Assembly: GCF_024502345.1 (NCBI RefSeq) | Contig: NZ_JALDNN010000001.1 | DNA length: 64,000 nucleotides | Strand: one strand, 5' to 3' | DNA from: Escherichia coli | GTDB lineage: Bacteria > Pseudomonadota > Gammaproteobacteria > Enterobacterales > Enterobacteriaceae | Shown: one piece after another, positions 1 through 64,000 of the stretch | Layout of the letters: the number at the start of each line of letters is the position of its first letter | Position numbering within the stretch: position 1 is the first letter of the stretch | Made by a program: the position numbers and the translations under genes | The notes under the pieces: generated by a model | What the model saw: only the letters and a program-made list of their open reading frames with translations | Databases searched by the model: none | What the model was told of the DNA's origin: nothing

Positions 1-243
1 ATCAGGCTGTCGTTATTGTCATGGAAAGTGGAACGATAGTAGTGGCATCAGTGTCGCTACGCAAAGCATTCGACATCAATCGGAATCCTCTGTGTCAGGT
101 CTTGCCACTGCTTCAAACTTTTACGCCCGTCAAATTGCCCGTTGCATGGCAATTTGGCGCAAAATACTATCTACTGACAAAAAAGATCGCATTAAGTTCG
201 CCGTTCATCGTCACTTATGTGACATAACCGATAAGTAAAGGCC

Positions 244-1545
244 ATGGCTCAGGAAATCGAATTAAAGTTTATTGTTAATCACAGTGCCGTTGAGGCGTTG
301 CGTGACCATCTCAATACGCTGGGCGGCGAGCACCATGACCCCGTGCAGTTGCTGAATATTTACTACGAAACGCCGGATAACTGGCTGCGTGGGCACGATA
401 TGGGCTTACGTATTCGTGGCGAAAACGGTCGCTATGAGATGACCATGAAAGTTGCAGGAAGAGTGACAGGCGGCTTACACCAGCGCCCGGAATATAACGT
501 GGCGTTGAGCGAACCGACGCTCGACCTGGCGCAGTTTCCCTCGGAAGTCTGGCCGAACGGCGAATTGCCTGCCGATCTCGCTTCCCGCGTACAACCGCTG
601 TTCTGCACCGATTTTTATCGCGAAAAATGGCTGGTGGCGGTCGATGGCAGCCGAATTGAAATCGCTCTCGATCAGGGTGAGGTGAAAGCGGGGGAATTTG
701 CTGAACCTATCTGTGAGCTGGAACTGGAGCTGCTTAGCGGCGACACGCGCGCGGTGCTGAAACTGGCGAACCAACTGGTATCGCAAATCGGATTACGCCA
801 GGGCAGCCTGAGCAAAGCGGCGCGTGGCTATCATCTGGCGCAGGGCAATCCGGCGCGTGAAATCAAACCGACCACCATTTTGCATGTTGCGGCAAAAGCC
901 GATGTGGAACAGGGGCTGGAAGCGGCGCTCGAGCTGGCGTTAGCGCAATGGCAGTATCATGAAGAACTGTGGGTACGCGGCAACGATGCGGCGAAAGAAC
1001 AGGTGCTGGCAGCCATTAGCCTGGTCCGTCATACGCTGATGCTGTTCGGTGGTATTGTGCCGCGTAAAGCGAGCACTCACTTACGTGATCTGCTGACTCA
1101 ATGCGAGGCGACCATTGCTTCTGCGGTTTCTGCCGTGACGGCGGTCTACTCTACCGAAACGGCAATGGCGAAGCTGGCGTTGACCGAATGGTTGGTAAGC
1201 AAAGCATGGCAGCCATTTTTAGATGCCAAAGCGCAGGGCAAAATCAGCGACTCCTTCAAACGCTTTGCCGATATCCATCTTTCCCGCCATGCCGCTGAAC
1301 TGAAAAGCGTTTTCTGCCAGCCGTTAGGCGATCGCTACCGTGACCAGTTGCCACGCCTGACGCGTGATATTGACTCAATACTGTTGCTGGCGGGTTACTA
1401 TGATCCTGTCGTCGCGCAAGCCTGGCTGGAGAACTGGCAGGGGCTGCATCACGCTATTGCGACCGGGCAACGCATCGAAATTGAACATTTCCGTAATGAG
1501 GCAAACAATCAGGAACCGTTCTGGTTGCACAGCGGAAAACGTTAA
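244..1545 (+). CDS. ygiF: Inorganic triphosphatase (CYTH domain), 433 aa
   Basis: ATG-initiated 433-aa ORF; recognised protein sequence and position directly upstream of glnE. Confidence 0.9.
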
Positions 1546-1567
1546 TCAGGCAAGGATAAAATCGCTT

Positions 1568-4408
1568 ATGAAGCCGCTCTCTTCACCGTTACAGCAGTAC
1601 TGGCAGACCGTTGTTGAGCGGCTGCCAGAGCCTTTAGCCGAGGAATCACTTAGCGCGCAGGCGAAGTCAGTACTTACTTTCAGTGACTTTGTGCAGGACA
1701 GCGTGATTGCGCATCCAGAGTGGCTGACGGAACTGGAAAGCCAACCGCCGCAGGCCGACGAATGGCAGCATTACGTTGCATGGTTGCAGGAGGCGCTCAG
1801 TAATGTGAGTGACGAAGCCGGGTTAATGCGCGAGCTGCGGCTGTTCCGGCGGCGCATTATGGTACGTATCGCCTGGGCGCAAACGCTGGCACTGGTTACT
1901 GAAGAGAGCATATTGCAGCAGCTCAGCTATCTGGCGGAGACACTGATTGTTGCGGCGCGTGACTGGCTATATGACGCCTGCTGCCGCGAGTGGGGAACGC
2001 CGTGCAATGCGCAGGGCGAAGCGCAACCGCTGCTGATTTTAGGCATGGGTAAGCTGGGCGGCGGGGAACTGAATTTCTCCTCAGATATCGATCTGATTTT
2101 TGCCTGGCCGGAACATGGTTGTACGCAGGGTGGACGCCGGGAACTGGATAATGCGCAGTTTTTTACCCGCATGGGGCAGCGGCTGATTAAAGTGCTGGAT
2201 CAACCAACGCAGGATGGCTTTGTCTATCGCGTGGATATGCGACTGCGTCCGTTTGGCGAAAGTGGCCCGCTGGTGCTGAGCTTTGCCGCGTTGGAAGATT
2301 ATTACCAGGAGCAGGGGCGCGACTGGGAGCGTTACGCGATGGTCAAGGCGCGGATTATGGGCGATAGCGAAGGCGTCTATGCTAACGAGTTGCGTGCGAT
2401 GCTGCGCCCGTTTGTTTTCCGTCGTTACATCGATTTCAGCGTGATTCAGTCGCTGCGCAACATGAAAGGGATGATTGCCCGTGAAGTGCGTCGACGTGGT
2501 TTGACCGACAATATCAAACTCGGCGCAGGCGGCATTCGCGAAATTGAATTTATCGTTCAGGTGTTCCAGCTCATTCGCGGTGGGCGCGAACCGTCGCTGC
2601 AGTCGCGCTCTTTACTGCCAACGCTCAGCGTCATTGCCGCGCTGCATCTGCTTTCTGAAAACGATGCTGAACAATTGCGAGTGGCGTATCTGTTCCTGCG
2701 GCGTCTGGAAAACCTGCTGCAAAGCATTAACGACGAACAAACCCAGACGCTTCCTTCTGATGAGCTTAACCGTGCGCGGCTGGCGTGGGCGATGGACTTT
2801 GCTGACTGGCCGCAACTGACCGGGGCGCTGACCGCACATATGACCAATGTGCGCCGGGTGTTTAATGAATTGATTGGCGACGACGAAAGTGAAACTCAGG
2901 AAGAGTCGCTGTCGGAACAGTGGCGTGAGCTGTGGCAGGATGCGTTGCAGGAAGATGACACTACGCCAGTGCTGGCGCATCTTAGCGAGGACGATCGCAA
3001 ACAGGTACTAACGCTGATTGCCGATTTCCGCAAAGAGCTGGATAAGCGCACCATCGGGCCGCGAGGACGTCAGGTGCTCGACCATCTGATGCCGCATCTG
3101 CTAAGTGATGTCTGTGCGCGTGAAGACGCTGCCGTTACGCTGTCGCGCATTACCGCCTTGCTGGTGGGGATTGTTACCCGCACCACCTATTTAGAATTGC
3201 TCAGTGAATTCCCCGCGGCGCTTAAACATTTGATTTCTCTGTGTGCCGCGTCGCCGATGATTGCCAGCCAGCTGGCGCGTTATCCATTATTGCTGGATGA
3301 ATTGCTCGATCCAAACACCCTTTACCAGCCGACGGCGACCGATGCCTACCGCGATGAGTTGCGCCAGTATTTGCTGCGCGTGCCGGAAGATGACGAAGAG
3401 CAACAGCTTGAGGCGCTGCGTCAGTTCAAACAGGCGCAGCTGTTACGCATCGCCGCAGCGGATATCGCCGGTACGCTACCGGTGATGAAAGTGAGCGATC
3501 ACTTAACCTGGCTGGCGGAAGCCATGATAGATGCCGTCGTTCAGCAGGCGTGGGTTCAAATGGTTGCCCGCTACGGTAAGCCGAATCACCTGAACGAACG
3601 CGAAGGGCGTGGTTTTGCAGTGGTCGGCTACGGCAAGCTGGGCGGCTGGGAGTTAGGCTACAGTTCCGATCTTGACCTGATCTTCCTCCATGATTGCCCA
3701 ATGGATGCGATGACTGACGGCGAGCGGGAAATCGACGGGCGGCAGTTTTATCTGCGTCTGGCGCAACGCATTATGCATCTGTTCAGTACGCGTACCTCTT
3801 CCGGCATTTTGTATGAAGTGGATGCTCGACTGCGTCCGTCCGGGGCGGCGGGAATGCTGGTGACATCCGCAGAAGCATTTGCCGATTATCAGAAAAACGA
3901 GGCCTGGACGTGGGAACATCAGGCGCTGGTGCGTGCGCGTGTAGTGTACGGCGATCCGCAGCTCACCGCGCACTTTGACGCGGTGCGTCGTGAGATTATG
4001 GCGCTGCCGCGCGAAGGCAAAACCCTGCAAACAGAAGTGCGGGAAATGCGCGAGAAAATGCGCGCTCATCTCGGCAATAAACATCGCGATCGCTTTGATA
4101 TCAAAGCCGATGAAGGCGGAATTACCGATATCGAATTTATTACCCAATATCTGGTGTTGCGCTACGCTCATGAAAAACCGAAGTTAACGCGCTGGTCAGA
4201 CAACGTGCGCATTCTGGAACTGCTGGCACAAAACGACATTATGGAAGAGCAGGAAGCGATGGCGCTGACCCGTGCTTACACGACGCTTCGCGATGAACTT
4301 CATCATCTGGCATTACAGGAATTGCCGGGCCATGTGTCGGAGGATTGCTTCACCGCAGAGCGTGAACTGGTGCGGGCAAGCTGGCAGAAGTGGCTGGTGG
4401 AAGAATGA
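1568..4408 (+). CDS. glnE: Glutamine synthetase adenylyltransferase/adenylyl-removing enzyme, 946 aa
   Basis: ORF track gives 1364..4408; trimmed to internal ATG at 1568 ([12 protein letters not shown]...), which gives the expected 946 aa; two nucleotidyltransferase motifs (GKLGGxELxxxSDxD) visible. Confidence 0.93.
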
Positions 4409-4455
4409 AGTATGGTATTATCGCGCGCAAATTTTGAATCTCTCAGGAGACAGGA

Positions 4456-5889
4456 ATGAAAGTAACGCTGCCAGAGTTTGAACGTGCAGGAGTGATGGTG
4501 GTTGGTGATGTGATGCTGGATCGTTACTGGTACGGCCCCACCAGTCGTATCTCGCCGGAAGCGCCGGTGCCCGTGGTTAAAGTGAATACCATCGAAGAAC
4601 GTCCGGGCGGCGCGGCTAACGTGGCGATGAATATCGCTTCTCTCGGTGCTAATGCACGCCTGGTCGGGTTGACGGGCATTGACGATGCAGCGCGCGCGCT
4701 GAGTAAATCTCTGGCCGACGTCAACGTCAAATGCGACTTCGTTTCTGTACCGACGCATCCTACCATTACCAAATTACGGGTACTTTCCCGCAACCAACAG
4801 CTGATCCGTCTGGATTTTGAAGAAGGTTTCGAAGGTGTTGATCCGCAGCCGCTGCACGAGCGGATTAATCAGGCGCTGAGTTCGATTGGCGCGCTGGTGC
4901 TTTCTGACTACGCCAAAGGTGCGCTGGCAAGCGTACAGCAGATGATCCAACTGGCGCGTAAAGCGGGCGTTCCGGTGCTGATTGATCCAAAAGGTACCGA
5001 TTTTGAGCGCTACCGCGGCGCTACGCTGTTAACGCCGAATCTCTCGGAATTTGAAGCTGTTGTCGGTAAATGTAAGACCGAAGAAGAGATTGTTGAGCGC
5101 GGCATGAAACTGATTGCCGATTACGAACTCTCGGCTCTGTTAGTGACCCGTTCCGAACAGGGTATGTCGCTGCTGCAACCGGGTAAAGCGCCGCTGCATA
5201 TGCCAACCCAGGCGCAGGAAGTGTATGACGTTACCGGTGCGGGCGACACGGTGATTGGCGTCCTGGCGGCAACGCTGGCAGCGGGTAATTCGCTGGAAGA
5301 AGCCTGCTTCTTTGCCAATGCGGCGGCTGGTGTGGTGGTCGGCAAACTGGGGACGTCCACGGTTTCGCCGATCGAGCTGGAAAACGCTGTACGTGGACGC
5401 GCAGATACCGGCTTTGGCGTGATGACCGAAGAGGAACTGAAGCTGGCCGTAGCGGCAGCGCGTAAACGTGGTGAAAAAGTGGTAATGACCAACGGTGTCT
5501 TCGATATCCTACATGCCGGGCACGTCTCTTATCTGGCAAATGCCCGCAAGCTGGGTGACCGCTTGATTGTTGCCGTCAACAGCGATGCCTCCACCAAACG
5601 GCTGAAAGGGGATTCCCGCCCGGTAAACCCACTCGAACAGCGTATGATTGTGCTGGGCGCACTGGAAGCGGTCGACTGGGTAGTGTCGTTTGAAGAAGAT
5701 ACGCCGCAGCGCCTGATCGCCGGGATCCTGCCAGATCTGCTGGTGAAAGGTGGCGACTATAAACCAGAAGAGATTGCCGGGAGTAAAGAAGTCTGGGCCA
5801 ACGGCGGCGAAGTGCTGGTGCTCAACTTCGAAGACGGTTGCTCGACCACTAACATTATCAAGAAGATCCAACAGGATAAAAAAGGCTAA
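4456..5889 (+). CDS. hldE: Bifunctional D-beta-D-heptose 7-phosphate kinase / heptose 1-phosphate adenylyltransferase, 477 aa
   Basis: 477-aa ORF with SD AGGAGA upstream; recognised RfaE/HldE sequence; conserved position after glnE. Confidence 0.93.
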
Positions 5890-5969
5890 CCGGAAAGCGG
5901 GTCACAGATCTCGCTTCGTACCTAGCAGGCCTATTGACGCTGTTGCTTTTTCAACCTAGAGTAAAGGAA

Positions 5970-6112
5970 CAAGGGTAAGGGAGGATTTCTCCCCCCTCTG
6001 ATGAGTTGTTAGTAAGTCGGGAAACTTAACAGTAACAACACAACCAGTATGATGACGAGCTTCATCATAACCCTTTCCTTCTATAAGGCCCCTTCCTCGG
6101 GAGGGGCTTTCC
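5970..6112 (+). ncRNA. sibD: Sib-family antisense sRNA antitoxin (SibD/E-like), copy 1; ends approximate
   Basis: Putative promoter TTGACG-17bp-TAGAGT at 5934-5962; fully overlaps the antisense ibs ORF; 3' hairpin GCCCCUU...GAGGGGC + UUUCCCGUUUC at 6088-6118; ~143 nt fits known Sib length; D/E naming tentative. Confidence 0.6.
6009..6068 (-). CDS. ibsD: Ibs-family type I toxin, 19-aa hydrophobic peptide MMKLVIILVVLLLLSFPTY
   Basis: 60-nt minus-strand ORF translated by hand; close match to the Ibs toxin family (cf. IbsC MMRLVIILIVLLLISFSAY); D/E naming tentative. Confidence 0.65.
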   Translation of the reverse strand: MMKLVIILVVLLLLSFPTY

Positions 6113-6345
6113 CGTTTCAGCCCCTTGCTGACTCCCCGATTGTTGATGAGCGCCGGACCCCGCGCAACGCTTTCCCTGAAGCAGTTTTGCCTTCCCCGAG
6201 CGGTCACGCAAAACGCTGCAACGTCCTGAGCATTTGCACCTTTTAGCGGAACGCAGATATAAAAAATCCCCGGCTTTTTGGGCCAGGGATATGTGTTAAT
6301 GAAACCTTCTTGACGCTGATTTTTTTTCAACCTAAAGTAAAGGAA

Positions 6346-6488
6346 CAAGGGTAAGGGAGGATTTCTCCCCCCTCTGATTGGCTGTTAATAAGCTGCGAAA
6401 CTTACGAGTAACAACACAATCAGTATGATGACGAGCTTCATCATAACCCTTTCCTTATACAAGGCCCCTTCTTCGGGAGGGGCTTTCC
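6346..6488 (+). ncRNA. sibE: Sib-family antisense sRNA antitoxin (SibD/E-like), copy 2; ends approximate
   Basis: Promoter TTGACG-17bp-TAAAGT at 6310-6338; overlaps second ibs ORF; same 3' hairpin as copy 1. Confidence 0.6.
6385..6444 (-). CDS. ibsE: Ibs-family type I toxin, 19-aa peptide MMKLVIILIVLLLVSFAAY
   Basis: 60-nt minus-strand ORF in second repeat unit; differs from copy 1 at 4 residues. Confidence 0.65.
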   Translation of the reverse strand: MMKLVIILIVLLLVSFAAY

Positions 6489-6633
6489 CGTTTCAGCCCC
6501 TTGCTGACTCCCCGATTGTTGATGAGCGCCGGACCCCGCGCAACGCTTTCCCTGAGGTAGTTTTGCCTTCCCCGAGCGGTCACGCAAAATGCTGCAACAG
6601 CCCGATCATTTGCACTTTTTATCGGAACGCAGA

Positions 6634-6666
6634 TATAAAAAATCCCCGGCTTTTTGGGCCAGGGAT
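6634..6666 (-). terminator. Rho-independent terminator downstream of yqiK (minus strand); a homologous copy lies at 6258-6290
   Basis: Minus-strand RNA AUCCCUGGC-CCAAAAA-GCCGGGGAU followed by UUUUUUAU; 9-bp stem with one G-U pair. Confidence 0.6.
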
Positions 6667-6682
6667 GTTCATAGCTGAAAAT

Positions 6683-8344
6683 TTATTCTACGTTTTCGGC
6701 GACGGGAGTTGTTGAGGTTAAGGGTGAAGTCAATGCAGCCAGTGAGCCGCCTGAAACGCCAATTTCATTGAGCAAGGAGTCAATCAGTGGTGCCTGTGTG
6801 CGGTAAGAGAGTGCGGCTGATAATGCTTGTTCCGCCAGGTTTCCGCCCCCCACATTACCCGTGTTTGCATCCCCCGCAGTACCACCACGATTCAGACCAT
6901 CGACCTGAATAATCTTGATACCGTCAATGGACTTCATTGGTTCCACGGATTTCTCTATTACCGCAGGTAGCGCCTGCAACAAGGCCAGTTTGAATTTAAG
7001 GCTGGTTTGTTCGTCAGAAAGTACGTTGATAGCATCGTTCAGCGCACGTTGTGCTTCTGCTTCCGCCAGGCCTTTTTTACGCGTAGCTTCGGCTAACTCA
7101 ACGATCGCCGCCGCCTGCATCTCTGCGGCTTCTTTTTCCGCTTTCGCCCGCACGGTCAGTTCAACCGCTTTGGTTTCTGCATCCTGTGCTGCGGCAATCA
7201 GCGCCACCTGCTTGGCACGATCGGCTTCGGCTGTCTGGCGAGTGGTTTCTACGTTTTGTTGGGCGCTTACTGCTTCTGCGAGTGCAAGGTTAGCACGCGC
7301 TTCTGCCTGGGACTGTTGTTCCGATTTGGCGGCAATAGCGATCGATTTCGTCTGGTTAGCGATTTCGGTGACCTGCTGCTGTTCGATCTCTTTAATGCGA
7401 ACTTCACGTTCAGCTTCAACTTTTCTTGAGCGGACGGCCTGTTCGCGGTCGATTTCTGTTTCCTGAATCTGTCGTTCAGCCAGAATTCGCGTCTGCTCTG
7501 CTTCACGACGACGTTCAGCTTCAAAAGCAGCAATTTTCGCATTTTGTTCAGCGGTACGGGTTTTAACTTGCTGCTCCTGCTCAAGCGTCATAAACGCTTC
7601 TTGTTGTTCAATCTCCAACTTGCGCGAAAGTGCATCACGGTTTTTCTCACGCACCGCAACTTCTACATCCTGTTCAACTTCGTTACGCTCGCGGCGACGG
7701 CGCTCCGTCTCCTGAGTCAGTTTGGTTAAACCTTCGGCGTCAAAGGCATTGTTCGGATTGAAATGTTCTTTCGAGGTCTGGTTAAAGTTGGTAAGTGAAA
7801 CGCTTTCCAGTTCCAGGCCGTTTTTCGACAGATCTTCAGCTACGGTATTTTGTACTCCCTGCACGAAGTTCTCGCGGGTATCCTGTAACTCATGCATGGT
7901 CATTTGCGCAGCTGTTGCACGGAGGGCATCGACAAATTTATCTTCAACCAACATACGTAAGTCTTCAGGCGACAGGGTGCGTTGCCCCAGCGTCTGGGCA
8001 GCGGTGGCAATCCCTTCTACTGAAGGTTTTACCCGCACAAAGAAAGCGACTACTACATCGACGCGCATACGATCTTTCGTAATCAGGCTATCAATGGTTG
8101 AGCGGCTGACTTCCAGCTTCAGAGTATTCATATTGATGGGGATTATTTCATGAAAGATCGGCATCACGATTGCGCCACCGCTCATTACCACTTTTTGCCC
8201 CCCTAAGCCGGTACGGACAAATGCTTGCTCTGCCGAAGCTCGACGATAGAGCCTGGCGAAAATAATTCCAATAATAAACAGAATGCATACGGCAATAATC
8301 GCGGTAAACATCCAGGAGGGCACAGAATTAACAATATCATCCAT
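6683..8344 (-). CDS. yqiK: Band-7 / flotillin-like (SPFH domain) inner membrane protein, 553 aa
   Basis: 553-aa ORF with N-terminal TM segment and long Ala/Glu/Gln-rich coiled-coil region; conserved position. Confidence 0.88.
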   Translation of the reverse strand: MDDIVNSVPSWMFTAIIAVCILFIIGIIFARLYRRASAEQAFVRTGLGGQKVVMSGGAIVMPIFHEIIPINMNTLKLEVSRSTIDSLITKDRMRVDVVVAFFVRVKPSVEGIATAAQTLGQRTLSPEDLRMLVEDKFVDALRATAAQMTMHELQDTRENFVQGVQNTVAEDLSKNGLELESVSLTNFNQTSKEHFNPNNAFDAEGLTKLTQETERRRRERNEVEQDVEVAVREKNRDALSRKLEIEQQEAFMTLEQEQQVKTRTAEQNAKIAAFEAERRREAEQTRILAERQIQETEIDREQAVRSRKVEAEREVRIKEIEQQQVTEIANQTKSIAIAAKSEQQSQAEARANLALAEAVSAQQNVETTRQTAEADRAKQVALIAAAQDAETKAVELTVRAKAEKEAAEMQAAAIVELAEATRKKGLAEAEAQRALNDAINVLSDEQTSLKFKLALLQALPAVIEKSVEPMKSIDGIKIIQVDGLNRGGTAGDANTGNVGGGNLAEQALSAALSYRTQAPLIDSLLNEIGVSGGSLAALTSPLTSTTPVAENVE

Positions 8345-8370
8345 TATTAAATTTCCTTTTGATTAATAAA

Positions 8371-9000
8371 TTACAATATTTGGGGCCAGGGATTGTTTTC
8401 CGCCAAATATCGCGTTGCAGAAAGTCGGCAAATAATTAACACTTTGTCTCCTTTAGTGAAAATTTTTCCTTCTTCAGGCTCCAGTAGTAAATAATGTATT
8501 TGGCCAAATTGATCGGTGAGTTTTCCTTCGCAGGGATTACCTGAAGTGGCTTGATGACCGGTAATTAATGCCATGCTACCAATATATTCTTCTTCTGTAA
8601 TAGCTGAACTATGGTCGCGTGGAATCCAGGGCGCAACTATTTTACCGGTATAATGCACCGCAATAATCGTAAACAGTAAACTGACAGGAACCACGAACAG
8701 GTTCGACAGTGGTGATTGCCAGACCATGATGCAGGCATGCTGCAACAGGATGCCAATAAGACCAAAAAAACCAGCCAGCAAGCAGAGAACGACGAGAGCT
8801 GGCAATCTTCCGATATTGAGATAATGAAGTGCCTGGCTAATATGACCTGTGGTTATGGAATCATAATGGTCAAGATGTGCATCAAGAGCACCGGAGAGCA
8901 TGTGACCGCAGATAAGCGCAAAAATTTCTAAAAGGCCGATCAACAGTACAAAGGAAATAGCGAAAAGATAAGGGGTATTATAGTCGGCGAATAAAATCAT
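8371..9000 (-). CDS. yqiJ: Inner membrane protein (NfeD-like partner of YqiK), 209 aa
   Basis: 209-aa ORF directly upstream of yqiK in an operon arrangement; hydrophobic N-terminal half. Confidence 0.85.
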
Positions 9001-9268
9001 ATGTCACTCCAATGTCCATTTAGTGACGCAATATTCACTTTGGGATAGTTTCCTTGCTTACATTTATCTTTGTTAATAATAACACACGTTAGAGAAGTTC
9101 TGGAAGAGAAAGTCTTTTAATATGGTTTTTTATTTTTCACTAAAAAGTGTGATCGGGGACAATATATTTACGCACGTTATGTTTAAAGGCACTACACTGA
9201 TTGGGGAATACTGAAATCAGAAAAAGCATATGGCCTTAAAAGGTATGCGATAACCGGAGGATGTGCTT

Positions 9269-9469
9269 ATGGATCATAGTCTTAATTCTTTAAATAATTT
9301 CGATTTCCTGGCGCGTAGTTTTGCCAGAATGCACGCAGAAGGTCGCCCGGTCGATATTCTGGCCGTTACTGGTAACATGGATGAAGAACATAGAACCTGG
9401 TTTTGCGCACGTTATGCCTGGTATTGCCAACAGATGATGCAAACCAGAGAACTTGAATTAGAACACTGA
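9269..9469 (+). CDS. glgS: Surface composition regulator GlgS, 66 aa
   Basis: Recognised sequence [28 protein letters not shown]...; track ORF starts 2 codons earlier (9263). Confidence 0.88.
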
Positions 9470-9474
9470 TATTA

Positions 9475-9497
9475 CGGGCCGTCTGGCCCGTTTTTGT
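9475..9497 (+). terminator. Terminator hairpin between convergent glgS and yqiC
   Basis: CGGGCC-GTCT-GGCCCG followed by TTTTTGTGTT on + strand. Confidence 0.6.
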
Positions 9498-9503
9498 GTT
9501 GCT

Positions 9504-9803
9504 TTATTCTGCTTTATCAATAGGCGGGATAGCCGGAGGAGATTGAAGATCTGCTACCGAATTATTGCGCGCCTCCAGTTCACTGATGCGCTGCTCCAGT
9601 AACGCCAGTTTTTCACGAGTCCGTAACAGGACTTGCGTCTGTACGTCGAATTCTTCGCGGCTCACCAGATCGAGACGCGTCAGCTGCGCTTGTAGGGTTT
9701 GGCGGATTTTTTTCTCCACATCTTCCCCGAACTCCCTGATTCCTTTAGGCATTGATTCGTGAACCTGGCGAGCGATTTGCTCAATTTTTTTCGGGTCAAT
9801 CAT
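9504..9803 (-). CDS. ubiK: Ubiquinone biosynthesis accessory factor UbiK (YqiC), ~99 aa
   Basis: Track ORF 9504..9863 trimmed to [16 protein letters not shown]... start; coiled-coil BMFP-type protein. Confidence 0.8.
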
Positions 9804-9925
9804 TGTAGTTTCCCTGTACTGATAGGTGTTGAGTGCCATTGTAGTGCGATAAGGGTAAGTCATAAACCAGAATTATGTGAAGCTATGCGTTGCTGCCGCT
9901 AATCATTAGCGTTATAGTGAATCCG

Positions 9926-10176
9926 CTTATTCTCAGGGCGGGGCGAAATTCCCCACCGGCGGTAAATCAACTCAGTTGAAAGCCCGCGAGCGCTTTGGGT
10001 GCGAACTCAAAGGACAGCAGATCCGGTGTAATTCCGGGGCCGACGGTTAGAGTCCGGATGGGAGAGAGTAACGATTCTGTCGGGCATGGACCCGCTCACG
10101 TTATTTTGGCTATATGCCGCCACTCCTAAGACTGCCCTGATTCTGGTAACCATAATTTTAGTGAGGTTTTTTTACC
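9926..10176 (+). promoter_or_regulatory. FMN riboswitch (RFN element) in the ribB 5' leader
   Basis: Conserved RFN core CAGGGCGGGGCGAAAUUCCCCACCGGCGGUAAA ... AUCCGGUGUAAUUCCGGGGCCGACGGUUAGAGUCCGGAUGGGAGAGAGUAACG; putative -10 TATAGT at 9913-9918. Confidence 0.88.
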
Positions 10177-10830
10177 ATGAATCAGACGCTACTTTCCTCT
10201 TTTGGTACGCCTTTCGAACGTGTTGAAAATGCACTGGCTGCGCTGCGTGAAGGACGCGGTGTAATGGTGCTTGATGATGAAGACCGTGAAAACGAAGGTG
10301 ATATGATCTTCCCGGCAGAAACCATGACCGTTGAGCAGATGGCGCTGACCATTCGCCACGGTAGCGGTATTGTTTGCCTGTGCATTACTGAAGATCGCCG
10401 TAAACAACTCGATCTGCCAATGATGGTAGAAAATAACACCAGCGCCTATGGCACCGGTTTTACCGTGACCATTGAAGCGGCTGAAGGTGTGACTACCGGT
10501 GTTTCTGCCGCTGACCGTATTACGACCGTTCGCGCAGCGATTGCCGATGGCGCAAAACCTTCTGATCTGAATCGCCCGGGCCACGTTTTCCCACTCCGCG
10601 CTCAGGCTGGTGGTGTACTGACGCGTGGCGGTCATACTGAAGCAACTATTGATCTAATGACGCTGGCAGGCTTTAAACCGGCTGGTGTGCTGTGTGAGCT
10701 GACTAATGACGATGGCACGATGGCGCGTGCACCAGAGTGCATTGAGTTTGCCAATAAACACAATATGGCACTCGTGACTATTGAAGACCTGGTGGCATAC
10801 CGTCAGGCACATGAGCGTAAAGCCAGCTGA
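10177..10830 (+). CDS. ribB: 3,4-dihydroxy-2-butanone 4-phosphate synthase, 217 aa
   Basis: 217-aa ORF; recognised sequence; follows FMN riboswitch. Confidence 0.93.
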
Positions 10831-10862
10831 AAACCGCTGCTTAATTTACTGCCTTAATCAAG

Positions 10863-10897
10863 AAACCGAAGTTGTAGCAGGCTTCGGTTTTTATTTT
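10863..10897 (+). terminator. ribB rho-independent terminator
   Basis: AACCGAAG...CTTCGGTT hairpin followed by TTTATTTTT. Confidence 0.6.
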
Positions 10898-11091
10898 TCC
10901 CTGCTATGCAAGATGTTAATTCCGCTTCTCTTTCTATGAGAAAATTTCATTAATATCAGGCATTCTTTTTCATTATGATCAAAATCATATAATTGTTCCG
11001 TTATTATGCGACCATATGAATATATCCGAAAAAGGATATGTGAAATTTATGCGCTAAATGTTTAGTATTGTTAAATATTAAGGGTAAAAGG

Positions 11092-11262
11092 ATGTTTATC
11101 GCCTGGTACTGGATTGTATTGATTGCTCTTGTTGTGGTGGGTTATTTCCTGCATTTGAAACGTTATTGTCGGGCGTTTCGCCAGGACAGAGACGCACTGC
11201 TTGAAGCGCGGAACAAATACTTAAACAGTACGAGAGAAGAGACAGCCGAAAAGGTAGAATAA
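11092..11262 (+). CDS. Small single-pass membrane protein, 56 aa (MFIAWYWIVLIALVVVGYFL...)
   Basis: Track ORF starts at TTG 11068; internal ATG 11092 has a better SD (AAGGGTAAAAGG); hydrophobic helix then basic/charged tail; strong terminator immediately downstream. Confidence 0.5.
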   Translation: MFIAWYWIVLIALVVVGYFLHLKRYCRAFRQDRDALLEARNKYLNSTREETAEKVE

Positions 11263-11282
11263 GGCTTTAGTGAAGCTAGCAG

Positions 11283-11313
11283 AAGTTGTCCATGCGCTGG
11301 ACAACTTCTGATG
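11283..11313. terminator. Bidirectional terminator between small ORF and zupT
   Basis: Perfect hairpin CAGAAGTTGTCCA-TGCGC-TGGACAACTTCTG. Confidence 0.6.
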
Positions 11314-11319
11314 TTGCTT

Positions 11320-12093
11320 TTAACCAATTCCCGCCGTTTGTAGCAGCACTAAACTGAATCCCATCACTGACATTCCACATAGTACGCCATAGCTGGGGTT
11401 ATTATTAGGGTCAATCTCTTTGGCGAGCGGCATTAATTCATCAACCGAGAGCGCCACCATAATTCCTGCAACCGCCGCCATGATTGCCGCCATGACCACC
11501 GGGGAAATCATGCTACCGAGGATTAACCACGCCAGCACACCACCAAGAATTTCTGCCAATCCAGAAATCCCCGCCCACAGAATTGCCGTGCGTTTAGAAC
11601 CCGTTGCTGCATAAACCGGGCCTGCAACCGCCAGACCTTCAGGAATATTGTGCAACGCGACGGCCAGTGCGATGCCAAATCCCAGCTCCAGGTTGCTGCT
11701 CGCCGTGACAAAGGTGGCAATCCCTTCCGGGAAGTTATGCAGACTGATGCCGAGAGTGAGCAGAATGGCTGTGCGCTTGATCGATTTTGGCAACGGCTGC
11801 ACCGATTTTTGCATTAAATCCTGCGGATGCGCATGTGGCAACATGCGGTCCAGGCCAAAATAGCCAAGCAGACCGAAGATAAACATTCCATAACCCAACA
11901 CAGGCGACATTCCTTCAGCTGCTAGTGCGGCAGGAAGCATTTCCATTAATGAGATGAGCAACATGATCCCCGCCGCAAATCCTAGCGAAAACGCCAGTAA
12001 GCGGTTCGAGGGTTTTTGCCCGAGAACGCCGAGAAACGCGCCAATAAACGTGGCTGCCCCCGCCAGTATGGTCAGAATGAGAGGTACTGACAT
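11320..12093 (-). CDS. zupT: Zinc transporter ZupT (ZIP family), 257 aa
   Basis: Track ORF 271 aa trimmed to [19 protein letters not shown]...; multi-TM ZIP protein. Confidence 0.9.
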
Positions 12094-12208
12094 CGACAAC
12101 TCCTTATAAATCTTCACCTTCAGGCAGATCGTCAAAATAACTGATGATCATCATCATTGTTATCCGGGTTCTTACTCCGCCGAACAAGCGTATTGTGAGG
12201 ATATCAAA

Positions 12209-13024
12209 ATGACACCTTTAGTTAAGGATATCATCATGTCTTCAACACGTATGCCAGCATTGTTTTTAGGTCACGGTAGTCCGATGAACGTGCTGGAAGA
12301 TAATTTGTATACCCGCAGCTGGCAGAAGTTGGGGATGACATTGCCACGCCCGCAAGCGATTGTGGTGGTTTCGGCTCATTGGTTTACCCGTGGAACAGGA
12401 GTGACCGCGATGGAGACGCCGCCCACGATTCATGACTTTGGTGGCTTCCCGCAGGTGCTGTACGATACGCATTATCCTGCTCCGGGTTCGCCTGCGCTGG
12501 CACAGCGTCTGGTTGAGCTGTTAGCGCCGGTCCCGGTGACGCTGGATAAAGAAGCCTGGGGCTTTGACCACGGTTCCTGGGGCGTGCTGATTAAGATGTA
12601 TCCTGACGCCGATATCCCGATGGTGCAGTTGAGTATCGATAGTAGCAAACCTGCCGCCTGGCATTTCGAAATGGGGCGAAAACTCGCGGCGCTGCGTGAT
12701 GAAGGAATAATGTTGGTCGCCAGCGGCAACGTGGTGCATAACCTGCGTACAGTGAAGTGGCACGGTGATAGTTCACCGTATCCGTGGGCGACGTCGTTTA
12801 ATGAGTATGTGAAAGCGAATCTGACGTGGCAAGGGCCAGTGGAACAACATCCTCTGGTGAATTACCTCGACCATGAAGGTGGCGCGTTATCGAACCCAAC
12901 GCCAGAGCACTATCTGCCGTTGTTGTATGTGTTAGGTGCGTGGGATGGGCAGGAGCCAATTACCATTCCGGTCGATGGTATAGAAATGGGCAGTTTAAGT
13001 ATGCTGTCGGTGCAGATAGGTTAA
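12209..13024 (+). CDS. ygiD: 4,5-DOPA dioxygenase extradiol-like protein (~262-271 aa)
   Basis: Recognised sequence; start may be 12209 or the internal Met at 12236. Confidence 0.85.
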   Translation: MTPLVKDIIMSSTRMPALFLGHGSPMNVLEDNLYTRSWQKLGMTLPRPQAIVVVSAHWFTRGTGVTAMETPPTIHDFGGFPQVLYDTHYPAPGSPALAQRLVELLAPVPVTLDKEAWGFDHGSWGVLIKMYPDADIPMVQLSIDSSKPAAWHFEMGRKLAALRDEGIMLVASGNVVHNLRTVKWHGDSSPYPWATSFNEYVKANLTWQGPVEQHPLVNYLDHEGGALSNPTPEHYLPLLYVLGAWDGQEPITIPVDGIEMGSLSMLSVQIG

Positions 13025-13029
13025 CAATT

Positions 13030-13053
13030 ACCGGATGGCGAATGCCATCCGGC
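13030..13053. terminator. Hairpin between convergent ygiD and ygiC
   Basis: CCGGATGGC-GAAT-GCCATCCGG. Confidence 0.55.
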
Positions 13054-13061
13054 ATCATTGA

Positions 13062-14222
13062 TTACTCAACAAAAATATGCGGATAAAACCGAGACATATC
13101 CTGGGTGATCAATGCACGGTCTTCACGAATGCCAATTCCGGCAGGTTGATCGTTCACCAGCCAGCTACCAATCAGCATATAGCTGTCGCCGAATTTCGGT
13201 AACGGGTGGAATTGCTGAACAATCATCCCTTCTTCGCCATACGGACCTTCCGCTGCTTCAATGGTTTTGCCGTTCTCAATGATCGACACGTTTGCGCCTT
13301 CACGGGAGAAGATCGGTTTAACCACATATTTTTCCATTTGCGGATGATCATCTTCCGCAAAATAAGCGGGCAGCAGGTTCGGGTGATTCGGGAACATCTC
13401 CCACAGTAGCGGTAGAAGTGCCTTGTTGGAGATAATGCTCTTCCACGCCGGTTCCAGCCAGCGTACGCCTGCATCCTCCAGCTTGGTGGAAAACATCTCA
13501 CGCAACATAAATTCCCACGGATACAGCTTGAACAGGTTGGAAATTACCTGATCCTGTAAATCCGTGAACTGACCTTTTTCACCTAACCCGATATCGTCAA
13601 TGTAGAGGAACTCGGTAGCGATTTCAGCTTCCGTCGCGCAGTCCTGCAAATACTGAATGGTTCCGCGATCTTCCACCGTGTCGCGACAGCAGGTGAGATG
13701 CAGCAACTGGAAGCCATACTGTTCACGCAGCTCAACGAAGCGATCGATCAGTTTTTCTTGCAGACTGTTAAACTGGTCGCTGCCCTCCGGCAAGTTACCG
13801 GCGTTAAGCTGATCTTCCAGCCAGATCCACTGAAAGAACGCCGCCTCGTATAGTGACGTTGGCGTATCGGCGTTATTTTCCAGAAGTTTAGGTTCGCCAG
13901 TGCCATCCCACGCCAGATCAAGACGCGAATAAAGCGATGGCTGGTGCGTCAGCCATGACTGGCGCACAAAACTCCAGGTGTGTTTTGGTATGCGGAATTT
14001 GGTCATCAGCTCATCGCTGGCGATCACTTTTTCCACCACTTTCAGGCACATCTGGTGCAGTTCGGCGGTGACTTCTTCCAGCTTTTCAACCTGGGCGAGG
14101 GTCAACTTGTAGTAAGCATCTTCACACCAGTACGGCTCGCCGTACATGGTGTGAAAATTGAAACCGTATTCGTGGGCTTTCTCACGCCAGTCCGGGCGCT
14201 CGGTAATACTGACTCTTTCCAT
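13062..14222 (-). CDS. ygiC: Glutathionylspermidine synthase-homolog (ATP-grasp) protein, 386 aa
   Basis: 386-aa ORF; recognised; paralogous to the Gss C-terminal synthetase domain also present in this window. Confidence 0.9.
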
Positions 14223-14227
14223 CGGTA

Positions 14228-14899
14228 TCAGCCACCCATTGAACGAGAAGAGGTACCGGTTGCGCTACGCTGCATAGTGCTTTGTTTGGCAACAGATTCA
14301 CCAAAACCGCCACGGGTAACGGTAGTGGTGGTCGCCGGTTTTGGTGCCATTGCCGTCTTCGGTACGGTCATGGTGCGGCCTGGCTGGGCTGCGCCATAGT
14401 TTTTACCCGTCGCGTCGGTATATTTACCGTAAGCCGGACTGGCTGGGTTTTTCGAGGAGAACAGCGGCTGCTGTGCAAATCCCGCGCCGCCGCCCATCAG
14501 ACGCCCCATCATGTAACCGGCCATCAGCGGCATCCAGAAACTCCCGCTGGATTGCTGAGCCTGCGCCTGGTTTTCTGGTGCCATGCCAGCCTGGGCTGGT
14601 GCTTGCTGGCACTGGCCTTCACCAAATTCAGCAACACAGTCTTCACGGGTGGCGTATTTCGGCGCAGTACGTTCGGCTTCTTTCAGCGCATTGTTGTACG
14701 CGGTGGTACATTCGGCGCTTTTGCCTGGGTTTGCAGCTGAACAGTCGTCAGCATTTTGATAGAGAGACACTGTTTCATCACTCTTTTCACAGCCAGCCAG
14801 CATAAAAACAGTGGCAACCGCGAGAGCGACTGGTGTCAGATGGCGTGCGCTCCAGTTTTTGCGGAACGATGCGTGGCGTATGGATTTTGTCCGTTTCAT
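14228..14899 (-). CDS. ygiB: DUF1190 family lipoprotein-like protein, 223 aa
   Basis: Track ORF trimmed to [10 protein letters not shown]... start; operon with ygiC. Confidence 0.85.
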
Positions 14900-15046
14900 T
14901 TTTGTCTTCCGGGACCAGTGGTAAATACCCATCAGAATAGAGGATGGCTGGTCGAAATTGAAGCGAGAAGGGGGAAGAATGCGGCAGATAACCCGTATCT
15001 TTACGTTGCCTTACGTTCAGACGGGGCCGAAGCCCCGTCGTCGTCA

Positions 15047-16528
15047 TCAGTTACGGAAAGGGTTATGACCGTTACTGGTGGTAGTGCGTGCGGATGTTTG
15101 CTGAACGACGGGGGCCGGGCTATCAGGCGCATAACCATCAGCAATAGCATTCTGTTCCGGCGTTTGCGGGGCAACGTTTTCCGGATTAGTGGAAACCGGT
15201 TTGCTCAGCGCATTGTTCAGTGCCAGCAGATCCTGCTCGTTCAACGTACCCAGGGCTGACTTAATATTCAGCTGATTAATCAGGTAGTTATAACGCGCAT
15301 TCGCCAGCTCTTGCTTGGCGTTGTACAGCGTGGTGGTCGCATCCAACACATCAACAATGGTACGCGTACCGACCGAGTAGCCCGCTTCCATCGCGTCTAA
15401 TGAGCTTTGAGCGGAAACTACGGCTTGTTTGTAGGCGTTAATACTACTGATAGAAGCATTAATGTTGTTGAAGGAGGAACGTACGGTTTGCACGACGCTA
15501 CGATGCGCGCTTTCCAGTTGCTCGCTGGCACCAACAAAGTTGTACTGTGCCTGTTTCACCTGCGAGTTAACCATTCCGCCCTGATAAATCGGCAGCGAGA
15601 AGCTCAGGCCAACTTTGTTCTGGCCCATATTGCTATCGTCATACTGGGTACCAGCGGCACCACGGGTTTTCGAACCGCTATAAGAGGTGTCAGAAATCCC
15701 GGTAGAAGCCGTTAAATCCAGAGTCGGTAAGTGACCATCCTGCGCCTGGCGAATTTGCTCGCGCGCCAGGTCCTGGCTCAAGCGTGCCTGTAACAGCGAC
15801 AGGTTGCGTTTTTCGGCTTCTTTCAGCAGCGCGTTAACCGGCTGTGGTTTGTCGGTTTTAAAGTTTTCGACATTCAGCGCCGCCAGTTCCGGATAGTAGT
15901 TACCGGTGATCTGGCGCAGCTGCTCTACCGCGTTATCAAGGTTATTACGTGCGGTCACTTCGTTCGCCAGCACGGTATCGTACTGCGCGCGGGCGTTCTG
16001 CACGTCGGTGATCGCTACCAGGCCCACGTTAAAACGTTGGGTGGTTTGATCTAATTGACGGTAGATCGCTTCTTTTTGCGCCTGTGTATAGGAAAGAACG
16101 TCAATAGCATTCAACACGTTGAAATAAGCGGTCGCGGTGTTGAGGATCAAGGTTTGCTGATCGGTCTGATACGTGACGTCCTGAATCCCTGCTGCTTTTT
16201 CCTGCAGCGTTAACGCACGCCATTTCGACATATCAAAAATGGATTGAGTTAACTGCAGGGACGCACTGGTCGCGTTAGAGTTGATGCCGTTCGCGTCGCG
16301 GTAGCCGTTGCTATAGGTGTAATCTGCACCTAAACCTAGCTGTGGCAGTAATGGACTGCGCGCTTCATTAATTTTTTCAAAGGCAGCATCACGATCGGCG
16401 GCAGACTTACGCAATTCCGGGTTACTAAGGCGTGCTTGCTGATAAACTTGCATCAGGTTCTCGGCCTGGCTCAACGAACTGAACCCAGAAAGGCTCAGGC
16501 CGATAAGAATGGGGAGCAATTTCTTCAT
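15047..16528 (-). CDS. tolC: Outer membrane efflux channel TolC, 493-aa precursor
   Basis: Recognised sequence incl. signal peptide MKKLLPILIGLSLSGFSSLSQA; track ORF trimmed by 13 codons. Confidence 0.95.
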   Translation of the reverse strand: MKKLLPILIGLSLSGFSSLSQAENLMQVYQQARLSNPELRKSAADRDAAFEKINEARSPLLPQLGLGADYTYSNGYRDANGINSNATSASLQLTQSIFDMSKWRALTLQEKAAGIQDVTYQTDQQTLILNTATAYFNVLNAIDVLSYTQAQKEAIYRQLDQTTQRFNVGLVAITDVQNARAQYDTVLANEVTARNNLDNAVEQLRQITGNYYPELAALNVENFKTDKPQPVNALLKEAEKRNLSLLQARLSQDLAREQIRQAQDGHLPTLDLTASTGISDTSYSGSKTRGAAGTQYDDSNMGQNKVGLSFSLPIYQGGMVNSQVKQAQYNFVGASEQLESAHRSVVQTVRSSFNNINASISSINAYKQAVVSAQSSLDAMEAGYSVGTRTIVDVLDATTTLYNAKQELANARYNYLINQLNIKSALGTLNEQDLLALNNALSKPVSTNPENVAPQTPEQNAIADGYAPDSPAPVVQQTSARTTTSNGHNPFRN

Positions 16529-16732
16529 TTGCATTCCTTGTGGTGAAGCAGTATTTAGCGCGATCAAACTGTAAAATTATTGCGGATTCTAGCAGAAGCC
16601 GCTACCGCAAAAGGTTGGCGTTACGTGCCATAGGGCGTTAATGTGCCTCAATTTAACACATGACTGCTCAAACGGCAGTCAAACGTCGCTGAAATTCACA
16701 TTTAATTCACTATTAGTGCCAGGACATTAACA

Positions 16733-17362
16733 ATGCTTAAGCCAGACAACCTGCCCGTTACATTTGGCAAAAACGATGTAGAAATTATTGCACGAGAAAC
16801 ACTTTATCGCGGCTTTTTTTCATTAGATCTTTATAGATTTCGTCATCGTCTATTCAACGGGCAAATGAGTCATGAGGTGCGGCGGGAAATTTTTGAGCGC
16901 GGTCACGCCGCAGTCTTGCTACCCTTTGACCCAGTGCGTGATGAAGTTGTGCTGATTGAGCAGATTCGGATTGCCGCATACGACACCAGTGAAACCCCCT
17001 GGCTACTGGAGATGGTTGCCGGGATGATTGAAGAGGGTGAAAGTGTGGAAGATGTTGCCCGTCGCGAAGCGATTGAAGAGGCGGGACTGATAGTCAAACG
17101 GACCAAACCGGTGTTAAGTTTCCTGGCAAGCCCAGGGGGCACCAGTGAGCGTTCGTCAATTATGGTGGGCGAAGTGGACGCCACGACCGCAAGCGGTATT
17201 CATGGTCTGGCTGATGAAAACGAAGATATTCGCGTTCATGTGGTAAGCCGGGAACAGGCATACCAGTGGGTAGAAGAGGGGAAAATCGACAACGCAGCGT
17301 CGGTCATCGCTTTGCAATGGCTGCAGCTGCATCATCAAGCGTTAAAAAATGAGTGGGCATAA
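16733..17362 (+). CDS. nudF: ADP-ribose pyrophosphatase (Nudix), 209 aa
   Basis: 209-aa ORF; Nudix box; divergent from tolC. Confidence 0.92.
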
Positions 17363-17785
17363 ATGAAGCGTTACACACCTGACTTTCCTGAAATGATGCG
17401 CCTGTGCGAGATGAACTTTTCACAATTGCGCCGTTTGTTACCGCGCAATGACGCACCCGGCGAAACTGTAAGCTATCAGGTGGCAAACGCACAATATCGG
17501 CTGACGATTGTGGAATCGACCCGATACACTACCCTGGTGACAATAGAACAGACTGCGCCCGCGATCAGTTACTGGAGCCTTCCGTCAATGACGGTGCGTC
17601 TGTATCATGACGCGATGGTGGCTGAAGTGTGTTCAAGCCAGCAGATTTTTCGCTTCAAAGCGCGGTATGATTATCCTAATAAAAAGTTGCATCAACGCGA
17701 CGAAAAGCATCAAATTAACCAGTTTTTAGCGGACTGGTTGCGATACTGTTTAGCACATGGAGCGATGGCGATTCCGGTTTACTAG
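17363..17785 (+). CDS. yqiB: DUF1249 protein, 140 aa
   Basis: Starts immediately after nudF stop (TAAATG); conserved operon nudF-yqiB-cpdA-yqiA. Confidence 0.88.
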
Positions 17786-17809
17786 CGTCGTGAAACCTAA
17801 GGACACCAT

Positions 17810-18637
17810 TTGGAAAGCCTGTTAACCCTTCCTCTGGCTGGTGAGGCCAGAGTCAGGATTTTACAAATTACCGATACTCACCTGTTTGCACAAAAGCACG
17901 AAGCCCTGTTAGGGGTAAACACCTGGGAAAGCTACCAGGCGGTGCTGGAGGCGATTCGTCCACACCAGCACGAATTCGACCTGATTGTCGCGACAGGTGA
18001 TTTAGCGCAGGATCAATCCTCTGCGGCCTATCAGCATTTCGCTGAAGGCATCGCAAGTTTTCGTGCGCCCTGCGTCTGGCTGCCGGGCAACCACGATTTC
18101 CAGCCCGCGATGTACAGCGCGTTACAGGATGCGGGTATCTCCCCGGCGAAGCGCGTGTTTATTGGTGAGCAATGGCAAATCCTGTTGCTGGATAGCCAGG
18201 TGTTTGGCGTGCCGCACGGTGAGCTGAGCGAGTTTCAGCTTGAGTGGCTGGAACGTAAACTGGCCGATGCGCCAGAGCGCCATACGTTGCTGCTGCTGCA
18301 TCATCATCCGCTACCTGCGGGTTGTAGTTGGCTTGATCAACACAGCCTGCGTAACGCGGGCGAACTGGATACCGTGCTGGCGAAGTTTCCGCACGTCAAA
18401 TACTTGCTGTGCGGTCATATTCATCAGGAGCTGGATCTCGACTGGAACGGTCGCCGCCTGCTGGCAACGCCGTCGACCTGTGTGCAGTTTAAGCCGCACT
18501 GTTCCAACTTTACGCTGGATACTATCGCGCCCGGCTGGCGTACTCTCGAGTTACATGCTGATGGCACGCTGACCACCGAGGTGCATCGCCTGGCGGACAC
18601 ACGTTTCCAACCTGATACCGCTTCAGAAGGCTACTGA
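17810..18637 (+). CDS. cpdA: 3',5'-cyclic AMP phosphodiesterase, 275 aa
   Basis: 275-aa ORF (track start codon is TTG); metallophosphatase motifs (GDL..D, GNHD, GH.H). Confidence 0.9.
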
Positions 18638-19218
18638 TGTCTACGCTTCTTTATTTACACGGTTTCAACAGCTCGCCGCGCTCTGCAAAAGCGAGCTTGT
18701 TAAAAAACTGGCTGGCGGAACATCACCCTGACGTTGAGATGATCATTCCGCAGTTGCCGCCGTATCCTTCCGACGCGGCAGAGCTGCTGGAATCCATTGT
18801 CCTGGAACATGGCGGCGATTCGCTGGGTATTGTCGGTTCGTCACTGGGGGGATATTACGCCACCTGGTTGTCACAATGTTTTATGCTGCCCGCAGTGGTG
18901 GTAAACCCGGCGGTGCGCCCGTTTGAACTGCTGACGGACTATCTCGGTCAGAACGAGAACCCCTACACCGGGCAGCAATATGTGCTAGAGTCACGCCATA
19001 TTTACGATCTCAAAGTCATGCAGATTGACCCGCTGGAAGCGCCGGATTTGATCTGGCTGCTGCAACAGACGGGAGATGAAGTGCTGGATTACCGCCAGGC
19101 GGTGGCGTACTACGCTTCCTGCCGCCAGACTGTCATAGAAGGCGGCAACCACGCATTCACGGGCTTCGAAGATTATTTCAACCCGATCGTCGATTTTCTT
19201 GGTCTGCACCATCTCTGA
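18637..19218 (+). CDS. yqiA: Esterase YqiA, 193 aa
   Basis: ATG overlaps cpdA stop (TGATG); recognised. Confidence 0.9.
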
Positions 19219-19243
19219 CGATCAACTCGAATTGCTAACTTAA

Positions 19244-21139
<1,896 letters not shown>

Positions 21140-21186
21140 AGTAAAGAACATTGCCCGGTCAGGATGGCCGGGCAAACAAGGCAGGT

Positions 21187-21501
21187 TTAAATCCCAGGTT
21201 GCAGGATGCGGATATTCATCTCCAGCACGTCGCCTTTTACGGCTTCGCTGTACGCCTTCATGTGCGGGGTTTGCAGATGCGCTTCAAGATGCGCGATGCT
21301 TTCCCACTGCTCAATCATCACGATAGAATCCGGTGCCATAGACTGGAAACTCACGCCAGCAGCGCAATCCACCATTGGCGCATAGCCGTGGCAACCTTCT
21401 TCTTTCAGTACGGTTGGAACGATTTTAGCAAACTGATCCAATACCGCCTGACGGTGATGTTGACCAGGACGAGTACGGATTTCTGCGATTACGGTAAGCA
21501 T
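21187..21501 (-). CDS. ygiN: Quinol monooxygenase (ABM domain), 104 aa
   Basis: 104-aa ORF adjacent to mdaB; recognised. Confidence 0.9.
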   Translation of the reverse strand: MLTVIAEIRTRPGQHHRQAVLDQFAKIVPTVLKEEGCHGYAPMVDCAAGVSFQSMAPDSIVMIEQWESIAHLEAHLQTPHMKAYSEAVKGDVLEMNIRILQPGI

Positions 21502-21531
21502 GGTTAACTCCTTCTAAAGCCTGAGCTCTAG

Positions 21532-22113
21532 TTAACCAAAAATTTCCACAAGATGCTTGCGATATTCTTCAGTATAGCGGGGAACATCAGGCATTTTTAT
21601 CACGTCATTAGCGATAAATGTCGGCAGCGGTTCCATGCCAAGGAATTGGTTTGCTTTATGGAACGGCAGATACACACCGTCGACGCCAACGCCGTGGAAG
21701 AATTGATCTTTTTCGGTGAAGGCTTCCATTGGTGCGTTCCAGGTCAGAGAAAGCATATATTTTTTGCCCTGTACCAGGCCGCCGGAACCGTATTTTTTTG
21801 ACGGATCTTTGCGGGTACGGCCATCGCTGGCATACAGCGTTCCATGACCTTCGGTGAATACATCATCAATATATTTTTTCACTGTCCACGGCGCGCCCAT
21901 CCACCAGCCTGGCATCTGCCAGATCACCACATCAGCCCAGAGAAAGTTTTGTACTTCCGCTTTGACATCGTAGTCGCTGTCGGCGCGAACGATGCGGACA
22001 TCATGCCCGAGGTCGCGCAGTGTGCCATCCGCGACTTCGGTCAGGGTGTCGTTCAGTTGACCATTGGAGTGGGCGAATTTTTTCGCGCCGTTGATAATCA
22101 GGATGTTGCTCAT
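21532..22113 (-). CDS. mdaB: NADPH:quinone oxidoreductase MdaB, 193 aa
   Basis: 193-aa ORF; recognised. Confidence 0.92.
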   Translation of the reverse strand: MSNILIINGAKKFAHSNGQLNDTLTEVADGTLRDLGHDVRIVRADSDYDVKAEVQNFLWADVVIWQMPGWWMGAPWTVKKYIDDVFTEGHGTLYASDGRTRKDPSKKYGSGGLVQGKKYMLSLTWNAPMEAFTEKDQFFHGVGVDGVYLPFHKANQFLGMEPLPTFIANDVIKMPDVPRYTEEYRKHLVEIFG

Positions 22114-22431
22114 TTTTTAACCTCAAGGTGAGACGTTTGCCGACTATAGTACGTCACAGAGCGGTACGGTGAAATTAGCAAAATGTGCAAAGTCTTTTGC
22201 GAATTTAGCAAAAGTCTGATCTTGCTCTGACTCACCGATGCAGGATAAATATTTTCTGAAAATGACAATACTGATAGCCATTCCTCATAATTCTTACTCG
22301 CACCGGAATAATTTACACGTTTGGTTCGGTTTTTTTTGGGATTGAAAATATGGCTTTGAATAAGTAAAAGATGAAAATATCAACGTGTCATGTTGATAAT
22401 TATAAATGGATTTTTATGAGCGTACTGATAT

Positions 22432-22764
22432 ATGTTAAAGCATAAAATTCAAACAATATTTGAAGCTCTGTTATACATAATGCTTACTTATTGGTTAATA
22501 GATGCTTTTTTTGCTTTCAATAAGTATGACTGGATGCTTGAGTCGGGAGACAATATTTGCAGTATACCTTCCGTTTCAGGCGAAGATCGTATATTGCAAG
22601 CAATGATTGCAGCATTTTTTCTTCTTACGCCACTTATTATTCTTATCTTAAGAAAACTCTTTATGCGGGAAATGTTCGAGTTTTGGGTATATGTATTCTC
22701 GCTCGGTATTTGTCTGGTTTGTGGTTGGTGGCTTTTTTGGGGACGGTTTATATTTTGCTATTAG
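22432..22764 (+). CDS. ygiZ: Inner membrane protein YgiZ, 110 aa
   Basis: 110-aa hydrophobic ORF, AT-rich; conserved position between mdaB and qseC. Confidence 0.8.
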   Translation: MLKHKIQTIFEALLYIMLTYWLIDAFFAFNKYDWMLESGDNICSIPSVSGEDRILQAMIAAFFLLTPLIILILRKLFMREMFEFWVYVFSLGICLVCGWWLFWGRFIFCY

Positions 22765-22809
22765 TAAAATCTATGAGAGTCGTTTTAACGGCTCTCATAG
22801 ACAGAGAAG

Positions 22810-24159
22810 TTACCAGCTTACCTTCGCCTCAAATCCATCTTGTTCCGCATTCCCAAACTCAACATTCATGCCATGCAATTTGGCGATTCGCTGGACAATC
22901 GATAGCCCAAGTCCACTGCCGGTAGCGGTTTGTCCGGGGGGGCGATAGAAGCGTTCGCCAATTCGCGCCAGAGCCTCTGGCGTCACACCGGGGCCGTTAT
23001 CCCTCACGATGAAATTATCAGCATTCAGCGTGACGTCTATCACGCTGCCCTGTGGACTGTAGCGCACGGCGTTATCCAGCAAATTTCGCACCAACAAACT
23101 TAGCAATAGCGGTTGTCCGGTGCGTTTGATGCCCTGGACATTGAGTGTCAGTCGCACGTCAATTTTCGCCTGCTGCGCTGTGTGGTAAATATCCATCACC
23201 GACGATTGCAGGAGATCTTCAAGCGGGATCTCCGCGACGTCCTGAAGGTTATCCAGTGAGTCCAGCCGCGATAGCATGAGCAGTTGATCAACCAGACGAG
23301 TAGCGCGATCGATCCCGGAATGTAATTGAAGCAGTGCTTTTTTCCGCGCCTGCGGATCATCGTCAGAGAGCTGCGCAACTTCGGTTTGCACTTTCAGCGC
23401 TGTTAACGGGCTACGTAGTTCGTGAGCTGCATCGGAGGTAAAGCGTCGTTCTCGAACCATCATCGCATGTGTGCGGGCGAACAGTTGATTTAGCGACTCA
23501 ACCAACGGACGCACTTCGCTGGGTACGCCAGTCGCGTTTAGTGGTTTTTCCGAGTCAGGGTCACGCATACGCAGCGCCAGCGCCAGTTTGTTCAGCGGCG
23601 CGAGTTCACGACCCAATAGTACCATCATGATGATTAACATAATCGGCAGTGCGACCAGCCACGGGATCAATTGCCCGGCAACAATCGCCAGCGCCATGTC
23701 TTCACGGTATTCCCATTCCTGACCAACAACGATGCGATATTTGCCATCAGGTGAGGTCATCCAGACAAAACGCCATTGATCTTTATCGCCCACCAGTTGC
23801 CCGTCAGCAAAACCTTCCCGTTGATAGCTATAAGGAATATCTTCTCCGTTATCGCCATCGTTAAGGACCATTCTGCCGTCGTGGGTAAAGATGGCAAAGG
23901 TCAGCGCATCGTCATCAACATGACCGTGTTTTAATTTATTTGGCGTCTGTGCCATGCGATCCGCCGCGTTGATTTCGTTGAGATCGAGCGTACTTAACCG
24001 CTTGGCAAACAGCATCAGTTGGGTGTCGAACAATTCATCGACGTTATCCGTTGTTTGTTTCCAGGCGACAAAGCTGGAAAGCAGCCAGGTCACCGAGGCC
24101 AGAATTAAAAAGATTAGTGTCAGCCTGACGCGCAGACTAAGACGTTGGGTAAATTTCAT
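22810..24159 (-). CDS. qseC: Sensor histidine kinase QseC, 449 aa
   Basis: Two TM segments, H-box ([12 protein letters not shown]), HATPase_c motifs; 4-bp overlap with qseB. Confidence 0.93.
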
Positions 24160-24815
24160 TTCTCACCTAATGTGTAGCCAATACCATGCACGGTACGAAT
24201 AAAATCACTACCGAGTTTGCGTCGCAGATGATGCACATGCACTTCAACGGCATTACTGGTGACCTCTTCGTCCCAGGTATACAGTTTCTCTTCAATCAGT
24301 TTGCGCGGCAGTACCCGACCAGCGTTACGCATCAGTAATTCCAGCAGGGCAAGTTCTTTTGGTTTCAGTGTTAAGGGTTCGCCAGCCAGCGTGGCGATAC
24401 GTTTGCCGGGGTCGAGCATTACGTTACCGTGGCGCAGTTCGTTGCTGGCCTGGCCGTTGGTTCGGCGCATCAGAGCTTCCAGCCTGGCGGCGACTTCTAT
24501 CAACGCAAAAGGTTTACACAGATAATCGTCAGCTCCCAGACGCAGCCCTTCTACACGTTCCGCCAGCGCATCGCGCGCGGTCAGGATCAGTACAGGCTCA
24601 CGCTGACCTTTTTCTCGCCATTCGCGCAAAATATCGCGACCATCCATGCCTGGTAAGGTTAAATCCAGGATCACCGCATCATAAGGTGCGCTATAAAGCG
24701 CCTCTTTTCCCTGACGACCTTGTGTAAACCAGTCGACGCTAAAACCCATTTTACTAAGGCCCGTTTTGATGCCGTCGCCAATCAGCATGTCATCTTCTAT
24801 CAGTAAAATTCGCAT
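24156..24815 (-). CDS. qseB: Response regulator QseB (OmpR family), 219 aa
   Basis: REC domain with DL..LPGMDG motif plus winged-helix C-terminus; recognised. Confidence 0.93.
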
Positions 24816-24966
24816 TTTTTCATCCCTGCGATAACCGTATTTGCTGCCAGTAAACCGTGTTGTAACGCGCTCTGTACAGCACTAAATTTTATTTTTTTCC
24901 CTTAAGAAGTTGTTAAGGACTATCTTGTTAAATGCTCGGAAACAGACATTAAAGGGAGTAATAAAC

Positions 24967-25359
24967 ATGAAAAAATTCGCAGCAGTAATCGCAGTAATGG
25001 CCCTGTGCAGCGCACCGGTGATGGCAGCAGAGCAGGGCGGTTTTTCTGGCCCATCGGCAACGCAAAGTCAGGCCGGAGGATTCCAGGGGCCGAACGGCAG
25101 CGTAACGACTGTAGAAAGCGCAAAATCCCTGCGTGACGACACCTGGGTAACCCTGCGCGGCAATATCGTTGAACGCATCTCTGACGATCTCTACGTGTTC
25201 AAAGATGCCAGCGGTACTATCAATGTTGATATCGATCACAAACGCTGGAACGGCGTGACGGTGACGCCGAAAGATACGGTTGAGATTCAGGGTGAAGTCG
25301 ATAAAGACTGGAATTCTGTTGAAATTGACGTCAAACAGATCCGCAAAGTAAATCCGTAA
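24967..25359 (+). CDS. ygiW: BOF/YgiW-family periplasmic OB-fold stress protein, 130 aa
   Basis: Track ORF trimmed to MKKFAAVIAVMALCSAPVMA signal peptide; divergent from qseBC. Confidence 0.88.
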   Translation: MKKFAAVIAVMALCSAPVMAAEQGGFSGPSATQSQAGGFQGPNGSVTTVESAKSLRDDTWVTLRGNIVERISDDLYVFKDASGTINVDIDHKRWNGVTVTPKDTVEIQGEVDKDWNSVEIDVKQIRKVNP

Positions 25360-25411
25360 TTGTTACCGCTCCCGGGACGCGTTCCCGGGAATAATTTCGC
25401 AGGGAGGCAAA

Positions 25412-25894
25412 ATGACAAACCTGACACTGGATGTAAACATTATCGATTTCCCATCAATCCCTGTGGCGATGTTGCCGCACCGCTGTAGCCCTGAGTTGCT
25501 CAACTACAGTGTGGCGAAATTTATCATGTGGCGTAAAGAGACGGGGCTTTCTCCTGTTAACCAAAGCCAGACTTTTGGCGTCGCCTGGGACGACCCTGCC
25601 ACCACCGCACCGGAAGCGTTTCGCTTTGATATCTGCGGCAGCGTTAGCGAACCGATTCCCGATAATCGTTATGGTGTGAGCAATGGTGAACTTACCGGTG
25701 GACGTTATGCCGTGGCCCGCCACGTTGGCGAGCTGGACGATATTTCACACACGATATGGGGCATTATTCGCCACTGGCTGCCTGCAAGCGGCGAGAAAAT
25801 GCGTAAAGCACCGATTCTGTTTCACTACACCAATCTTGCCGAAGGGGTGACAGAGCAGCGACTGGAAACGGATGTTTATGTGCCGTTGGCGTGA
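25412..25894 (+). CDS. ygiV: GyrI-like/AraC-effector-domain transcriptional regulator, 160 aa
   Basis: 160-aa ORF; recognised. Confidence 0.88.
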   Translation: MTNLTLDVNIIDFPSIPVAMLPHRCSPELLNYSVAKFIMWRKETGLSPVNQSQTFGVAWDDPATTAPEAFRFDICGSVSEPIPDNRYGVSNGELTGGRYAVARHVGELDDISHTIWGIIRHWLPASGEKMRKAPILFHYTNLAEGVTEQRLETDVYVPLA

Positions 25895-26439
25895 TGGGGA
25901 ATCTTTACCGGAGTGTGAGCCAAATCACTCGCGATAAGTTTGAGCGAACAATGCCACAGGCGTATTGTTGTTGGGCTTATAATTTCTCCGGTAAGGAATA
26001 CCATGTATACGCGAAATTTATTATCCGGTGCGCCGTAAGCCGTCTCGGGGGTATCCATGAGCAAGCCGCACTTATGGCAGGAGGCGCGGGGCACTGGTGG
26101 AGACACAGCTAAACTGGGCTGAACCGTATACTTACAGTCGACTACTTTGATGCTTTAGGCTTCCCTGGACTCGCATAACCTCAACTTCTCGAATCGCCCG
26201 GAGCGGACCCCCATGCCGAGTGGTGTGGCATGGGCGCAACCTTGTGCTGCCCTCTATGCCGATCAAGTCTACAGCAAAGAGTTGTATATCAAGGCACATT
26301 GATGCCTTTATCGCCGTCGGAGCACGTCCGGCGGCGCTATTCACGCTGATCTCCTGTGACTCGACGCGGCAGATAATGTAGTATCTCCGGCAATATTGCC
26401 CCTTTGAAGGCTGGCGAATAAGTTGAGGAATCAGAATTA

Positions 26440-28698
26440 ATGAGCGATATGGCAGAGCGCCTTGCGCTACATGAATTTACGGAAAACGCCTACTTAAACT
26501 ACTCCATGTACGTGATCATGGACCGTGCGTTGCCGTTTATTGGCGATGGTCTTAAACCTGTTCAGCGCCGCATTGTGTATGCGATGTCTGAACTGGGCCT
26601 GAATGCCAGCGCCAAATTTAAAAAATCGGCCCGTACCGTCGGTGACGTACTGGGTAAATACCATCCGCACGGCGATAGCGCCTGTTATGAAGCGATGGTC
26701 CTGATGGCGCAGCCGTTCTCTTACCGTTATCCGCTGGTTGATGGTCAGGGGAACTGGGGCGCGCCGGACGATCCGAAATCGTTCGCGGCAATGCGTTACA
26801 CCGAATCCCGGTTGTCGAAATATTCCGAGCTGCTATTGAGCGAGCTGGGGCAGGGGACGGCTGACTGGGTGCCAAACTTCGACGGCACTTTGCAGGAGCC
26901 GAAAATGCTACCCGCCCGTCTGCCAAACATTTTGCTTAACGGCACCACCGGTATTGCCGTCGGCATGGCGACCGATATTCCACCGCATAACCTGCGTGAA
27001 GTGGCTCAGGCGGCAATCGCATTAATCGACCAGCCGAAAACCACGCTCGATCAGCTGCTGGATATCGTGCAGGGGCCGGATTATCCGACTGAAGCGGAAA
27101 TTATCACTTCGCGCGCCGAGATCCGTAAAATCTACGAGAACGGACGTGGTTCAGTGCGTATGCGCGCGGTGTGGAAGAAAGAAGATGGCGCGGTGGTTAT
27201 CAGCGCATTGCCGCATCAGGTTTCAGGTGCGCGCGTACTGGAGCAAATTGCTGCGCAAATGCGCAACAAAAAGCTGCCGATGGTTGACGATCTGCGCGAT
27301 GAATCTGACCACGAGAACCCGACCCGTCTGGTGATTGTGCCGCGTTCCAACCGCGTGGATATGGATCAGGTGATGAACCACCTCTTCGCTACCACCGATC
27401 TGGAAAAGAGCTATCGCATTAACCTCAATATGATCGGTCTGGATGGTCGTCCGGCGGTGAAAAACCTGCTGGAAATCCTCTCCGAATGGCTGGTGTTCCG
27501 TCGCGATACCGTGCGCCGCCGACTGAACTATCGTCTGGAGAAAGTCCTCAAGCGCCTGCATATCCTGGAAGGTTTGCTGGTGGCGTTTCTCAACATCGAC
27601 GAAGTGATTGAGATCATTCGTAACGAAGATGAACCGAAACCGGCGCTGATGTCGCGGTTTGGCCTTACGGAAACCCAGGCGGAAGCGATCCTCGAACTGA
27701 AACTGCGTCATCTTGCCAAACTGGAAGATATGAAGATTCGCGGTGAGCAGAGTGAGCTGGAAAAAGAGCGCGACCAGTTGCAGGGCATTTTGGCTTCCGA
27801 GCGTAAAATGAATAACCTGCTGAAGAAAGAACTGCAGGCAGACGCGCAAGCCTACGGTGACGATCGTCGTTCGCCGTTGCAGGAACGCGAAGAAGCGAAA
27901 GCGATGAGCGAGCACGACATGCTGCCGTCTGAACCTGTCACCATTGTGCTGTCGCAGATGGGCTGGGTACGCAGCGCTAAAGGCCATGATATCGACGCGC
28001 CGGGCCTGAATTATAAAGCGGGTGATAGCTTCAAAGCGGCGGTGAAAGGTAAGAGCAACCAACCGGTAGTGTTTGTTGATTCCACCGGTCGTAGCTATGC
28101 CATCGACCCGATTACGCTGCCGTCGGCGCGTGGTCAGGGCGAACCACTCACCGGCAAATTAACGTTGCCGCCTGGGGCGACCGTTGACCATATGCTGATG
28201 GAAAGCGACGATCAGAAACTGCTGATGGCTTCCGATGCGGGTTACGGTTTCGTCTGCACCTTTAACGATCTGGTGGCGCGTAACCGTGCAGGTAAGGCTT
28301 TGATCACCTTACCGGAAAATGCCCATGTTATGCCGCCGGTGGTGATTGAAGATGCTTCCGATATGCTGCTGGCAATCACTCAGGCAGGCCGTATGTTGAT
28401 GTTCCCGGTAAGTGATCTGCCGCAGCTGTCGAAGGGCAAAGGCAACAAGATTATCAACATTCCATCGGCAGAAGCCGCGCGTGGAGAAGATGGTCTGGCG
28501 CAATTGTACGTTCTGCCGCCGCAAAGCACGCTGACCATTCATGTTGGGAAACGCAAAATTAAACTGCGCCCGGAAGAGTTACAGAAAGTCACTGGCGAAC
28601 GTGGACGCCGCGGTACGTTGATGCGCGGTTTGCAGCGTATCGATCGTGTTGAGATCGACTCTCCTCGCCGTGCCAGCAGCGGTGATAGCGAAGAGTAA
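26440..28698 (+). CDS. parC: DNA topoisomerase IV subunit A, 752 aa
   Basis: 752-aa ORF; catalytic-Tyr region and GyrA-like sequence; recognised. Confidence 0.95.
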
Positions 28699-28704
28699 TA
28701 TGCC

Positions 28705-28772
28705 GGGGAGGGCCTGTTTCCTCCCGCTTGCAAGGAACGCCGGATGAAACGTTAAGTCGTCATCCGGCAGCG
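28705..28772 (+). repeat. REP-like hairpins / parC terminator region
   Basis: GGGAGGG...CCTCCC and GCCGGATGA...TCATCCGGC inverted repeats. Confidence 0.5.
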
Positions 28773-28930
28773 TATTCAACCCCCGGAAACGATAAAAATT
28801 CCCTTGAAACCGTTGTTTATTCATGCGTTGCGATTAACAATACGCTTTTCCAGAGAGCGGCTTTTAACAATGCCCTAACCTGATTTCAGGTGACGTACAA
28901 TGCCAGTCTCTCAGACCTTCAGAGGGTGTT

Positions 28931-29668
28931 ATGCTATATATCTTTCGTCTTATTATTACCGTGATTTACAGCATCTTAGTCTGTGTATTCGGCTCCATTT
29001 ACTGCCTTTTCAGCCCGCGTAACCCGAAACATGTGGCCACCTTTGGGCATATGTTTGGCCGTCTTGCGCCGCTGTTCGGCCTGAAAGTTGAGTGCCGCAA
29101 ACCTGCAGATGCTGAAAGCTACGGCAATGCTATCTATATCGCTAACCACCAGAACAACTATGACATGGTGACAGCATCGAACATTGTGCAACCGCCGACG
29201 GTGACGGTAGGTAAAAAGAGCTTGCTGTGGATCCCCTTCTTCGGGCAGTTGTACTGGTTAACCGGCAACTTATTGATCGACAGAAACAATCGCACTAAAG
29301 CTCACGGCACCATTGCGGAAGTCGTGAATCATTTCAAAAAACGCCGTATTTCCATCTGGATGTTCCCGGAAGGAACCCGCAGCCGTGGTCGCGGCCTGCT
29401 ACCGTTCAAGACTGGAGCATTTCACGCGGCAATTGCGGCGGGCGTCCCGATTATTCCCGTGTGCGTCTCTACAACTTCGAATAAGATTAATCTTAATCGA
29501 CTGCACAACGGTCTGGTGATTGTCGAAATGCTGCCGCCAATTGACGTCAGTCAGTATGGCAAAGATCAGGTTCGTGAGCTGGCTGCCCATTGTCGTTCGA
29601 TAATGGAACAAAAAATCGCCGAGCTCGATAAAGAAGTCGCAGAACGCGAAGCCGCCGGAAAAGTTTAA
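28931..29668 (+). CDS. plsC: 1-acyl-sn-glycerol-3-phosphate acyltransferase, 245 aa
   Basis: HX4D motif (NHQNNYD), PEGTR motif; recognised. Confidence 0.93.
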   Translation: MLYIFRLIITVIYSILVCVFGSIYCLFSPRNPKHVATFGHMFGRLAPLFGLKVECRKPADAESYGNAIYIANHQNNYDMVTASNIVQPPTVTVGKKSLLWIPFFGQLYWLTGNLLIDRNNRTKAHGTIAEVVNHFKKRRISIWMFPEGTRSRGRGLLPFKTGAFHAAIAAGVPIIPVCVSTTSNKINLNRLHNGLVIVEMLPPIDVSQYGKDQVRELAAHCRSIMEQKIAELDKEVAEREAAGKV

Positions 29669-29742
29669 GTCGGCAATCTGTATTTTTGCGGGGAACACTT
29701 TCCTGCACGGTATTACTTTAGCCAGTTTTACATGGAGCAAAT

Positions 29743-31155
29743 ATGTCACTCAGTCGGCGTCAGTTCATTCAGGCATCGGGGATTGCACTTTGTGCAGGCG
29801 CTGTTCCCCTGAAGGCCAGCGCAGCCGGGCAACAGCAACCGCTACCCGTTCCGCCGCTACTTGAATCTCGCCGTGGGCAACCGCTGTTTATGACTGTACA
29901 ACGTGCGCACTGGTCATTTACGCCAGGGACACGCGCGTCGGTCTGGGGAATCAATGGTCGTTACCTGGGGCCGACTATCCGCGTCTGGAAGGGCGACGAT
30001 GTTAAGCTTATTTACAGCAACCGCCTGACAGAAAATGTCTCAATGACGGTGGCCGGGCTACAGGTACCAGGCCCGCTGATGGGCGGTCCGGCACGGATGA
30101 TGTCGCCAAACGCTGACTGGGCACCCGTACTGCCTATTCGCCAGAACGCAGCTACTCTGTGGTATCACGCCAATACTCCCAACCGCACGGCTCAGCAGGT
30201 CTATAACGGCCTTGCCGGAATGTGGCTGGTGGAAGATGAAGTCAGCAAGTCGCTGCCTATCCCCAACCATTATGGTGTGGATGATTTTCCGGTCATTATC
30301 CAGGATAAACGGCTGGATAACTTTGGTACGCCAGAATACAACGAACCGGGAAGCGGCGGCTTTGTTGGTGATACGCTGCTGGTTAACGGTGTACAAAGCC
30401 CGTACGTTGAAGTCTCGCGTGGCTGGGTGCGCTTGCGACTGCTGAACGCGTCGAACTCTCGTCGCTATCAACTACAGATGAGCGATGGTCGCCCGTTACA
30501 TGTGATTTCTGGCGATCAGGGATTCCTGCCTGCTCCTGTATCGGTGAAGCAACTTTCGCTGGCACCGGGCGAGCGCCGCGAGATTCTGGTGGATATGAGC
30601 AACGGCGATGAAGTGTCGATCACCTGTGGCGAAGCGGCGAGCATTGTTGATCGTATTCGCGGCTTCTTTGAGCCATCCAGTATTCTGGTTTCTACCCTGG
30701 TGCTAACGCTGCGCCCAACCGGCCTTCTGCCGCTGGTCACAGACAGTCTTCCGATGCGCTTGCTGCCAACTGAAATCATGGCTGGTTCGCCAATTCGCAG
30801 TCGCGATATCAGTCTGGGTGATGACCCGGGTATTAATGGACAGCTGTGGGACGTCAACCGTATTGATGTCACCGCTCAGCAAGGAACGTGGGAACGCTGG
30901 ACGGTACGCGCGGACGAGCCGCAAGCGTTCCATATTGAAGGCGTAATGTTCCAGATCCGTAACGTGAATGGCGCGATGCCGTTCCCGGAAGACAGAGGCT
31001 GGAAAGATACCGTTTGGGTTGACGGACAAGTGGAGCTGCTTGTTTATTTCGGTCAGCCTTCCTGGGCGCACTTCCCGTTCTACTTCAACAGTCAGACGCT
31101 GGAAATGGCGGACCGTGGCTCGATTGGGCAACTGTTGGTCAATCCGGTACCGTAA
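29743..31155 (+). CDS. ftsP: Cell division protein FtsP (SufI), multicopper-oxidase fold, 470 aa
   Basis: Tat signal (SRRQFIQASG); recognised. Confidence 0.93.
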   Translation: MSLSRRQFIQASGIALCAGAVPLKASAAGQQQPLPVPPLLESRRGQPLFMTVQRAHWSFTPGTRASVWGINGRYLGPTIRVWKGDDVKLIYSNRLTENVSMTVAGLQVPGPLMGGPARMMSPNADWAPVLPIRQNAATLWYHANTPNRTAQQVYNGLAGMWLVEDEVSKSLPIPNHYGVDDFPVIIQDKRLDNFGTPEYNEPGSGGFVGDTLLVNGVQSPYVEVSRGWVRLRLLNASNSRRYQLQMSDGRPLHVISGDQGFLPAPVSVKQLSLAPGERREILVDMSNGDEVSITCGEAASIVDRIRGFFEPSSILVSTLVLTLRPTGLLPLVTDSLPMRLLPTEIMAGSPIRSRDISLGDDPGINGQLWDVNRIDVTAQQGTWERWTVRADEPQAFHIEGVMFQIRNVNGAMPFPEDRGWKDTVWVDGQVELLVYFGQPSWAHFPFYFNSQTLEMADRGSIGQLLVNPVP

Positions 31156-31205
31156 TGGACCAATTCATCGCCCCACAAAGTGGTGGGGCGATACAAGGAT
31201 GAATC

Positions 31206-32642
31206 ATGGATGGCATGGGATGGATGATTATTTTGGTACTTCCCTTTCTTTGGATGGGGTATGGACTGGCGTTGTTAATCATAATGGGGTGCGCTTTTGA
31301 ATCTAAGGGGATTCGTCGCGTTCTGCTATGGGGTGTTGCACCCCAGTTTATTATTCTTTGTATTACGACCTTATTGCTTTACTGGATTAACTCTCGGTTA
31401 ATTTATGTTTTTGTCTTTTTTCAGCCAGTTTTATGCATCACCACGGCAATTTTTTTGTTTGCTGGTAAAAAAACACAATATTCCAGATTGCTGTTTACTC
31501 TGTCTCATGTGATTTTTCTCGCTGGAGTTTTATATCAGGGGTATAGGGAAAATCTGCAATACATAATTAATAATGACTGGAAGGAATATAAAATAACGCG
31601 TTTATTTGAGCAAGTGCAGGACAATGGGGCGCATGCGCTGAAAAACGATGTAACTTGTTCAGAATTAATGCAACTACTTACACTGGCAGCGGAACGTGAT
31701 GACGTCAAAGAAGAGACGTTACGTACTCTTATTGCAAAGAGAGTATCGCCATTTCTGACAATGTCAGATAATTGTACGGGTGAGAATTCAGTAGAGATTT
31801 ATTCTGTATATACTACGCCTTTTATGGCGGCTATTCAAAATCATAATATACATTCTGTCCGTTTTTTTAGTCAATTGCTTATGGGAAACTCACCAAAAGC
31901 AAAAAATAATCGTGACATTGTGCGCCGGGCAAACCCTTTGATCGAAGTGTATAAATATAGTCATGGTTCAAAAAAACAACGTAAATCAGGGTTAGAAATA
32001 AGTAAGCAATTTATGGCTATTATGCCAGAACTATTAACAGATGCCGTCTGGCGTGCCGTGCTCAATGTATATGATGCCGATGCAGCACGATGGTTCTGGC
32101 GTAAGCAACCACCAGAAAATCGGTTGTATCGCTTAAAGGCTATGGCATTAATACCACAAACGGATGCGCTGTTGGCGGATATTCGACAAACTCCAGAGGT
32201 ACTGAATATCTCGTCTGAGAGTGATCCGAATGAAGAGGAGTTTCTCCATTTCTTAATTAATGGGGGCGATATCACTGTAATACATGCACTGGTTGAAAAA
32301 GGAATAGTTAACTGGCAGCACCTTATGAACATTGAGGGGTTTGATAAGGACCCCCTAATTTGGGCTATTTCAAAGCTGGGAGAAACTGACAATGACCGGG
32401 AGGTTTTGGCATTAATTATTCATGATATTAATGCGCAAAACGCACTGCCGGAGGATCGCATTGCCAAATATTTAACGCGGACGGGATCAATGGGCGATAT
32501 TTTTTTAAAAGCGGGCTTACATTGTGATAAGTTATATTCGGCAATTGAGTCCGACAAAAAGCGAAATAATGGTATGTATAGTCAAAACGCCAGGGAAGAA
32601 GTGGATCGCGTATGTACTCCGGTGATGCTGCCAACTTACTGA
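31206..32642 (+). CDS. Hypothetical membrane-anchored protein, paralog A (~474 aa natively): 4 predicted N-terminal TM helices + C-terminal domain with ankyrin-like repeat motifs; last codons supplied by IS1
   Basis: ATG with SD AAGGA 6 nt upstream; AT-rich; hydrophobic segments at ~5-29, 39-60, 65-87, 94-111; motifs such as TTPFMAAIQNHNIHSVRFFSQLL resemble ankyrin consensus; not recognised as any K-12 gene. Confidence 0.7.
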   Translation: MDGMGWMIILVLPFLWMGYGLALLIIMGCAFESKGIRRVLLWGVAPQFIILCITTLLLYWINSRLIYVFVFFQPVLCITTAIFLFAGKKTQYSRLLFTLSHVIFLAGVLYQGYRENLQYIINNDWKEYKITRLFEQVQDNGAHALKNDVTCSELMQLLTLAAERDDVKEETLRTLIAKRVSPFLTMSDNCTGENSVEIYSVYTTPFMAAIQNHNIHSVRFFSQLLMGNSPKAKNNRDIVRRANPLIEVYKYSHGSKKQRKSGLEISKQFMAIMPELLTDAVWRAVLNVYDADAARWFWRKQPPENRLYRLKAMALIPQTDALLADIRQTPEVLNISSESDPNEEEFLHFLINGGDITVIHALVEKGIVNWQHLMNIEGFDKDPLIWAISKLGETDNDREVLALIIHDINAQNALPEDRIAKYLTRTGSMGDIFLKAGLHCDKLYSAIESDKKRNNGMYSQNAREEVDRVCTPVMLPTY

Positions 32643-32675
32643 TTTAGTGTATGATGGTGTTTTTGAGGTGCTCCA

Positions 32676-32951
32676 GTGGCTTCTGTTTCTATCAGCTGTC
32701 CCTCCTGTTCAGCTACTGACGGGGTGGTGCGTAACGGCAAAAGCACCGCCGGACATCAGCGCTATCTCTGCTCTCACTGCCGTAAAACATGGCAACTGCA
32801 GTTCACTTACACCGCTTCTCAACCCGGTACGCACCAGAAAATCATTGATATGGCCATGAATGGCGTTGGATGCCGGGCAACCGCCCGCATTATGGGCGTT
32901 GGCCTCAACACGATTTTCCGCCATTTAAAAAACTCAGGCCGCAGTCGGTAA
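32676..32951 (+). CDS. insA: IS1 InsA, 91 aa
   Basis: Recognised sequence [43 protein letters not shown]... Confidence 0.95.
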
Positions 32952-33373
32952 CCTCGCGCATACAGCCGGGCAGTGACGTCATCGTCTGCGCGGAAATGGA
33001 CGAACAGTGGGGATACGTCGGGGCTAAATCGCGCCAGCGCTGGCTGTTTTACGCGTATGACAGGCTCCGGAAGACGGTTGTTGCGCACGTATTCGGTGAA
33101 CGCACTATGGCGACGCTGGGGCGTCTTATGAGCCTGCTGTCACCCTTTGACGTGGTGATATGGATGACGGATGGCTGGCCGCTGTATGAATCCCGCCTGA
33201 AGGGAAAGCTGCACGTAATCAGCAAGCGATATACGCAGCGAATTGAGCGGCATAACCTGAATCTGAGGCAGCACCTGGCACGGCTGGGACGGAAGTCGCT
33301 GTCGTTCTCAAAATCGGTGGAGCTGCATGACAAAGTCATCGGGCATTATCTGAACATAAAACACTATCAATAA
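32870..33373 (+). CDS. insB: IS1 InsB' frame (InsAB' transposase made by -1 frameshift from insA)
   Basis: Overlapping -1 frame ORF inside IS1; recognised. Confidence 0.9.
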
Positions 33374-33451
33374 GTTGGAGTCATTACCTGTACTCCCGCA
33401 AAATAGGTGCAGTTTGGCGCGGTTAAGGAATAAAAAATAAAGGACTAAGCC

Positions 33452-34862
33452 ATGCGTAACGATGAACTTCTTCACCATTTTACTTTTACATTGCTTATGT
33501 TGGGTGGCTATCTACTGACTCTGTTCATCGTTATCGTCCTTTCCTTTTTTCGCCCACTATGCCGAAAAATGGTCTTCCATGGCATATTGCCACAATTGAT
33601 GATGTCGCTAATGGTGTCGCTCGGTTTATATTATCTGGAACGATACTCTATTGCGGTATGGGCCTTACTGGATTCTGTTTGGATATTATTCCCTTGCCTG
33701 TTATTGATCATAGTGATAAATAAATGGTCAAAACGTTCCCTTGTATGGATGAGTGCTTGTCATATTATGTGCTTGCTGTTGTTACTCTGGCAGGTGCAGC
33801 CCACGTTATTTAAAATCAGCTTTTATCACCAACAATTAAGTCACCTGGCTCAGGCAGAACAGGAAAATTTCCGCACACTGGATGCGATTCACGATACGCA
33901 ACGTCTGGAAGAGATGTTGCTGGTAGCGTTGAAATCCCCGGAAAATAAAACCTCTGAAAATGCCTTTCGCTATCTGTCAGGGCGAATCTCACCATTTGCT
34001 ATACCTTCCATTGGCGATCAAAAGTATTCTACCCGCACTTTTTTTACGATTGCGTTGGAACATTACAACGCCCGCGCCATCCGCGCGTTTAGCCGCTTTC
34101 TGCAAGGAAATTCCTCAAAAGCGCAGGAATATCGCGCGATTGTTCATCAAAACAATCCACTGCAGCAGATGTACCGGGGAATAAGTTTGCCAATTCGTTT
34201 TAGTGAAGAAGAGATCGCCCGCCACATTGTTGCCGCTCGCGAGATAAGCCTCACCTTACTGCCCCTGATGCCAGAATTATTAAGCGAAGAGGCGTATGCA
34301 AATGTCATTGATGCTTATGACAGCGCAACGCTGAAGGCTTTTTGGCAGATCCAGCTGCCCGCCCACGCCGGTTTTACGCCTGGAAGCGATGTCGGTAATT
34401 CCTATGACAGCGGCACTCGTTCAACAGGTGAGGGAGTCACCAAAGCGGCTTGAACTGAAAGATAAAAGTGGCAGGACAGTACTAACTTACATCGTGCGCT
34501 TTGGAAATATTGCCGCAGTACAGGCACTGATTGACGCTAATCTGATCGACTGGCAACGGCTTCGCCAATCGACAGAAAGGTCAACACCATTATTACTGGC
34601 CACCTGGCGACAAAAATACGACGATGATCATGTAATCTTCCCATTGATTTTAAAGGACATTCTGGCAAAAAATACACCACCGTCGGCAGAGGAAATAATG
34701 AACTGCATCAAGGATGGTATGACCGCAGATGATTTTTTATCTGCCGGAATGAGCAACACGCAATTCTGTTCTGCGATTGAACAAAGCCTCCAGGCGAAAA
34801 CGTCAGTATTACCGGCGAATCGATTACGCCATCTGCAATCCTCGCTGTGTGCAAAGCTGTAA
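33452..34862 (+). pseudogene. Paralog B of the membrane-anchored ankyrin-like protein, split by a frameshift near 34350-34370 into ORFs 33452..34453 and 34389..34862
   Basis: Good RBS (AAGGA-7nt-ATG); N-terminal TM helices; aligns with paralog A across the frame switch (A: FWRKQPPENRLYRLKAMALIP; B frame1 FWQIQLP, frame2 PPTPVLRLEAMSVIP). Confidence 0.6.
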
Positions 34863-34977
34863 CCAACCGGGAGTTAAGTCATCCGCTGAAAACATCGCAT
34901 TAACTTTTCGATTTCTCTTTCGTTCCGGCTTATAATCCCCGGCCTTTGATTATTTTTTTATCATTTCTGGAAGCAAA

Positions 34978-37197
34978 ATGAGCTCTATCTCCCTGATCCA
35001 ACCGGATCGCGACCTGTTCTCCTGGCCGCAGTACTGGGCCGCCTGTTTTGGACCGGCACCGTTTTTGCCGATGTCTCGTGAAGAGATGGATCAACTTGGC
35101 TGGGATAGCTGCGACATCATTTTGGTTACTGGCGACGCGTATGTCGATCACCCAAGCTTCGGGATGGCGATTTGCGGTCGTATGCTGGAAGCGCAGGGCT
35201 TTCGCGTCGGGATCATCGCCCAGCCGGACTGGAGCAGCAAAGACGACTTTATGCGTCTGGGTAAACCGAATCTGTTTTTCGGTGTTACTGCTGGCAACAT
35301 GGATTCGATGATCAACCGTTATACCGCCGATCGCCGTTTACGTCATGACGATGCCTACACGCCGGATAACGTCGCGGGTAAGCGCCCGGATCGCGCCACA
35401 CTGGTTTATACCCAGCGTTGTAAAGAGGCGTGGAAAGATGTACCGGTGATCCTCGGCGGTATTGAGGCTAGTCTGCGCCGTACCGCACATTATGATTACT
35501 GGTCCGATACCGTGCGCCGTTCCGTGCTGGTGGATTCGAAAGCCGACATGCTGATGTTTGGTAACGGTGAGCGTCCGCTGGTGGAGGTGGCGCACCGTCT
35601 GGCGATGGGCGAGCCGATTAGTGAAATCCGCGATGTGCGTAATACCGCGATTATCGTGAAAGAGGCGCTGCCTGGCTGGAGCGGCGTGGATTCCACCCGT
35701 CTTGATACCCCTGGAAAAATCGACCCAATCCCGCATCCGTATGGTGAAGATTTGCCGTGCGCGGATAACAAACCGGTGGCACCGAAAAAGCAGGAAGCCA
35801 AAGCCGTAACCGTGCAGCCACCGCGCCCGAAACCGTGGGAAAAAACCTACGTGTTGCTGCCTTCTTTCGAGAAAGTGAAGGGCGATAAAGTGCTGTACGC
35901 CCATGCTTCGCGTATTCTGCACCACGAAACCAACCCAGGCTGTGCCCGCGCATTGATGCAAAAACACGGCGACCGCTATGTGTGGATCAACCCGCCTGCT
36001 ATTCCGCTTTCTACCGAAGAGATGGACAGCGTTTTTGCGCTGCCATACAAGCGCGTGCCACATCCGGCCTATGGCAATGCCCGTATTCCGGCTTACGAAA
36101 TGATCCGTTTTTCGGTCAACATTATGCGTGGCTGCTTTGGCGGCTGCTCTTTCTGTTCTATCACCGAGCACGAAGGGCGCATTATTCAGAGCCGTTCCGA
36201 AGATTCGATCATTAATGAGATCGAAGCGATCCGCGACACCGTTCCAGGTTTTACGGGCGTAATTTCCGATCTCGGTGGGCCAACTGCCAACATGTATATG
36301 TTGCGCTGCAAATCGCCACGCGCTGAACAAACTTGTCGCCGTTTGTCGTGCGTTTATCCGGATATTTGTCCGCACATGGACACTAACCACGAACCGACGA
36401 TCAACCTCTATCGCCGTGCGCGTGATCTGAAAGGCATTAAAAAAATCCTCATCGCCTCAGGCGTACGTTATGACATCGCCGTGGAAGATCCGCGCTATAT
36501 CAAAGAGTTGGCGACCCATCACGTCGGCGGTTATCTGAAGATTGCTCCGGAACATACCGAAGAAGGGCCGTTGTCGAAGATGATGAAGCCGGGCATGGGC
36601 AGCTATGACCGCTTTAAAGAGCTATTCGATACCTACTCGAAACAGGCAGGTAAAGAGCAGTATCTGATCCCGTATTTCATCTCTGCGCACCCCGGTACGC
36701 GTGATGAAGATATGGTGAATTTGGCGCTGTGGCTGAAAAAGCATCGTTTCCGTCTCGACCAGGTACAGAACTTCTACCCATCGCCGCTGGCGAACTCAAC
36801 CACCATGTATTACACCGGGAAAAACCCGCTGGCGAAGATTGGTTATAAGAGCGAAGACGTCTTCGTACCGAAGGGCGACAAGCAGCGTCGTTTGCATAAA
36901 GCGTTGTTGCGTTACCACGATCCGGCAAACTGGCCGTTAATCCGCCAGGCGCTGGAAGCGATGGGTAAAAAGCATCTGATTGGTAGCCGTCGCGATTGCT
37001 TAGTGCCTGCGCCAACCATTGAAGAGATGCGTGAAGCTCGTCGCCAGAACCGCAATACCCGTCCGGCGTTGACGAAACATACGCCGATGGCGACCCAGCG
37101 TCAGACGCCTGCTACGGCAAAAAAAGCGTCGTCTACGCAATCTCGTCCGGTGAATGCTGGTGCGAAGAAACGCCCTAAAGCGGCGGTTGGACGTTAA
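34978..37197 (+). CDS. ygiQ: Radical SAM protein YgiQ (UPF0313), 739 aa
   Basis: CxxxCxxC motif (CFGGCSFC); basic low-complexity C-terminal tail; recognised. Confidence 0.9.
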
Positions 37198-37198
37198 A

Positions 37199-37238
37199 AA
37201 AAATCCCCGGCAACTGACATGCTGCCGGGGATTTTTTT
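37199..37238. terminator. Bidirectional rho-independent terminator between ygiQ and yqhH
   Basis: AAAAAAAATCCCCGGCA-ACTGACATGC-TGCCGGGGATTTTTTTAT. Confidence 0.75.
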
Positions 37239-37239
37239 A

Positions 37240-37497
37240 TCATTCTGCGTACATACGCAAGCAGCGCAGGCAATCAAAATAGTCCTGTGCATCAAGACGC
37301 GTATTGGCTCTGTTAGCTTCGGATTTGGCAGCATAGATTTGTGGGCGTAGTGCTTTCATATCCTGCTCAAGCCGGGCGATTTTGACATTTAATGTTTGTA
37401 CATTGCTCGCCAGTTGATTGACCTTTTGCTCATTGACGCAGCCACTGAGCAAGCAGGTTGCCAGAACAACAGCTCCCACGGTGAAAATCGTTTTCAT
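37240..37497 (-). CDS. yqhH: Lpp-like lipoprotein, 85 aa
   Basis: Lipobox (LLSGC), Lpp-like coiled-coil; recognised. Confidence 0.85.
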
Positions 37498-37545
37498 ATA
37501 GTGTTCCCTTTTTTATTGTTCCGGCTAATTGTTATTTAATTCAGC

Positions 37546-38472
37546 TCATTGCTTTAATCTGGCGGCGGTTTTTGCCTCAATCTGCTTAAGTAGGCTGCCG
37601 CTGTTCGGGCGGATAAAATCAGCGATTTCCCACTTACCTTCGCGCCGCTGTAAAACCAGCTCTTGCTCTTCGTTGTTGCCATTGGTCAGCGTAAAACGAA
37701 CATGAATGCGGGCGGAATCGGCGGTTTTCTCCAGGACTCGAATTTCATCAACGCGTGAAAATAGCGACTCTTCGCCAAAACAGATCGGATTGTCGTAAAT
37801 AAATTGCCGTTCTATTTGCATATCTTCATCGGGATTGTTGGCCGCCTTGAAGGTGGTTTTATAGAAGGCATTGACCGCCTGGCGGTAAGAGTCGGAAACC
37901 ACCCACGTCCACGGCCAGCTATAATCGGCAATATGTTCAAAGAGTTCGGCAACAAAGGCTTCCGGCTGTTCTTTTTGCAACGAAGCTAAAGCGGCCAGCG
38001 TTTTTTCATTCTCGCTATTAACTGCTTGTAAGACGCTGCCATGATTGCTGACAATATCGTCAATGACCCAACGACCATTTTCCGCCACCATTTTCAGTGT
38101 CTGCGTGGTCTTTTCTTTATCATCTTTAAAGATACGAAAGCGCACAACGGCATCGGCATGATCGGCGTCAGTTTGAGTTATCGCTACGCTTTCTAGCACC
38201 AGATCGCCAAAATCCTGACAATCACAAACCGGATCATAATCCAGCCAGCCAATATTGCCCGGCAGCGTAAGATTGTCGTTCAGGGTAAGCGCCTGTTGAA
38301 TACGCGCAGAAGTTATCGCCCGCTCTCCGGTTTCACCAAAATAAGGGGCAGTGGCATCTGATTTATAGTTCTTATAAATATGCCGGACTGTTTGTTCTAC
38401 GGTCTGTGAGGGGGGCTGTGCGTGTACGGTAAAACTTGCCAGGGCTGCTAAAAACAGAAGTATTATTTTCAT
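37546..38472 (-). CDS. yqhG: DUF3828 periplasmic protein, 308 aa
   Basis: Signal peptide; conserved position. Confidence 0.85.
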   Translation of the reverse strand: MKIILLFLAALASFTVHAQPPSQTVEQTVRHIYKNYKSDATAPYFGETGERAITSARIQQALTLNDNLTLPGNIGWLDYDPVCDCQDFGDLVLESVAITQTDADHADAVVRFRIFKDDKEKTTQTLKMVAENGRWVIDDIVSNHGSVLQAVNSENEKTLAALASLQKEQPEAFVAELFEHIADYSWPWTWVVSDSYRQAVNAFYKTTFKAANNPDEDMQIERQFIYDNPICFGEESLFSRVDEIRVLEKTADSARIHVRFTLTNGNNEEQELVLQRREGKWEIADFIRPNSGSLLKQIEAKTAARLKQ

Positions 38473-38671
38473 CTGTTTTTCACCTCTCCGTTGCGTTTAT
38501 CCCGGATATAGATGAGTTGTTCTTTTAAGAGCTTCCGGCTCTGCATGATGATGTCCTTATATTTGGCATTCCTGAACAAGGAAGAGTAACAACGGGCGGG
38601 ACGCGAGGGGAATAAATGATTTCTGAAAAGTCCGGTAGCGGAACATTACCGCCACCGGGAGAATTTGCACG

Positions 38672-39499
38672 TTAGCCGCCGAACTGGTCAGGATCGGGAC
38701 CGAGACGCTTGCCCTGATCGAGTTTTGCAATTTCGCCGAGTTCGTCTTTGTCGAGACGGAAATCCCAGACATCAAAGTTTTCGGCAATACGTGAAGGTGT
38801 GACCGATTTCGGGATCACCACCAGGCCGCTATCCAGATGCCAGCGGATAACAATCTGCGCCGGGGTTTTGCCGTATTTATCTGCCAGATCGCGAATGACT
38901 TTCTGATCGAAAACGCCTTTCCCTCCTTGCGCTAATGGGCTCCAGGATTCGGTCTGGATTTTGTGTGTCGCGTTCCAGGCGTGTAGCTGGCGTTGTTGCA
39001 TCAGCGGATGAAGTTCGATCTGGTTTATCACAGGCGTCACGCCAGTTTCATCAATCAGGCGTTGCAGGTGATGGATCTGGAAGTTGCACACGCCGATGCT
39101 TTTGATTAATCCCTCTTTTTGCAATTCGATCATGCCTTTCCATGCTTCGACATAATGGTCGATAGCGGGAACGGGCCAGTGCATTAAGTAGAGGTCGATA
39201 TAATCAAGCTGTAGTTTTTTCAGGCTGTCGAGCAGGGCTTCGCGGGGGCGCTTGTGGTCGTCGTTCCACAGCTTAGTGGTGATGAACAGTTCTTCTCTGT
39301 TGACTGAGGCATTTTTCAGGGCTTTGCCGACACCTTCTTCGTTCTTATAGGCCGCGGCGGTATCAATCGAGCGATAACCCACTTCTAACGCTTTTTGAAT
39401 GGCGGTGATTACTTCCTCATTACTTGCTTGCCAGACGCCCAGTCCCAACTGGGGCATGACATTGCCATCCTGTAGCTTAATAACGGTTGGATTAGCCAT
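38672..39499 (-). CDS. dkgA: 2,5-diketo-D-gluconate reductase A / methylglyoxal reductase (aldo-keto reductase), 275 aa
   Basis: AKR motifs; recognised. Confidence 0.92.
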   Translation of the reverse strand: MANPTVIKLQDGNVMPQLGLGVWQASNEEVITAIQKALEVGYRSIDTAAAYKNEEGVGKALKNASVNREELFITTKLWNDDHKRPREALLDSLKKLQLDYIDLYLMHWPVPAIDHYVEAWKGMIELQKEGLIKSIGVCNFQIHHLQRLIDETGVTPVINQIELHPLMQQRQLHAWNATHKIQTESWSPLAQGGKGVFDQKVIRDLADKYGKTPAQIVIRWHLDSGLVVIPKSVTPSRIAENFDVWDFRLDKDELGEIAKLDQGKRLGPDPDQFGG

Positions 39500-39603
39500 A
39501 CGTTCCTCCTTTATATGAACTCACCGGAGCAGGCTCCGGTGAGGTGTTGTGAACTTAAGTCTGGACGAAATGCCCGAAAACGAAAGTTTGAGGCGTAAAA
39601 AGC

Positions 39604-40767
39604 TTAGCGGGCGGCTTCGTATATACGGCGGCTGACATCCAGCGTAATGTCATGATTTTCGCCCAGTTGGGTCATGCCGTGCTCTTCCAGTTTTTTCAGC
39701 AAAGCCGGGATGGAGCTGCCGTCCAGACCGTAGTCGGAGAGGTGGGTAGGCACGCCTAATTGCTCAAAGAAATTGCGGGTTGCGGCAATCGCGGCGTCAA
39801 TACGCTCATCGTCGGAACCTTCAGTGATGTTCCAGACGCGTTCAGCATATTGCAGCAGCTTAGCGCGCTTGGTATCGCGTTTTTCATTCCACAGTGCAGG
39901 CAGGACGATAGCCAGTGTTTGCGCGTGATCCAGACCGTGCATCGCAGTCAGTTCGTGGCCCAGCATATGCGTTGCCCAGTCCTGCGGTACGCCAGCGCCA
40001 ATCAAACCGTTCAGCGCCTGAGTCGCCGCCCACATGACGTTGGCGCGCACATCGTAGTTTTCTGGCTCTTTCAGGGCTTTCGGACCATCTTCGATCAGCG
40101 TCAGCAAAATGCCTTCTGCGAAACGGTCCTGAATTTTGGCATCAACCGGTTTAGTAACATACTGTTCCACGGTGTGTACAAAAGCGTCCACTACACCGTT
40201 AGCCACCTGACGCGGCGGTAGGGTGTAGGTATAAACCGGATCGAGCACGGCAAATACCGGCTGAACATGGGCAGAATGGAACGCCTGCTTATCGCCTGTG
40301 GTTTTACGGGAGATCACCGCACCGGCGTTGGATTCTGAACCGGTTGCTGGCAGCGTCAGCACACAGCCCATCGGGATGGCGCTTTTAATCTCTTTACCGC
40401 CCGTTTGCAGAATGTGCCACGGATCGATATTTTCCGGATAGTTAGCCGCTGCGGCGATAAATTTGGTGCCGTCCAGTACAGAACCGCCGCCAACCGCCAG
40501 CAGGAAAGTCACTTTCTGTTCGCGAACCAGTTTCACGGCGTTCATCAGCGTTTCATAAGCCGGGTTTGGCTCAATACCGCCAAATTCCAGCACGTCCATG
40601 CCTTTCAGGGCATCCAGAACTTGATCGAGAACGCCGGTTTTTTTCACGCTGCCGCCACCGTAGGTAATCAATACGCGAGCATCGTGAGGAATTTGTTCGC
40701 GTAAACCAGCGATTGCGCCTTTACCAAACAGAATGCGGGTTGGGGTGTGCAGATTAAAGTTGTTCAT
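39604..40767 (-). CDS. yqhD: NADPH-dependent aldehyde reductase (Fe-ADH family), 387 aa
   Basis: Track ORF trimmed to [17 protein letters not shown]...; recognised. Confidence 0.92.
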
Positions 40768-40903
40768 TACTTGCTCCCTTTGCTGGGCCAATATGAGGGC
40801 AGAGAACGATCTGCCTGATGTTTTTCATTGTGATCGCCAGCGCCCTGGCTCTCAATGCTCATTTCTGCCAATGTCTTGCCTATTCCTCCAGAGTGCTGGA
40901 GAA

Positions 40904-41860
40904 ATGCTACAAAATTGCGCACAATCAAATTGCCGCATTATTCCTAAGAAATTACGCGATATGAAACGTGAAGAGATTTGCCGCTTGCTGGCGGATAAAG
41001 TTAATAAACTGAAAAATAAAGAAAATAGTTTGTCAGAACTGTTGCCCGATGTGCGTTTGTTGTATGGCGAGACGCCTTTCGCACGTACTCCGGTGATGTA
41101 CGAGCCTGGCATCATAATTCTCTTTTCCGGGCATAAAATCGGTTATATCAATGAACGCGTGTTTCGTTATGATGCCAATGAATACCTGCTGCTGACGGTG
41201 CCGTTGCCGTTTGAGTGCGAAACCTATGCCACGTCAGAGGTGCCGCTGGCAGGGTTGCGTCTCAATGTCGATATTTTGCAGTTACAGGAACTGTTGATGG
41301 ACATTGGCGAAGATGAGCATTTCCAGCCGTCGATGGCAGCCAGCGGGATTAACTCCGCCACGTTATCAGAAGAGATTTTATGCGCGGCGGAGCGGTTACT
41401 CGACGTGATGGAGCGACCACTGGATGCGCGTATTCTCGGCAAACAGATCATCCGCGAAATTCTGTACTACGTGCTGACCGGACCTTGCGGCGGCGCGTTA
41501 CTGGCGCTGGTCAGTCGCCAGACTCACTTCAGTCTGATTAGCCGCGTGCTGAAACGGATTGAGAATAAATACACCGAAAACCTGAGCGTCGAGCAACTGG
41601 CGGCAGAAGCCAACATGAGCGTATCGGCGTTCCACCATAATTTTAAGTCTGTCACCAGCACCTCGCCGTTGCAGTATTTGAAGAATTACCGTCTGCATAA
41701 GGCGCGGATGATGATCATCCATGACGGCATGAAGGCCAGCGCAGCAGCGATGCGCGTCGGCTATGAAAGCGCATCGCAATTTAGCCGTGAGTTTAAACGT
41801 TACTTCGGTGTGACGCCGGGGGAAGATGCGGCAAGAATGCGGGCGATGCAGGGGAATTAA
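40904..41860 (+). CDS. yqhC: AraC-family transcriptional activator of yqhD-dkgA, 318 aa
   Basis: Track ORF 40733.. trimmed to [10 protein letters not shown]... (318 aa); C-terminal AraC HTH; divergent from yqhD. Confidence 0.85.
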
Positions 41861-41861
41861 A

Positions 41862-41892
41862 TACGTTCCCGGTACAGCAGCCGGGAACGGGG
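41862..41892. terminator. Hairpin between convergent yqhC and yghB
   Basis: GTTCCCGG-TACAGCAG-CCGGGAAC. Confidence 0.55.
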
Positions 41893-41899
41893 AAAATCG

Positions 41900-42559
41900 T
41901 CAGGCGTTACAGTATTTTTTTTTTATCACCACAAACAGCGTGCCTAACAAGCCAGCGGTTAACAAGGCAATTGGCAGGATCATCAGGAACGTCATTACCT
42001 GATCTTCATGGCGTTTAACGAACGGAATCATACTTAAGGCATAGCCGAAACTGGTTACCACGCTGACCCACAGCAATCCGCTTAACCAGTTGAAAAACTG
42101 GAAACGGCGGTTTGGCAGACCGGAAATTCCCGCCATGGTTGGCAGCAGCGTACGGACAAATGCAAGAAAACGTCCAGCCAGCAGCGCCAGCAGACCGTGG
42201 CGGTCAAACATGCAGGTGGCGCGCTGGTGATATTTAGCAGGAAGCTGTGCCAGCCAGCCTTTCACCGTTTTGGTATTCCCTAACCAGCGCCCCTGAATAT
42301 AACTTAGCCAGCAGCCCAGACTTGCTGCGGCGGTCAGAATCGCAATCGTAGGCAGAAAATCCATAACCCCCTGGGCAATCAATGCGCCTGCCAGTATCAA
42401 CAAGCTGTCGCCTGGCAAAAATGAGGCGGGCAGCAGGCCGTTTTCTAAAAACAGCGTGGCAAACATGACAAAGTAAACAACGCTAACAATATGAGGATCC
42501 GCCAGCGCGGCAAAGTCGTGTTGCCAGAGCGCAGCGATGATATCTTGAATAACAGCCAT
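41900..42559 (-). CDS. yghB: DedA-family inner membrane protein, 219 aa
   Basis: Recognised; multi-TM. Confidence 0.9.
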
Positions 42560-42698
42560 GGACTTTCCTGTGGAACAGCGTTTAAGCCTTTATCTGCCTA
42601 TTGTACTCCTGAATCGTCCGGGACGCCTTGATCCCGGACGCAACAATTTAAGACTTTTCACAATTAAATGTCTGCAAAATTGTCCAAAAGTGGCAATG

Positions 42699-43886
42699 TT
42701 ATACAATCCGCGCAAAACCGGCGTCCAGATCGGCAATCAGATCGTCGACATCTTCCAGACCAATATGCAGGCGAATCAAGGTCCCGCTAAAATCGATCTC
42801 GCCTTGTGGGCGAATGGCGGCGATATGTTCTGGTTGATTCGCCAGGATCAACGATTCATACCCGCCCCACGAGTAGGCCATGCTGAATAAACTGAAGTTA
42901 TCCAGATAGTTCGCCAGCTCTTCATTACTGAGTTTTTTCTTAAGCACAAAGGAAAATAGCCCGCTGCTGCCTGTAAAGTCTCGTTTCCAGAATTCGTGGC
43001 CTTTACTGCCAGGCAGAGCAGGGTGGTTAACTCGCGCTACTTGCGGATGTTCTGCCAGCCATTCAGCCACTTTCAGACTGCTTTCATGATGTTGACGCAA
43101 ACGCACACCTAATGTGCGCAGGCCACGGCTGGTTATATAGGCGGTATCGGCATCGACCATCTGGCCCATCAGATAGGCGTTTTCCCGTAGCTGCTCCCAG
43201 CAACGGGCATTGCACACGGCAGTGCCAATCATCGCATCTGAATGCCCAACCAGATATTTGGTGGCGGCTTGAATAGAAACATCGATGCCAAAATCCAGCG
43301 CCTTAAACAGCACACCGGCTGCCCAGGTGTTGTCGATCATAATGATGGCATCCGGCACCACACTGCGTACGGCGGCAACAATCGCCGGAACGTCGTGGAC
43401 TTCCATGGTGATGGAGCCTGGCGATTCCAGAAACACGATTTTAGTGTTTGGCTGCAGATGCTTAACGATATCGGCACCAATCAGCGGATCAAACCACGAT
43501 GTCGTTACGCCCAGTTTGCTGAGGATTTTGCTACAGAAATCCTGACTCGGTTCATAGGCGGTGTTGGTCATCAACACATGATCGCCCTGTTCGACAAAAG
43601 CAAGAATGGAATTAGCAACCGCCGCCGCCCCGCAGGGAAATAGCACGCAGCCTGCGCCACCTTCCAGTTCACACATCGCTTGTTGTAAGGAGAAATGGGT
43701 TAACGTTCCACGCCGTCCATAGAACAACTCACCATTGGCGCGATTGCGCGTCGCGTGTTTTTTGGCTTCCACACTGTCAAAGACCAGCGAAGAAGCGCGC
43801 TGAATCACGCTATTTACCGCGCCGAGAGTGTATTTTTTGCTGCGTCCTGCATTCACCAGTTGAGTATCAAGCTTTTTGTCCGCCAT
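42699..43886 (-). CDS. metC: Cystathionine beta-lyase, 395 aa
   Basis: Track ORF trimmed to [20 protein letters not shown]...; PLP-enzyme fold; recognised. Confidence 0.92.
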
Positions 43887-44137
43887 CTCGGGATTCCTGT
43901 TTTTATACGTCTGGATGTCTAAACTAGCATGAATATTCGCGGGCGCATCCTGAAGAATTGGCATAAAGCAGAAAATTTTCGCAAATGGCGTGCTGGTGAC
44001 TTTTTTACTGCGTAAACGCAAGGAAAAGAAAGCAAAGGTACGGCAGTATGCAAATAGTAATGAGAACGACTATCAATTCGACGTCGTTTTGATATTATTA
44101 TGCGCAGATTTTGTGACTTGCGTCCTGGAGATACACA

Positions 44138-44872
44138 GTGGGTAATAATTTAATGCAGACGGACCTTTCCGTCTGGGGTATGTATCAGCACGCCGATATT
44201 GTCGTTAAGTGCGTGATGATTGGGCTTATTTTGGCCTCCGTAGTCACCTGGGCAATCTTCTTCAGTAAGAGCGTAGAGTTCTTCAATCAGAAGCGTCGCC
44301 TTAAGCGCGAGCAGCAACTGCTGGCTGAAGCGCGTTCCTTAAACCAGGCCAACGATATCGCCGCTGATTTTGGTAGCAAAAGCTTAAGCCTGCATTTGCT
44401 CAATGAAGCGCAGAATGAGCTGGAACTGTCAGAAGGCAGCGACGATAACGAAGGTATTAAAGAACGTACCAGCTTCCGTCTGGAGCGTCGGGTCGCCGCA
44501 GTGGGTCGTCAAATGGGCCGCGGTAACGGCTATCTGGCAACCATCGGCGCGATTTCTCCGTTCGTTGGTCTGTTTGGTACGGTCTGGGGCATCATGAACA
44601 GCTTTATTGGTATCGCGCAAACGCAGACCACTAACCTGGCAGTCGTTGCGCCGGGTATCGCAGAAGCTCTGTTAGCAACGGCAATCGGCCTCGTGGCAGC
44701 GATTCCTGCGGTCGTTATCTATAACGTATTTGCACGCCAGATTGGCGGCTTTAAAGCGATGCTGGGTGATGTTGCAGCGCAGGTATTGTTGCTGCAAAGC
44801 CGTGACCTGGATCTGGAAGCCAGCGCCGCTGCGCATCCGGTTCGTGTCGCACAAAAATTACGCGCAGGATAA
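44138..44872 (+). CDS. exbB: Ton system biopolymer transport protein ExbB, 244 aa
   Basis: Recognised. Confidence 0.95.
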   Translation: MGNNLMQTDLSVWGMYQHADIVVKCVMIGLILASVVTWAIFFSKSVEFFNQKRRLKREQQLLAEARSLNQANDIAADFGSKSLSLHLLNEAQNELELSEGSDDNEGIKERTSFRLERRVAAVGRQMGRGNGYLATIGAISPFVGLFGTVWGIMNSFIGIAQTQTTNLAVVAPGIAEALLATAIGLVAAIPAVVIYNVFARQIGGFKAMLGDVAAQVLLLQSRDLDLEASAAAHPVRVAQKLRAG

Positions 44873-44878
44873 TATCCG

Positions 44879-45304
44879 ATGGCAATGCATCTTAACGAAA
44901 ACCTCGACGATAACGGCGAAATGCATGATATCAACGTGACGCCGTTTATCGACGTGATGTTGGTTCTGCTGATTATCTTTATGGTGGCGGCACCGTTAGC
45001 GACGGTAGATGTGAAGGTGAACTTGCCTGCTTCTACCAGCACGCCGCAGCCGCGCCCGGAAAAACCGGTTTATCTGTCGGTGAAGGCAGACAACTCGATG
45101 TTTATCGGTAACGATCCGGTCACCGATGAAACAATGATTACGGCGTTGAATGCGTTAACCGAAGGCAAGAAAGACACCACCATCTTCTTCCGAGCGGATA
45201 AAACCGTCGATTACGAGACGTTGATGAAGGTAATGGATACGCTGCATCAGGCGGGTTACCTGAAGATAGGTCTGGTCGGCGAAGAAACCGCCAAAGCGAA
45301 GTAA
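44879..45304 (+). CDS. exbD: Ton system biopolymer transport protein ExbD, 141 aa
   Basis: Recognised. Confidence 0.95.
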   Translation: MAMHLNENLDDNGEMHDINVTPFIDVMLVLLIIFMVAAPLATVDVKVNLPASTSTPQPRPEKPVYLSVKADNSMFIGNDPVTDETMITALNALTEGKKDTTIFFRADKTVDYETLMKVMDTLHQAGYLKIGLVGEETAKAK

Positions 45305-45313
45305 AGTAGAATT

Positions 45314-45525
45314 GCCTGATGCGCTACGCTCATCAGGCCTACAAAATCTATTGCAACATGTTGAATCTTCGTGCGTTTGTAGGCCGGATAAGGCGTTCAC
45401 GACGCATCCGGCATTAGGTGCTCAATGCCTGATGCGCTACGCTTATCAGGCCTACAAAATCTATTGCAACATGTTGAATCTTCATGCGTTTGTAGGCGGA
45501 TAAGGCGTTTTCGCCACATCAGGTA
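45314..45525. repeat. BIME: two tandem ~113-bp units each containing a pair of inverted REP elements
   Basis: GCCTGATGCGCTACGCTTATCAGGCCTACA and TGTAGGCCGGATAAGGCG...CATCCGGCA motifs, duplicated at 45314 and 45427. Confidence 0.85.
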
Positions 45526-45543
45526 AGAGTGAATTCACAATGA

Positions 45544-45577
45544 TGCCCGGTTGCTTTTCACAACCGGGCATTTTTTT
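45544..45577 (+). terminator. exbBD rho-independent terminator
   Basis: GCCCGGTTG-CTTTTCA-CAACCGGGC followed by ATTTTTTT. Confidence 0.7.
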
Positions 45578-46460
45578 AACCTAAATGCTCGCCGCCGCAC
45601 ACGCCGTGCACTTCTGCGGTGACGTAGCTCGACTCCTGACTTGCCAGATAAACATATACAGGGGCCAGTTCCGCCGGTTGCCCCGCACGCTTCATCGGCG
45701 TTTTCTGACCAAACTGCGGGATCTTATCCTGCGTTTGTCCGCCGGAAATTTGCAGTGCCGTCCAGATAGGGCCTGGCGCGACAATATTCACCCGAATACC
45801 TTTCTCCGCGACCTGTTTTGCCAGGCCACGGCTGTAGTTCAGAATCGCCGCCTTCGTAGCCGCATAGTCCAGTAAATGCGGACTTGGCTGGTATGCCTGG
45901 ATTGACGAAGTGGTGATGATACTTGCACCTTTCGGTAGCAGGGGGATCGCTTCCTGGGTTAGCCAGAACAGCGCGAAAACGTTAATGGCAAAGGTCTTTT
46001 GAAACTGTTCGCTGGTGAGGTCTGCAATATCCGGAATGGCAACCTGTTTCCCGGCGACCAGCGCCATAATATCCAGCCCGCCTAACGCCTTGTGCGCTTC
46101 GTGAACCAGCGAACGGGCGAATTTCTCATCGCTTAAATCGCCTGGCAGCAGAACGGCTTTGCGTCCGCATTCTTCAATGATCTTTTTCACATCCTGAGCG
46201 TCTTCTTCTTCCACGGGAAGATAACTGATCGCCACGTCAGCCCCTTCACGCGCGTAAGCGATGGCGGCAGCGCGACCTATTCCGGAATCGCCCCCTGTCA
46301 CCAGTGCTTTACGATCTTTCAGGCGACCGCTACCAACATAGGTTTTCTCGCCGCAATCCGGTACCGGTGTCATCTTCGCCTGGATGCCTGGCGTCGGTTG
46401 TTTCTGTTTGGGATATTCACCAGTGTAATACTGCGTGGTCGGGTCTTTTAAATGAGACAT
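45576..46460 (-). CDS. yghA: SDR-family oxidoreductase, 294 aa
   Basis: Rossmann motif TGGDSGIG; recognised. Confidence 0.9.
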
Positions 46461-46581
46461 CGTTTTTCTCCCTTCAGGTTCAACGTCCTTTAAGGGTAGA
46501 CGCTCTCGATGCGTTGATAAGGGAACCAGGAAGATCCCTAAACCTCAGAATTATGCGACAAAGGTTTAACGTATATGTTGA

Positions 46582-47145
<564 letters not shown>

Positions 47146-47146
47146 T

Positions 47147-47180
47147 CTGATTCGGGCGCGGTTCGCGCGCCCGTTATTAA
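47147..47180. terminator. Hairpin between convergent yqhA and yghZ
   Basis: CGGGCGCG-GTTC-GCGCGCCCG. Confidence 0.55.
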
Positions 47181-47184
47181 CAGG

Positions 47185-48225
47185 TCATTTATCGGACGAC
47201 GCCTGCCACAGATTCAGCTCGCCATCGGCGATATGCTGATCAATCTGCGCCAGCTCCTCGGTGCTAAATGTCAGATTATTCAGCGCCTGCACGTTCTCCT
47301 CTAGTTGCTCCGCGCGGCTGGCACCAATCAATACCGACGTCACGCGATCATCTTTCAACAACCAGCTTAACGCCATTTGCGCCATTGATTGTCCACGCTG
47401 CTGTGCCATTTCATTCAATAAGCGCAGGCTGTTGAGGTTGGCTTCGGTAAGCATTTTCGGTGTCAGACCACGAACTTTATTCCCTTCACGATGCATCCGT
47501 GAATCTTGCGGAATGCCGTTGAGATATTTTCCGGTCAGCAATCCCTGAGCCAGAGGAGTAAAGGCAATACAGCCCACGCCGTTATTTTGCAGGGTATCCA
47601 GCAGGCCGCTTTTATCCACCCAGCGGTTCAGTAAATTGTACGAAGGTTGATGAATTAACAGCGGAATTTTCCACTCGTGCAGCAACTCGACCATTTTTTG
47701 CGTCCGCTCTGGCGAGTAAGAGGAGATCCCGACATACAGCGCCTTACCGCTTTGTACCGCATGAGCCAGCGCAGAGGCGGTTTCTTCCATCGGCGTATTT
47801 TCATCGACGCGATGAGAGTAAAAGATATCGACATACTCAAGCCCCATACGCTTCAGGCTTTGGTCGAGGCTGGCGAGCAGGTATTTACGTGAACCGCCAG
47901 AGCCGTAAGGGCCGGGCCACATATCGTAGCCAGCCTTGGTAGAGATAATCAGTTCATCGCGATAAGCGGCAAAATCCTCCCGCAGCAGGCGACCAAAGTT
48001 CTCTTCTGCGCTTCCTGGAGGCGGCCCGTAATTGTTGGCTAAATCAAAGTGCGTAATGCCTAAATCAAACGCTTTACGCAGGATCGCACGCTGTGATTCC
48101 AGCGCGTTAACGTGACCGAAATTGTGCCATAAACCGAGCGATAACGCGGGCAGGCGTAAACCGCTTTTTCCGCAATAGCGGTACTGCATCTGCCCGTAAC
48201 GCTCGGGATTCGCTAACCAGACCAT
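47185..48225 (-). CDS. gpr: L-glyceraldehyde 3-phosphate reductase (aldo-keto reductase), 346 aa
   Basis: Recognised as YghZ/Gpr. Confidence 0.9.
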   Translation of the reverse strand: MVWLANPERYGQMQYRYCGKSGLRLPALSLGLWHNFGHVNALESQRAILRKAFDLGITHFDLANNYGPPPGSAEENFGRLLREDFAAYRDELIISTKAGYDMWPGPYGSGGSRKYLLASLDQSLKRMGLEYVDIFYSHRVDENTPMEETASALAHAVQSGKALYVGISSYSPERTQKMVELLHEWKIPLLIHQPSYNLLNRWVDKSGLLDTLQNNGVGCIAFTPLAQGLLTGKYLNGIPQDSRMHREGNKVRGLTPKMLTEANLNSLRLLNEMAQQRGQSMAQMALSWLLKDDRVTSVLIGASRAEQLEENVQALNNLTFSTEELAQIDQHIADGELNLWQASSDK

Positions 48226-48381
48226 GACCTCTCCTTTCCACCGTTCAATTTCGAAACAATGTTTCTAGTTTAGCGATTCGCCAGCGCGTATCCCGTAGTC
48301 TGGCTCACAGAGTGACGAAAAACTGGGCAAAAACACGTGCTTATGCTTTGCTTAAAAAAACACCAACTGAGGAGTGCAACG

Positions 48382-49269
48382 ATGCCGCGTTTAACCGCCA
48401 AAGATTTCCCACAAGAGTTGCTGGATTACTACGACTATTACGCTCACGGGAAAATCTCGAAACGTGAGTTCCTCAACCTTGCGGCGAAGTATGCGGTAGG
48501 CGGGATGACGGCATTAGCGTTGTTTGATTTGCTCAAGCCAAATTATGCGCTGGCGACTCAGGTAGAGTTTACCGACCCGGAGATTTTTGCTGAGTACATC
48601 ACGTATCCTTCGCCAAATGGTCACGGCGAGGTACGGGGTTATCTGGTGAAACCCGCAAAAATGAGCGGCAAAACGCCAGCCGTGGTGGTGGTGCATGAGA
48701 ATCGTGGACTGAATCCGTATATCGAAGATGTGGCACGGCGAGTGGCGAAGGCGGGGTATATCGCCCTGGCACCTGACGGCTTAAGTTCCGTTGGAGGTTA
48801 TCCGGGAAATGATGATAAAGGTCGTGAGCTGCAACAGCAGGTTGATCCAACCAAACTGATGAATGATTTCTTTGCCGCAATTGAGTTTATGCAACGCTAT
48901 CCGCAAGCGACAGGCAAAGTGGGTATTACCGGATTTTGCTATGGCGGTGGCGTATCGAACGCGGCGGCTGTCGCGTATCCGGAACTGGCCTGCGCGGTGC
49001 CGTTTTATGGTCGTCAGGCACCCACTGCCGATGTGGCGAAGATTGAAGCGCCTTTACTACTCCACTTCGCGGAACTGGACACCCGAATCAACGAGGGCTG
49101 GCCTGCTTACGAGGCGGCGTTGAAAGCCAATAATAAGGTTTATGAGGCGTATATCTATCCGGGGGTTAATCACGGATTCCATAATGATTCCACGCCCCGT
49201 TATGACAAATCTGCCGCCGATCTTGCCTGGCAAAGGACACTGAAATGGTTCGATAAATATCTCTCCTGA
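48382..49269 (+). CDS. yghX: Dienelactone hydrolase-family protein, intact 295-aa reading frame
   Basis: Uninterrupted ORF from ATG 48382 (MPRLTAKDF...); nucleophile motif GFCYGG; K-12 copy is recalled as frameshifted. Confidence 0.8.
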   Translation: MPRLTAKDFPQELLDYYDYYAHGKISKREFLNLAAKYAVGGMTALALFDLLKPNYALATQVEFTDPEIFAEYITYPSPNGHGEVRGYLVKPAKMSGKTPAVVVVHENRGLNPYIEDVARRVAKAGYIALAPDGLSSVGGYPGNDDKGRELQQQVDPTKLMNDFFAAIEFMQRYPQATGKVGITGFCYGGGVSNAAAVAYPELACAVPFYGRQAPTADVAKIEAPLLLHFAELDTRINEGWPAYEAALKANNKVYEAYIYPGVNHGFHNDSTPRYDKSAADLAWQRTLKWFDKYLS

Positions 49270-49387
49270 TAGGTTTATCTCTTACGGGATTACGTCTTAA
49301 ACAAGCATGAAAAAATAGCGTGCGCAAAAGTCGTTCTTTGCCTAAAATATCGCTATATATGACGATATATAGCGAATGAGGTGAACG

Positions 49388-49675
49388 ATGAATAACCATT
49401 TTGGTAAAGGTTTAATGGCGGGATTAAAAGCAACGCATGCCGACAGTGCGGTTAATGTGACAAAATTCTGTGCCGATTATAAACGCGGTTTTGTATTAGG
49501 CTACTCACACCGGATGTACGAAAAGACCGGAGATCGCCAGCTTAGCGCCTGGGAAGCGGGTATTCTGACGCGCCGCTATGGACTGGATAAAGAGATGGTA
49601 ATGGATTTCTTTCGTGAGAATAATTCCTGTTCTACGTTGCGCTTTTTTATGGCCGGTTATCGCCTCGAAAATTGA
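49388..49675 (+). CDS. yghW: DUF2623 protein, 95 aa
   Basis: Conserved position upstream of hyb operon. Confidence 0.8.
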
Positions 49676-49863
49676 TCAAACATACGTATTATCTTGCTTT
49701 AATTAATTACACTAATGCTTCTTCCCTTCGTTTTAGCGCCCCGCCGCAGTATCATGATATCGATAACCATAATAAATGTGTGGTAAATGGCGCATCGATC
49801 GCATTATTGATTTTGCGATTGAGGCAAAATATATGCCAGGTCTTCGCAACGGAATAACTATAA

Positions 49864-50982
49864 ATGACTGGAGATAACACCCTCATCCATTCTCACGGCA
49901 TTAACCGTCGTGATTTCATGAAGCTTTGTGCAGCATTAGCCGCCACCATGGGGTTAAGTAGCAAAGCCGCTGCAGAGATGGCCGAATCGGTTACTAACCC
50001 GCAGCGTCCGCCAGTTATCTGGATTGGCGCGCAGGAGTGCACCGGTTGTACGGAATCTCTGCTTCGTGCAACGCATCCAACGGTAGAAAACCTCGTACTG
50101 GAGACTATCTCTCTGGAGTATCACGAAGTACTTTCCGCCGCCTTCGGTCATCAGGTCGAAGAGAACAAACATAACGCTCTCGAGAAGTACAAAGGGCAGT
50201 ATGTGTTAGTGGTGGATGGTTCCATCCCATTAAAAGATAACGGTATTTATTGCATGGTTGCCGGTGAGCCGATTGTGGATCACATCCGCAAAGCGGCGGA
50301 AGGCGCAGCAGCCATTATCGCTATCGGTTCCTGCTCTGCGTGGGGCGGTGTTGCCGCAGCTGGAGTTAACCCAACTGGCGCCGTCAGCCTGCAAGAAGTT
50401 CTGCCAGGCAAAACCGTTATCAACATTCCGGGCTGCCCGCCGAACCCGCACAACTTCCTCGCGACCGTTGCGCACATCATCACTTACGGCAAACCGCCGA
50501 AACTGGATGACAAAAACCGTCCGACCTTCGCCTATGGCCGTCTGATTCACGAACACTGCGAACGTCGCCCACACTTCGATGCGGGTCGTTTTGCCAAAGA
50601 GTTCGGTGATGAAGGCCACCGCGAAGGCTGGTGCCTGTACCACCTCGGCTGTAAAGGGCCAGAAACTTACGGCAACTGCTCAACGCTGCAATTCTGCGAT
50701 GTTGGCGGTGTGTGGCCGGTGGCCATTGGTCACCCGTGCTATGGCTGTAACGAAGAAGGTATCGGCTTCCATAAAGGCATCCATCAGCTTGCCAACGTCG
50801 AAAATCAGACTCCGCGTTCACAGAAACCGGATGTTAACGCTAAAGAGGGCGGCAACGTCTCTGCAGGCGCTATTGGTTTGCTCGGCGGTGTGGTTGGGCT
50901 GGTTGCCGGTGTCAGCGTGATGGCGGTGCGTGAACTGGGTCGTCAGCAAAAGAAAGATAACGCTGACTCACGGGGAGAATAA
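49864..50982 (+). CDS. hybO: Hydrogenase-2 small subunit, 372 aa
   Basis: Tat signal RRDFMK; [NiFe] small-subunit Cys clusters; recognised. Confidence 0.95.
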
Positions 50983-50984
50983 CC

Positions 50985-51971
50985 GTGAACAGACGTAATT
51001 TTATTAAAGCAGCCTCCTGCGGGGCATTGCTGACGGGCGCGCTGCCGTCTGTCAGTCATGCGGCTGCTGAAAACCGCCCGCCAATTCCGGGATCGCTGGG
51101 GATGTTGTACGACTCGACCTTGTGCGTAGGCTGCCAGGCTTGCGTCACCAAGTGTCAGGATATCAACTTCCCTGAACGTAACCCGCAAGGGGAACAGACC
51201 TGGTCGAACAACGACAAACTGTCGCCGTATACCAATAACATCATTCAGGTGTGGACCAGCGGCACAGGGGTCAACAAAGACCAGGAGGAGAACGGCTACG
51301 CGTACATTAAGAAACAGTGTATGCACTGCGTCGATCCGAACTGTGTCTCTGTGTGCCCGGTTTCTGCACTGAAAAAAGATCCGAAAACCGGCATTGTCCA
51401 TTACGACAAAGACGTGTGCACCGGCTGCCGTTACTGCATGGTCGCCTGTCCGTACAACGTGCCGAAGTACGACTACAACAACCCGTTTGGTGCGCTGCAT
51501 AAGTGCGAGCTGTGCAACCAGAAAGGTGTGGAACGTCTCGATAAAGGCGGTCTGCCTGGCTGCGTAGAAGTGTGCCCGGCGGGCGCGGTGATTTTTGGTA
51601 CGCGTGAAGAGCTGATGGCGGAGGCGAAAAAACGTCTGGCGCTGAAGCCTGGCAGCGAATACCACTATCCGCGTCAGACGCTGAAATCTGGCGACACTTA
51701 CCTGCATACGGTGCCGAAATATTATCCGCATCTGTACGGCGAGAAAGAGGGCGGCGGTACTCAGGTTCTGGTACTGACGGGTGTGCCTTATGAAAATCTC
51801 GACCTGCCGAAACTGGACGATCTTTCTACCGGTGCGCGTTCCGAAAATATTCAACACACCCTGTATAAAGGCATGATGCTACCACTGGCTGTGCTGGCGG
51901 GCTTAACCGTGCTGGTTCGTCGCAACACCAAAAACGACCATCACGACGGAGGAGACGATCATGAGTCATGA
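50985..51971 (+). CDS. hybA: Hydrogenase-2 4Fe-4S ferredoxin-type subunit, 328 aa
   Basis: Tat signal; multiple CxxCxxCxxxCP motifs. Confidence 0.95.
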
Positions 51972-53139
51972 TCCACAACCGCTGGGCGGCAAAATCATCA
52001 GTAAACCGGTCATGATTTTTGGACCGTTAATCGTCATCTGTATGCTCCTGATTGTGAAGCGTCTGGTGTTCGGTCTGGGCTCTGTCTCCGACCTGAACGG
52101 CGGCTTTCCGTGGGGCGTGTGGATCGCGTTTGACCTGCTGATCGGCACCGGCTTTGCCTGTGGCGGCTGGGCGCTGGCGTGGGCGGTATACGTCTTTAAC
52201 CGTGGGCAATACCATCCGCTGGTGCGTCCGGCGCTGTTGGCGAGTCTGTTTGGTTACTCACTGGGTGGTTTGTCGATCACTATCGATGTGGGTCGCTACT
52301 GGAACCTGCCGTACTTCTACATTCCGGGTCACTTCAACGTGAACTCGGTACTGTTCGAGACGGCGGTCTGTATGACCATCTATATCGGCGTGATGGCACT
52401 GGAGTTTGCTCCGGCACTGTTTGAACGTCTGGGCTGGAAGGTGTCGCTACAGCGTCTGAACAAGGTGATGTTCTTCATCATCGCGCTCGGTGCGCTGCTG
52501 CCGACCATGCACCAGTCTTCAATGGGGTCGCTGATGATCTCGGCGGGCTACAAGGTGCATCCGCTGTGGCAGAGCTATGAAATGTTGCCGCTGTTCTCGC
52601 TGCTGACGGCGTTCATCATGGGCTTCTCGATTGTCATCTTTGAAGGTTCACTGGTGCAGGCGGGTCTGCGTGGCAACGGTCCGGATGAAAAGAGCCTGTT
52701 CGTCAAGCTGACCAACACCATCAGTGTGTTGCTGGCGATTTTCATCGTGCTGCGCTTTGGCGAGCTTATCTATCGCGACAAGCTGTCGTTAGCGTTTGCC
52801 GGTGACTTCTACTCCGTGATGTTCTGGATTGAAGTCCTGCTGATGCTCTTCCCGCTGGTCGTTCTGCGTGTGGCGAAGCTGCGTAATGATTCCCGCATGC
52901 TGTTCCTGTCAGCACTGAGCGCACTGTTAGGTTGTGCAACCTGGCGTCTGACCTATTCGCTGGTGGCATTCAACCCGGGCGGCGGTTACGCCTACTTCCC
53001 GACCTGGGAAGAACTGTTGATTTCTATTGGTTTTGTGGCTATTGAGATTTGCGCTTACATCGTACTCATTCGTCTACTGCCGATACTTCCTCCTTTAAAA
53101 CAAAACGATCATAATCGTCATGAGGCGAGCAAAGCATGA
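51961..53139 (+). CDS. hybB: Hydrogenase-2 integral membrane subunit, 392 aa
   Basis: Polytopic membrane protein; overlaps hybA end by 11 nt. Confidence 0.93.
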
Positions 53140-54839
53140 GCCAGAGAATTACTATTGATCCGGTAACCCGTATTGAGGGGCATTTACGCATCGATTGCGA
53201 AATCGAAAATGGCGTCGTTTCGAAAGCATGGGCTTCCGGTACCATGTGGCGCGGCATGGAAGAGATCGTGAAAAACCGCGATCCGCGCGATGCATGGATG
53301 ATTGTGCAACGTATCTGTGGCGTATGTACTACCACTCACGCGCTGTCTTCCGTTCGTGCGGCAGAAAGTGCGCTGAATATCGACGTTCCGGTTAACGCGC
53401 AATACATCCGTAACATCATTCTGGCTGCGCACACCACGCATGACCATATCGTTCATTTCTATCAGCTTTCGGCGCTGGACTGGGTGGACATCACTTCTGC
53501 ACTGCAAGCTGACCCAACCAAAGCCTCTGAAATGCTGAAAGGCGTTTCGACCTGGCATCTGAACAGTCCGGAAGAGTTCACCAAAGTTCAGAACAAGATT
53601 AAAGATCTGGTTGCCAGCGGTCAGTTGGGTATTTTCGCCAATGGCTACTGGGGTCACCCGGCGATGAAACTGCCGCCGGAAGTGAACCTGATTGCGGTAG
53701 CGCACTACCTGCAGGCGCTGGAGTGCCAGCGTGACGCTAACCGCGTCGTGGCGCTGCTGGGCGGTAAAACGCCGCACATTCAGAACCTGGCGGTAGGCGG
53801 GGTCGCTAACCCAATCAACCTCGACGGTTTGGGCGTGCTGAACCTTGAGCGCCTGATGTACATCAAGTCTTTCATCGACAAGCTGAGCGACTTTGTTGAA
53901 CAGGTTTATAAGGTTGATACCGCAGTTATCGCCGCGTTCTACCCGGAATGGCTGACGCGCGGTAAAGGTGCGGTGAACTACCTGAGCGTGCCGGAATTCC
54001 CGACCGACAGCAAAAACGGCAGCTTCCTGTTCCCGGGCGGCTACATTGAGAATGCGGATCTGTCCTCGTATCGTCCGATCACTTCTCATTCCGATGAATA
54101 CCTGATCAAAGGCATTCAGGAAAGCGCGAAGCACTCCTGGTATAAAGACGAAGCGCCGCAGGCACCGTGGGAAGGTACCACCATTCCGGCTTACGACGGT
54201 TGGTCTGACGACGGTAAATATTCCTGGGTGAAATCGCCGACTTTCTACGGCAAAACGGTAGAAGTGGGTCCGCTGGCTAATATGCTGGTGAAACTGGCGG
54301 CAGGTCGCGAATCTACCCAGAACAAACTGAATGAAATCGTTGCGATTTATCAGAAACTGACTGGCAACACGCTGGAAGTGGCACAGCTGCACTCCACGCT
54401 GGGCCGTATTATTGGTCGTACCGTTCACTGCTGTGAATTGCAGGATATCCTGCAAAACCAATACAGTGCACTTATCACCAATATCGGCAAAGGCGATCAC
54501 ACCACCTTTGTGAAGCCGAACATTCCGGCAACGGGTGAGTTCAAAGGTGTTGGCTTCCTCGAAGCGCCGCGCGGTATGCTCTCTCACTGGATGGTTATTA
54601 AAGACGGTATCATCAGCAACTACCAGGCGGTTGTTCCATCAACCTGGAACTCTGGTCCGCGTAACTTCAATGATGACGTCGGTCCTTACGAGCAGTCGCT
54701 GGTGGGTACACCGGTTGCCGATCCGAATAAACCGCTGGAAGTGGTGCGTACCATTCACTCCTTCGACCCGTGCATGGCCTGTGCGGTACACGTAGTGGAT
54801 GCTGACGGCAACGAAGTGGTTTCAGTGAAGGTTCTGTAA
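53136..54839 (+). CDS. hybC: Hydrogenase-2 large ([NiFe]) subunit, 567 aa
   Basis: N-terminal RxCGxC and C-terminal DPCxxCxxH nickel-binding motifs. Confidence 0.95.
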   Translation: MSQRITIDPVTRIEGHLRIDCEIENGVVSKAWASGTMWRGMEEIVKNRDPRDAWMIVQRICGVCTTTHALSSVRAAESALNIDVPVNAQYIRNIILAAHTTHDHIVHFYQLSALDWVDITSALQADPTKASEMLKGVSTWHLNSPEEFTKVQNKIKDLVASGQLGIFANGYWGHPAMKLPPEVNLIAVAHYLQALECQRDANRVVALLGGKTPHIQNLAVGGVANPINLDGLGVLNLERLMYIKSFIDKLSDFVEQVYKVDTAVIAAFYPEWLTRGKGAVNYLSVPEFPTDSKNGSFLFPGGYIENADLSSYRPITSHSDEYLIKGIQESAKHSWYKDEAPQAPWEGTTIPAYDGWSDDGKYSWVKSPTFYGKTVEVGPLANMLVKLAAGRESTQNKLNEIVAIYQKLTGNTLEVAQLHSTLGRIIGRTVHCCELQDILQNQYSALITNIGKGDHTTFVKPNIPATGEFKGVGFLEAPRGMLSHWMVIKDGIISNYQAVVPSTWNSGPRNFNDDVGPYEQSLVGTPVADPNKPLEVVRTIHSFDPCMACAVHVVDADGNEVVSVKVL

Positions 54840-55333
54840 TGCGTATTTTAGTCTTAGGGGTCGGCAATATTTTGCTGACCGATGAAGCCATCGGTGTGCG
54901 GATTGTCGAAGCGTTAGAGCAACGATACATTCTGCCGGATTATGTTGAGATCCTCGATGGCGGCACGGCGGGAATGGAGCTGCTTGGCGACATGGCAAAT
55001 CGCGATCATCTGATTATTGCGGATGCCATTGTGTCGAAGAAGAGCGCGCCGGGAACGATGATGATCCTGCGGGATGAAGAAGTTCCGGCGTTGTTTACCA
55101 ACAAAATCTCTCCGCATCAGCTTGGCCTGGCCGACGTCTTGTCGGCCCTGCGCTTCACCGGCGAGTTTCCGAAAAAGCTGACCCTGGTCGGCGTAATTCC
55201 GGAATCACTGGAGCCGCACATCGGCTTGACGCCGACGGTCGAAGCGATGATTGAACCTGCGCTTGAGCAGGTTCTGGCTGCGCTGCGTGAATCTGGCGTG
55301 GAAGCTATCCCACGGGAGGCGATTCATGACTGA
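54839..55333 (+). CDS. hybD: Hydrogenase-2 maturation endopeptidase, 164 aa
   Basis: Recognised. Confidence 0.93.
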   Translation: MRILVLGVGNILLTDEAIGVRIVEALEQRYILPDYVEILDGGTAGMELLGDMANRDHLIIADAIVSKKSAPGTMMILRDEEVPALFTNKISPHQLGLADVLSALRFTGEFPKKLTLVGVIPESLEPHIGLTPTVEAMIEPALEQVLAALRESGVEAIPREAIHD

Positions 55334-55814
55334 AGAGATAGCAGGTTTCCAGACCTCCCCGAAGGCGCAAGTACAGGCAGCGTTTGAAGAAATTGCCCGG
55401 CGTTCGATGCACGATCTCTCTTTTCTGCATCCTTCAATGCCGGTGTATGTTTCTGATTTTACGCTGTTCGAAGGTCAGTGGACGGGGTGTGTGATCACCC
55501 CGTGGATGCTGAGTGCAGTTATCTTCCCCGGCCCGGAGCAACTCTGGCCGCTGCGCAAAGTGAGTGAAAAAATCGGTCTGCAACTGCCGTATGGCACCAT
55601 GACCTTTACCGTTGGCGAACTGGACGGTGTTTCGCAATACCTCTCCTGTTCGCTGATGTCACCGCTTTCGCACAGTATGTCGATTGAAGAGGGCCAACGC
55701 CTGACGGATGACTGCGCACGAATGATCCTTTCGCTGCCGGTCACCAATCCGGATGTACCACACGCAGGGCGTCGCGCCCTGCTGTTTGGTCGCAGGAGTG
55801 GCGAAAATGCATGA
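55326..55814 (+). CDS. hybE: Hydrogenase-2 operon chaperone HybE, 162 aa
   Basis: Track ORF trimmed to MTEEIAGFQTSPKAQ...; overlaps hybD end by 8 nt. Confidence 0.88.
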   Translation: MTEEIAGFQTSPKAQVQAAFEEIARRSMHDLSFLHPSMPVYVSDFTLFEGQWTGCVITPWMLSAVIFPGPEQLWPLRKVSEKIGLQLPYGTMTFTVGELDGVSQYLSCSLMSPLSHSMSIEEGQRLTDDCARMILSLPVTNPDVPHAGRRALLFGRRSGENA

Positions 55815-56148
55815 GTTGTCGCTTTGCCAGAGTGCCGTTGAAATTATCCAACGGCAGGCGGAGCAGCACGATGTTAAGCGCGTCACCGCCGTGTGGCTGG
55901 AAATTGGCGCGCTCTCCTGCGTTGAGGAGAGCGCCGTCCGTTTTAGTTTTGAAATTGTCTGCCACGGAACGGTGGCGCAAGGGTGCGATTTACATATCAT
56001 CTATAAACCCGCCCAGGCCTGGTGCTGGGATTGCAGCCAGGTGGTGGAGATTCATCAGCACGATGCGCAGTGTCCGCTCTGTCATGGCGAGCGGTTGCGT
56101 GTCGATACCGGCGATTCGCTGATCGTCAAAAGTATTGAAGTTGAATAA
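55807..56148 (+). CDS. hybF: Hydrogenase nickel incorporation protein HybF (HypA paralog), 113 aa
   Basis: Zn-finger CxxC...CxxC; MHELSLCQSAVEII start. Confidence 0.9.
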   Translation: MHELSLCQSAVEIIQRQAEQHDVKRVTAVWLEIGALSCVEESAVRFSFEIVCHGTVAQGCDLHIIYKPAQAWCWDCSQVVEIHQHDAQCPLCHGERLRVDTGDSLIVKSIEVE

Positions 56149-56160
56149 CCGGAGTTAACA

Positions 56161-56409
56161 ATGTGTATTGGCGTTCCAGGCCAGGTGCTGGCTGTCGGTG
56201 AAGATATTCACCAGCTTGCGCAGGTTGAAGTATGTGGTATCAAGCGCGACGTGAATATCGCCCTGATTTGTGAAGGTAACCCTGCCGATCTGCTGGGCCA
56301 GTGGGTGCTGGTACACGTCGGATTTGCCATGAGCATCATCGACGAAGATGAAGCCAAAGCCACATTAGACGCACTGCGCCAAATGGATTACGACATTACC
56401 AGCGCGTGA
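56161..56409 (+). CDS. hybG: Hydrogenase maturation factor HybG (HypC paralog), 82 aa
   Basis: MCIGVP N-terminus typical of HypC family. Confidence 0.92.
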
Positions 56410-56414
56410 TGATT

Positions 56415-56530
56415 AGCTTTCGTAGGCCTGATAAGACGCGGCAGCGTCGCATCAGGCATTGTGCTCGATTGCCGGATGCGGCGTGAACGCCTTATCCGGC
56501 CTGGATGGCTTGCTGCGACGAACGCTAACC
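56415..56530. repeat. REP elements between hybG and yghU
   Basis: GTAGGCCTGATAAGACGCG...CGCATCAGGC and TGCCGGATGCGGCGTGAACGCCTTATCCGGCCT. Confidence 0.8.
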
Positions 56531-56531
56531 C

Positions 56532-64000: not shown

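What the first reader, a model, noticed from the sequence alone, without database searches (positions are those of the whole stretch)
5934..6685. Tandem duplicated Sib/Ibs type I toxin-antitoxin modules between hldE and yqiK
Two ~376-bp direct repeats each contain a 19-aa hydrophobic peptide ORF on the minus strand (MMKLVIILVVLLLLSFPTY and MMKLVIILIVLLLVSFAAY), matching the Ibs toxin family. Each has a fully overlapping plus-strand transcription unit with a sigma70-like promoter (TTGACG-17-TAGAGT/TAAAGT) and a 3' hairpin with U-tract, consistent with ~143-nt Sib antisense antitoxin RNAs. This matches the known sibD-sibE arrangement at this locus. The six-frame ORF track shows only spurious 65-130 aa ORFs here and misses the real 19-aa genes.
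Basis: partly seen in the sequence, partly recalled or inferred. Interest (0 to 1): 0.55.

Follow-up and report, generated by a model that had tools for sequence, protein, structure and literature searches.

The report
Known sibE/ibsE and sibD/ibsD toxin-antitoxin pair
The two repeats are the well-known E. coli SibE/IbsE and SibD/IbsD modules, in which a small antisense RNA keeps a 19-residue membrane toxin from being made.

Summary
Window 5934-6290 and 6310-6666 form a 357-nt direct repeat with a period of 376 nt, 92.7% identity and no indels.

- **Sib RNA:** each copy scores far above the Rfam SIB_RNA threshold (140.4 and 150.8 bits; gathering score 56).
- **Ibs peptide:** each copy carries a 19-codon minus-strand ORF. 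The peptides are 100% identical to E. coli K-12 IbsE (hldE side) and IbsD (yqiK side).
- **Transcript ends:** the K-12 annotated ends project to sibE 5969-6112 and sibD 6345-6488.
- **Distribution:** the locus lies in the same hldE-yqiK gap in 5425 of 5426 complete E. coli genomes, and RefSeq annotates the ibs genes there.
- **Mechanism (published, not tested here):** constitutive Sib RNA pairs with its own ibs mRNA through two recognition domains, TRD1 and TRD2, and causes its repression and degradation. The 13 differences between the two Sib copies fall in or beside those domains.

Corrections are minor. The copy order from hldE is E then D, the terminator U-tract is short and interrupted, and the repeat also duplicates the ibs promoter zone and a copy of the yqiK terminator.

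One side observation: the TRD2 segment reassorts between copies across strains, and about a fifth of genomes carry a single module.

Novelty: already known. Interest: low.

The parts
4456..5889 (+). hldE (left flank, 477 aa)
   Evidence: ORF. It aligns to the annotated hldE of K-12 and FDAARGOS_943, which ends exactly where the intergenic match begins.
5934..6290 (.). Repeat unit 1 (sibE/ibsE module). It holds the sib promoter, the Sib/ibs overlap, the ibs promoter zone and a terminator copy.
   Evidence: 357 nt, 92.7% identical to unit 2, no indels.
5934..5962 (+). sibE sigma-70-type promoter, TTGACG-17-TAGAGT
   Evidence: 9 of 12 matches. It corresponds to Rfam SIB_RNA model positions 1-29. 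The homologous 35-bp sibD minimal promoter is shown functional in PMC12956327.
5969..6112 (+). SibE antitoxin RNA (144 nt, +1 = A)
   Evidence: K-12 sibE ends projected through alignment A1. 97.9% identical to K-12 SibE. The fold shows a P1 stem, the start-codon hairpin, a single-stranded TRD2 zone and a terminator, z = -3.6.
6009..6068 (-). ibsE, 19-aa toxin MMKLVIILVVLLLLSFPTY plus stop
   Evidence: 100% identical to K-12 IbsE. RefSeq annotates it as 'toxin IbsE' at the same place in FDAARGOS_943.
6071..6080 (-). ibsE Shine-Dalgarno region, AAGGAAAGGG, ending 2 nt before the first ATG
   Evidence: Read directly from the sequence. It lies in the zone targeted by TRD2 according to PMC2943612.
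6085..6110 (+). SibE terminator hairpin (11 bp, loop CUCG), followed by a UUUCCCGUUU context
   Evidence: The K-12 annotated 3' end projects to 6112.
5971..6132 (-). Predicted ibsE mRNA (~162 nt), by register with the mapped ibsD transcript
   Evidence: Inference. It is the position 376 nt from the ibsD transcript ends taken from the Han et al. primers, and the sequence GTCAGCAAGGGGCTG is conserved in both copies.
6139..6167 (-). Candidate ibsE promoter, TTGCGC-17-AACAAT (8 of 12 matches)
   Evidence: My reading of the sequence, 7 nt upstream of the inferred start. It falls below the scan threshold. Han et al. report 'conserved promoter elements' at this position for ibsD.
6266..6290 (-). Intrinsic terminator hairpin with a U-run, a duplicated copy of the yqiK terminator, lying between ibsD and the ibsE promoter
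   Evidence: 9-bp stem with 6 G-C pairs, tail TTTTTATATC, identical to the copy at 6642-6666.
6310..6666 (.). Repeat unit 2 (sibD/ibsD module)
6310..6338 (+). sibD sigma-70-type promoter, TTGACG-17-TAAAGT
   Evidence: Identical to K-12 over this stretch. The 35-bp minimal promoter is characterised in PMC12956327.
6345..6488 (+). SibD antitoxin RNA (144 nt, +1 = A)
   Evidence: K-12 sibD ends projected. 96.6% identical to K-12 SibD. Fold z = -4.5.
6385..6444 (-). ibsD, 19-aa toxin MMKLVIILIVLLLVSFAAY plus stop
   Evidence: 100% identical to K-12 IbsD.
6447..6456 (-). ibsD Shine-Dalgarno region, AAGGAAAGGG
   Evidence: Sequence, in register with copy 1.
6461..6486 (+). SibD terminator hairpin
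6347..6508 (-). ibsD mRNA as defined in K-12 (+1 G at 6508; 163 nt in K-12, 162 nt here)
   Evidence: The primers ERI-T7-ibsD and ibsD+163 and the primer-extension statement in PMC2943612, mapped onto the window. Fold z = -4.9, with the AUGAUGA start buried in a hairpin.
6515..6543 (-). Candidate ibsD promoter, TTGCGC-17-AACAAT
   Evidence: My reading of the sequence relative to the mapped start site. Inference.
6642..6666 (-). yqiK intrinsic terminator, 17 nt after the yqiK stop. It is the right end of repeat unit 2.
   Evidence: The yqiK ORF ends at 6683.
6683..8344 (-). yqiK (right flank, flotillin family, 553 aa)
   Evidence: Annotated at the same position in FDAARGOS_943 and K-12.

Best explanation
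The region holds two tandem type I toxin-antitoxin modules. sibE/ibsE lies next to hldE and sibD/ibsD lies next to yqiK. They are orthologous to the modules of the same names in E. coli K-12.

In each module the minus strand gives a ~160-nt ibs mRNA that encodes a 19-residue hydrophobic inner-membrane peptide. Overproduction of that peptide depolarises the membrane and stops growth. The plus strand gives, from a strong sigma-70 promoter, a ~144-nt Sib RNA that is fully complementary to the ibs ribosome-binding site and ORF.

Sib makes first contact through two accessible segments. TRD1 is a loop antisense to the 3' half of the ORF. TRD2 is the single-stranded stretch antisense to the ribosome-binding site. 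Pairing then spreads, and the ibs mRNA is repressed and degraded.

The two copies differ mainly in these two segments, so each Sib is expected to silence only its own ibs. The start codon of the ibs mRNA is also buried in a hairpin, which adds a second brake.

Shown here: the anatomy, family membership, orthology and the clustering of differences. Inferred from published K-12 work: transcription, toxicity, repression and specificity.
For: - Rfam SIB_RNA hits at 140.4 and 150.8 bits (gathering score 56), full length, plus strand. The antisense-strand scores are below threshold at 28.7 and 39.8 bits.
- The peptides are identical to K-12 IbsE and IbsD.
- Mean column identity to the K-12 interval is 97%, with the same neighbours.
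- The locus is found in 5425 of 5426 complete E. coli genomes, and RefSeq annotates the ibs genes in the records listed.
- Each sib has a promoter, and +1 is A in both.
- The Sib folds show a P1 stem, a start-codon hairpin, an unpaired TRD2 zone and a terminator, with z = -3.6 and -4.5.
- The ibs mRNA fold sequesters the AUGAUGA start, z = -4.9.
- Of the 13 differences between the two Sib copies, 10 lie in 6003-6044, which holds the TRD1 zone. Two lie in the TRD2 zone (6081, 6084) and one in the terminator loop. None fall in 5969-6002 or 6045-6080.
- Published mechanism: PMC2943612 describes TRD1/TRD2, cognate-only repression, the ibsD start site and a specificity swap between SibC and SibD.
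- PMC9426594 describes SibE as the antitoxin of the membrane-depolarising IbsE.
- PMC12956327 characterises the sibD and sibE promoters and the +1A start.
Against: Nothing in the sequence speaks against it.

Caveats:
- No transcript or toxicity data exist for this particular strain.
- NCBIfam holds no profile that recognises the peptides, so peptide membership rests on identity to named K-12 proteins.
- K-12 labels IbsD only a 'putative toxic peptide'.
- The two copies share a 36-nt identical run across the ribosome-binding site and start codon. Strict cognate specificity therefore depends on RNA structure and pairing kinetics, not on lack of complementarity.
Confidence: 0.97

Rival explanations
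1. Only one of the two modules is functional. The other is a decaying duplicate whose toxin is never made or whose Sib is not needed.
For: About one fifth of E. coli genomes manage with a single module at this locus. K-12 labels IbsD only as 'putative'.
Against: Both copies keep an intact promoter, +1A, ORF, Shine-Dalgarno region, start-codon hairpin and terminator. Both peptides are identical to K-12 despite 7 nucleotide differences between the two ORFs. Han et al. use ibsD expression as a repression read-out.
Confidence: 0.03
2. The long ORFs over the repeat (130 aa minus strand; 65 and 96 aa plus strand) are the real genes, and the mini-ORFs are incidental.
For: They exist in the six-frame listing.
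Against: They are not annotated in any of the ten RefSeq records of this locus that were inspected. The plus-strand ORFs start inside the Sib RNA and run through its terminator. Their lengths differ between the copies (65 vs 96 aa) because the stop is not conserved. The 130-aa ORF spans the junction of the two units, so it cannot exist in single-module strains.
Confidence: 0.01
3. The repeat is a passive intergenic duplication, the old 'QUAD repeat' reading, with no regulatory role.
For: The duplication carries along non-module sequence such as a copy of the yqiK terminator.
Against: There is covariance-model membership, conserved peptides, promoters and near-universal retention in E. coli. 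There is also direct experimental literature on these exact genes.
Confidence: 0.01

Closest known systems
E. coli K-12 sibE/ibsE (b4611/b4666) and sibD/ibsD (b4447/b4664)
   Same: Same intergenic gap (hldE-yqiK), same order and strands, and the same 376-nt period. The peptides are 100% identical. The Sib RNAs are 97.9% and 96.6% identical. The promoters and +1A are the same.
   Different: The TRD2/ribosome-binding-site segment is exchanged relative to K-12. The window's SibD carries K-12 SibE's CUUAUACAAGG. The window's SibE carries CUUCUAUAAGG, one base from K-12 SibD's CUUCUGUAAGG. There are scattered substitutions upstream of ibs, a 1-nt indel in the sibD terminator stem, and a different yqiK 3' end.
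E. coli K-12 sibA/ibsA, sibB/ibsB (yegL-mdtA gap) and sibC/ibsC (fau-serA gap)
   Same: Same family and architecture, with 70-76% Sib identity. The peptides are of the same type, MMK/R...SF..Y.
   Different: Homology covers only about 5933-6130 of the unit. The ibs promoter zone and the terminator copy are specific to the D/E duplication. The sibA/B period is 335 nt. SibA and SibB start with G.
Ldr/Rdl (LDR repeats) and chromosomal Hok/Sok of E. coli
   Same: They are type I toxin-antitoxin modules with small hydrophobic toxins and cis-antisense RNA antitoxins. They are often tandemly duplicated in one intergenic region.
   Different: The sequences are unrelated and the toxins are longer (35 aa and about 50 aa, from memory for Hok). 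The antisense RNA overlaps only part of the mRNA, whereas Sib spans the whole ribosome-binding site and ORF.
Salmonella Typhimurium IbsA/SibA
   Same: A 19-aa Ibs toxin with a Sib antisense RNA.
   Different: It lies in a different locus and has a different sequence. Its proposed molecular target is the a and b subunits of the Fo sector of ATP synthase (bioRxiv 10.1101/2025.05.26.656083). Whether IbsD or IbsE share that target is unknown.

Membership tests
Sib RNA (Rfam RF00113, SIB_RNA) | Scores above the family's gathering threshold with the covariance model, full length, on the expected strand | tested here: met
   140.4 and 150.8 bits against a gathering score of 56, model positions 1-147 of 147, plus strand. 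The minus-strand scores are below threshold.
Sib RNA (Rfam RF00113, SIB_RNA) | Encoded antisense to, and fully spanning, an ibs ribosome-binding site and ORF | tested here: met
   Sib 5969-6112 covers ibsE 6009-6068 and its SD 6071-6080. Sib 6345-6488 covers ibsD 6385-6444 and its SD 6447-6456.
Sib RNA (Rfam RF00113, SIB_RNA) | Own promoter and intrinsic terminator giving a ~140-nt RNA | tested here: met
   Promoter matches, a terminator hairpin in the fold, and K-12 annotated ends that project to 144 nt for each copy. These are predictions from sequence. Actual transcripts were not observed.
Sib RNA (Rfam RF00113, SIB_RNA) | Expressed as an abundant stable small RNA | not testable with these tools
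   Shown for K-12 SibD and SibE in PMC12956327 and PMC9426594. No data exist for this strain.
Ibs toxin family | An 18-19-residue hydrophobic peptide of the form MMK/R-hydrophobic core-SF..Y | tested here: met
   MMKLVIILVVLLLLSFPTY and MMKLVIILIVLLLVSFAAY are identical to K-12 IbsE and IbsD and align with IbsA, IbsB and IbsC.
Ibs toxin family | Recognised by a curated protein profile | tested here: inconclusive
   NCBIfam returned only a sub-threshold unrelated hit (12 bits against a cut-off of 90). The peptides are too short for the Pfam tool. RefSeq nevertheless names them 'Ibs family toxin'.
Ibs toxin family | Toxic when expressed without the antitoxin, by membrane depolarisation | not testable with these tools
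   Literature only: PMC2943612 citing Fozo 2008, and PMC9426594.
Type I toxin-antitoxin system | An RNA antitoxin base-pairs with the toxin mRNA and represses it | not testable with these tools
   Complementarity is complete by construction because both are read from the same DNA. Repression is shown in K-12 for SibC/ibsC and SibD/ibsD.
Type I toxin-antitoxin system | Paralogous copies differ in the recognition domains (TRD1, TRD2) that give cognate specificity | tested here: met
   Twelve of the 13 differences between the Sib copies lie in 6003-6044, which holds the TRD1 zone, or in the TRD2 zone (6081, 6084). The conserved stems carry none. This agrees with PMC2943612.
sibD/sibE locus of E. 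coli (orthology) | Same flanking genes, order and orientation | tested here: met
   hldE - E module - D module - yqiK, as in K-12 and in nine other genomes, one of which has a single module.

The most novel reading that the evidence does not exclude
The two recognition domains of the tandem Sib antitoxins evolve as separable cassettes. Across E. coli strains the TRD2/ribosome-binding-site segment has three alleles. These have been shuffled between the E and D copies by gene conversion or unequal recombination.

As a result the window's copies carry TRD2 alleles exchanged relative to K-12. Some strains have identical or nearly identical TRD2 in both copies (CFSAN061768 identical; str119, 2D and IAL7254 differ by one base). 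In those strains the two antitoxins would cross-repress through TRD2, and specificity would rest on TRD1 alone.

The recombination signal itself is solid: all four combinations of the four-gamete test are seen. Whether it has functional consequences, and whether it has already been reported, is unknown. The probability below refers to the functional consequence, not to the recombination signal.
Probability: 0.3. Interest if true: 0.25.

Novelty: already known. Interest (0 to 1): 0.07.

Why it matters
It matters little beyond correct annotation. These 19-codon genes and their antisense RNAs are routinely missed by ORF callers, so recognising them prevents false calls of the 65-130-aa ORFs that lie over them. 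The modules are textbook examples of chromosomal type I toxin-antitoxin systems, and more recently of NAD-capped sRNAs. The only mildly new angle is population-level. Copy number (one or two modules) and the pairing of TRD1 with TRD2 alleles vary among E. coli strains. That variation offers natural material for testing how antisense specificity is kept between near-identical tandem paralogues.

Tried and rejected
- **NCBIfam scan of the peptides.** They were extended by 4-6 upstream codons to reach the 20-aa minimum. No Ibs model was hit, only a 12-bit chance match to RC1041_fam. Membership therefore rests on identity to the K-12 proteins.
- **Pfam.** Not possible, because the tool needs at least 30 aa.
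- **First translations.** Searches used the wrong frame. They were redone with the correct coordinates.
- **Batch folding of the ibs mRNAs.** The ibsD mRNA was then folded on its own.
- **Fozo et al. 2008 (PMC2597788).** This is the primary description, but it is not held in the library. It is cited only through Han et al. 2010 and from memory.
- **Relaxed Rfam search of 5850-6750.** It looked for a second RNA family in the ~180 nt between the Sib terminator and the next unit. Only chance-level hits came back (mir-7, GadY, NsiR1; E = 0.2-0.65), plus sub-threshold antisense SIB hits.
- **Search for further copies.** Neither additional copies of the unit nor other Ibs-like mini-ORFs were found elsewhere in the 64 kb.
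- **Long ORFs as genes.** Considered and rejected (see the rival explanations).
- **Terminator scan.** It does not flag the Sib terminators because their U-tract is interrupted. The hairpin is supported by the fold and by the K-12 3' ends instead.
Full report
**1. What is in the sequence**

The interval between a 477-aa ORF ending at 5889 (plus strand) and a 553-aa ORF ending at 6683 (minus strand) contains one long direct repeat.

- The repeat finder reports 5934-6233 against 6310-6609 at 92% identity with a spacing of 376 nt.
- A gapped alignment shows the homology runs from 5934 to 6290 and from 6310 to 6666. That is 357 nt with 26 substitutions and no indels. Similarity is lost in the ~19 nt before each unit and after 6290 and 6666.
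- blastn of the unit against the whole window gives E = 3e-152 for the second copy and finds no third copy.

**2. The RNA genes**

A scan of the whole window against Rfam at gathering thresholds gives two full-length SIB_RNA (RF00113) hits on the plus strand. They lie at 5934-6083 (140.4 bits) and 6310-6459 (150.8 bits), against a gathering score of 56. The opposite strand scores only 28.7 and 39.8 bits.

The Rfam model begins at the -35 hexamer and ends before the terminator. The hit coordinates are therefore offset from the transcript.

The annotated K-12 MG1655 ends are sibD b4447 and sibE b4611. Projected through the pairwise alignment, which has 97% mean column identity, they place SibE at 5969-6112 and SibD at 6345-6488. 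Each is 144 nt and each starts with A. This is 7 nt downstream of the -10 hexamers of TTGACG-17-TAGAGT (5934-5962) and TTGACG-17-TAAAGT (6310-6338). The promoter scan finds both, with 3 sites found in the region against 0.5 expected.

Folding each RNA gives the following elements, with z-scores of -3.6 and -4.5:

- a closing stem between the 5' AAGGGU and the downstream ACCCUU;
- two internal hairpins;
- the AUGAUGA...UCAUCAU hairpin;
- an unpaired stretch UCCUU(C/A)UA(U/C)AAGG;
- an 11-bp G+C-rich terminator hairpin at 6085-6110 and 6461-6486.

This is the architecture that Han et al. (PMC2943612) describe as P1, P5, P6, J1/7 and P7. The tail after the terminator is UUUCCCGUUU, so the 'U-tract' is short and interrupted. 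The simple terminator scan does not flag it.

**3. The peptide genes**

On the minus strand, 6068->6009 translates to MMKLVIILVVLLLLSFPTY* and 6444->6385 to MMKLVIILIVLLLVSFAAY*. These are identical to K-12 IbsE and IbsD respectively.

- Each ORF is preceded by AAGGAAAGGG, which ends 2 nt before the first ATG.
- They are the only hydrophobic ATGATG-initiated mini-ORFs of this size in the window.
- K-12 has the order yqiK - sibD/ibsD - sibE/ibsE - hldE. The hldE-proximal copy in the window is therefore the E module and the yqiK-proximal copy is the D module. RefSeq annotation of the closest genome agrees (FDAARGOS_943, 99.4% identity).
- NCBIfam has no profile that recognises these peptides. 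Membership rests on sequence identity and on the alignment with IbsA, IbsB and IbsC.

**4. The ibs transcripts**

Han et al. mapped the ibsD 5' end by primer extension and synthesised a 163-nt ibsD mRNA. Their primers (ERI-T7-ibsD, ibsD+163) place +1 at the G of GTCAGCA... and the 3' end at the complement of Sib position +3.

In the window this corresponds to 6508->6347, which is 162 nt because of a 1-nt indel. By register, ibsE would run 6132->5971.

Upstream of both I read TTGCGC-17-AACAAT (6543->6515 and 6167->6139). That is 8 of 12 matches, below the scan threshold, so it is an inference.

The predicted ibsD mRNA fold buries the AUGAUGA start in a hairpin with codons 5-7. It also pairs part of the Shine-Dalgarno region with the 3' end (z = -4.9). 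This suggests intrinsically poor translation in addition to antisense control.

**5. What else the repeat unit carries**

A minus-strand intrinsic terminator sits 17 nt after the yqiK stop, at 6666->6642. It has a 9-bp stem and the tail UUUUUAUAUC. An identical copy lies at 6290->6266, between ibsD and the ibsE promoter zone.

The tandem duplication therefore spanned from the sib -35 hexamer to the yqiK terminator. The internal copy would insulate ibsE from read-through out of ibsD. That last point is an inference.

Homology to the other K-12 loci (sibA/B and sibC) covers only about 5933-6130. The ibs promoter zone and the terminator copy are thus specific to the D/E duplication, which is younger than the split from sibA, sibB and sibC. 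Sib identities are 70-76% to A, B and C, against 91% between the two window copies.

**6. Mechanism**

The mechanism comes from the literature on these exact genes:

- Sib RNAs are constitutively made, ~140-nt antitoxin RNAs that span the whole ribosome-binding site and ORF of ibs.
- Ibs overproduction damages the envelope and membrane potential.
- Repression leads to ibs mRNA degradation and is cognate-specific except for ibsA.
- Recognition starts at TRD1, a loop antisense to the ORF, or at TRD2, the single-stranded J1/7 stretch antisense to the ribosome-binding site. Both lie in the most variable parts of the family.
- Swapping either domain of SibC for that of SibD redirects it to ibsD.

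The window fits this picture. Of the 13 differences between its two Sib genes:

- 10 lie in 6003-6044, which holds the TRD1 zone (7 of them inside the ORF, giving 4 amino-acid changes);
- 2 lie in the TRD2 zone (6081, 6084);
- 1 lies in the terminator loop;
- none lie in 5969-6002 or 6045-6080.

The two copies still share a 36-nt identical run across the start codon and Shine-Dalgarno region. Discrimination must therefore be kinetic and structural, as Han et al. argue.

More recent work adds two points. SibD, SibE and SibC transcripts are heavily NAD-capped. This depends on +1A and the 35-bp minimal promoter and is enhanced by ppGpp and DksA. The window keeps +1A in both copies, and the sibD promoter is identical to K-12.

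The target of the toxin is not settled. A preprint reports that Salmonella IbsA inhibits the Fo sector of ATP synthase.

**7. Distribution**

The 801-nt interval is found in 5425 of 5426 complete E. coli genomes. In 5416 of them a single place covers at least 80% of it, and nearly all matches are chromosomal.

The window's exact alleles are common. The 101-nt core of copy 1 is at least 99% identical in 1411 genomes, and that of copy 2 in 283. Nothing about this instance is unusual.

**8. Side observations**

- *TRD2 reassortment.* In ten strains the TRD2 zone has three alleles: CTTCTATAAGG, CTTATACAAGG and CTTCTGTAAGG. They combine with either the E-type or the D-type TRD1 zone, and all four combinations needed for a four-gamete test are present. 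This shows recombination or conversion between the copies.
- *Exchange relative to K-12.* The window's D copy carries K-12 SibE's TRD2, and its E copy carries a near-SibD TRD2. One strain (CFSAN061768) has the same TRD2 in both copies.
- *Copy number.* Some genomes have a single module (L005). About 6 of 30 evenly spaced rows show this, and only 4423 of 5426 genomes have a D-type core. That suggests roughly one fifth.
- *Other variants.* These include a third Ibs type (…SFQAY) in A3176 and an IS481-family transposase inserted about 5 bp upstream of the sibE -35 in IAL7254.

**9. Verdict**

The finding is a correct recognition of an already known, well-studied pair of type I toxin-antitoxin modules. 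Interest is low.

Noticed in passing
window 6080-6085 and 6456-6461; loci L001, L002, L005-L011: The TRD2/ribosome-binding-site segment has three alleles (CTTCTATAAGG, CTTATACAAGG, CTTCTGTAAGG). They occur with either TRD1 type in different E. coli strains, and the four-gamete test is violated. The window's two copies carry TRD2 alleles exchanged relative to K-12. CFSAN061768 (L010) has the same TRD2 in both copies.
   Followed up: partly
L005 (Z0117EC0055) 1542-1908; rows H24-H29: Copy-number polymorphism. Some E. coli genomes have a single sib/ibs module between hldE and yqiK. The spread listing, and the 4423 of 5426 genomes with a D-type core, suggest roughly one fifth.
   Followed up: partly
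L006 (A3176) 2544-3290: This strain has a D-type module at the hldE side. At the yqiK side it has a third type, with the peptide MMKLVIILIVLLLVSFQAY and a 1-nt insertion in the TRD1 zone.
   Followed up: no
L011 (IAL7254) 1463-2509: An IS481-family transposase gene lies between hldE and the sibE promoter. The match to the window resumes at query position 40, which is window 5929, about 5 bp upstream of the -35 hexamer.
   Followed up: no
L012 (EC0900) 2132-2848: In this genome the best match to the query is only a 73-nt stretch at the yegL-mdtA locus, which carries three ibs genes (ibsA plus two 18-aa types). The hldE-yqiK modules appear to be absent or very divergent.
   Followed up: no
window 6266-6290 and 6642-6666 (minus strand): The yqiK intrinsic terminator is part of the repeat unit. 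An identical second copy therefore sits between ibsD and the ibsE promoter zone, where it could block read-through from ibsD into ibsE.
   Followed up: partly
window 6026-6053 (plus strand): A promoter-like site, TTAACA-16-TATGAT (10 of 12 matches), lies inside sibE and is absent from the sibD copy (TTACGA). If active, it would give a short RNA holding only TRD2 and the terminator. It is probably a chance match.
   Followed up: no
window 6667-6690 vs K-12 (alignment A1 columns 779-804): The 3' end of yqiK and the few bases after it differ sharply from K-12, although the rest of the interval is 97% identical. The query splits E. coli genomes into a group matching all 801 nt and a K-12-like group matching only 1-777.
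   Followed up: no
window 5934-6083 and 6310-6459: The Rfam SIB_RNA model starts at the promoter -35 hexamer and stops before the terminator. Its hit coordinates start 35 nt upstream of the real transcript start and stop 29 nt short of its 3' end.
   Followed up: yes
window 9925-10073 (plus strand): An FMN riboswitch (RF00050, 120.9 bits).
   Followed up: no
window 39538-39601 (minus strand): An ES173 sRNA hit (RF02753, 99 bits; gathering score 90).
   Followed up: no
window 56425-56501 (both strands) and 45382-45452 (plus strand): naRNA4 / CssrE hits (RF02564; 90.5, 60.4 and 61 bits). A hit on both strands at one site suggests a palindromic repeat element.
   Followed up: no

What the first reader, a model, noticed from the sequence alone, without database searches (positions are those of the whole stretch)
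5995..6430. Divergence between the two Sib/Ibs copies is concentrated in the antisense-pairing segment
Most of the repeat unit is nearly identical between copies, but the ~35 nt covering the 3' part of the ibs ORF is much more divergent (GATGAGTTGTTAGTAAGTCGGGAAACTTAACAG versus GATTGGCTGTTAATAAGCTGCGAAACTTACGAG), giving the PTY versus AAY toxin C-termini. This pattern is what would be expected if each Sib RNA discriminates its own ibs mRNA through a short recognition region, keeping the two modules orthogonal despite the duplication.
Basis: partly seen in the sequence, partly recalled or inferred. Interest (0 to 1): 0.4.

Follow-up and report, generated by a model that had tools for sequence, protein, structure and literature searches.

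The report
Known SibD/SibE antitoxin specificity region
The two repeats are the well-known tandem SibE/ibsE and SibD/ibsD toxin-antitoxin modules of E. coli, and the divergent patch between them is centred on the loop that a 2010 study showed lets each antitoxin RNA recognise only its own toxin mRNA, so the finding is correct but already known.

Summary
Over the 357-nt repeat register (5934-6290 vs 6310-6666) the copies differ at 26 sites, and 9 of these lie in 5995-6030 (75% identity against about 95% elsewhere; scan-statistic p about 0.006).

The locus is hldE-sibE/ibsE-sibD/ibsD-yqiK of E. coli: two Rfam SIB_RNA hits, and Ibs peptides identical to RefSeq IbsE and IbsD.

Sib RNAs tell cognate from non-cognate ibs mRNAs through two variable domains, TRD1 (P5 loop, target inside the ORF) and TRD2 (J1/7, target at the translation start).
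- Five of the nine differences fall in the TRD1 equivalent (6015-6037).
- Four lie 5' of it, in the ibs 3'UTR and a synonymous Tyr codon.

New here: the E and D types of this segment are conserved between E. coli and E. albertii (0-3 differences), whereas flanks diverge more between orthologs than between paralogs. This points to gene conversion around an old specificity island. TRD1 and TRD2 types are shuffled among E. coli genomes.

Interest is low.

The parts
5934..5962 (+). Promoter of Sib copy 1 (-35 TTGACG, 17-nt spacer, -10 TAGAGT)
   Evidence: Promoter scan. It lies just upstream of the Sib 5' end as annotated in K-12.
5969..6112 (+). Sib RNA copy 1. Positional SibE, next to hldE.
   Evidence: Rfam SIB_RNA at 140.4 bits. 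Ends taken from alignment to K-12 sibE b4611. nhmmer hit.
6009..6068 (-). ibsE toxin ORF, MMKLVIILVVLLLLSFPTY. The stop codon is at 6009-6011.
   Evidence: Translation. The nearest genome (FDAARGOS_943) and K-12 annotate WP_010723221.1 IbsE at the same place.
6003..6030 (.). Divergent island 1 in copy 1. Nine sites differ from copy 2: 6003, 6004, 6006, 6012, 6017, 6018, 6020, 6029, 6030.
6015..6037 (+). TRD1 equivalent of copy 1 (the P5 stem-loop). It holds 5 of the 9 differences.
   Evidence: Mapped from SibC +46..+68 of Han 2010 through the alignment. Unpaired loop predicted. Conserved outer stem with G-C/C-G covariation.
6068..6086 (+). TRD2 equivalent of copy 1 (the J1/7 single strand opposite the ibs Shine-Dalgarno and start region). 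It differs from copy 2 at 6081 and 6084.
   Evidence: Mapped from SibC +99..+115. Unpaired.
6087..6112 (+). Sib copy 1 terminator hairpin. There is a loop difference at 6096.
   Evidence: Fold. Consensus structure.
6139..6167 (-). Inferred ibsE promoter (-10 AACAAT at 6139-6144, -35 TTGCGC at 6162-6167). The transcription start would be near 6130.
   Evidence: Inference. Han 2010 reports an 18-nt 5' overhang of the ibsC mRNA beyond the SibC 3' end, and I assumed the same offset here on the sequence read. The site was not flagged by the promoter scan.
6214..6246 (.). Divergent island 2 in copy 1 (7 differences in 33 nt), upstream of the inferred ibs promoter.
   Evidence: It is specific to each paralog: window copy 1 equals K-12 E over 6201-6250.
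6266..6290 (-). Terminator-like hairpin plus T-run. It is a duplicate of the one after yqiK and marks the end of the repeat unit.
6310..6338 (+). Promoter of Sib copy 2 (-35 TTGACG, 17-nt spacer, -10 TAAAGT)
6345..6488 (+). Sib RNA copy 2. Positional SibD, next to yqiK.
   Evidence: Rfam SIB_RNA at 150.8 bits. Alignment to K-12 sibD b4447.
6385..6444 (-). ibsD toxin ORF, MMKLVIILIVLLLVSFAAY
   Evidence: Translation. WP_001387081.1 is annotated at this place in E. coli genomes.
6391..6413 (+). TRD1 equivalent of copy 2
   Evidence: Offset of 376 nt from copy 1.
6444..6462 (+). TRD2 equivalent of copy 2. It carries CTTATACAAGG, which in K-12 is the SibE type.
6590..6622 (.). Divergent island 2 in copy 2
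6642..6666 (-). Terminator-like hairpin downstream of yqiK. This is the original of the duplicated hairpin.
   Evidence: yqiK is annotated immediately beyond it.

Best explanation
**What it is.** The region holds the two tandem type I toxin-antitoxin modules sibE/ibsE and sibD/ibsD of E. coli, between hldE and yqiK. Each roughly 144-nt Sib RNA is transcribed opposite a 19-codon ibs toxin gene and is fully complementary to it.

**How it works.** Productive pairing does not start anywhere along that complementarity. It starts at two exposed elements:
- the apical P5 loop (TRD1), whose target is the 3' part of the ibs ORF;
- the single-stranded J1/7 (TRD2), whose target is the ibs ribosome-binding region.

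The D and E copies differ mainly in and just 5' of TRD1, and at two bases of TRD2. Each Sib therefore makes a fast loop-loop contact only with its own mRNA. This is the published mechanism.

- The E-type and D-type versions of the segment are old and each is held nearly constant. They are shared by E. coli and E. albertii.
- The surrounding repeat (Sib 5' part, the ibs leader and promoter region, TRD2 and the terminator) is repeatedly exchanged between copies by gene conversion or recombination.
- The sharp contrast seen in this window is therefore an old specificity island inside recently homogenised flanks.

**Shown versus inferred.**
- Shown here: locus identity, clustering, loop location, energy gaps, and ortholog/paralog distances.
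- Taken from the literature: TRD function and cognate-only repression.
- Inferred: that selection for orthogonality is what preserves the island.
For: - **Identity:** Rfam SIB_RNA at 150.8 and 140.4 bits against a gathering score of 56. Synteny and RefSeq IbsE/Ibs annotation. Ibs peptides.
- **Clustering:**
- **Mechanism in the literature:** Han 2010, PMC2943612.
- **Mapping:** five differences fall in the TRD1 equivalent and two in TRD2.
- **Exposure:** variable bases are unpaired in the MFE and partition-function folds of both RNAs. None of the 13 Sib differences falls in a consensus-paired column (58 of 145 positions paired; p about 0.001).
- **Energies:** TRD1 -37.6/-39.2 cognate against -19.4/-17.5 non-cognate. 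TRD2 about -28 against -20 to -22 kcal/mol.
- **Old island with converted flanks:** in 5995-6030 paralogs differ at 9 (window), 9 (K-12) and 8 (E. albertii) sites. Orthologs differ at 0 and 0 (window against K-12) and at 0 and 3 (K-12 against E. albertii). In 6101-6250 the orthologs K-12/E. albertii differ at 20-23 sites, but paralogs within a genome differ at only 9-15. Fisher odds ratio 8.4, p = 7e-4.
- **Mosaicism:** TRD2 types are swapped relative to K-12 and all four haplotypes are common in 5,426 E. coli genomes.
- **TRD1 always differs:** every sampled two-copy genome carries two different TRD1 types.
Against: - No experiment was done on these alleles.
- Four of the nine differences (6003, 6004, 6006, 6012) lie in the part of Sib (+1..+48 in SibC numbering) that Han et al. 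found not to be involved in target recognition. The island is therefore wider than the functional element.
- Sib and ibs share one DNA duplex, so any mutation or conversion keeps a module self-complementary. Orthogonality then arises automatically from any divergence, and it is unclear what fitness cost a conversion of TRD1 would carry. Han et al. themselves say the reason for cognate-only control is unknown.
- Sequence divergence by itself can block recombination, which would preserve the island without selection.
- TRD2 is identical (E1V33) or differs at 1 nt (O157:H7 Z903, SMN197SH3, EC052) between tandem copies in some genomes. Strict orthogonality is therefore not universal.
- The clustering statistic is not significant in E. 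albertii or E1V33.
- The ortholog/paralog counts rest on two species and are not independent.
Confidence: 0.8

Rival explanations
1. Constraint map only. The differences mark the few positions free to vary, because every other position is pinned by a Sib stem, the Sib promoter or terminator, the ibs Shine-Dalgarno and start, or the hydrophobic core of the toxin. On this view the cluster has no role in discrimination.
For: - None of the 13 Sib differences falls in a consensus-paired column.
- Across 43 Sib copies, every unpaired patch is variable, not just TRD1: 5997-6008, 6017-6022, 6056-6062, 6081-6087 and 6096.
Against: - The segment is not free to vary within a type. There are 0 differences between window and K-12 for both copies, and 0-3 between E. 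coli and E. albertii, while neighbouring DNA differs by 13-15%.
- The C-terminal residues of IbsC are reported to be required for toxicity (review PMC8309996 citing mutagenesis work).
- Han 2010 showed experimentally that these bases determine target choice.
Confidence: 0.08
2. Protein-level diversification. Selection acts on the toxin C-terminus (PTY versus AAY, plus L14V and V9I) to give the two Ibs peptides different targets or potency, and the RNA differences are a by-product.
For: - Four amino-acid differences, three of them in the last six residues.
- Natural alleles vary mostly at residues 17-18: PT, AA, QA, HA, AT.
- Han et al. mention possible distinct Ibs functions.
Against: - Within 6003-6030 only 3 of the 9 changes are non-synonymous. 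Three are synonymous (6012, 6018, 6030) and three lie in the 3'UTR (6003, 6004, 6006). Selection on the peptide alone would not cluster silent and untranslated changes in the same place.
- Coding and pairing are on the same bases, so the two effects cannot be separated from sequence.
Confidence: 0.1
3. Neutral recombination barrier. The duplication is old and gene conversion homogenises the copies wherever identity is long enough. The divergent patch persists only because its mismatches stop conversion tracts, with no selection for orthogonality.
For: - Flanks show concerted evolution and mosaic TRD2 exchange.
- A second divergent island (6214-6246) lies outside either RNA's recognition elements.
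- Conversion of TRD1 would not break self-complementarity, so no obvious cost exists.
Against: - The island is only about 28 nt with long identical flanks on both sides (34 and 36 nt perfect runs), so conversion tracts should cross it easily.
- Each type is strongly conserved across species, which implies selection on its sequence.
- Experiments show the bases are functional.
Confidence: 0.15

Closest known systems
E. coli K-12 sibD/ibsD and sibE/ibsE (b4447/b4664 and b4611/b4666); Rfam RF00113 SIB_RNA, formerly the QUAD repeats
   Same: - Same locus (hldE-yqiK), same tandem arrangement and same 376-nt spacing.
- TRD1-region sequences identical to the K-12 E and D types.
- Ibs peptides at these positions annotated as WP_010723221.1 and WP_001387081.1 in K-12 and the nearest genome.

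   Different: - The TRD2 and terminator-loop types are exchanged relative to K-12. Copy 1 has CTTCTATAAGG (like the K-12 D type) and copy 2 has CTTATACAAGG (the K-12 E type).
- 6101-6200 is nearly identical between the window's copies (2 differences) but differs at 9 sites in K-12.
- Both window haplotypes are common E. coli alleles, found at >=99% in 1390 and 275 records.
TRD1/TRD2 target-recognition domains of SibC (Han et al. 2010, NAR 38:5851, PMC2943612)
   Same: - The variable bases lie in the P5 loop and in J1/7.
- Non-cognate pairing is interrupted there.
- The paper states that the TRDs are always in the variable regions for any pair of Sib RNAs.
   Different: - The experiments were on SibC and SibD, not on the D/E pair or on these alleles.
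V1 region of OrzO/OrzP in the tandem zorO-orzO and zorP-orzP type I loci of E. coli O157:H7 (PMC3919570)
   Same: A tandemly duplicated type I toxin-antitoxin in which a 3-nt variable, single-stranded patch in the antitoxin sRNA decides which toxin mRNA is repressed. Swapping the patch swaps specificity.
   Different: - Orz sRNAs are divergently encoded and pair over only 18-19 nt in the 5'UTR.
- Sib is a full-length cis-antisense RNA with two recognition domains.
Kissing-loop antisense control (CopA/CopT, RNAI/RNAII, Sok/hok)
   Same: Recognition starts at exposed loops and then spreads. Small loop differences give incompatibility or specificity groups. This is background cited by Han 2010 and also my own knowledge.
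   Different: - Those systems are plasmid-borne and control copy number or post-segregational killing.
- Here the modules are chromosomal tandem paralogs.

Membership tests
Sib antitoxin RNA (Rfam RF00113) | Match to the SIB_RNA covariance model above the gathering score, over its full length | tested here: met
   Scores of 150.8 and 140.4 bits against a gathering score of 56, covering model positions 1-147 of 147.
Sib antitoxin RNA (Rfam RF00113) | Own sigma-70 promoter and intrinsic terminator giving an RNA of about 140 nt | tested here: met
   TTGACG-17-TAGAGT and TTGACG-17-TAAAGT promoters. GC-rich terminal hairpin followed by a U-run in the folds and consensus structure. Length of 144 nt by alignment to the K-12 annotation.
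Ibs/Sib type I toxin-antitoxin module | An 18-19 codon hydrophobic ORF on the opposite strand, wholly inside the Sib transcript | tested here: met
   6009-6068 and 6385-6444 on the minus strand, 19 aa each. RefSeq annotates IbsE and an Ibs-family protein at the same positions.
Ibs/Sib type I toxin-antitoxin module | Ibs overexpression is toxic and is repressed by the Sib RNA | not testable with these tools
   Reported for K-12 by Fozo 2008 as summarised in Han 2010. The Fozo paper itself was not held.
sibD/sibE locus of E. coli | Tandem pair between hldE and yqiK | tested here: met
   Matches in 5,425 of 5,426 E. coli genomes with hldE, ibsE, Ibs and yqiK annotated under the match. K-12 annotation.
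TRD-based cognate discrimination (Han 2010) | Paralog differences located in the P5 loop (TRD1) and J1/7 (TRD2), both single-stranded | tested here: met
   Five differences in 6015-6037 and two in 6068-6086. These positions are unpaired. Four more differences lie just 5' of TRD1.
TRD-based cognate discrimination (Han 2010) | Non-cognate pairing at the TRDs is clearly weaker than cognate pairing | tested here: met
   RNAduplex gives TRD1 -37.6/-39.2 against -19.4/-17.5, and TRD2 -28.3/-28.1 against -21.9/-20.2 kcal/mol. These are thermodynamic estimates only.
TRD-based cognate discrimination (Han 2010) | No cross-repression between these two modules in vivo | not testable with these tools
   Han 2010 summarises Fozo 2008 as finding cognate-only repression except for ibsA. 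This has not been verified for the window's TRD1/TRD2 combination.

The most novel reading that the evidence does not exclude
The hldE-yqiK ibs/sib locus may behave as a small cassette system.
- A handful of old TRD1 'specificity cassettes' are each kept nearly invariant across Escherichia species: E (SFPTY), D (SFAAY), Q (SFQAY) and an H type (SFHAY).
- These cassettes are shuffled among positions and copy numbers by recombination.
- TRD2 and the flanks are freely exchanged.

If so, TRD1 alone carries natural orthogonality. In a sizeable fraction of E. coli the two modules would then cross-talk through TRD2. One example is O157:H7-like genomes, where SibD's CUGU pairs with the ibsE CUAU-type target through a G.U wobble at the same energy as the cognate pair. 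This population-level picture was not found in the literature searched.
Probability: 0.3. Interest if true: 0.4.

Novelty: already known. Interest (0 to 1): 0.15.

Why it matters
As stated, the finding re-derives from raw sequence a result published in 2010.

The extra observations made here are modest:
- E and D recognition types conserved between species, inside flanks that undergo gene conversion;
- free reassortment of TRD1 and TRD2 types among E. coli strains;
- natural pairs whose TRD2 elements are identical or wobble-compatible.

They matter only in that they give a concrete, cheap test of an open question Han et al. left unanswered: why, and how strictly, each Ibs toxin needs its own antitoxin.

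Tried and rejected
- **Fozo et al. 2008 and the Fozo/Hemm/Storz 2008 review.** I tried to read both for the direct SibD/SibE cross-tests. Neither is held, so that point rests on Han 2010's summary.
- **Supplementary Figure S10 of Han 2010** (pairwise variability of the Sib RNAs) is not held.
- **Gene conversion at sibD/sibE in the literature.** A search returned nothing relevant.
- **Organism.** I asked whether the window might come from a non-coli Escherichia, because only one genome matched the 841-nt locus at >=99%. I rejected this. The ftsP region is 99.3% identical to many E. coli, and both Sib haplotypes occur at 100% in O157:H7 TR01 and Combat11I9.
- **ibsD start site from a primer.** I first took the pBAD primer of Han 2010 to mark the ibsD start (near 6153/6529). 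I rejected this after checking the ibsC primer against K-12. The mapped start is about 18 nt beyond the Sib 3' end, which places a weak -10/-35 at 6139-6167.
- **Whole-molecule cofold energies** favour the cognate pairs, but they are uninformative about discrimination. Han 2010 showed that annealed non-cognate RNAs also form duplexes.
- **Family-wide entropy** mixes deep A/B-type against C/D/E-type differences. Its largest peak (5997-6008) is partly an alignment-gap effect, so I did not use it as evidence for TRD1 specifically.
Full report
**1. What is at the coordinates**

The window carries a direct repeat with an ungapped offset of 376 nt (5934-6290 against 6310-6666). Rfam's SIB_RNA model (RF00113) matches both copies over its full length, at 140.4 and 150.8 bits against a gathering score of 56.

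Upstream lies the end of hldE (+ strand, stop at 5887-5889). Downstream lies yqiK (- strand). The same arrangement, with ibsE and a second Ibs-family toxin annotated, is found in 5,425 of 5,426 complete E. coli genomes and in K-12 MG1655, where the RNAs are sibE (b4611) and sibD (b4447).

By position, copy 1 (5969-6112) is SibE and copy 2 (6345-6488) is SibD. The minus-strand ORFs 6009-6068 and 6385-6444 encode MMKLVIILVVLLLLSFPTY and MMKLVIILIVLLLVSFAAY. RefSeq annotates the proteins WP_010723221.1 and WP_001387081.1 at those places. Each Sib has a sigma-70-like promoter (TTGACG-17-TAGAGT and TTGACG-17-TAAAGT) and a terminator hairpin. The window is E. coli: the ftsP region is 99.3% identical to many strains.

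**2. The observation**

Both quoted strings are present at 6000-6032 and 6376-6408. Over 357 aligned bases there are 26 mismatches (92.7% identity), distributed as follows.

| Segment | Mismatches | Identity |
|---|---|---|
| 5934-5994 | 4 of 61 | 93% |
| 5995-6030 | 9 of 36 | 75% |
| 6031-6083 | 2 of 53 | 96% |
| 6084-6290 | 11 of 207 | 95% |

A permutation scan statistic gives p = 0.006 for a 30-nt window and 0.016-0.019 for 35- and 20-nt windows. A Fisher test of the segment against the rest gives p = 4e-4. The clustering is real, but four corrections apply.
- A second island at 6214-6246 has 7 mismatches in 33 nt (p = 6e-4 against the remainder).
- The ibs stop codon is at 6009-6011. Sites 6003, 6004 and 6006 are therefore in the 3'UTR, and 6012 is a synonymous Tyr change.
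- Of the nine changes, three are non-synonymous, three synonymous and three untranslated.
- The whole Sib RNA is antisense to ibs, so the segment is better called the recognition loop than 'the pairing segment'.

**3. What the literature already says**

Han et al. 2010 (PMC2943612) set out to explain why Sib RNAs, despite their high identity, repress only their cognate ibs mRNAs. The exception is ibsA, as reported by Fozo et al. 2008 and summarised. Their findings:
[quoted passage not shown] TRD1 is +46..+68, the P5 loop, with its target inside the ORF. TRD2 is +99..+115, the J1/7 single strand, with its target at the translation-initiation region.
- The TRD1 sequence alone is sufficient to repress, whereas TRD2 also needs a specific structure (the P1 stem).
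- SibD neither binds nor represses ibsC unless the RNAs are denatured and annealed.
- Putting SibD's TRD1 or TRD2 into SibC makes it repress ibsD.

An analogous case is the V1 patch of OrzO/OrzP in the tandem zor-orz loci (PMC3919570).

**4. Mapping onto the window**

I aligned the K-12 Sib RNAs with the window copies. TRD1 maps to 6015-6037 (copy 2: 6391-6413) and TRD2 to 6068-6086 (copy 2: 6444-6462).
- Five of the nine clustered differences (6017, 6018, 6020, 6029, 6030) are inside TRD1.
- Four are 5' of it, in the stretch (+1..+48 of SibC) that Han et al. found not to be involved in recognition.

Structure predictions agree with the published model.
- MFE and partition-function folds place the variable TRD1 bases in an apical loop of Sib and in a loop of the ibs mRNA, and place J1/7 in a single strand.
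- The RNAalifold consensus of 30 Sib copies from Escherichia, Citrobacter, Salmonella, Kluyvera, Pseudocitrobacter and Phytobacter keeps P1, the outer P5 stem (with G-C/C-G covariation in 12 sequences), P6 and the terminator.
- None of the 13 D/E differences inside Sib falls in a consensus-paired column (p about 0.001).

Duplex energies from RNAduplex are below. These are equilibrium estimates, and the real discrimination is kinetic.

| Element | Cognate (kcal/mol) | Non-cognate (kcal/mol) |
|---|---|---|
| TRD1 | -37.6 / -39.2 | -19.4 / -17.5 |
| TRD2 | -28.3 / -28.1 | -21.9 / -20.2 |

**5. Why the divergence looks concentrated**

I compared the 376-nt units of the window, K-12, FDAARGOS_943, E. 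albertii and Escherichia sp. E1V33.

| Comparison | Differences in 5995-6030 | Differences in 6101-6250 |
|---|---|---|
| Paralogs, window | 9 | 9 |
| Paralogs, K-12 | 9 | 15 |
| Paralogs, E. albertii | 8 | 14 |
| Orthologs, window vs K-12 (E copy / D copy) | 0 / 0 | 6 / 11 |
| Orthologs, K-12 vs E. albertii (E copy / D copy) | 3 / 0 | 23 / 20 |

In the flank the orthologs K-12/E. albertii differ more (20-23 sites) than the paralogs within a genome do (9-15). A duplication older than the species split, which is what the TRD1 segment indicates, should give the opposite unless the flanks are being homogenised. The contrast is significant (odds ratio 8.4, p = 7e-4), with the caveat that the counts are not independent.

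The window shows the effect strongly. Its two copies differ at only 2 sites in 6101-6200, against 9 in K-12. For the same reason the scan statistic is significant in E. coli pairs but not in E. albertii (p = 0.41) or E1V33 (p = 0.88).

The best description is an old recognition island, conserved within each type, sitting in flanks that undergo concerted evolution.

**6. Mosaic TRD combinations**

Relative to K-12, the window's TRD2 and terminator-loop types are exchanged. Copy 1 has E-type TRD1 with CTTCTATAAGG, which is D-like. Copy 2 has D-type TRD1 with CTTATACAAGG, the K-12 E type. E. albertii shares the K-12 arrangement.

Haplotype probes of 131-132 nt against 5,426 E. coli genomes find all four combinations at >=99% identity.

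| Haplotype | Records at >=99% |
|---|---|
| Window copy 1 | 1390 |
| Window copy 2 | 275 |
| K-12 sibE | 2056 |
| K-12 sibD | 1980 |

In eleven sampled E. coli loci, plus E. albertii and E1V33:
- TRD1 comes in types E (SFPTY), D (SFAAY) and Q (SFQAY), with ATY and HAY variants.
- Every two-copy genome carries two different TRD1 types.
- TRD2 differs by 2-4 positions (2 in the window, FDAARGOS_943 and ET151; 3 in E. albertii and 17MR471; 3 substitutions plus a 1-nt insertion in K-12), by 1 (O157:H7 Z903, SMN197SH3, EC052) or by 0 (E1V33).
- In the 1-nt case, Sib with CUGU pairs with the CUAU-type target through a G.U wobble at -35.5 kcal/mol, equal to the cognate value. Since TRD2 can repress independently of TRD1, cross-talk is predicted in those strains. 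It is not predicted in this window (-35.5 against -24.8 and -29.1).
- Three genomes have a single module. One (17MR471) has the D type next to hldE and a Q type next to yqiK.

**7. Rivals**

- **Pure 'free-to-vary' map.** It fits the loop location. It is contradicted by the near-invariance of each type across species, by the reported need for the IbsC C-terminus for toxicity, and by the swap experiments.
- **Selection on the peptide alone.** It does not explain why synonymous and 3'UTR changes cluster in the same place.
- **Neutral recombination barrier.** It cannot be excluded. Sib and ibs share one duplex, so conversion never breaks a module and the cost of losing orthogonality is unknown (Han et al. 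say so). However, the island is short and is flanked by perfect runs of 34 and 36 nt.

**8. The rest of the repeat**

- From Han et al.'s 18-nt ibsC mRNA overhang and the sequence, I infer an ibs start near 6130/6506 with a weak promoter (-10 AACAAT, -35 TTGCGC) at 6139-6167/6515-6543.
- Island 2 (6214-6246) then lies about 85-115 nt upstream of that start. It is paralog-specific: window copy 1 equals K-12 E over 6201-6250. This fits Han et al.'s unpublished remark that ibs promoters have different upstream factor sites.
- The unit ends with a terminator-like hairpin on the minus strand (6266-6290) that duplicates the one after yqiK (6642-6666).

**9. Verdict**

Novelty: already known. Interest: 0.15. 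The population-level details in sections 5 and 6 are small additions that suggest a cheap test of how strict natural Sib/ibs orthogonality is.

Noticed in passing
window 6068-6100 and 6444-6476: Relative to K-12 and E. albertii, the TRD2 and terminator-loop types of the two tandem Sib copies are exchanged. Copy 1 has E-type TRD1 with the D-like CTTCTATAAGG. Copy 2 has D-type TRD1 with the E-type CTTATACAAGG. All four TRD1/TRD2 haplotypes are common among 5,426 E. coli genomes, at 1390, 275, 2056 and 1980 records.
   Followed up: yes
window 6214-6246 and 6590-6622: A second paralog-specific divergent island (7 of 33 sites) lies about 85-115 nt upstream of the inferred ibs start. It is identical between window copy 1 and K-12 E. 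It may be differential promoter-upstream regulation of ibsE against ibsD.
   Followed up: partly
window 6266-6290 and 6642-6666 (minus strand): The repeat unit ends with an identical terminator-like hairpin plus T-run. The distal one follows yqiK, so the ancestral duplication apparently copied the yqiK terminator along with the module. The proximal one would end ibsD transcripts.
   Followed up: partly
L040, L041, L042 (E. coli S1-SRL-01-C, E302, RMDEC465): The locus is polymorphic in copy number. These genomes have a single Sib/ibs module between hldE and yqiK, each with a different TRD1/TRD2 combination. In addition, 968 of 5,426 genomes gave no match to the D-type probe.
   Followed up: partly
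L036 (E. coli 17MR471) 412-560 and 788-935; L040: A third TRD1 and toxin type (loop GCCTGG, Ibs ending SFQAY) occurs at this locus. In 17MR471 the D-type module sits next to hldE and the Q-type next to yqiK, so module types are not tied to position. A similar Q type occurs in Escherichia sp. E1V33 (L024).
   Followed up: partly
L043 (O157:H7 Z903), L038, L039; L024 (E1V33): In these genomes the tandem copies' TRD2 elements differ by one base (CTAT against CTGT) or not at all. Sib with CUGU pairs with the CUAU-type target through a G.U wobble at the cognate energy (-35.5 kcal/mol). This predicts cross-repression through TRD2.
   Followed up: partly
window 6026-6053 (+): A strong promoter-like match (TTAACA-16-TATGAT, 10 of 12) lies inside Sib copy 1 only. 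The E-type TRD1 creates the -35-like hexamer. It could be chance, or an internal start giving a short 3' Sib fragment.
   Followed up: no
window 9925-10073 (+); 39538-39601 (-); 45382-45452 (+); 56425-56501 (both strands): Other Rfam hits above gathering score: an FMN riboswitch (120.9 bits), ES173 sRNA (99 bits) and naRNA4/CssrE elements (61-90 bits).
   Followed up: no
window 30000-34000: Only 2 of 5,426 E. coli genomes cover at least 80% of this 4-kb stretch next to ftsP. The best hit annotates an ankyrin-repeat protein and hypothetical proteins there. Part of the stretch matches up to 40 or more places per genome and many plasmids, so it probably includes an insertion sequence or another mobile element.
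   Followed up: no

Follow-up and report, generated by a model that had tools for sequence, protein, structure and literature searches.

An adjacent glgS–ubiK pair in Escherichia coli as the probable ancestral, unoccupied state of the K-12 Yqi-like fimbrial site

Two related fimbrial loci have been described in Escherichia coli, Yqi in phylogroup B2 and Yqi-like in phylogroups A, B1, D and E; the two occupy different sites and exclude one another (Wurpel et al. 2013, PMC3559732). The B2 cluster, also called ExPEC adhesin I (EA/I) or Ygi, is missing from K-12 and O157 (Antao et al. 2009, PMC2771359), and the copy in strain CFT073 was used in PMC8545135. The variable distribution of Yqi-type fimbriae is already published (Wurpel et al. 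2013), and the stretch described here shows an ordinary strain difference of this kind, being the non-carrier allele of the variably present, clade-associated K-12 Yqi-like locus. That survey (PMC3559732) deals with distribution by phylogroup and contains neither glgS nor yqiC, no junction inside ubiK and no diverged flanks. What our analysis adds to the published surveys is the junction inside ubiK, the chimeric C-terminus of K-12 UbiK, for which the support is good, and a footprint in the flanking genes that most likely reflects recombinational import.

In the window, by which we mean the whole 64-kb stretch of DNA analysed, sequence and open reading frame (ORF) list show glgS and ubiK (yqiC) lying tail to tail, as convergent genes with 34 bp between their stops (Table 1). 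The original prediction, made from the sequence, had described the convergent pair with a gap of about 35 bp; the positions 9469 and 9504 that it used are edges of the stop codons, the glgS stop being the TGA at 9467–9469 in the ORF list. The same annotation of both genes is found in the public genome of strain ECNB21-M121, which is 100% identical to the window at 9000–10200 and whose annotation was used for the shared part only. The absence of a fimbrial cluster between the two genes, also part of that prediction, was borne out by tblastn over the 64 kb. K-12 YgiL, YqiG, YqiH and YqiI gave no real match anywhere in the window (best E = 0.12), so that homologues of the Yqi-like operon proteins were not found, and none of the eight fimbrial proteins searched, from CFT073 and K-12 together, matched the window below E = 0.1. 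The spacer bears no scar of fimbrial sequence, and a search of it against Rfam returned no family, the nearest families being an FMN riboswitch (9925..10073) and two Sib RNAs. Tandem Sib antitoxin RNA/ibs toxin repeats (sibD/ibsD and sibE/ibsE) occupy 5934..6666, as they do in K-12, and their two copies are about 91–93% identical to one another.

Table 1 Features at and near the glgS–ubiK junction, in window coordinates.
Feature	Position	Strand	Description	Basis
glgS CDS	9269..9469	+	66 aa, cell-surface composition regulator GlgS	ORF list and annotated relative
Left allele-specific flank	9425..9500		glgS 3' end and hairpin; 13 mismatches to K-12 and O111:H8	
glgS–ubiK spacer	9470..9503		34 bp between stop codons; unoccupied Yqi-like island site	
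Hairpin ACGGGCC-GTCT-GGCCCGT	9474..9491	+	7-bp stem, 6 G-C pairs, 4-nt loop	Terminator scan, folding
Stretch without K-12 counterpart	9501..9573	-	73 bp: last 23 ubiK codons, stop and 3 bp of spacer	
ubiK (yqiC) CDS	9504..9803	-	99 aa from MIDPKK; stop codon 9504-9506	ORF list
Right allele-specific flank	9574..9683		ubiK codons 41-77; 15-16 mostly synonymous mismatches to K-12	
Unoccupied ribB-yqiD site	10829..10973			CFT073 annotation, alignment, outgroup tblastn map, population counts

The K-12 locus is arranged differently. Its order in MG1655 is yqiK, yqiJ, glgS, yqiI, yqiH, usher (yqiG), IS2, ygiL, ubiK, FMN riboswitch and ribB, in agreement with the predicted presence there of the ygiL-yqiG-yqiH-yqiI cluster and an IS2 copy between yqiC and glgS; in MG1655 the two genes are apart, with the cluster between them. 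Two blocks align, window 9200..9500 with K-12 locus 5062..5362 and window 9574..9900 with 12001..12327, which sets the junctions at 9500/9501 and 9573/9574. In place of the short window stretch between them, global and ungapped alignments agree on 6,638 bp in K-12, made up of yqiI-yqiH-yqiG-IS2-ygiL, a 283-bp AT-rich intergenic region and a different ubiK 3' end. The K-12 insert is therefore a replacement of the ubiK 3' end and no clean insertion into the spacer. A carrier of serotype O111:H8 has junctions identical to those of K-12, a K-12-type UbiK tail and an intact insert of 5,300 bp that lacks IS2, which makes the IS2 a later, K-12-specific event. The yqiH gene is frameshifted in O111:H8, and the usher gene is interrupted by IS2 in K-12. 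The island has a GC content of 41%, compared with 50–51% in its flanks.

The intergenic region between ubiK and ygiL in K-12 (K-12 locus 11657..11939; 283 bp, 23% GC) has features of its own. Within it, 31 bp (11774..11804) are 87% identical to sequence upstream of the CFT073 major-subunit gene. No terminator-like site was found in these 283 bp after K-12 ubiK, so that read-through from ubiK into the K-12 fimbrial operon is conceivable.

The sequence on either side of the insert is not uniformly similar between the two alleles. Mismatches between the window and K-12 number 13 in 9400–9499 and none in 9100–9399; on the other side, the right flank is 84.7% identical to K-12, with no mismatches in 9724–10223. 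The diverged flanks thus span about 75 and 110 bp at 15–18% divergence, and O111:H8 shows the same mismatch pattern beside the junctions as K-12. Over ubiK codons 41–77, the identity of K-12 is 84.7% with the window and 83.8% with E. albertii, and that of CFT073 with the window is 98.2%; over codons 1–40 the window, K-12 and CFT073 are identical.

Consequences of the replacement are visible in the protein. UbiK of the window (99 aa) and of K-12 (96 aa) are identical through residue 77 and then continue into different tails. The window tail contains the motif PAIPP(V/I)D, which is common to UbiK of E. albertii-like strains, E. fergusonii, Citrobacter, Salmonella, Enterobacter, Kosakonia, Leclercia and Phytobacter and is lacking from the K-12 tail. 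A K-12-like tail (...ENRST...ETLPPTL; ...ENRSTVTVVKDDQETLPPTL) was found in an enterobacterium about 77–83% identical to E. coli, represented by two short contigs from public runs. In these contigs (at 152..846 in one of them) ubiK, a 191-bp spacer and glgS come in succession, and the spacer retains the CGGGCC/GGCCCG hairpin and contains no fimbrial genes. The occurrence of this tail there marks the K-12 tail as a genuine alternative UbiK tail, and its presence beside glgS in another organism rules out that the K-12 tail is read-through into island DNA or insertion junk. It is well supported that the C-terminus of K-12 UbiK is chimeric, with residues 78–96 xenologous, and that the 99-aa UbiK of the window is the native E. 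coli form. Both tails abut the UbiJ-binding coiled coil of UbiK, which comprises residues 49–85 in a published model (PMC9499169).

Which of the two arrangements came first was addressed with an outgroup survey, in which one genome per species was taken by UbiK relatives and the neighbouring genes were mapped with tblastn. The survey comprised 80 species loci among the matches listed, with genomes of E. fergusonii, E. marmotae and E. ruysiae not among them. Adjacent and convergent ubiK and glgS were seen in E. albertii, a divergent Escherichia, nine Citrobacter and S. enterica subsp. arizonae, and also in Superficieibacter, Pseudocitrobacter, Raoultella and Klebsiella; a fimbrial cluster between the two genes was found in none of the 80 species loci listed. 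The spacer measures 28–34 bp in Escherichia, Citrobacter and Raoultella, and 72–73 bp in S. enterica arizonae and Pseudocitrobacter. Taken together, the outgroup adjacency, the hairpin in the spacer and the UbiK tail motif indicate that the window has the native, never-occupied site and that the K-12 state is derived. We therefore regard it as very probable that the window is the ancestral empty allele of a presence/absence polymorphism, and that carriers received the operon together with a foreign ubiK end by recombination.

It could instead be supposed that ygiL-yqiGHI was once present in the lineage of the window and was deleted, so that glgS and ubiK became neighbours only secondarily. Decay of fimbrial operons is frequent, as the IS2 in the K-12 usher gene and the yqiH frameshift of O111:H8 illustrate, and past about 110 bp the window is the same as K-12, which means that the two backgrounds are close. 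Such a deletion would, however, leave behind carrier-type flanks and a K-12-type UbiK tail, or a truncated ubiK, whereas in the window tail, spacer length and hairpin are all fully of the outgroup type, and the proximal flanks agree with CFT073 (98.2%). Restoration of an empty allele by recombination is conceivable but would amount to allele replacement, not deletion. We consider loss by deletion extremely unlikely, and continue with the window as the ancestral, empty state.

Because mismatches cluster beside the junctions, the flanks are diverged and the GC content of the island is low, the K-12 state is most likely the product of recombinational import from another enterobacterial lineage. 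On this model, the 5.3-kb, low-GC (41%) ygiL-yqiG-yqiH-yqiI operon would have entered between ubiK and glgS in one E. coli haplotype, bringing with it short, strongly diverged pieces of both genes. The route would be homologous recombination with an enterobacterial lineage that already had the operon between ubiK and glgS. The event would have swapped the last 23 codons of ubiK, so that UbiK of carriers has 96 aa and ends in a foreign tail. The crossovers may have fallen inside the 3' parts of glgS and ubiK, or longer foreign flanks may later have been trimmed to about 100 bp by recombination.

The K-12 allele has the presence/absence pattern, fixed junctions, deviant GC content and outgroup absence at the site that are expected of a genomic island. 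No integrase or tRNA is present in the annotation of the K-12 island, and its borders show no target duplication or direct repeats, the junction being a substitution of 73 bp by 5.3 kb; import by homologous recombination is for these reasons favoured over site-specific integration. E. coli O-antigen and capsule loci are replaced by homologous recombination in flanking core genes. The K-12 island resembles such loci in being a low-GC cassette bounded by short stretches of core gene that are far more diverged than their surroundings, and differs from them in having no mobility genes or direct repeats (its only IS is the later, K-12-specific IS2) and in that the imported flank alters the C-terminus of a housekeeping protein, UbiK. 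The search for a donor of the K-12 haplotype among the 80 species loci listed and the UbiK homologues yielded none; what it did yield was the distant enterobacterial contig described above, which has a K-12-like tail but lacks fimbrial genes.

An older origin for the two alleles has to be weighed at this point. The occupied and empty haplotypes could be an ancient Escherichia polymorphism, maybe trans-specific or selected via adhesion, with the flanks diverged by linkage. Recombination around an old indel would confine divergence to some 100 bp next to the junction and shuffle the sequence fully farther out, as is seen here, and the cluster itself falls into two deep allele classes, at least 99% and about 94.5% identical to K-12. 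Against this, the mostly synonymous divergence of about 15% is at least as large as the distance between E. coli and E. albertii over the same codons; E. albertii, E. fergusonii and the divergent Escherichia all have the empty-type tail, and the 41% GC of the island suggests a foreign origin. We think an ancient polymorphism unlikely, and recombinational import remains our preferred account of the K-12 haplotype.

The spacer between the two stops contains a GC-rich hairpin. The sequence quoted for it in the original prediction, CGGGCCGTCTGGCCCG, spans 9475..9490, and a closing A-T pair widens it by one position on each side (Table 1). The stem is GC-rich, exceeds the minimum of five pairs and closes a short loop, as is usual for an intrinsic terminator, and the hairpin lies 4 nt past the glgS stop and 12 nt past the ubiK stop. 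A T-run (9492..9501) lies directly 3' of it, where the glgS (+) strand reads TTTTTGTGTT, giving a U-tract on that strand. A 66-nt stretch around the hairpin had folding energies of -20.6 kcal/mol on the + strand and -17.7 kcal/mol on the - strand, with z-scores of -4.1 and -4.5, respectively, and 0 of 200 shuffles folded as well. A scan for the terminator consensus found a site on the + strand only; on the - strand, where none was found, the stem runs into TAATATCAGT, and the sequence of the ubiK strand after the stem, UAAUAUCA, is a poor U-tract.

The hairpin is also found outside E. coli. Its CGGGCC/GGCCCG core is present in 14 genomes of 5 genera, and the same stem lies between both stops in E. 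albertii, the divergent Escherichia, nine Citrobacter, S. enterica arizonae and Raoultella; this recurrence between both stop codons across genera makes the hairpin more than a chance palindrome. Its form across genera is CGGGCC-NNNN-GGCCCG, with an invariant stem and a freely variable loop, and the Pseudocitrobacter spacer is without it. Covariation support was sought among the genera examined and none was found, the alignment being uninformative in this respect because the stem does not vary. Citrobacter orthologues have TTTTT(T) on the ubiK strand, that is, a U-tract on the ubiK side. The K-12 insert leaves the hairpin on the glgS side, opposite the yqiI stop 42 bp away, so that it again lies between convergent stops.

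The original prediction held that both genes share one terminator hairpin. There is indeed a single hairpin, but a canonical U-tract exists for glgS only. Its layout suggests a Rho-independent terminator for glgS, and a role in terminating the opposing ubiK transcript is plausible as well. Efficient bidirectional terminators typically show A-tract/U-tract symmetry. Like these, the window has a single GC-rich hairpin at a conserved orthologous position between converging stops that are separated by 34 bp, and a T-run flanks the hairpin on one side; it differs in lacking a U-tract on both strands, the symmetry being poor in Escherichia and better in Citrobacter and Raoultella. If the hairpin were instead a conserved palindrome with some other function, for example binding a protein or only stabilising mRNA as a 3' stem, an invariant stem between genera without compensatory changes would equally result, as from sequence-specific recognition, and the U-tract does switch sides between Escherichia and Citrobacter. 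However, a GC-rich stem of 7–9 bp with a variable 4-nt loop, placed 5–12 nt past two stops and accompanied in every genome by a U-tract on one side or both, is the textbook layout of an intrinsic terminator, and in K-12 the hairpin is still with glgS, between convergent stops and facing yqiI. A role other than termination is in our judgement very unlikely, and we retain the terminator as the probable function.

A second fimbrial site lies close by, on the other side of the ribB–ubiK pair. In CFT073 (phylogroup B2) ubiK and glgS are likewise 34 bp apart, and the Yqi cluster (ExPEC adhesin I, Ygi) is located between yqiD and ribB, which rules out the glgS–ubiK site as the location of the B2 yqi (EA/I) cluster. 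The ribB–yqiD interval of the window measures 261 bp, the alignment to CFT073 opens a 5.5-kb gap there, and the window accordingly has no B2-type Yqi/EA-I operon at this position either. The B2 Yqi and K-12 Yqi-like clusters have the same gene order, belong to a homologous family and share a 2-kb neighbourhood; the CFT073 proteins are 59, 54, 48 and 38% identical to K-12 YgiL, YqiG, YqiH and YqiI, respectively, and the site used by the B2 cluster is also in use in Citrobacter, Enterobacter and Klebsiella. The K-12 cluster site is 1.3 kb away from the ribB–yqiD site. A Yqi-family operon downstream of ribB, in convergent orientation, was seen in CFT073 (locus 34127..39607), many Citrobacter, Enterobacter, Lelliottia, Klebsiella and Pseudocitrobacter, and of the two sites the one downstream of ribB is apparently that which the Yqi fimbrial family has occupied for longer. 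The yqiD flank of CFT073-type genomes is about 78% identical to that of other E. coli, with 990 records at 60–80% identity.

We then counted both sites in 5,426 complete E. coli genomes. A 1.2-kb stretch across the glgS–ubiK junction was contiguous in 2,066 of them (38%), including CFT073, SMS-3-5 and an O157:H7 strain; among the other genomes listed, the match to the junction query breaks at one common query position. The K-12 yqiI-yqiH-usher segment was present in 3,362/5,426 genomes (62%), at the two levels of identity to K-12 described above, and the contiguous and K-12-type-cluster classes are complementary. The ribB–yqiD interval was contiguous in 4,426 of the 5,426 genomes, and a CFT073-type cluster at ribB/yqiD was present in 994 (18%). 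About 1,070 genomes (20%) have neither cluster, the window belonging with these. The counts agree with the published surveys (PMC3559732, PMC2771359); compared with the phylogroup pattern given in PMC3559732, the O157:H7 strain and SMS-3-5 are non-carriers here. At a frequency of 2,066 in 5,426, the arrangement tells little about lineage beyond the fact that the strain is not a Yqi-like carrier.

Further accessory differences set the window apart from K-12, as the original prediction had proposed in calling its background non-K-12; the fimbrial cluster, mqsRA and an ftsP–ygiQ island all support this. The order in K-12 is ygiV-mqsR-mqsA-ygiS-parC, and the predicted absence of mqsRA was confirmed: window 25897..26260 is without mqsR and mqsA, and ygiS is missing too. 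What is left there is 123 bp (25902..26024) of the mqsA–ygiS spacer and the ygiS start, followed by 236 bp (26025..26260) without a K-12 counterpart, up to the region upstream of parC. The extra island predicted between ftsP and ygiQ is likewise present, as a 3.7-kb insert (31157..34902; GC 45%) missing from K-12, and the two genes are adjacent in K-12, M121 and the O-type references. The insert contains an IS1 (insA 32676..32951, insB 32870..33373) between two paralogous ORFs, one at 31206..32642 (478 aa) and the other at 33452..34453 and 34389..34862, which look like a single gene interrupted by a frameshift. These ORFs have N-terminal hydrophobic segments and weak ankyrin-repeat matches. 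Coverage of at least 80% of window 24000–36000 was found in only 13 of the 5,426 complete genomes.

A 7.3-kb island between parE and ygiN, which encodes a TonB-dependent siderophore receptor, an ABC transporter and an RpiR regulator, is absent from the window (21136..21186) and from K-12 and present in M121 (21136..28439) and CFT073 (13039..20231). Compared base by base with the window, M121 has this siderophore island and ygiS and lacks the ftsP–ygiQ insert. Identity of the window over the shared core is 97.1% with CFT073 and 98–99% with K-12, O111:H8 and M121, and the lower value for CFT073 makes a phylogroup other than B2 probable.

For the strain itself, the finding marks a non-carrier of one of roughly a dozen cryptic chaperone-usher operons of K-12. 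One extension of the import model, in which entry of the island by homologous recombination with a foreign ubiK 3' end also produced two UbiK tails that are possibly not functionally equivalent, is decidedly doubtful; if true, strains with the fimbrial operon would, by genetic linkage, also have a variant accessory factor of ubiquinone biosynthesis. To our knowledge, all biochemical studies of the Ubi metabolon have used the K-12 form of UbiK. Its last 19 residues differ from those of native E. coli and Salmonella UbiK, which calls for caution when results are transferred in either direction between K-12 UbiK and Salmonella YqiC. For the family as a whole, the compact glgS/ubiK layout, and not that of K-12, is the ancestral reference for Enterobacteriaceae, so that pan-genome and synteny tools that take K-12 as their anchor will call a 'deletion' where none exists.

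Follow-up and report, generated by a model that had tools for sequence, protein, structure and literature searches.

The region 9925-10176 (+) is, as our analysis indicates with near certainty, the 5' leader of the Escherichia coli ribB mRNA, an FMN riboswitch that controls ribB through a sequestering stem-loop and in a Rho-dependent manner. It lies in a window of 64,000 nucleotides, i.e. the whole stretch of DNA that was analysed. The element is the already known E. coli ribB FMN riboswitch, and we add nothing new to it. Its value here is that of a positive control: a structured RNA was recognised from the sequence, with its boundaries placed within one base. Biologically, the riboswitch serves E. 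coli as the sensor for feedback on riboflavin synthesis, and it is a model of how riboswitches act co-transcriptionally and in concert with Rho. It has been called a prime antibiotic target, and ribocil-C has been used as its ligand (PMC10085680).

The mechanism described below draws on our own computations for the aptamer match, the gene context, the agreement with K-12, the presence of the helices and their conservation, and the lack of an intrinsic terminator. FMN binding, the RNase H evidence for switching, the pause sites and the Rho dependence were taken from published papers, and the exact base pairs given for anti-P1 are putative.

The FMN aptamer

We scanned both strands of the window against 4227 Rfam families and found the FMN family (RF00050) at 9925-10073 (+). 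The match covers the full model (1-138 of 138) with 120.9 bits against a gathering score of 66.2, and an E-value of 1.1e-27. A permissive local scan returned the same match (E 2.5e-29) and nothing else notable in the region. No second FMN riboswitch match was found in the whole 64-kb window, and to our knowledge the ribB element is the sole FMN riboswitch in E. coli. SroG has no Rfam family, and only the FMN model matches on the leader. A hit of AdoCbl-II inside the FMN aptamer (22.3 bits, gathering score 36.5) is below threshold and was judged to be due to chance.

All six helices of the aptamer were placed by the cmscan alignment to RF00050: P1 (9927-9934/10064-10071), P2 (9941-9943/9951-9953), P3 (9959-9962/9984-9987), P4 (9990-9992/10016-10018, with an extension at 9993-10000/10005-10012), P5 (10022-10026/10034-10038) and P6 (10044-10046/10054-10056), all on the + strand. 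The only non-standard pair in the aptamer is G68-A92 at the base of P4. This pair is the single weak point that could speak for a chance likeness, or for a decayed and non-functional remnant of a riboswitch, at 9925-10073. We give practically no credence to such an explanation: an E-value of 1e-27 was reached across the full RF00050 model, the matched sequence hardly varies among 80 species and shows compensatory changes at its variable places, and it is the sequence for which a nanomolar FMN response has been measured.

A reading of the same DNA from the sequence only, made before the present analysis, had proposed an FMN riboswitch controlling ribB and had named the RF00050 scan as the check, with the lack of a significant match as its refutation. 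Our results agree with this sequence-only reading, since the full-length match is significant, lies on the same strand directly 5' of the DHBP-synthase gene, and is the K-12 element. Its coordinates, 9926-10176, are right at the end, because ribB begins at 10177 and 10176 is hence the last base of the leader, and late by one base at the start, where the true 5' end is 9925.

Transcription unit and start site

The ribB gene (10177-10830, +) was identified as an open reading frame with the Pfam domain DHBP_synthase (PF00926, E 6e-84), in line with the RefSeq annotation. Its leader is 252 nt long (9925-10176) and the ATG follows directly. The aptamer end is separated from this ATG by 103 nt on the same strand (10074-10176), which agrees well with the ~100-nt expression platform claimed from the sequence; it contains the Shine-Dalgarno motif GAGG (10163-10166).

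The transcription start (+1) is the G at 9925, which corresponds to the NC_000913.3 coordinate 3184718. Published 5'-RACE data put the start of ribB transcription at -252 relative to the ATG and assign to it the -10 box tagcGTTATAGTgaat (PMC2760140 supplement). Reading the sequence with this start site in hand, we find a likely sigma-70 promoter at 9891-9918 (+), consisting of a -35 box TTGCTG (9891-9896), a 16-nt spacer and a -10 box TATAGT (9913-9918), the latter in the extended form GTTATAGT (9911-9918). The consensus scan for promoters did not report the promoter of the ribB leader, because its -35 box matches at only three of six positions; it was hence placed from the published start site. 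The choice of 9925 as +1 also fits the numbering of Eschbach et al. 2024 (PMC11571811), in which C175, G176 and U181 become 10099, 10100 and 10105 and the two published strands of the anti*-P1 helix fall on 10065-10073 and 10099-10107. The AUG is then at +253, and the published 282-nt construct ends after ten codons.

We considered and rejected three open reading frames as possible leader peptides, 9995-10129 (+), 10086-10226 (+) and 10007-10153 (-). None of them starts near a ribosome-binding site, and the RNA structure explains the region.

A terminator-like hairpin with a T-run and a 13-pair stem was found by the consensus scan after ribB (10861-10892, +) and closes the transcription unit. 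The ribB stop codon and this hairpin are spanned by a match below threshold to the enterobacterial sRNA STnc240 (10829-10899, +; 29.1 bits against a gathering score of 55, E 0.07), which could be an RNA derived from the 3'-UTR or a chance match. Further downstream, a small open reading frame (11068-11262, +) is the annotated small protein YqiD, whose first residues suggest a membrane protein, and it is followed by zupT on the opposite strand (11320-12135, as an open reading frame).

Identity to K-12 and distribution in E. coli

The 252-nt leader and the 148 nt upstream of it are 100% identical to K-12 MG1655 (NC_000913.3 3184467-3184718, complement, for the leader), and therefore the published K-12 experiments apply directly to this leader. 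The identical 400 nt before the ribB ATG include the leader, the promoter, the whole 130-bp intergenic region between ubiK and ribB and 18 nt at the start of the ubiK coding sequence. When 9777-10830 was compared with NC_000913.3, 12 bases were found to differ in the 654-nt coding sequence of ribB.

The segment 9800-10300 was found in 5425 of 5426 complete E. coli genomes, at 99% identity or above in nearly all of them. One complete genome has a second copy, and one of the 5428 matching places is on a plasmid; parts of the glgS region occur at 30 plasmid places. The window matches O157:H7 strains at 100%.

The sequence-only reading had also held that an annotation of coding sequences only would miss the leader. 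This is true by definition, and it fits the NC_000913.3 record, where the ribB leader bears no feature, be it a riboswitch or sroG. It does not apply in general, as the RefSeq genomes annotated by PGAP carry a 'riboswitch / FMN riboswitch' feature between ubiK and ribB.

Upstream, glgS (9263-9469, +) and ubiK (9504-9794, -) are separated by only 35 bp, which include a hairpin terminator (9474-9491). The two genes are set apart in K-12 by the ygiL-yqiGHI fimbrial cluster, which comes with an IS2; this cluster is absent here. The contiguous glgS-ubiK junction is common to 2062 of the 5426 complete E. coli genomes.

The expression platform

The sequestering stem-loop of the FMN-bound OFF state covers 10137-10185 (+), based on predicted folds, conservation and published RNase H protection. 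Its 5' arm CUGAUUCUGGUAA (10137-10149) pairs with UUACCA-U-GAAUCAG (10172-10185) in 13 base pairs with U10178 bulged. All predicted folds of the platform contain this stem, and the start codon (10177-10179) lies within it. The Shine-Dalgarno motif is located in an inner hairpin (10154-10159/10163-10168). The start codon is thus occluded and the Shine-Dalgarno hairpin is enclosed, and there is an alternative pairing between 9933-9941 and 10132-10140, as expected of a translational (sequester-type) platform.

The inner hairpin is followed by a run of seven U (10167-10173, +), whose 3' end is the second pause of RNA polymerase (+247-249, i.e. 10171-10173; PMC11571811). A small hairpin, a U-run and a pause at its end, in a leader with an aptamer of the same family, are also what one might expect of a transcription-attenuating leader of the Bacillus subtilis ribD type, in which FMN lets an intrinsic terminator replace an antiterminator. 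Such a platform is very improbable here: the terminator scan is empty on the + strand of 9925-10176, and the hairpin before the U-run has six A-U and G-U pairs and no G-C pair at all. The structure check proposed earlier, for terminator/antiterminator or sequester helices, thus came out in favour of the sequester and against an intrinsic terminator/antiterminator.

In the ligand-free state, the anti*-P1 helix (10065-10107, +) is formed by AGAGUAACG (10065-10073, +141-149) and CGUUAUUUU (10099-10107, +175-183), and encloses a hairpin of CGGG with CCCG (10081-10084/10091-10094). This helix, which also appears in the predicted fold, has been published together with mutants at C175, G176 and U181 (PMC11571811). 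The first pause region (+175 and +181 in the same paper) maps to 10099-10105 (+) with +1 at 9925.

The second alternative helix, anti-P1, probably forms between UCAGGGCGG (9933-9941) and the complementary CUGCCCUGA (10132-10140); we infer these exact pairs from the complementarity and from the description in PMC11571811. In the 5' arm of the sequester, this core overlaps with no more than 4 nt. An extension between UUAUU (9927-9931) and GGUAA (10145-10149) may also form; it is weak, and would fill the entire 5' arm. Freeing of the ribosome-binding site would need this weak extension.

A 30-nt block of the platform, CUCCUAAGACUGCCCUGAUUCUGGUAACCA (10123-10152, +199-228, + strand), stands out in the alignment of 80 leaders, with all its columns either invariant or at least 90% conserved. 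It includes the 3' side of the putative anti-P1 helix (10132-10140) and that of its possible extension (10145-10149). Its first six nucleotides (10123-10128) may be a ligand-free partner of 10059-10064 in the aptamer core, which would extend anti*-P1 into a three-way junction. Such a junction is not described in the accessible part of the text of PMC11571811.

Conservation among related leaders

We aligned the ribB leaders of the 80 closest relatives (80 species), all of them Enterobacteriaceae except for one Pantoea. The identity to the window across these leaders is 63-99% for the platform and 71-100% for the aptamer, the lowest aptamer values being due to an insertion in the P3 loop that misaligned two leaders in the first pass. 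The variation in the platform is concentrated in +150-198, with little or none of it in +199-228 and +248-266.

The FMN-bound (OFF) structure is well kept in the alignment, with 96.8% of its cells paired versus 41-56% when the partners are slid. In the extension of P4, six of the eight pairs have changed on both sides in a compensatory manner. In P1 and P5 the variation is one-sided (U-A/U-G), and within Enterobacteriaceae P2, P3 and P6 never vary, so that these close relatives are informative only for P4 among the aptamer helices. The sequester has 13 base pairs, of which 12 are invariant; all are paired in every leader (100%), the lone variable pair changing from A-U to G-U.

The ligand-free helices show a similar picture. 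The putative anti-P1 pairing (+9-17/+208-216) is paired in 100% of the cases and anti*-P1 in 95.3%, both with one-sided variation only. The possible pairing of the aptamer core with the conserved block (+135-140/+199-204) is paired at 99.4%, with four of its six pairs invariant and rare mispairs in the other two. Both sides have changed in all four pairs of the hairpin enclosed by anti*-P1 (+157-160/+167-170), which is paired at 98.1%. A216G, the single substitution in the segment shared by the sequester and the putative anti-P1, was found in five species and keeps both the U9-G216 and the G216-U258 pairs, which is what a double constraint on this position predicts.

Among the 80 relatives, invariance extends over the sequester, anti-P1 and most of anti*-P1. 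Support for the switching helices thus comes from their extreme conservation and from published probing; the relatives are too closely related to provide covariation.

One further hairpin in the E. coli fold (10108-10110/10116-10118) was rejected, being only 25-34% paired in the alignment, which is poor there. The relatives have a different hairpin of the form GCCGC...GCGGC or a deletion in this region.

Some Enterobacteriaceae carry insertions in the apical loop of P3, located about 45-105 nt after the leader start in the shorter forms. Inserts of ~55 nt occur in Citrobacter sedlakii, Kluyvera genomosp. 1 and Salmonella enterica arizonae/diarizonae (loci L012, L043, L016 and L017). Inserts of ~125 nt were found in Pseudocitrobacter (approximately L020:872-1003) and Kluyvera genomosp. 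3 (approximately L037:873-1003), whose leaders are 376-377 nt long. We take the ~125-nt insert to be an ERIC/IRU-like element. At the gathering threshold the Rfam FMN model finds the leaders with 55-nt inserts (106-110 bits) and gives no match on the two leaders with the full insert. An annotation based on Rfam would therefore miss the riboswitches in Pseudocitrobacter and Kluyvera genomosp. 3.

Thermodynamic folding

The minimum free energy (MFE) structure of the leader has no P1, and its energy is no better than that of shuffled sequences (z = -0.61). The sequester coexists with anti*-P1 in this structure. The energies are -69.9 kcal/mol with the aptamer and the sequester forced, -82.7 kcal/mol for the anti-P1 state and -88.1 kcal/mol for the MFE. 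When successive prefixes of the leader were folded, the helices did not appear in the published order. Nearest-neighbour folding fails to recover the switch and was given no weight either way, because the tertiary energy, the ligand energy and the kinetics are not modelled.

Switching and Rho-dependent termination

In the presence of FMN, both +215-227 and the P1 3' strand are shielded from RNase H, the Kswitch values being 176 nM for the P1 probe and 206 nM for the sequester probe (PMC11571811). The same study reports a Kswitch of ~23 nM with the polymerase at the +175 pause and a loss of affinity at +247. Sensing is therefore co-transcriptional and its window is closed by the second pause (+247-249), which forms the 3' border of the FMN-sensing window (PMC11571811).

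It has been published that FMN blocks the initiation of ribB translation and lowers the mRNA level through Rho. A ChIP study with the rho R66S mutant gave ribB a termination score of 3.1 (PMC5499598), and ribocil-dependent Rho termination at ribB was seen in single-molecule assays (PMC10085680). Direct exposure of a rut site was proposed for ribB, in contrast to thiM, where the effect would be indirect, via lost translation (PMC5499598). In its composition the leader has a mild excess of C over G at +171-220, with 12 C versus 5 G in +191-220.

The mechanism that best explains these data is as follows. Transcription starts at G9925, and the first 149 nt fold into the six-helix FMN aptamer. When FMN binds with the polymerase located between about +150 and the +247 pause, P1 is locked, and the 5' part of the aptamer can then not pair with 10132-10149, leaving this strand to form the sequester with 10172-10185. 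The sequester buries the start codon and encloses the hairpin with the Shine-Dalgarno motif, and the initiation of translation is blocked. Rho can then reach the untranslated nascent RNA and terminates transcription in the leader or in early ribB. A short leader RNA is left, plausibly SroG, if this RNA is indeed linked to Rho termination. Without FMN, the 3' strand of P1 pairs with 10099-10107 in anti*-P1 and the 5' strand of the aptamer probably with 10132-10140, possibly beyond, in anti-P1; the ribosome-binding site is open and ribB is expressed.

The leader-derived RNA SroG

In older K-12 records a 149-nt sroG is presumably annotated on the span 9925-10073. The earlier suggestion that this leader gives rise to the sroG sRNA in K-12 is in accord with the literature: SroG is stated to derive from the ribB 5' leader, its function being called unknown (PMC7456131), and its start site has been mapped and it has been described as part of the ribB operon (PMC2760140). 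SroG also gave gel shifts in vitro with the mRNAs of cdsA, cysJ, yfbR, yncD, mepM, potA and pgl (PMC6172242).

It could hence be argued that the main product of this region is a trans-acting SroG (about +1 to +149) pairing with other mRNAs, and that the control of ribB is only a part of its role, as a stable RNA from the leader has been detected (PMC7456131, PMC2760140) and binds several mRNAs in vitro (PMC6172242). We consider this unlikely. The cited literature gives no in vivo target or phenotype, a stable folded aptamer is expected as a by-product of premature termination, and FMN binding fully explains the near-invariance of the aptamer. Moreover, a role in trans would add to the riboswitch function rather than replace it, and the control of ribB by FMN remains our preferred reading.

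A related speculation, to which we likewise assign a low probability, is that the SroG RNA left by premature termination or by processing of the leader (about +1 to +149, perhaps longer) might have a dual function, in that it would sense FMN in cis, accumulate at high FMN and act in trans on mRNAs including those of the flavoprotein gene cysJ and of the metal-uptake genes yncD and fecE. If true, the flavin status of the cell would be coupled to other pathways.

Other RNA matches in the window

The Rfam scan also gave two tandem Sib antitoxin RNAs (RF00113) beside yqiK, at 5934-6083 and 6310-6459 (+) with 140 and 151 bits. These are presumably sibD and sibE, and ibs toxin genes would be expected on the opposite strand. 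Matches to the ES173 sRNA (99 bits) and to naRNA4 (61-90 bits) were found at 39538-39601 (-), 45382-45452 (+) and 56425-56501 (both strands). Since the last of these sites is hit in either orientation, it may be a palindromic element.

Comparison with known systems

The closest known system is the K-12 ribB leader, which has the same start site, aptamer, anti*-P1 helix, sequestering stem, pause sites and downstream gene. There is no difference in the leader itself; the differences are the 12 in the ribB coding sequence and the upstream ubiK, which abuts glgS here.

The B. subtilis ribD (ribDEAHT) riboswitch shares the aptamer family, the ligand and the OFF logic on riboflavin biosynthesis with the E. 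coli element, but it uses an intrinsic terminator and antiterminator, whereas E. coli ribB combines sequestering of the ribosome-binding site with Rho-dependent termination. In the latter respect the ribB leader resembles the Mg2+ leader of Salmonella mgtA and the TPP riboswitches of E. coli thiM and thiC, all of which show ligand-dependent Rho termination in the leader or the early open reading frame. In these systems, as in ribB, the window for co-transcriptional sensing is set by pauses close to the start codon. They differ from ribB in the aptamer class and in the ligand.

What the first reader, a model, noticed from the sequence alone, without database searches (positions are those of the whole stretch)
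11060..11315. Small membrane-protein gene with its own strong terminator between ribB and zupT
A 56-aa ORF (ATG 11092, good SD) encodes one hydrophobic helix followed by a charged tail (…RYCRAFRQDRDALLEARNKYLNSTREETAEKVE) and is followed by a perfect 13-bp-stem hairpin. Small single-TM proteins like this are often unannotated regulators of transporters or sensor kinases; its position next to the zinc importer zupT is suggestive.
Basis: inference. Interest (0 to 1): 0.3.

Follow-up and report, generated by a model that had tools for sequence, protein, structure and literature searches.

The report
Known small membrane protein gene yqiD
The ORF is real, but it is the already annotated and experimentally detected E. 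coli small-protein gene yqiD (b4756), a self-contained transcription unit encoding a one-helix membrane protein of unknown function, with nothing in the sequence tying it to zinc.

Summary
ATG 11092 to TAA 11262 encodes 56 aa behind a TAAGGG Shine-Dalgarno sequence and is followed by a perfect 13-bp hairpin (11280-11310). It is not new. It is yqiD/b4756, annotated in K-12 and about 4,400 RefSeq E. coli genomes. VanOrsdel et al. 2018 published the identical 56-aa sequence, detected by chromosomal SPA tag and seen in ribosome profiling.

Orthologs in 30 loci all keep the ORF. dN/dS is 0.03-0.11 over codons 1-42 while synonymous sites are saturated. The family is restricted to Enterobacteriaceae. 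The protein has one N-terminal transmembrane helix, predicted N-out/C-in, then a conserved basic juxtamembrane helix (invariant A28, R30, R33, A35) and a variable acidic tail.

The unit also has a conserved ~118-nt upstream block starting at an invariant TATGAT. Its transcript matches the ~320-nt Hfq-bound RNA "ig-ribB-zupT" (Bilusic 2014). An orphan RpoS-holoenzyme SELEX peak (Shimada 2017) falls in its promoter region.

The zinc/ZupT idea rests only on convergent adjacency. There is no Zur box. ZupT is identical across two YqiD haplotypes that differ by about a third of their residues. One isolate has lost yqiD but keeps zupT. Function remains unknown.

The parts
10974..10989 (+). Near-invariant palindrome TATGATC(A/G)AAATCATA. 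Its left arm TATGAT (10974-10979) is the best-supported -10 hexamer candidate, and the palindrome may also be an operator.
   Evidence: Cross-genus homology starts sharply here. TATGAT is invariant at 116-119 nt from the ATG in all taxa, while upstream -35-like elements are weak and variable. It matches only 8/10 of the FNR/CRP consensus cores. The function is inferred, not shown.
10986..11091 (+). Conserved leader (predicted 5' UTR of about 78-105 nt). It includes an alternative, poorly conserved -10 candidate TATTAT (11002-11007) and a near-invariant TGTTAAAT (11069-11076).
   Evidence: The ATG-proximal 60 nt is 73-85% identical across genera, against 48-67% at third codon positions. There is no global conserved fold. 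The RpoS-holoenzyme SELEX peak maps to about window 11024 (PMC5493296; coordinate conversion is my inference).
11020..11041 (+). Small leader hairpin AUAUAUCC-GAAAAA-GGAUAUGU.
   Evidence: It is present, with compensatory changes (AUAUCC/GGAUAU versus AUACCU/AGGUAU), in Escherichia, the C. amalonaticus-like clade and Intestinirhabdus. It is weak or absent in the C. freundii complex and Salmonella.
11079..11084 (+). Shine-Dalgarno sequence TAAGGG, 7 nt upstream of the ATG.
   Evidence: AAGGG is conserved in nearly all taxa. One-nucleotide indels between the SD and the ATG among species break the in-frame TTG-11068 extension, which supports ATG 11092 as the start.
11092..11262 (+). yqiD (b4756) coding sequence, 56 aa plus stop. 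Residues ~2-22 form the transmembrane helix, 23-42 the conserved basic amphipathic juxtamembrane helix, and 43-56 the variable acidic tail.
   Evidence: annotation. (identical published sequence). (intact in 30/30 loci, dN/dS 0.03-0.11). (conserved columns). (hydropathy and charge). (AlphaFold2: single helix 3-55, pLDDT 73).
11280..11321 (+). Intrinsic terminator: 13-bp stem (11280-11292 / 11298-11310), loop UGCGC, tail AUGUUGCUUUU. It lies between the convergent yqiD and zupT genes, and its U-run overlaps the zupT stop codon.
   Evidence: Covariation: 95% of cells paired, 3 of 13 pairs with changes on both sides, and 0/500 shuffles reach the covariation score. A hairpin of different sequence occupies this position in most other clades.
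10861..10892 (+). ribB terminator (context). It separates ribB from the yqiD unit.
11320..12093 (-). zupT (context), convergent with yqiD.

Best explanation
The feature is yqiD (b4756), a known and independently transcribed E. coli small-protein gene. Four things are shown. The 56-aa protein is made, by chromosomal SPA tag immunoblot and tetracycline ribosome profiling. A ~320-nt transcript from this interval exists and co-immunoprecipitates with Hfq. The upstream non-coding DNA drives a reporter. RpoS holoenzyme binds the spacer in vitro. Shown here: the protein, not just the DNA, is under strong purifying selection, and the terminator hairpin is maintained by compensatory change. The upstream block, including the ~78-105-nt leader, is conserved beyond neutral expectation. 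The rest is inferred. Transcription probably starts about 7 nt after the invariant TATGAT (-10), from a promoter with a weak -35 that sigma-S can use, and ends at the hairpin, giving an RNA of about 310-340 nt. The product probably inserts into the inner membrane N-out/C-in through residues ~2-22 (probability about 0.85). It then presents a conserved basic amphipathic helix (K23 R24 R27 A28 R30 R33 A35) at the cytoplasmic membrane face. I think it most likely works like other small bitopic proteins (MgtS, MgrB, AcrZ), by binding and modulating a larger membrane protein or complex (probability about 0.5). The partner is unknown, and ZupT is only a positional candidate (about 0.1). Expression is probably tuned after transcription through the Hfq-bound leader.
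For: Identity: annotation as yqiD/b4756; identical 56-aa sequence in PMC6001520. Expression: SPA tag, ribosome profiling; PMC4152368: 320-nt Hfq-bound RNA with a 56-aa ORF; reporter fusion, bioRxiv 2025.06.10.658842; RpoS SELEX peak in the zupT/ribB spacer; listed among NAD-capped RNA genes, which fits an A-start transcript of its own. Coding selection. Family and motif. Topology. Promoter and leader; the predicted RNA lengths of 337 or 309 nt compare with ~320 nt observed. Terminator.
Against: No experiment in the searched literature addresses localisation, partners or phenotype. The transcription start site is not mapped here, and two -10 candidates fit the Northern size equally well. Mid-helix residues 8-17 vary freely among I/V/L/A/G. 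That fits a plain membrane anchor as well as a specific helix-helix interface. The reduced RNA level in the hfq mutant could be indirect, because RpoS fails to accumulate without Hfq and the promoter region binds RpoS holoenzyme.
Confidence: 0.8

Rival explanations
1. YqiD is a dedicated accessory or regulatory subunit of the neighbouring metal importer ZupT, analogous to MgtS-MgtA or MntS-MntP, and belongs to zinc homeostasis.
For: zupT is convergent, 13-78 bp downstream, in 30/30 loci and in two more distant homolog contexts. The adjacency survives insertions of 3.6-5.6 kb on the ribB side.
Against: There is no Zur box: the best match is 13/23, a score reached by 24% of random windows. ZupT protein is 100% identical between two E. 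coli YqiD haplotypes that share only 66-69% of residues, four of the differences lying in the transmembrane helix. The divergence boundary lies at the zupT 3' end. The YqiD family is tiny and confined to Enterobacteriaceae, whereas ZIP transporters are widespread (general knowledge). A blood isolate lost yqiD through an IS1-associated deletion but keeps an intact zupT. A short gap between two converging gene ends offers little room for insertions, so the adjacency is weak evidence. The single ZupT-YqiD 'fusion' protein comes from an inversion or chimera.
Confidence: 0.1
2. The ~320-nt transcript is a dual-function RNA. Besides encoding YqiD, its conserved leader acts as an Hfq-dependent base-pairing regulator in trans, as in SgrS/SgrT.
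For: The RNA binds Hfq and its level is reduced in the hfq mutant. The authors raised this question themselves. The leader is more conserved than third codon positions. There is a strong terminator hairpin.
Against: The terminator U-run is only 4 nt, which is short for a typical Hfq-dependent sRNA. The leader has no stable conserved fold. No targets are known. Leader conservation and Hfq binding are equally well explained if yqiD mRNA is itself a target of sRNAs. The hfq effect may be indirect, through RpoS. The E. albertii leader has diverged although its protein is conserved.
Confidence: 0.15
3. YqiD is a type I toxin-like hydrophobic peptide kept in check by an antisense or overlapping RNA.
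For: It is small, has a single hydrophobic helix, and has a long conserved leader and an Hfq association.
Against: There is one copy per genome at a fixed syntenic site (median 1 place). The tagged protein is readily detected in normal growth. No promoter-like or terminator-like signals were found on the opposite strand. It has a long hydrophilic helical C-terminus under selection. There are no PADLOC or meaningful PHROG matches.
Confidence: 0.03
4. The ORF is a chance open frame in an AT-rich spacer, and only the RNA or DNA elements matter.
For: Short ORFs are common by chance (one search lists many).
Against: dN/dS is 0.03-0.11 with dS saturated. Variable columns by codon position are 20/16/37. 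The ORF is intact in 30/30 loci. The protein has been detected.
Confidence: 0.01

Closest known systems
YqiD (b4756, YP_009518818.1) of E. coli K-12
   Same: Identical 56-aa sequence, and the same position between ribB and a convergent zupT.
   Different: Nothing differs. The window comes from a strain whose locus is 100% identical to E. coli GF3-3.
ig-ribB-zupT, the ~320-nt Hfq-binding intergenic RNA (Bilusic et al. 2014, PMC4152368)
   Same: Same interval, a size matching the promoter-to-terminator distance found here (309-337 nt), and a stated 56-aa ORF.
   Different: It was described as a candidate sRNA before the protein was shown to exist. The 2018 protein paper does not mention Hfq or this RNA. 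Its exact ends were not available to me.
Small bitopic inner-membrane modulators of E. coli (MgtS, MgrB, AcrZ, PmrR)
   Same: Size class, a single predicted transmembrane helix, its own small transcription unit, and restriction to enterobacteria.
   Different: There is no sequence similarity to any of them. No partner, inducing signal or phenotype is known. YqiD is longer, and its cytoplasmic helix (~34 aa) is its most conserved part.
DUF4051 (label given by UniRef/NCBI to several family members)
   Same: Orthologs in Citrobacter, Salmonella, Kosakonia, Phytobacter and E. fergusonii carry this label.
   Different: The Pfam library available here gives no such hit, even for the labelled members. 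The label could not be reproduced, and it says nothing about function.
MntS / MntP (a small protein controlling a metal transporter)
   Different: To my knowledge MntS is not a membrane protein, and mntS is metal-regulated by MntR and Fur. No MntR, Fur or Zur operator is found upstream of yqiD.

Membership tests
E. coli YqiD (b4756) | The 56-aa sequence is identical or nearly identical to the K-12 protein. | tested here: met
   The window translation is identical to the published sequence. RefSeq names it yqiD in the matching genomes.
E. coli YqiD (b4756) | The locus lies between ribB and zupT, convergent with zupT. | tested here: met
DUF4051 (Pfam) | Scores above the gathering threshold against the Pfam model. 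| tested here: inconclusive
   No DUF4051 hit for the query or for six members that carry the label. The model appears to be missing from this Pfam copy.
Small bitopic inner-membrane regulatory proteins (MgtS/MgrB/AcrZ type) | About 60 aa or fewer, with one transmembrane helix. | tested here: met
   56 aa. Kyte-Doolittle mean 2.43 for residues 2-20. AlphaFold2 predicts a single helix.
Small bitopic inner-membrane regulatory proteins (MgtS/MgrB/AcrZ type) | Shown to reside in the inner membrane with a defined topology. | not testable with these tools
   Only the positive-inside rule is available: no charged residue before the helix, and 5 K/R versus 2 D/E in residues 23-37.
Small bitopic inner-membrane regulatory proteins (MgtS/MgrB/AcrZ type) | Binds and modulates a specific larger membrane protein. 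| not testable with these tools
   No interaction data were found. It is absent from solved structures.
Hfq-dependent dual-function sRNA (SgrS/SgrT type) | The RNA binds Hfq in vivo. | not testable with these tools
   Reported by co-IP and Northern blot in PMC4152368. Not tested here.
Hfq-dependent dual-function sRNA (SgrS/SgrT type) | Intrinsic terminator with a long U-tail. | tested here: inconclusive
   The hairpin is strong and conserved, but the U-run is only 4 nt.
Hfq-dependent dual-function sRNA (SgrS/SgrT type) | Regulates other mRNAs by base pairing. | not tested
   No targets are reported. No sRNA or target set was available to screen.
Zur (zinc) regulon | A Zur box in the promoter region. 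| tested here: not met
   The best match is 13 of 23 positions, a score reached by 24% of random windows. The consensus was taken from memory.
Type I toxin-antitoxin | An antisense or overlapping regulatory RNA gene. | tested here: not met
   No promoter-like or terminator-like sites on the minus strand between 10700 and 11500. This is a weak test.
Type I toxin-antitoxin | Multi-copy or variable genomic distribution. | tested here: not met
   Median of one place per genome, always at the same locus.

The most novel reading that the evidence does not exclude
The yqiD transcript is a stationary-phase (sigma-S-driven), Hfq-bound dual-function RNA. Its conserved leader would regulate other mRNAs in trans, while its protein modulates a membrane transporter, possibly ZupT. 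That would link metal uptake to growth phase.
Probability: 0.07. Interest if true: 0.55.

Novelty: already known. Interest (0 to 1): 0.13.

Why it matters
As a discovery it does not matter, because the gene is annotated and its product has been detected. It is still one of many validated E. coli small membrane proteins with no known function. This analysis connects three published observations that the papers I read do not connect. These are the Hfq-bound RNA ig-ribB-zupT (2014), an orphan RpoS-holoenzyme binding peak between convergent genes (2017), and the YqiD protein (2018). It also gives concrete handles for experiments:

- the invariant residues A28, R30, R33 and A35
- a conserved leader
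- an invariant TATGAT/palindrome
- two natural haplotypes
- a natural deletion strain

Tried and rejected
- **Zinc regulation.** Scans against Zur, Fur, MntR, NikR and other operator consensus sequences (quoted from memory) over 10893-11095 gave nothing convincing. Only FNR, ArcA, OxyR and NikR scores were uncommon in random windows (1-3%), and those best matches lie wholly or partly outside the conserved block.
- **FNR/CRP site.** The conserved palindrome matches only 8/10 of either core and has A at the discriminating position, so it is left unassigned.
- **Metal-binding His21/Cys26.** These are invariant in the core group but not in Kosakonia, Phytobacter and other members. Rejected as a family feature.
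- **Family searches.** Pfam, NCBIfam, PHROGs and PADLOC gave only sub-threshold matches of the transmembrane-plus-basic-stretch type.
- **Solved structures.** The only matches are non-significant (E >= 0.12), to the basic helix of GapR. I treat this as compositional.
- **Rfam.** Nothing in the yqiD unit. The only hits are the FMN riboswitch and a sub-threshold STnc240 match at the ribB terminator.
- **Leader structure.** The consensus RNA structure is negligible: -1.75 kcal/mol with no covarying pairs, and z = -0.87.
- **ZupT-YqiD fusion protein P0123.** It turned out to be an inversion or chimera on a single 2-kb contig.
- **Supplementary tables.** Those of the three key papers were not held, so no TSS or RNA-end coordinates could be read.
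- **Complex modelling.** I did not model YqiD with ZupT, because the structure tool returns no interface metrics.

Full report
**Observation.**
An ORF starts at ATG 11092 and ends at TAA 11260-11262, and it encodes MFIAWYWIVLIALVVVGYFLHLKRYCRAFRQDRDALLEARNKYLNSTREETAEKVE. TAAGGG lies at 11079-11084, 7 nt upstream of the ATG. A perfect 13-bp hairpin (11280-11310, loop UGCGC) follows, then AUGUUGCUUUU. The hairpin folds at -25 kcal/mol with z = -4.15. The flanking genes are ribB, with its FMN riboswitch at 9925-10073 and its own terminator at 10861-10892, and a convergent zupT at 11320-12093 on the minus strand.

**Identity.**
The ORF is yqiD.
- A 501-nt query matched 4,432 of 5,426 complete E. 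coli genomes. The 19 full-length matches listed, taken at even steps down the ranking, all annotate "yqiD: protein YqiD".
- In K-12 MG1655 it is b4756 / YP_009518818.1 at 3183381-3183551.
- VanOrsdel et al. 2018 (PMC6001520) list exactly this 56-aa sequence between zupT and ribB. It is among 36 small proteins detected by immunoblot after chromosomal SPA tagging.
- They also note that YqiD was a previously unidentified positive in tetracycline-arrested ribosome profiling.

**Coding conservation.**
- A scan of one genome per species returned 27 loci. With three E. coli loci this gives 30, and all have an intact ATG-started ORF of 56-60 aa.
- Over codons 1-42, dN/dS against the window is 0.03-0.11, with dS of 1.3 to more than 2 (saturated) for cross-genus pairs. 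The pooled pN/pS is 0.12. Variable columns by codon position are 20/16/37.
- The C-terminal tail is looser (pN/pS 0.54), but its length is kept.
- One-nucleotide indels between the SD and the ATG in other species break the TTG-11068 extension that some gene callers use. This supports ATG 11092 as the start.

**Family.**
A profile search of 1.84 billion representative proteins found only 24 clusters at E <= 0.001. Named members come from Escherichia (including E. fergusonii and E. albertii), Citrobacter, Salmonella, Intestinirhabdus, Kosakonia, Phytobacter, Atlantibacter and a few Enterobacter. Some sources label them DUF4051, but the Pfam copy here does not reproduce that label, even for labelled members. 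Across the wider family the invariant residues are M1, A28, R30, R33 and A35, and I3, W5, W7 and R24 are nearly invariant. His21 and Cys26, which are invariant in the core group, are not universal.

**Protein anatomy.**
- Residues 2-20 have a Kyte-Doolittle mean of 2.43.
- No charged residue precedes the helix, and residues 23-37 carry 5 K/R against 2 D/E. The positive-inside rule therefore predicts N-out/C-in.
- AlphaFold2 with 23 sequences gives one continuous helix over residues 3-55, with pLDDT 73.
- The hydrophobic moment peaks at 0.55 for residues 22-39. Y25, A28, F29, A35, L36 and A39 fall on one face of the helix, with arginines flanking them. From this I infer a packing or membrane-interface surface.
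- No solved structure contains a relative.

**Transcription unit.**
- Cross-genus alignment shows that homology begins abruptly at TATGATC(A/G)AAATCATA (10974-10989) and continues to the ATG. Upstream of that point there is no homology.
- TATGAT is invariant and lies 116-119 nt from the ATG in every taxon. The -35-like elements upstream are weak and variable.
- The ATG-proximal 60 nt is 73-85% identical across genera, against 48-67% at third codon positions.
- The leader has no convincing global fold. A small hairpin at 11020-11041 is kept, with compensatory changes, in some clades only.
- Downstream, the terminator hairpin is 95% paired across ten sequences from Escherichia and Citrobacter. 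Three of its 13 pairs have changed on both sides, and 0/500 shuffles reach the covariation score.
- Most other clades have a hairpin of unrelated sequence at the same place. Where the gap to zupT is only 23-25 bp, a smaller hairpin overlaps the yqiD stop codon.

**Literature that fits this unit.**
- Bilusic et al. 2014 (PMC4152368) verified by Northern blot a ~320-nt Hfq-co-immunoprecipitating RNA between zupT and ribB. Its level was lower in hfq and RNase III mutants. They noted that it carries a 56-aa ORF.
- The distance from promoter to terminator here is 337 nt from TATGAT, or 309 nt from the less conserved TATTAT at 11002-11007.
- Shimada et al. 2017 (PMC5493296) list an RpoS-holoenzyme SELEX-chip peak at 3181642 in the "type-C" spacer zupT > < ribB, that is, with no gene to serve. 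After converting genome versions (my inference), this lies about 68 nt upstream of the yqiD ATG, near window 11024. So yqiD explains that orphan peak.
- A 2025 preprint shows that the yqiD upstream region drives GFP, and that natural variants change its expression.
- yqiD also appears among genes with NAD-capped transcripts.
- The 2018 protein paper mentions neither Hfq nor RpoS.
- A caveat: RpoS does not accumulate in hfq mutants. The lower RNA level in the hfq mutant may therefore be partly transcriptional.

**The zinc/ZupT idea.**

In favour:
- zupT is convergent, 13-78 bp downstream, in 30/30 loci and in two more distant homolog contexts.
- By contrast, the ribB side takes insertions: a four-gene chaperone-usher operon in B2/ST131 E. 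coli and dsbI-dsbL-assT in many Citrobacter and Salmonella.

Against:
- There is no Zur box. The best match is 13/23, a score reached by 24% of random windows.
- About 990 E. coli genomes carry a second yqiD haplotype that is only 66-69% identical in protein, with dS of about 2. It resembles the E. fergusonii allele by eye. ZupT is nevertheless 100% identical in them, and divergence stops near window 11343, about 25 nt inside the zupT 3' end.
- The YqiD family is far narrower than the ZIP transporters.
- Strain FCI23 lost yqiD through an IS1-associated deletion and keeps an intact zupT.
- The single ZupT-YqiD "fusion" protein comes from an inverted or chimeric 2-kb contig joined at a GATGTTC microhomology.

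Adjacency across a short gap between two converging gene ends is weak evidence in any case.

**Verdict.**
The most likely mechanism is that YqiD is an N-out/C-in bitopic inner-membrane protein. It would use its conserved basic juxtamembrane helix to bind a still unknown partner. It would be expressed from a weak-(-35) promoter usable by sigma-S, and its mRNA would be bound by Hfq. This mechanism is inference. A link to ZupT (about 0.1) and a dual-function RNA role (about 0.15) remain open but unsupported.

Noticed in passing
window 10974-11343; L002, L003: E. coli carries two deeply diverged yqiD haplotypes. About 990 of 5,426 genomes, including the O25b:H4-ST131 genomes listed, have an allele with 66-69% protein identity and dS of about 2, which resembles the E. 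fergusonii allele by eye. Divergence is confined to the leader, CDS and terminator, and identity returns to at least 95% inside zupT. RefSeq calls this allele 'hypothetical protein' rather than YqiD.
   Followed up: partly
window 10893-10973; L003 3569-8541; L014 and L025 ~420-3603: The ribB-yqiD spacer is an insertion hotspot. It holds a four-gene chaperone-usher fimbrial operon in B2 E. coli and the dsbI-dsbL-assT island in many Citrobacter and Salmonella. In B2 E. coli that same island sits beyond ygiD instead.
   Followed up: partly
L037 (E. coli FCI23) 2139-2836: An IS1B element replaces the fimbrial usher and subunit genes and yqiD, leaving zupT intact. This is a natural yqiD-null blood isolate.
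   Followed up: partly
window ~11024 (MG1655 v2 coordinate 3181642): An orphan 'type-C' RpoS-holoenzyme SELEX peak between the convergent zupT and ribB genes (Shimada 2017) is explained by the yqiD promoter, which was unannotated at the time.
   Followed up: partly
L031 1499-1876: A 125-aa predicted protein fuses ZupT residues 1-70 to the C-terminal part of a YqiD-like protein. The contig looks like an inversion or chimera at a GATGTTC microhomology, with the zupT 3' end still convergent downstream. It was seen in one sequencing run only.
   Followed up: yes
window 10829-10899: A sub-threshold Rfam match (29 bits against a gathering score of 55) to the enterobacterial sRNA STnc240 covers the ribB stop and terminator. 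This could be a ribB 3'-UTR-derived RNA.
   Followed up: no
L008 (E. albertii) ~600-705: The E. albertii leader is only 47-56% identical to the E. coli leader, although the protein is 89% identical. The leader seems to have been replaced or to have diverged rapidly in this species.
   Followed up: no
window 11020-11041: A small leader hairpin shows compensatory changes between Escherichia and the C. amalonaticus-like clade and Intestinirhabdus. It is absent in the C. freundii complex and Salmonella.
   Followed up: partly
window 11154-11210 (YqiD residues ~15-40): There is a non-significant resemblance (E 0.12-0.25) between the KRYCRAFRQDRDAL helix and the basic DNA-binding helix of GapR (UPF0335). 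It is probably compositional.
   Followed up: no
window 11068-11091: Metagenome gene callers often extend the ORF upstream, for example to TTG 11068, giving 62-94-aa versions. This inflates the apparent diversity of the family in protein databases.
   Followed up: yes

What the first reader, a model, noticed from the sequence alone, without database searches (positions are those of the whole stretch)
22114..22431. mdaB-ygiZ intergenic region: perfect palindrome and repeated TTAGCAAAA motif
Upstream of ygiZ lies a 19-bp palindrome ATCAACGTGTCATGTTGAT (22379-22397) positioned like an operator. Nearer mdaB, the motif (A)TTAGCAAAA occurs twice (~22175-22185 and ~22204-22213), resembling a mar/sox/rob-box-like activator site, which would fit mdaB's role in quinone detoxification. 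ygiZ itself is strikingly AT-rich.
Basis: partly seen in the sequence, partly recalled or inferred. Interest (0 to 1): 0.3.

Follow-up and report, generated by a model that had tools for sequence, protein, structure and literature searches.

The report
LysR-type operator upstream of mdaB
The repeated motif next to the quinone-detoxifying gene mdaB is part of a deeply conserved binding site that matches the footprinted site of the Neisseria regulator CrgA, whose E. coli counterpart YafC still has no assigned function. The palindrome next to ygiZ lies in a recently acquired stretch of DNA and is probably not a control site.

Summary
The window is E. coli, and 22114-22431 is the divergent mdaB/ygiZ intergenic region.

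**Observation.** It is partly confirmed.
- TTAGCAAAA is exact at 22175 and 22205.
- The 19-bp palindrome is imperfect (8 of 9 pairs).
- Neither feature is rare in shuffles of this AT-rich DNA.

**mdaB side (22114-22217).** Only this part is ancestral. Across 81 Enterobacteriaceae it carries a near-invariant block: ATTATTGC-N7-GCAAAAGAC-TTTGCACATTTTGC, then a conserved -10.
- The block matches the DNase-footprinted operator of the LysR-type regulator CrgA upstream of Neisseria mdaB: same 4-N7-4 dyad, and the same 53 nt from the dyad centre to the -10.
- E. coli YafC is 60% identical to CrgA. The same TTTTGC-N7-GCAAAA box sits at yafC's own start codon in four of five genera.
- The promoter-proximal half also fits a class II marbox, in line with known MarA/SoxS/RamA induction. 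Consensus matches alone occur at chance frequency.

**ygiZ side (22218-22431).** This belongs to an AT-rich island that is a remnant of an hcp-effector-DUF2645 cassette. The site has three states in E. coli genomes. The palindrome lies in a leader found only in the orphan-ygiZ allele, about 60 nt downstream of the inferred BglJ-RcsB-dependent start. It is unlikely to be an operator.

The parts
21532..22113 (-). mdaB coding sequence (NADPH:quinone oxidoreductase)
   Evidence: ORF and RefSeq annotation of the 100% identical strain E2865.
22121..22124 (-). mdaB Shine-Dalgarno sequence GAGG
   Evidence: Conserved gAGGa just upstream of the ATG in 81 species.
22146..22151 (-). Inferred mdaB -10 hexamer TACTAT, consensus TAnnAT. 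It implies a start near 22139.
   Evidence: GTAnnAT is conserved in 75 of 81 species at a fixed distance from the block. The start site itself has not been measured. A published list places the nearest start at about 22165.
22168..22173 (-). -35-like hexamer TTCACC, 16-bp spacer, overlapping the end of the proximal site
   Evidence: Conserved aTTTcACCg. Inferred.
22172..22191 (-). Promoter-proximal site TTTGCACATTTTGCTAATTT, centred about -42 to -44. It is the counterpart of CrgA site 1 (activation-site position) and also a class II marbox-like 20-mer.
   Evidence: Part of the 23-mer that is exact in 65 of 81 species. TTTGCAC is shared with the CrgA footprint. Marbox matches. Listed as a predicted marbox in PMC12052159 Table S2.
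22191..22217 (.). Distal dyad, the recognition site: AGACTTTTGC-TAAATTC-GCAAAAGACT. The strict box TTTTGC-N7-GCAAAA is 22195-22213 and is centred at 22204, about -65.
   Evidence: Inverted repeat I3. TTGC-N7-GCAAAAG in 77 of 81 species with a variable 7-bp spacer. 15 of 16 conserved positions identical to CrgA site 2. The strict box is absent from 100 shuffles of the window.
22218..22809 (.). The ygiZ island, inserted between the qseC stop codon and the mdaB promoter. It is absent from about 15% of E. coli genomes and from 77 of 80 other Enterobacteriaceae species.
   Evidence: Breakpoints in the ygiZ-less strain L003. Species survey. Population counts.
22246..22267 (+). BglJ-RcsB-type activator box TAAATATTTTCTGAAAATGACA, with TTC at 22254-22256. 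It belongs to the island's own promoter.
   Evidence: Invariant in four diverged alleles and in cassette-bearing strains. It fits the core wwTTCykA. After TTC it is 9 of 11 identical to the mapped bgl site. That ygiZ has such a site was shown by mutagenesis (PMC3950696). Its exact position is my inference.
22307..22312 (+). Inferred ygiZ -10 hexamer AATAAT, with a start near 22319-22322
   Evidence: The paper puts the box centre 65-68 bp upstream of the start. The centre was calibrated on bgl as the first T of TTC.
22291..22431 (+). Leader segment specific to the orphan-ygiZ allele. It is replaced by hcp plus the effector gene in cassette strains.
   Evidence: blastn breakpoints. Present in 3331 of 5426 genomes. 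No similarity to any cassette sequence.
22379..22397 (+). It is a possible leader RNA hairpin.
   Evidence: RNA hairpin of -7.2 kcal/mol, local z-score -2.45. Allele comparison and simulation.
22432..22764 (+). ygiZ (DUF2645), at the position of an orphan immunity gene of an hcp-effector cassette
   Evidence: Pfam match. The Hcp-X-DUF2645 triad is seen.
22770..22801 (.). Terminator-like inverted repeat between the convergent genes ygiZ and qseC
   Evidence: Inverted repeat I2, 15-nt arms, 93% complementary. Also seen as a self-hit.

Best explanation
The intergenic region is a mosaic of two unrelated control regions.

**1. The ancestral mdaB-ygiN promoter (22114-22217).** It carries a two-part operator of the CrgA/YafC type of LysR-family regulator.
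- The distal part is a recognition dyad, TTTTGC-N7-GCAAAA (22195-22213), centred about 65 bp upstream of the inferred start.
- The proximal part begins TTTGCAC (22172-22191), is centred about -42 to -44, and abuts the -35.
- I infer that YafC, the E. coli orthologue of Neisseria CrgA, sits on both sites. On sensing a quinone- or electrophile-related signal it would activate RNA polymerase at the weak -35, as CrgA does for Neisseria mdaB.
- The proximal site also reads as a forward, class II marbox. MarA, SoxS, Rob (and RamA in other genera) may use it, which would account for the published induction.

**2. The left end of a horizontally acquired, AT-rich island (22218-22431).** The island is a remnant of an hcp-effector-DUF2645 cassette.
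- Its own promoter has a BglJ-RcsB box at 22246-22267 and a -10 at 22307-22312. It now drives the orphan gene ygiZ through a leader of about 110 nt.
- The 19-bp palindrome lies in that leader. It is at most a modest RNA hairpin.

**Shown:** the sequences, their conservation, the match to the CrgA footprint, the YafC-CrgA orthology, the box at yafC, and the island polymorphism.

**Inferred:** both transcription starts, YafC binding, and the signal.
For: **Ancestral promoter**
- In 77 of 80 Enterobacteriaceae species qseC stops about 105-110 bp upstream of mdaB with no ygiZ.
- The ygiZ-less E. coli strain L003 joins window 22217 directly to the qseC stop.

**Footprint by conservation**
- Information content is 1.83 bits in the left arm, 0.36 in the 7-bp spacer, 1.91 in the 23-mer GCAAAAGACTTTGCACATTTTGC, 0.77 in the spacer to the -10, and 1.41 in the -10.
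- The dyad stays conserved in Shimwellia, where the upstream gene is different.

**Match to CrgA**
- The published 63-bp DNase footprint of CrgA in the crgA-mdaB region (PMC2724274) reads, in mdaB orientation, GATTATTTC-ATTTGAC-GCAAAAG...TTTGCAC. The enterobacterial consensus is GATTATTGC-N7-GCAAAAG..TTTGCAC.
- The chance expectation for such a match in the 238-bp Neisseria spacer is about 2e-7.
- The distance from dyad centre to -10 is 53 nt in both organisms. The distance to the mdaB ATG is 91 against 89 nt.

**Regulator**
- The Neisseria LTTR in L103 is CrgA (PDB 3HHG, E = 1.6e-196).
- E. coli YafC is 60% identical to it over 293 residues (E = 3e-134), and 52 of 65 residues are identical in the DNA-binding domain. 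The CrgA paper itself calls YafC its close homologue.
- YafC is 84-90% conserved across the same genera that keep the mdaB block.
- The box TTTTGC-N7-GCAAAA ends 2 nt before the yafC ATG in E. coli, Dickeya, Lelliottia and Citrobacter.
- The strict box occurs twice in the window and never in 100 shuffles.

**Marbox layer**
- Searches report the expression data. Searches show the consensus fit.

**Island and ygiZ promoter**
- document the island. Searches support the promoter assignment.
Against: - I could read no direct evidence that YafC binds or regulates mdaB. A YafC ChIP-exo data set exists (PMC6237786), but its target list is in a supplementary figure that is not held. The link may therefore be either absent or already recorded there.
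- The mdaB start site is inferred from a conserved -10. A published list places the nearest start at about 22165. Primer extension failed in Salmonella.
- The spacing between the dyad and TTTGCAC differs by 10 bp between Neisseria and the enterics.
- The one Salmonella yafC locus examined shows no clear box.
- The proximal site is equally well described as a marbox. Published MarA, SoxS and RamA effects could explain its conservation without YafC.
- Two more distant MdaB homologues (about 76-79% identical, Acinetobacter and a Neisseriaceae genome) have no LysR neighbour and no box.
Confidence: 0.65

Rival explanations
1. One reading: the repeated motif is one or two MarA/SoxS/Rob activator sites (marboxes), and nothing else constrains the block.
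For: - mdaB is described as a mar-regulon member, and as RamA-dependent in Salmonella.
- The 20-mer at 22191->22172 matches 12 of 14 consensus positions, with a perfect GCAC.
- It has one mismatch to gcannwwntgnnaaa, is in forward orientation, and is centred about -42.5 from the inferred start, which is class II geometry.
- Both this site and a second register (GCTAAATTCGCAAAA) are in the predicted-marbox table of PMC12052159.
- Repeat 2 equals the TTTAGCAAAA of the marRAB marbox listed there.
Against: - Consensus matches are no more frequent than in shuffles.
- The unspecified 'n' positions of the marbox, and 9 bp outside it, are invariant, while the AAA element varies.
- The distal site has its GCAC position inside the variable 7-bp spacer.
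- The same sequences occur in the footprint of a LysR-type regulator, CrgA, upstream of Neisseria mdaB.
- mdaB is not among EcoCyc's high-quality MarA sites. It is not mentioned in the MarA ChIP-seq paper or in its held supplement.
Confidence: 0.2
2. The palindrome at 22379-22397 is an operator for a repressor or activator of ygiZ.
For: - It is a near-palindrome 35-53 bp upstream of the ygiZ ATG.
- A weak sigma-70-like pair, ATGAAA-18-GATAAT (22371-22400), would place it in the promoter spacer.
- An inverted repeat persists in two diverged alleles.
Against: - It is not perfect.
- 13.8% of shuffles give one as good.
- Promoter-like hits equal the shuffle expectation, 3 against 2.7.
- The experimentally defined ygiZ promoter is BglJ-RcsB-dependent, with its box 65-68 bp upstream of the start. 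That places the start at about 22319-22322 and the palindrome inside the transcript.
- The half-site sequence is not conserved between alleles: 5 of 19 positions differ in L085.
- The whole segment is missing from 39% of E. coli genomes and from other genera.
Confidence: 0.08
3. The palindrome is a functional stem-loop in the ygiZ mRNA leader, affecting stability or translation.
For: - By inference it lies inside the leader.
- The sense-strand hairpin is -7.2 kcal/mol with local z-score -2.45.
- Across alleles there is one compensatory pair (A-T to G-C), and G-T pairs are tolerated only in the sense strand.
Against: - Retention of pairing is not significant: P = 0.22 counting G-U pairs, 0.085 counting Watson-Crick pairs only.
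- In the context of the whole leader the fold is no better than shuffles, z-scores -0.4 to -0.75.
- There is no Rfam match.
- Only three alleles exist to compare.
Confidence: 0.2
4. The conserved inverted repeat next to mdaB is the transcription terminator of qseBC, or it encodes a small protein.
For: - It lies 10-15 bp after the qseC stop codon in most species.
- In Salmonella preB and mdaB are not co-transcribed.
- A reading frame, AKDFAHFANF, runs through the block.
Against: - The spacer positions pair in only 38-46% of species, so the arms are conserved as sequence, not as a stem.
- The stem is AT-rich, no U-tract follows it, and the scan finds no terminator.
- The dyad persists in Shimwellia, where qseC is not upstream, and in Neisseria, next to a divergent gene.
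- 50 of 78 species have no in-frame start codon for the reading frame.
Confidence: 0.03

Closest known systems
CrgA operator in the crgA-mdaB intergenic region of Neisseria meningitidis (LysR-type regulator; PDB 3HHG; PMC2724274)
   Same: - The target gene is the same (mdaB).
- The dyad is the same: GATTATT(G/T)C-N7-GCAAAAG.
- A second site with TTTGCAC follows.
- The orientation relative to mdaB is the same, and so is the distance from the dyad to the -10 (53 nt) and to the ATG (about 90 nt).
- The regulator has a 60% identical orthologue in E. coli, YafC.
   Different: - In the enterics the regulator gene is not adjacent. yafC lies at 0.23 Mb with its own copy of the box.
- The upstream neighbour is qseC or the ygiZ island.
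- The second site is 10 bp closer to the dyad.
- It overlaps a marbox-like sequence.
- Binding by YafC is untested here.
Class II MarA/SoxS/Rob-dependent promoters (forward marbox overlapping the -35)
   Same: - The consensus fit, forward orientation and centre near -42 all agree.
- The gene is reported to be induced by MarA, SoxS and RamA.
- A confirmed marbox of the same regulon, tolC, lies in this window at 16613-16631.
   Different: - Conservation extends over unspecified positions and outside the marbox.
- The site is not in the curated list of well-supported MarA sites, and mdaB is not mentioned in the MarA ChIP-seq paper or its held supplement.
BglJ-RcsB-activated promoters, such as bgl P2 (PMC3950696)
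   Same: - ygiZ is one of the ten promoters shown to be activated, with a site proven by mutagenesis.
- The box at 22246-22267 resembles the bgl site: TTCTGAAAATGACA against TTCCTAAAATTACA.
- It sits the stated 65-68 bp from a -10-compatible start.
   Different: - The exact mutated bases are in a figure I could not read, so the assignment is inferred.
- Here the promoter appears to be the native promoter of an hcp cassette, kept after hcp and the effector gene were lost.
Orphan Hcp-effector-immunity islands of type VI secretion systems
   Same: - A conserved three-gene module has Hcp (159-164 aa), a 236-240 aa protein, and a DUF2645 membrane protein of 109-112 aa in the immunity position.
- It is found at the same qseC/mdaB site in some E. 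coli, Citrobacter werkmanii and a Pseudocitrobacter genome. It is found at other sites in Serratia and Pectobacterium.
   Different: - The middle protein matches no Pfam, NCBIfam or PDB sequence.
- Neither toxicity nor immunity has been tested.
- In this window only the DUF2645 gene remains.

Membership tests
LysR-type regulator operator of the CrgA/YafC type | Interrupted dyad of the T-N11-A kind (4-N7-4) | tested here: met
   TTGC-N7-GCAA at 22197-22211. Present in 77 of 81 species with constant spacing and a variable spacer.
LysR-type regulator operator of the CrgA/YafC type | Sequence match to an experimentally footprinted site of the regulator family | tested here: met
   15 of 16 conserved positions are identical to CrgA site 2, and TTTGCAC is shared with site 1. 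Chance expectation about 2e-7.
LysR-type regulator operator of the CrgA/YafC type | Recognition site near -65 and a second site next to the -35 | tested here: inconclusive
   The centres fall at -65 and about -42 to -44, and the dyad-to-(-10) distance equals that in Neisseria. However, the start site is inferred from a conserved -10 and has not been measured.
LysR-type regulator operator of the CrgA/YafC type | A cognate regulator is encoded in the genome and co-conserved | tested here: met
   YafC is 60% identical to CrgA overall and 52 of 65 residues identical in the DNA-binding domain. It is 84-90% conserved across Enterobacteriaceae.
LysR-type regulator operator of the CrgA/YafC type | The same box in the regulator's own control region (autoregulation) | tested here: met
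   TTTTGC-N7-GCAAAA ends 2 nt before the yafC ATG in 4 of 5 genera. It was not seen in the Salmonella locus.
LysR-type regulator operator of the CrgA/YafC type | Binding of the protein and dependence of the promoter on it | not testable with these tools
   The YafC ChIP-exo targets are in a supplement that is not held.
MarA/SoxS/Rob marbox (class II) | Match to AYnGCACnnWnnRYYAAAYn or gcannwwntgnnaaa | tested here: met
   12 of 14 positions, and 1 mismatch, for 22191->22172.
MarA/SoxS/Rob marbox (class II) | The match is more than chance | tested here: not met
   17 matches against 16.7 expected, and 27 against 24 expected, in the window.
MarA/SoxS/Rob marbox (class II) | Forward orientation, centred between -36 and -55 | tested here: inconclusive
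   Forward, and centred at -42.5 from the inferred start. Relative to the nearest listed start it would be centred at about -16.
MarA/SoxS/Rob marbox (class II) | Conservation follows the informative positions of the marbox | tested here: not met
   The 'n' positions and 9 flanking bp are invariant, while the RE2 element varies as TAAT/TCAT/ACAT.
MarA/SoxS/Rob marbox (class II) | Direct binding and activator-dependent transcription | not testable with these tools
   Expression dependence is reported. The site is not in the curated high-quality list, and mdaB is not mentioned in the MarA ChIP-seq paper or its held supplement.
Repressor operator at the ygiZ promoter (the 19-bp palindrome) | Dyad overlapping the core promoter or the start site | tested here: not met
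   The inferred start is 22319-22322, so the palindrome lies about +58 to +79.
Repressor operator at the ygiZ promoter (the 19-bp palindrome) | Half-site sequence conserved in orthologous regions | tested here: not met
   5 of 19 positions differ in the diverged E. coli allele and 3 of 19 in E. whittamii. The segment is absent elsewhere.
BglJ-RcsB box | Core wwTTCykA, and a centre 65-68 bp upstream of the start | tested here: met
   TTTTCTGA at 22252-22259. The -10 AATAAT at 22307-22312 fits a start at 22319. Similarity to bgl is shown.
Type VI secretion orphan immunity gene (ygiZ) | Encoded directly downstream of hcp and a candidate effector in related loci | tested here: met
   The triad is conserved in five genera.
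Type VI secretion orphan immunity gene (ygiZ) | Neutralises the cognate effector | not testable with these tools
   No experimental data were found. DUF2645 appears in no held paper.

The most novel reading that the evidence does not exclude
YafC, still described as an uncharacterised LysR-type regulator of E. coli, is the dedicated regulator of the quinone-detoxification operon mdaB-ygiN throughout the Enterobacteriaceae. It would act through the conserved dyad at -65 and the site at -44, as CrgA does in Neisseria. The published MarA/SoxS/RamA 'marbox' at mdaB would then overlap a YafC activation site, or partly be one. A second strict box 35 bp upstream of hybO (window 49811-49829) hints that the regulon reaches hydrogenase 2, which is linked to the quinone pool.
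Probability: 0.5. Interest if true: 0.6.

Novelty: new member of a known kind. Interest (0 to 1): 0.5.

Why it matters
- mdaB is a textbook member of the mar/sox/rob multidrug and oxidative-stress response. Yet its promoter has no well-supported binding site on record in the sources I could read.
- YafC is one of the E. coli transcription factors still listed without a function.
- Linking them through an operator that is conserved from Neisseria to E. coli would assign a target, and a likely signal class (quinones or electrophiles), to YafC.
- It would show that a 'marbox' call can hide a different regulator's site.
- It gives simple experiments to run.
- The same analysis shows that half of this 'intergenic region' is a variable type VI secretion island remnant. 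That matters for anyone using K-12 as the reference for ygiZ or qseC-mdaB regulation.

Tried and rejected
- **Terminator for qseC.** Rejected: the spacer positions pair in only 38-46% of species, and the dyad is kept without qseC upstream.
- **Small ORF across the block.** Rejected: 50 of 78 species have no start codon.
- **Known RNA family.** None found at E <= 1.
- **QseB/PreA site at mdaB.** A PmrA-like direct repeat, CTTAAG-N5-GTTAAG, is present in the qseB-ygiW spacer, but nothing similar lies upstream of mdaB.
- **YcaN as the CrgA orthologue.** It is a LysR-type gene divergent from a flavodoxin-like reductase. Rejected: 26% identity, and no box in the ycaN-ycaK spacer.
- **LysR neighbour of mdaB in other taxa.** None in Acinetobacter, a Neisseriaceae genome or Shimwellia.
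- **Origin of the orphan-type leader (22291-22431).** No similarity to the hcp cassette or to hcp upstream regions in five loci.
- **Alternative BglJ-RcsB box AATTCTTA (22289-22296).** Not conserved between alleles, and it lacks the AA tail.
- **Start-site data.** Not obtainable from Kim 2012 or Thomason 2015. The figures of the BglJ-RcsB paper are not held.
- **Literature for the exact sequence.** Searches for the mdaB marbox sequence found nothing. DUF2645 appears in no held paper.
- **The 236-aa cassette protein.** No family or solved relative.
Full report
**Identity and observation**

The window is Escherichia coli, 100% identical to strain E2865 over the region. The genes are parE, ygiN, mdaB (21532-22113, minus strand), ygiZ (22432-22764, plus strand) and qseC. 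The finding therefore covers the whole 318-bp divergent mdaB/ygiZ spacer.

- TTAGCAAAA is exact at 22175 and 22205, and occurs nowhere else in the window. Each copy is part of a 13-nt repeat with 30-bp spacing.
- The 19-bp palindrome is at the stated place but is imperfect, with 8 of 9 pairs.
- In shuffles of this 35% G+C spacer, 13.8% contain a palindrome as good and 23% contain an exact 9-mer repeat. Neither feature is evidence by itself.

**The spacer is a mosaic**

Only 3329 of 5425 complete E. coli genomes carry the stretch colinearly. Comparison with variant strains and counts over 5426 genomes give three states of the site.

| State | Genomes | Share |
|---|---|---|
| Orphan ygiZ preceded by segment 22291-22431 | 3331 | 61% |
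| Complete cassette hcp, 236-aa protein, ygiZ | about 1265 | 23% |
| No island; qseC stop about 110 bp from mdaB | about 830 | 15% |

- The empty state is ancestral. It is found in 77 of 80 other Enterobacteriaceae species, including the reference genomes used for E. coli and E. albertii. It also matches the 106-bp preB-mdaB spacer described in Salmonella.
- The island spans window 22218-22809.
- The Hcp-X-DUF2645 triad recurs at the same site in Citrobacter werkmanii and a Pseudocitrobacter genome. It occurs at unrelated sites in Serratia and Pectobacterium.
- ygiZ therefore sits in the immunity position of a mobile type VI secretion cassette. That explains its AT-richness.
- The middle protein has no known family.

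**The mdaB side: phylogenetic footprint**

I aligned 115 bp upstream of mdaB from 81 species. In mdaB orientation it shows ATTaTTGC, seven variable bases, GCAAAAGACTTTGCACATTTTGCt.ATTT, about 20 variable bases, GTAnnAT, and then the ribosome-binding site.

| Element | Information content (bits per position) |
|---|---|
| Left arm | 1.83 |
| 7-bp spacer | 0.36 |
| 23-mer GCAAAAGACTTTGCACATTTTGC | 1.91 |
| Spacer to the -10 | 0.77 |
| -10 | 1.41 |

- The 23-mer is exact in 65 of 81 species.
Repeat 2 is the left arm of the dyad plus three spacer bases.
- The pair exists as a direct repeat in only 4 of 81 species.
- The dyad is not a hairpin under selection, because the spacer positions pair in only 38-46% of species.
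- It is not a qseC terminator, because it is kept in Shimwellia with a different upstream gene.
- It is not a small ORF.

**The marbox reading**

- The 20-mer at 22191->22172 fits AYnGCACnnWnnRYYAAAYn at 12 of 14 positions, and gcannwwntgnnaaa with one mismatch.
- With the conserved -10 (TACTAT, 22151->22146) the start would be near 22139 and the site centred at -42.5 in forward orientation. That is the class II definition used in PMC12052159.
- mdaB is described as MarA-, SoxS- and RamA-responsive. The 15-mer appears in that paper's table of predicted marboxes.
- Against this, such matches occur at chance frequency.
- mdaB is absent from the curated list of well-supported MarA sites. It is not mentioned in the MarA ChIP-seq paper or its held supplement.
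- Conservation is strongest at positions the marbox leaves free, and outside the marbox, while the AAA element varies.

**The LysR reading**

The layout is two 4-N7-4 units 21 bp apart, centred at about -65 and -44. That is the classic recognition-site and activation-site arrangement of LysR-type regulators, as summarised.

- A literature search for mdaB and LysR led to Neisseria meningitidis CrgA. CrgA is encoded divergently from mdaB and activates it.
- Its 63-bp DNase footprint is printed in the Methods of PMC2724274. In mdaB orientation it reads CTGATTATTTC-ATTTGAC-GCAAAAG-TGTTTTCTTATT-TTTGCAC-TTTTAAATT.
- The dyad matches the enterobacterial consensus GATTATTGC-N7-GCAAAAG at 15 of 16 conserved positions with the same spacer length. 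TTTGCAC follows in both.
- I recovered a Neisseria contig with the full footprint, mdaB and the regulator. The regulator is CrgA (PDB 3HHG).
- The distance from the dyad centre to the likely -10 is 53 nt in both organisms. The distance to the mdaB ATG is 91 against 89 nt. TTTGCAC is one helical turn closer to the dyad in the enterics.

**The regulator**

- YcaN was tested first and rejected.
- E. coli YafC is 60% identical to CrgA over its whole length (E = 3e-134). 52 of 65 DNA-binding-domain residues are identical, including the stretch ANSAVSR. The CrgA paper itself names YafC as the close homologue.
- YafC is 84-90% conserved across the genera that keep the mdaB block.
- Directly before the yafC start codon lies TTTTGC-TCCTGTT-GCAAAA. 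The same box, with a different spacer, ends 2 nt before the ATG in Dickeya, Lelliottia and Citrobacter, but not in the Salmonella locus examined.
- The strict 19-bp pattern occurs twice in the window, upstream of mdaB and 35 bp upstream of hybO, and never in 100 shuffles.
- Papers from 2022 and 2025 still call YafC uncharacterised.
- A ChIP-exo study of YafC exists, but I could not read its target list. I cannot tell whether the mdaB link is already recorded there.

**The ygiZ side**

- ygiZ is one of ten promoters shown to be activated by BglJ-RcsB. Its binding site was proven by mutagenesis and is centred 65-68 bp upstream of a 5'-RACE start.
- The figure is not held, so I calibrated on bgl. 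With the published starts and the CRP site, the bgl box centre falls on the first T of AAATTCCTAAAATTACA.
- In the window, TAAATATTTTCTGAAAATGACA (22246-22267) fits the stated core. After TTC it is 9 of 11 identical to bgl. It is invariant in four diverged alleles and in cassette-bearing strains.
- This predicts a start at 22319-22322, which agrees with a -10 AATAAT at 22307-22312.
- In cassette strains a TATTAT sits at the equivalent place upstream of hcp. This looks like the cassette's own promoter.

**The palindrome**

- It lies about +58 to +79 in a leader of about 110 nt that exists only in the orphan allele.
- It can form a -7.2 kcal/mol hairpin.
- It keeps 7-8 pairs in two diverged alleles, with one compensatory change. 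A simulation shows that this is not significant, P = 0.085 to 0.22.
- It has no Rfam match. No promoter signal beyond chance overlaps it.

**Verdict**

- The marbox guess points to the right DNA and may be partly right. The strongest evidence identifies the block as a CrgA/YafC-type LysR operator. This is a new member of a known kind and gives a testable function to YafC.
- The ygiZ palindrome is most likely an incidental feature, or at most a minor RNA feature, of a recently remodelled island.
- Both transcription starts and YafC binding are inferences. The experiments that would settle them are listed under the decisive next steps.

Noticed in passing
window 49811-49829: A second strict copy of the box TTTTGC-N7-GCAAAA (TTTTGCGATTGAGGCAAAA) lies 35 bp upstream of the hybO ORF (hydrogenase 2 small subunit, starting at 49864). 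The pattern never occurs in 100 shuffles of the window. It is a possible further YafC target. Conservation was not checked.
   Followed up: partly
window 22218-22809; L002, L097, L018, L077, L089-L092: ygiZ (DUF2645) is the last gene of a mobile three-gene cassette: Hcp, an uncharacterised 236-240 aa protein with an AWIESGG motif, and DUF2645. E. coli is polymorphic for three states of the site: 61% orphan ygiZ, 23% full cassette, 15% empty. The middle protein has no Pfam, NCBIfam or PDB relative, and only about 34 clusters of homologues, all unnamed.
   Followed up: partly
L004 (ISKpn26 at window 22175-22178), L086 (IS1 after window ~22324), L002 (IS3 inside hcp): Insertion sequences have hit this spacer repeatedly. 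In L004 an IS5-family element sits at the TTAG inside the proximal mdaB site and should disconnect mdaB from its upstream dyad. That strain's mdaB is also frameshifted.
   Followed up: no
window 16613-16631 (-): ATGGCACGTAACGCCAACC, with one mismatch to the marbox consensus, lies in the tolC-nudF spacer. It corresponds to the known tolC marbox listed as confirmed by ChIP-seq. It is a useful internal positive control.
   Followed up: partly
window ~24901-24917: The direct repeat CTTAAG-aagtt-GTTAAG in the qseB-ygiW spacer has the layout of a PmrA/QseB-type response-regulator site. Nothing similar lies upstream of mdaB, although PreA (QseB) overexpression raises mdaB in Salmonella.
   Followed up: no
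window 22770-22801: A 15-nt-arm inverted repeat, 93% complementary, lies between the convergent stop codons of ygiZ and qseC. It is likely a bidirectional terminator brought in with, or created by, the island.
   Followed up: no
window 22343-22351 and 22372-22380; 22416-22445: There is an exact 9-mer direct repeat TGAAAATAT, 29 bp apart, in the ygiZ leader. There is also a 9-codon upstream ORF (ATGAGCGTACTGATATATGTTAAAGCATAA) that overlaps the ygiZ start codon out of frame.
   Followed up: no
window ~22165 and ~22213 (U00096.2 3170500 and 3170452): A published list of 28,107 start sites places starts inside the conserved block rather than downstream of the conserved -10. Either these are minor or processed ends, or the promoter architecture is more complex than inferred here.
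   Followed up: partly
L085 (E. coli 13E0767) 1319-1675: About 306 E. coli genomes carry a diverged allele of the orphan-type leader, 74% identical, with a 39-bp insertion just before the ygiZ start.
   Followed up: partly
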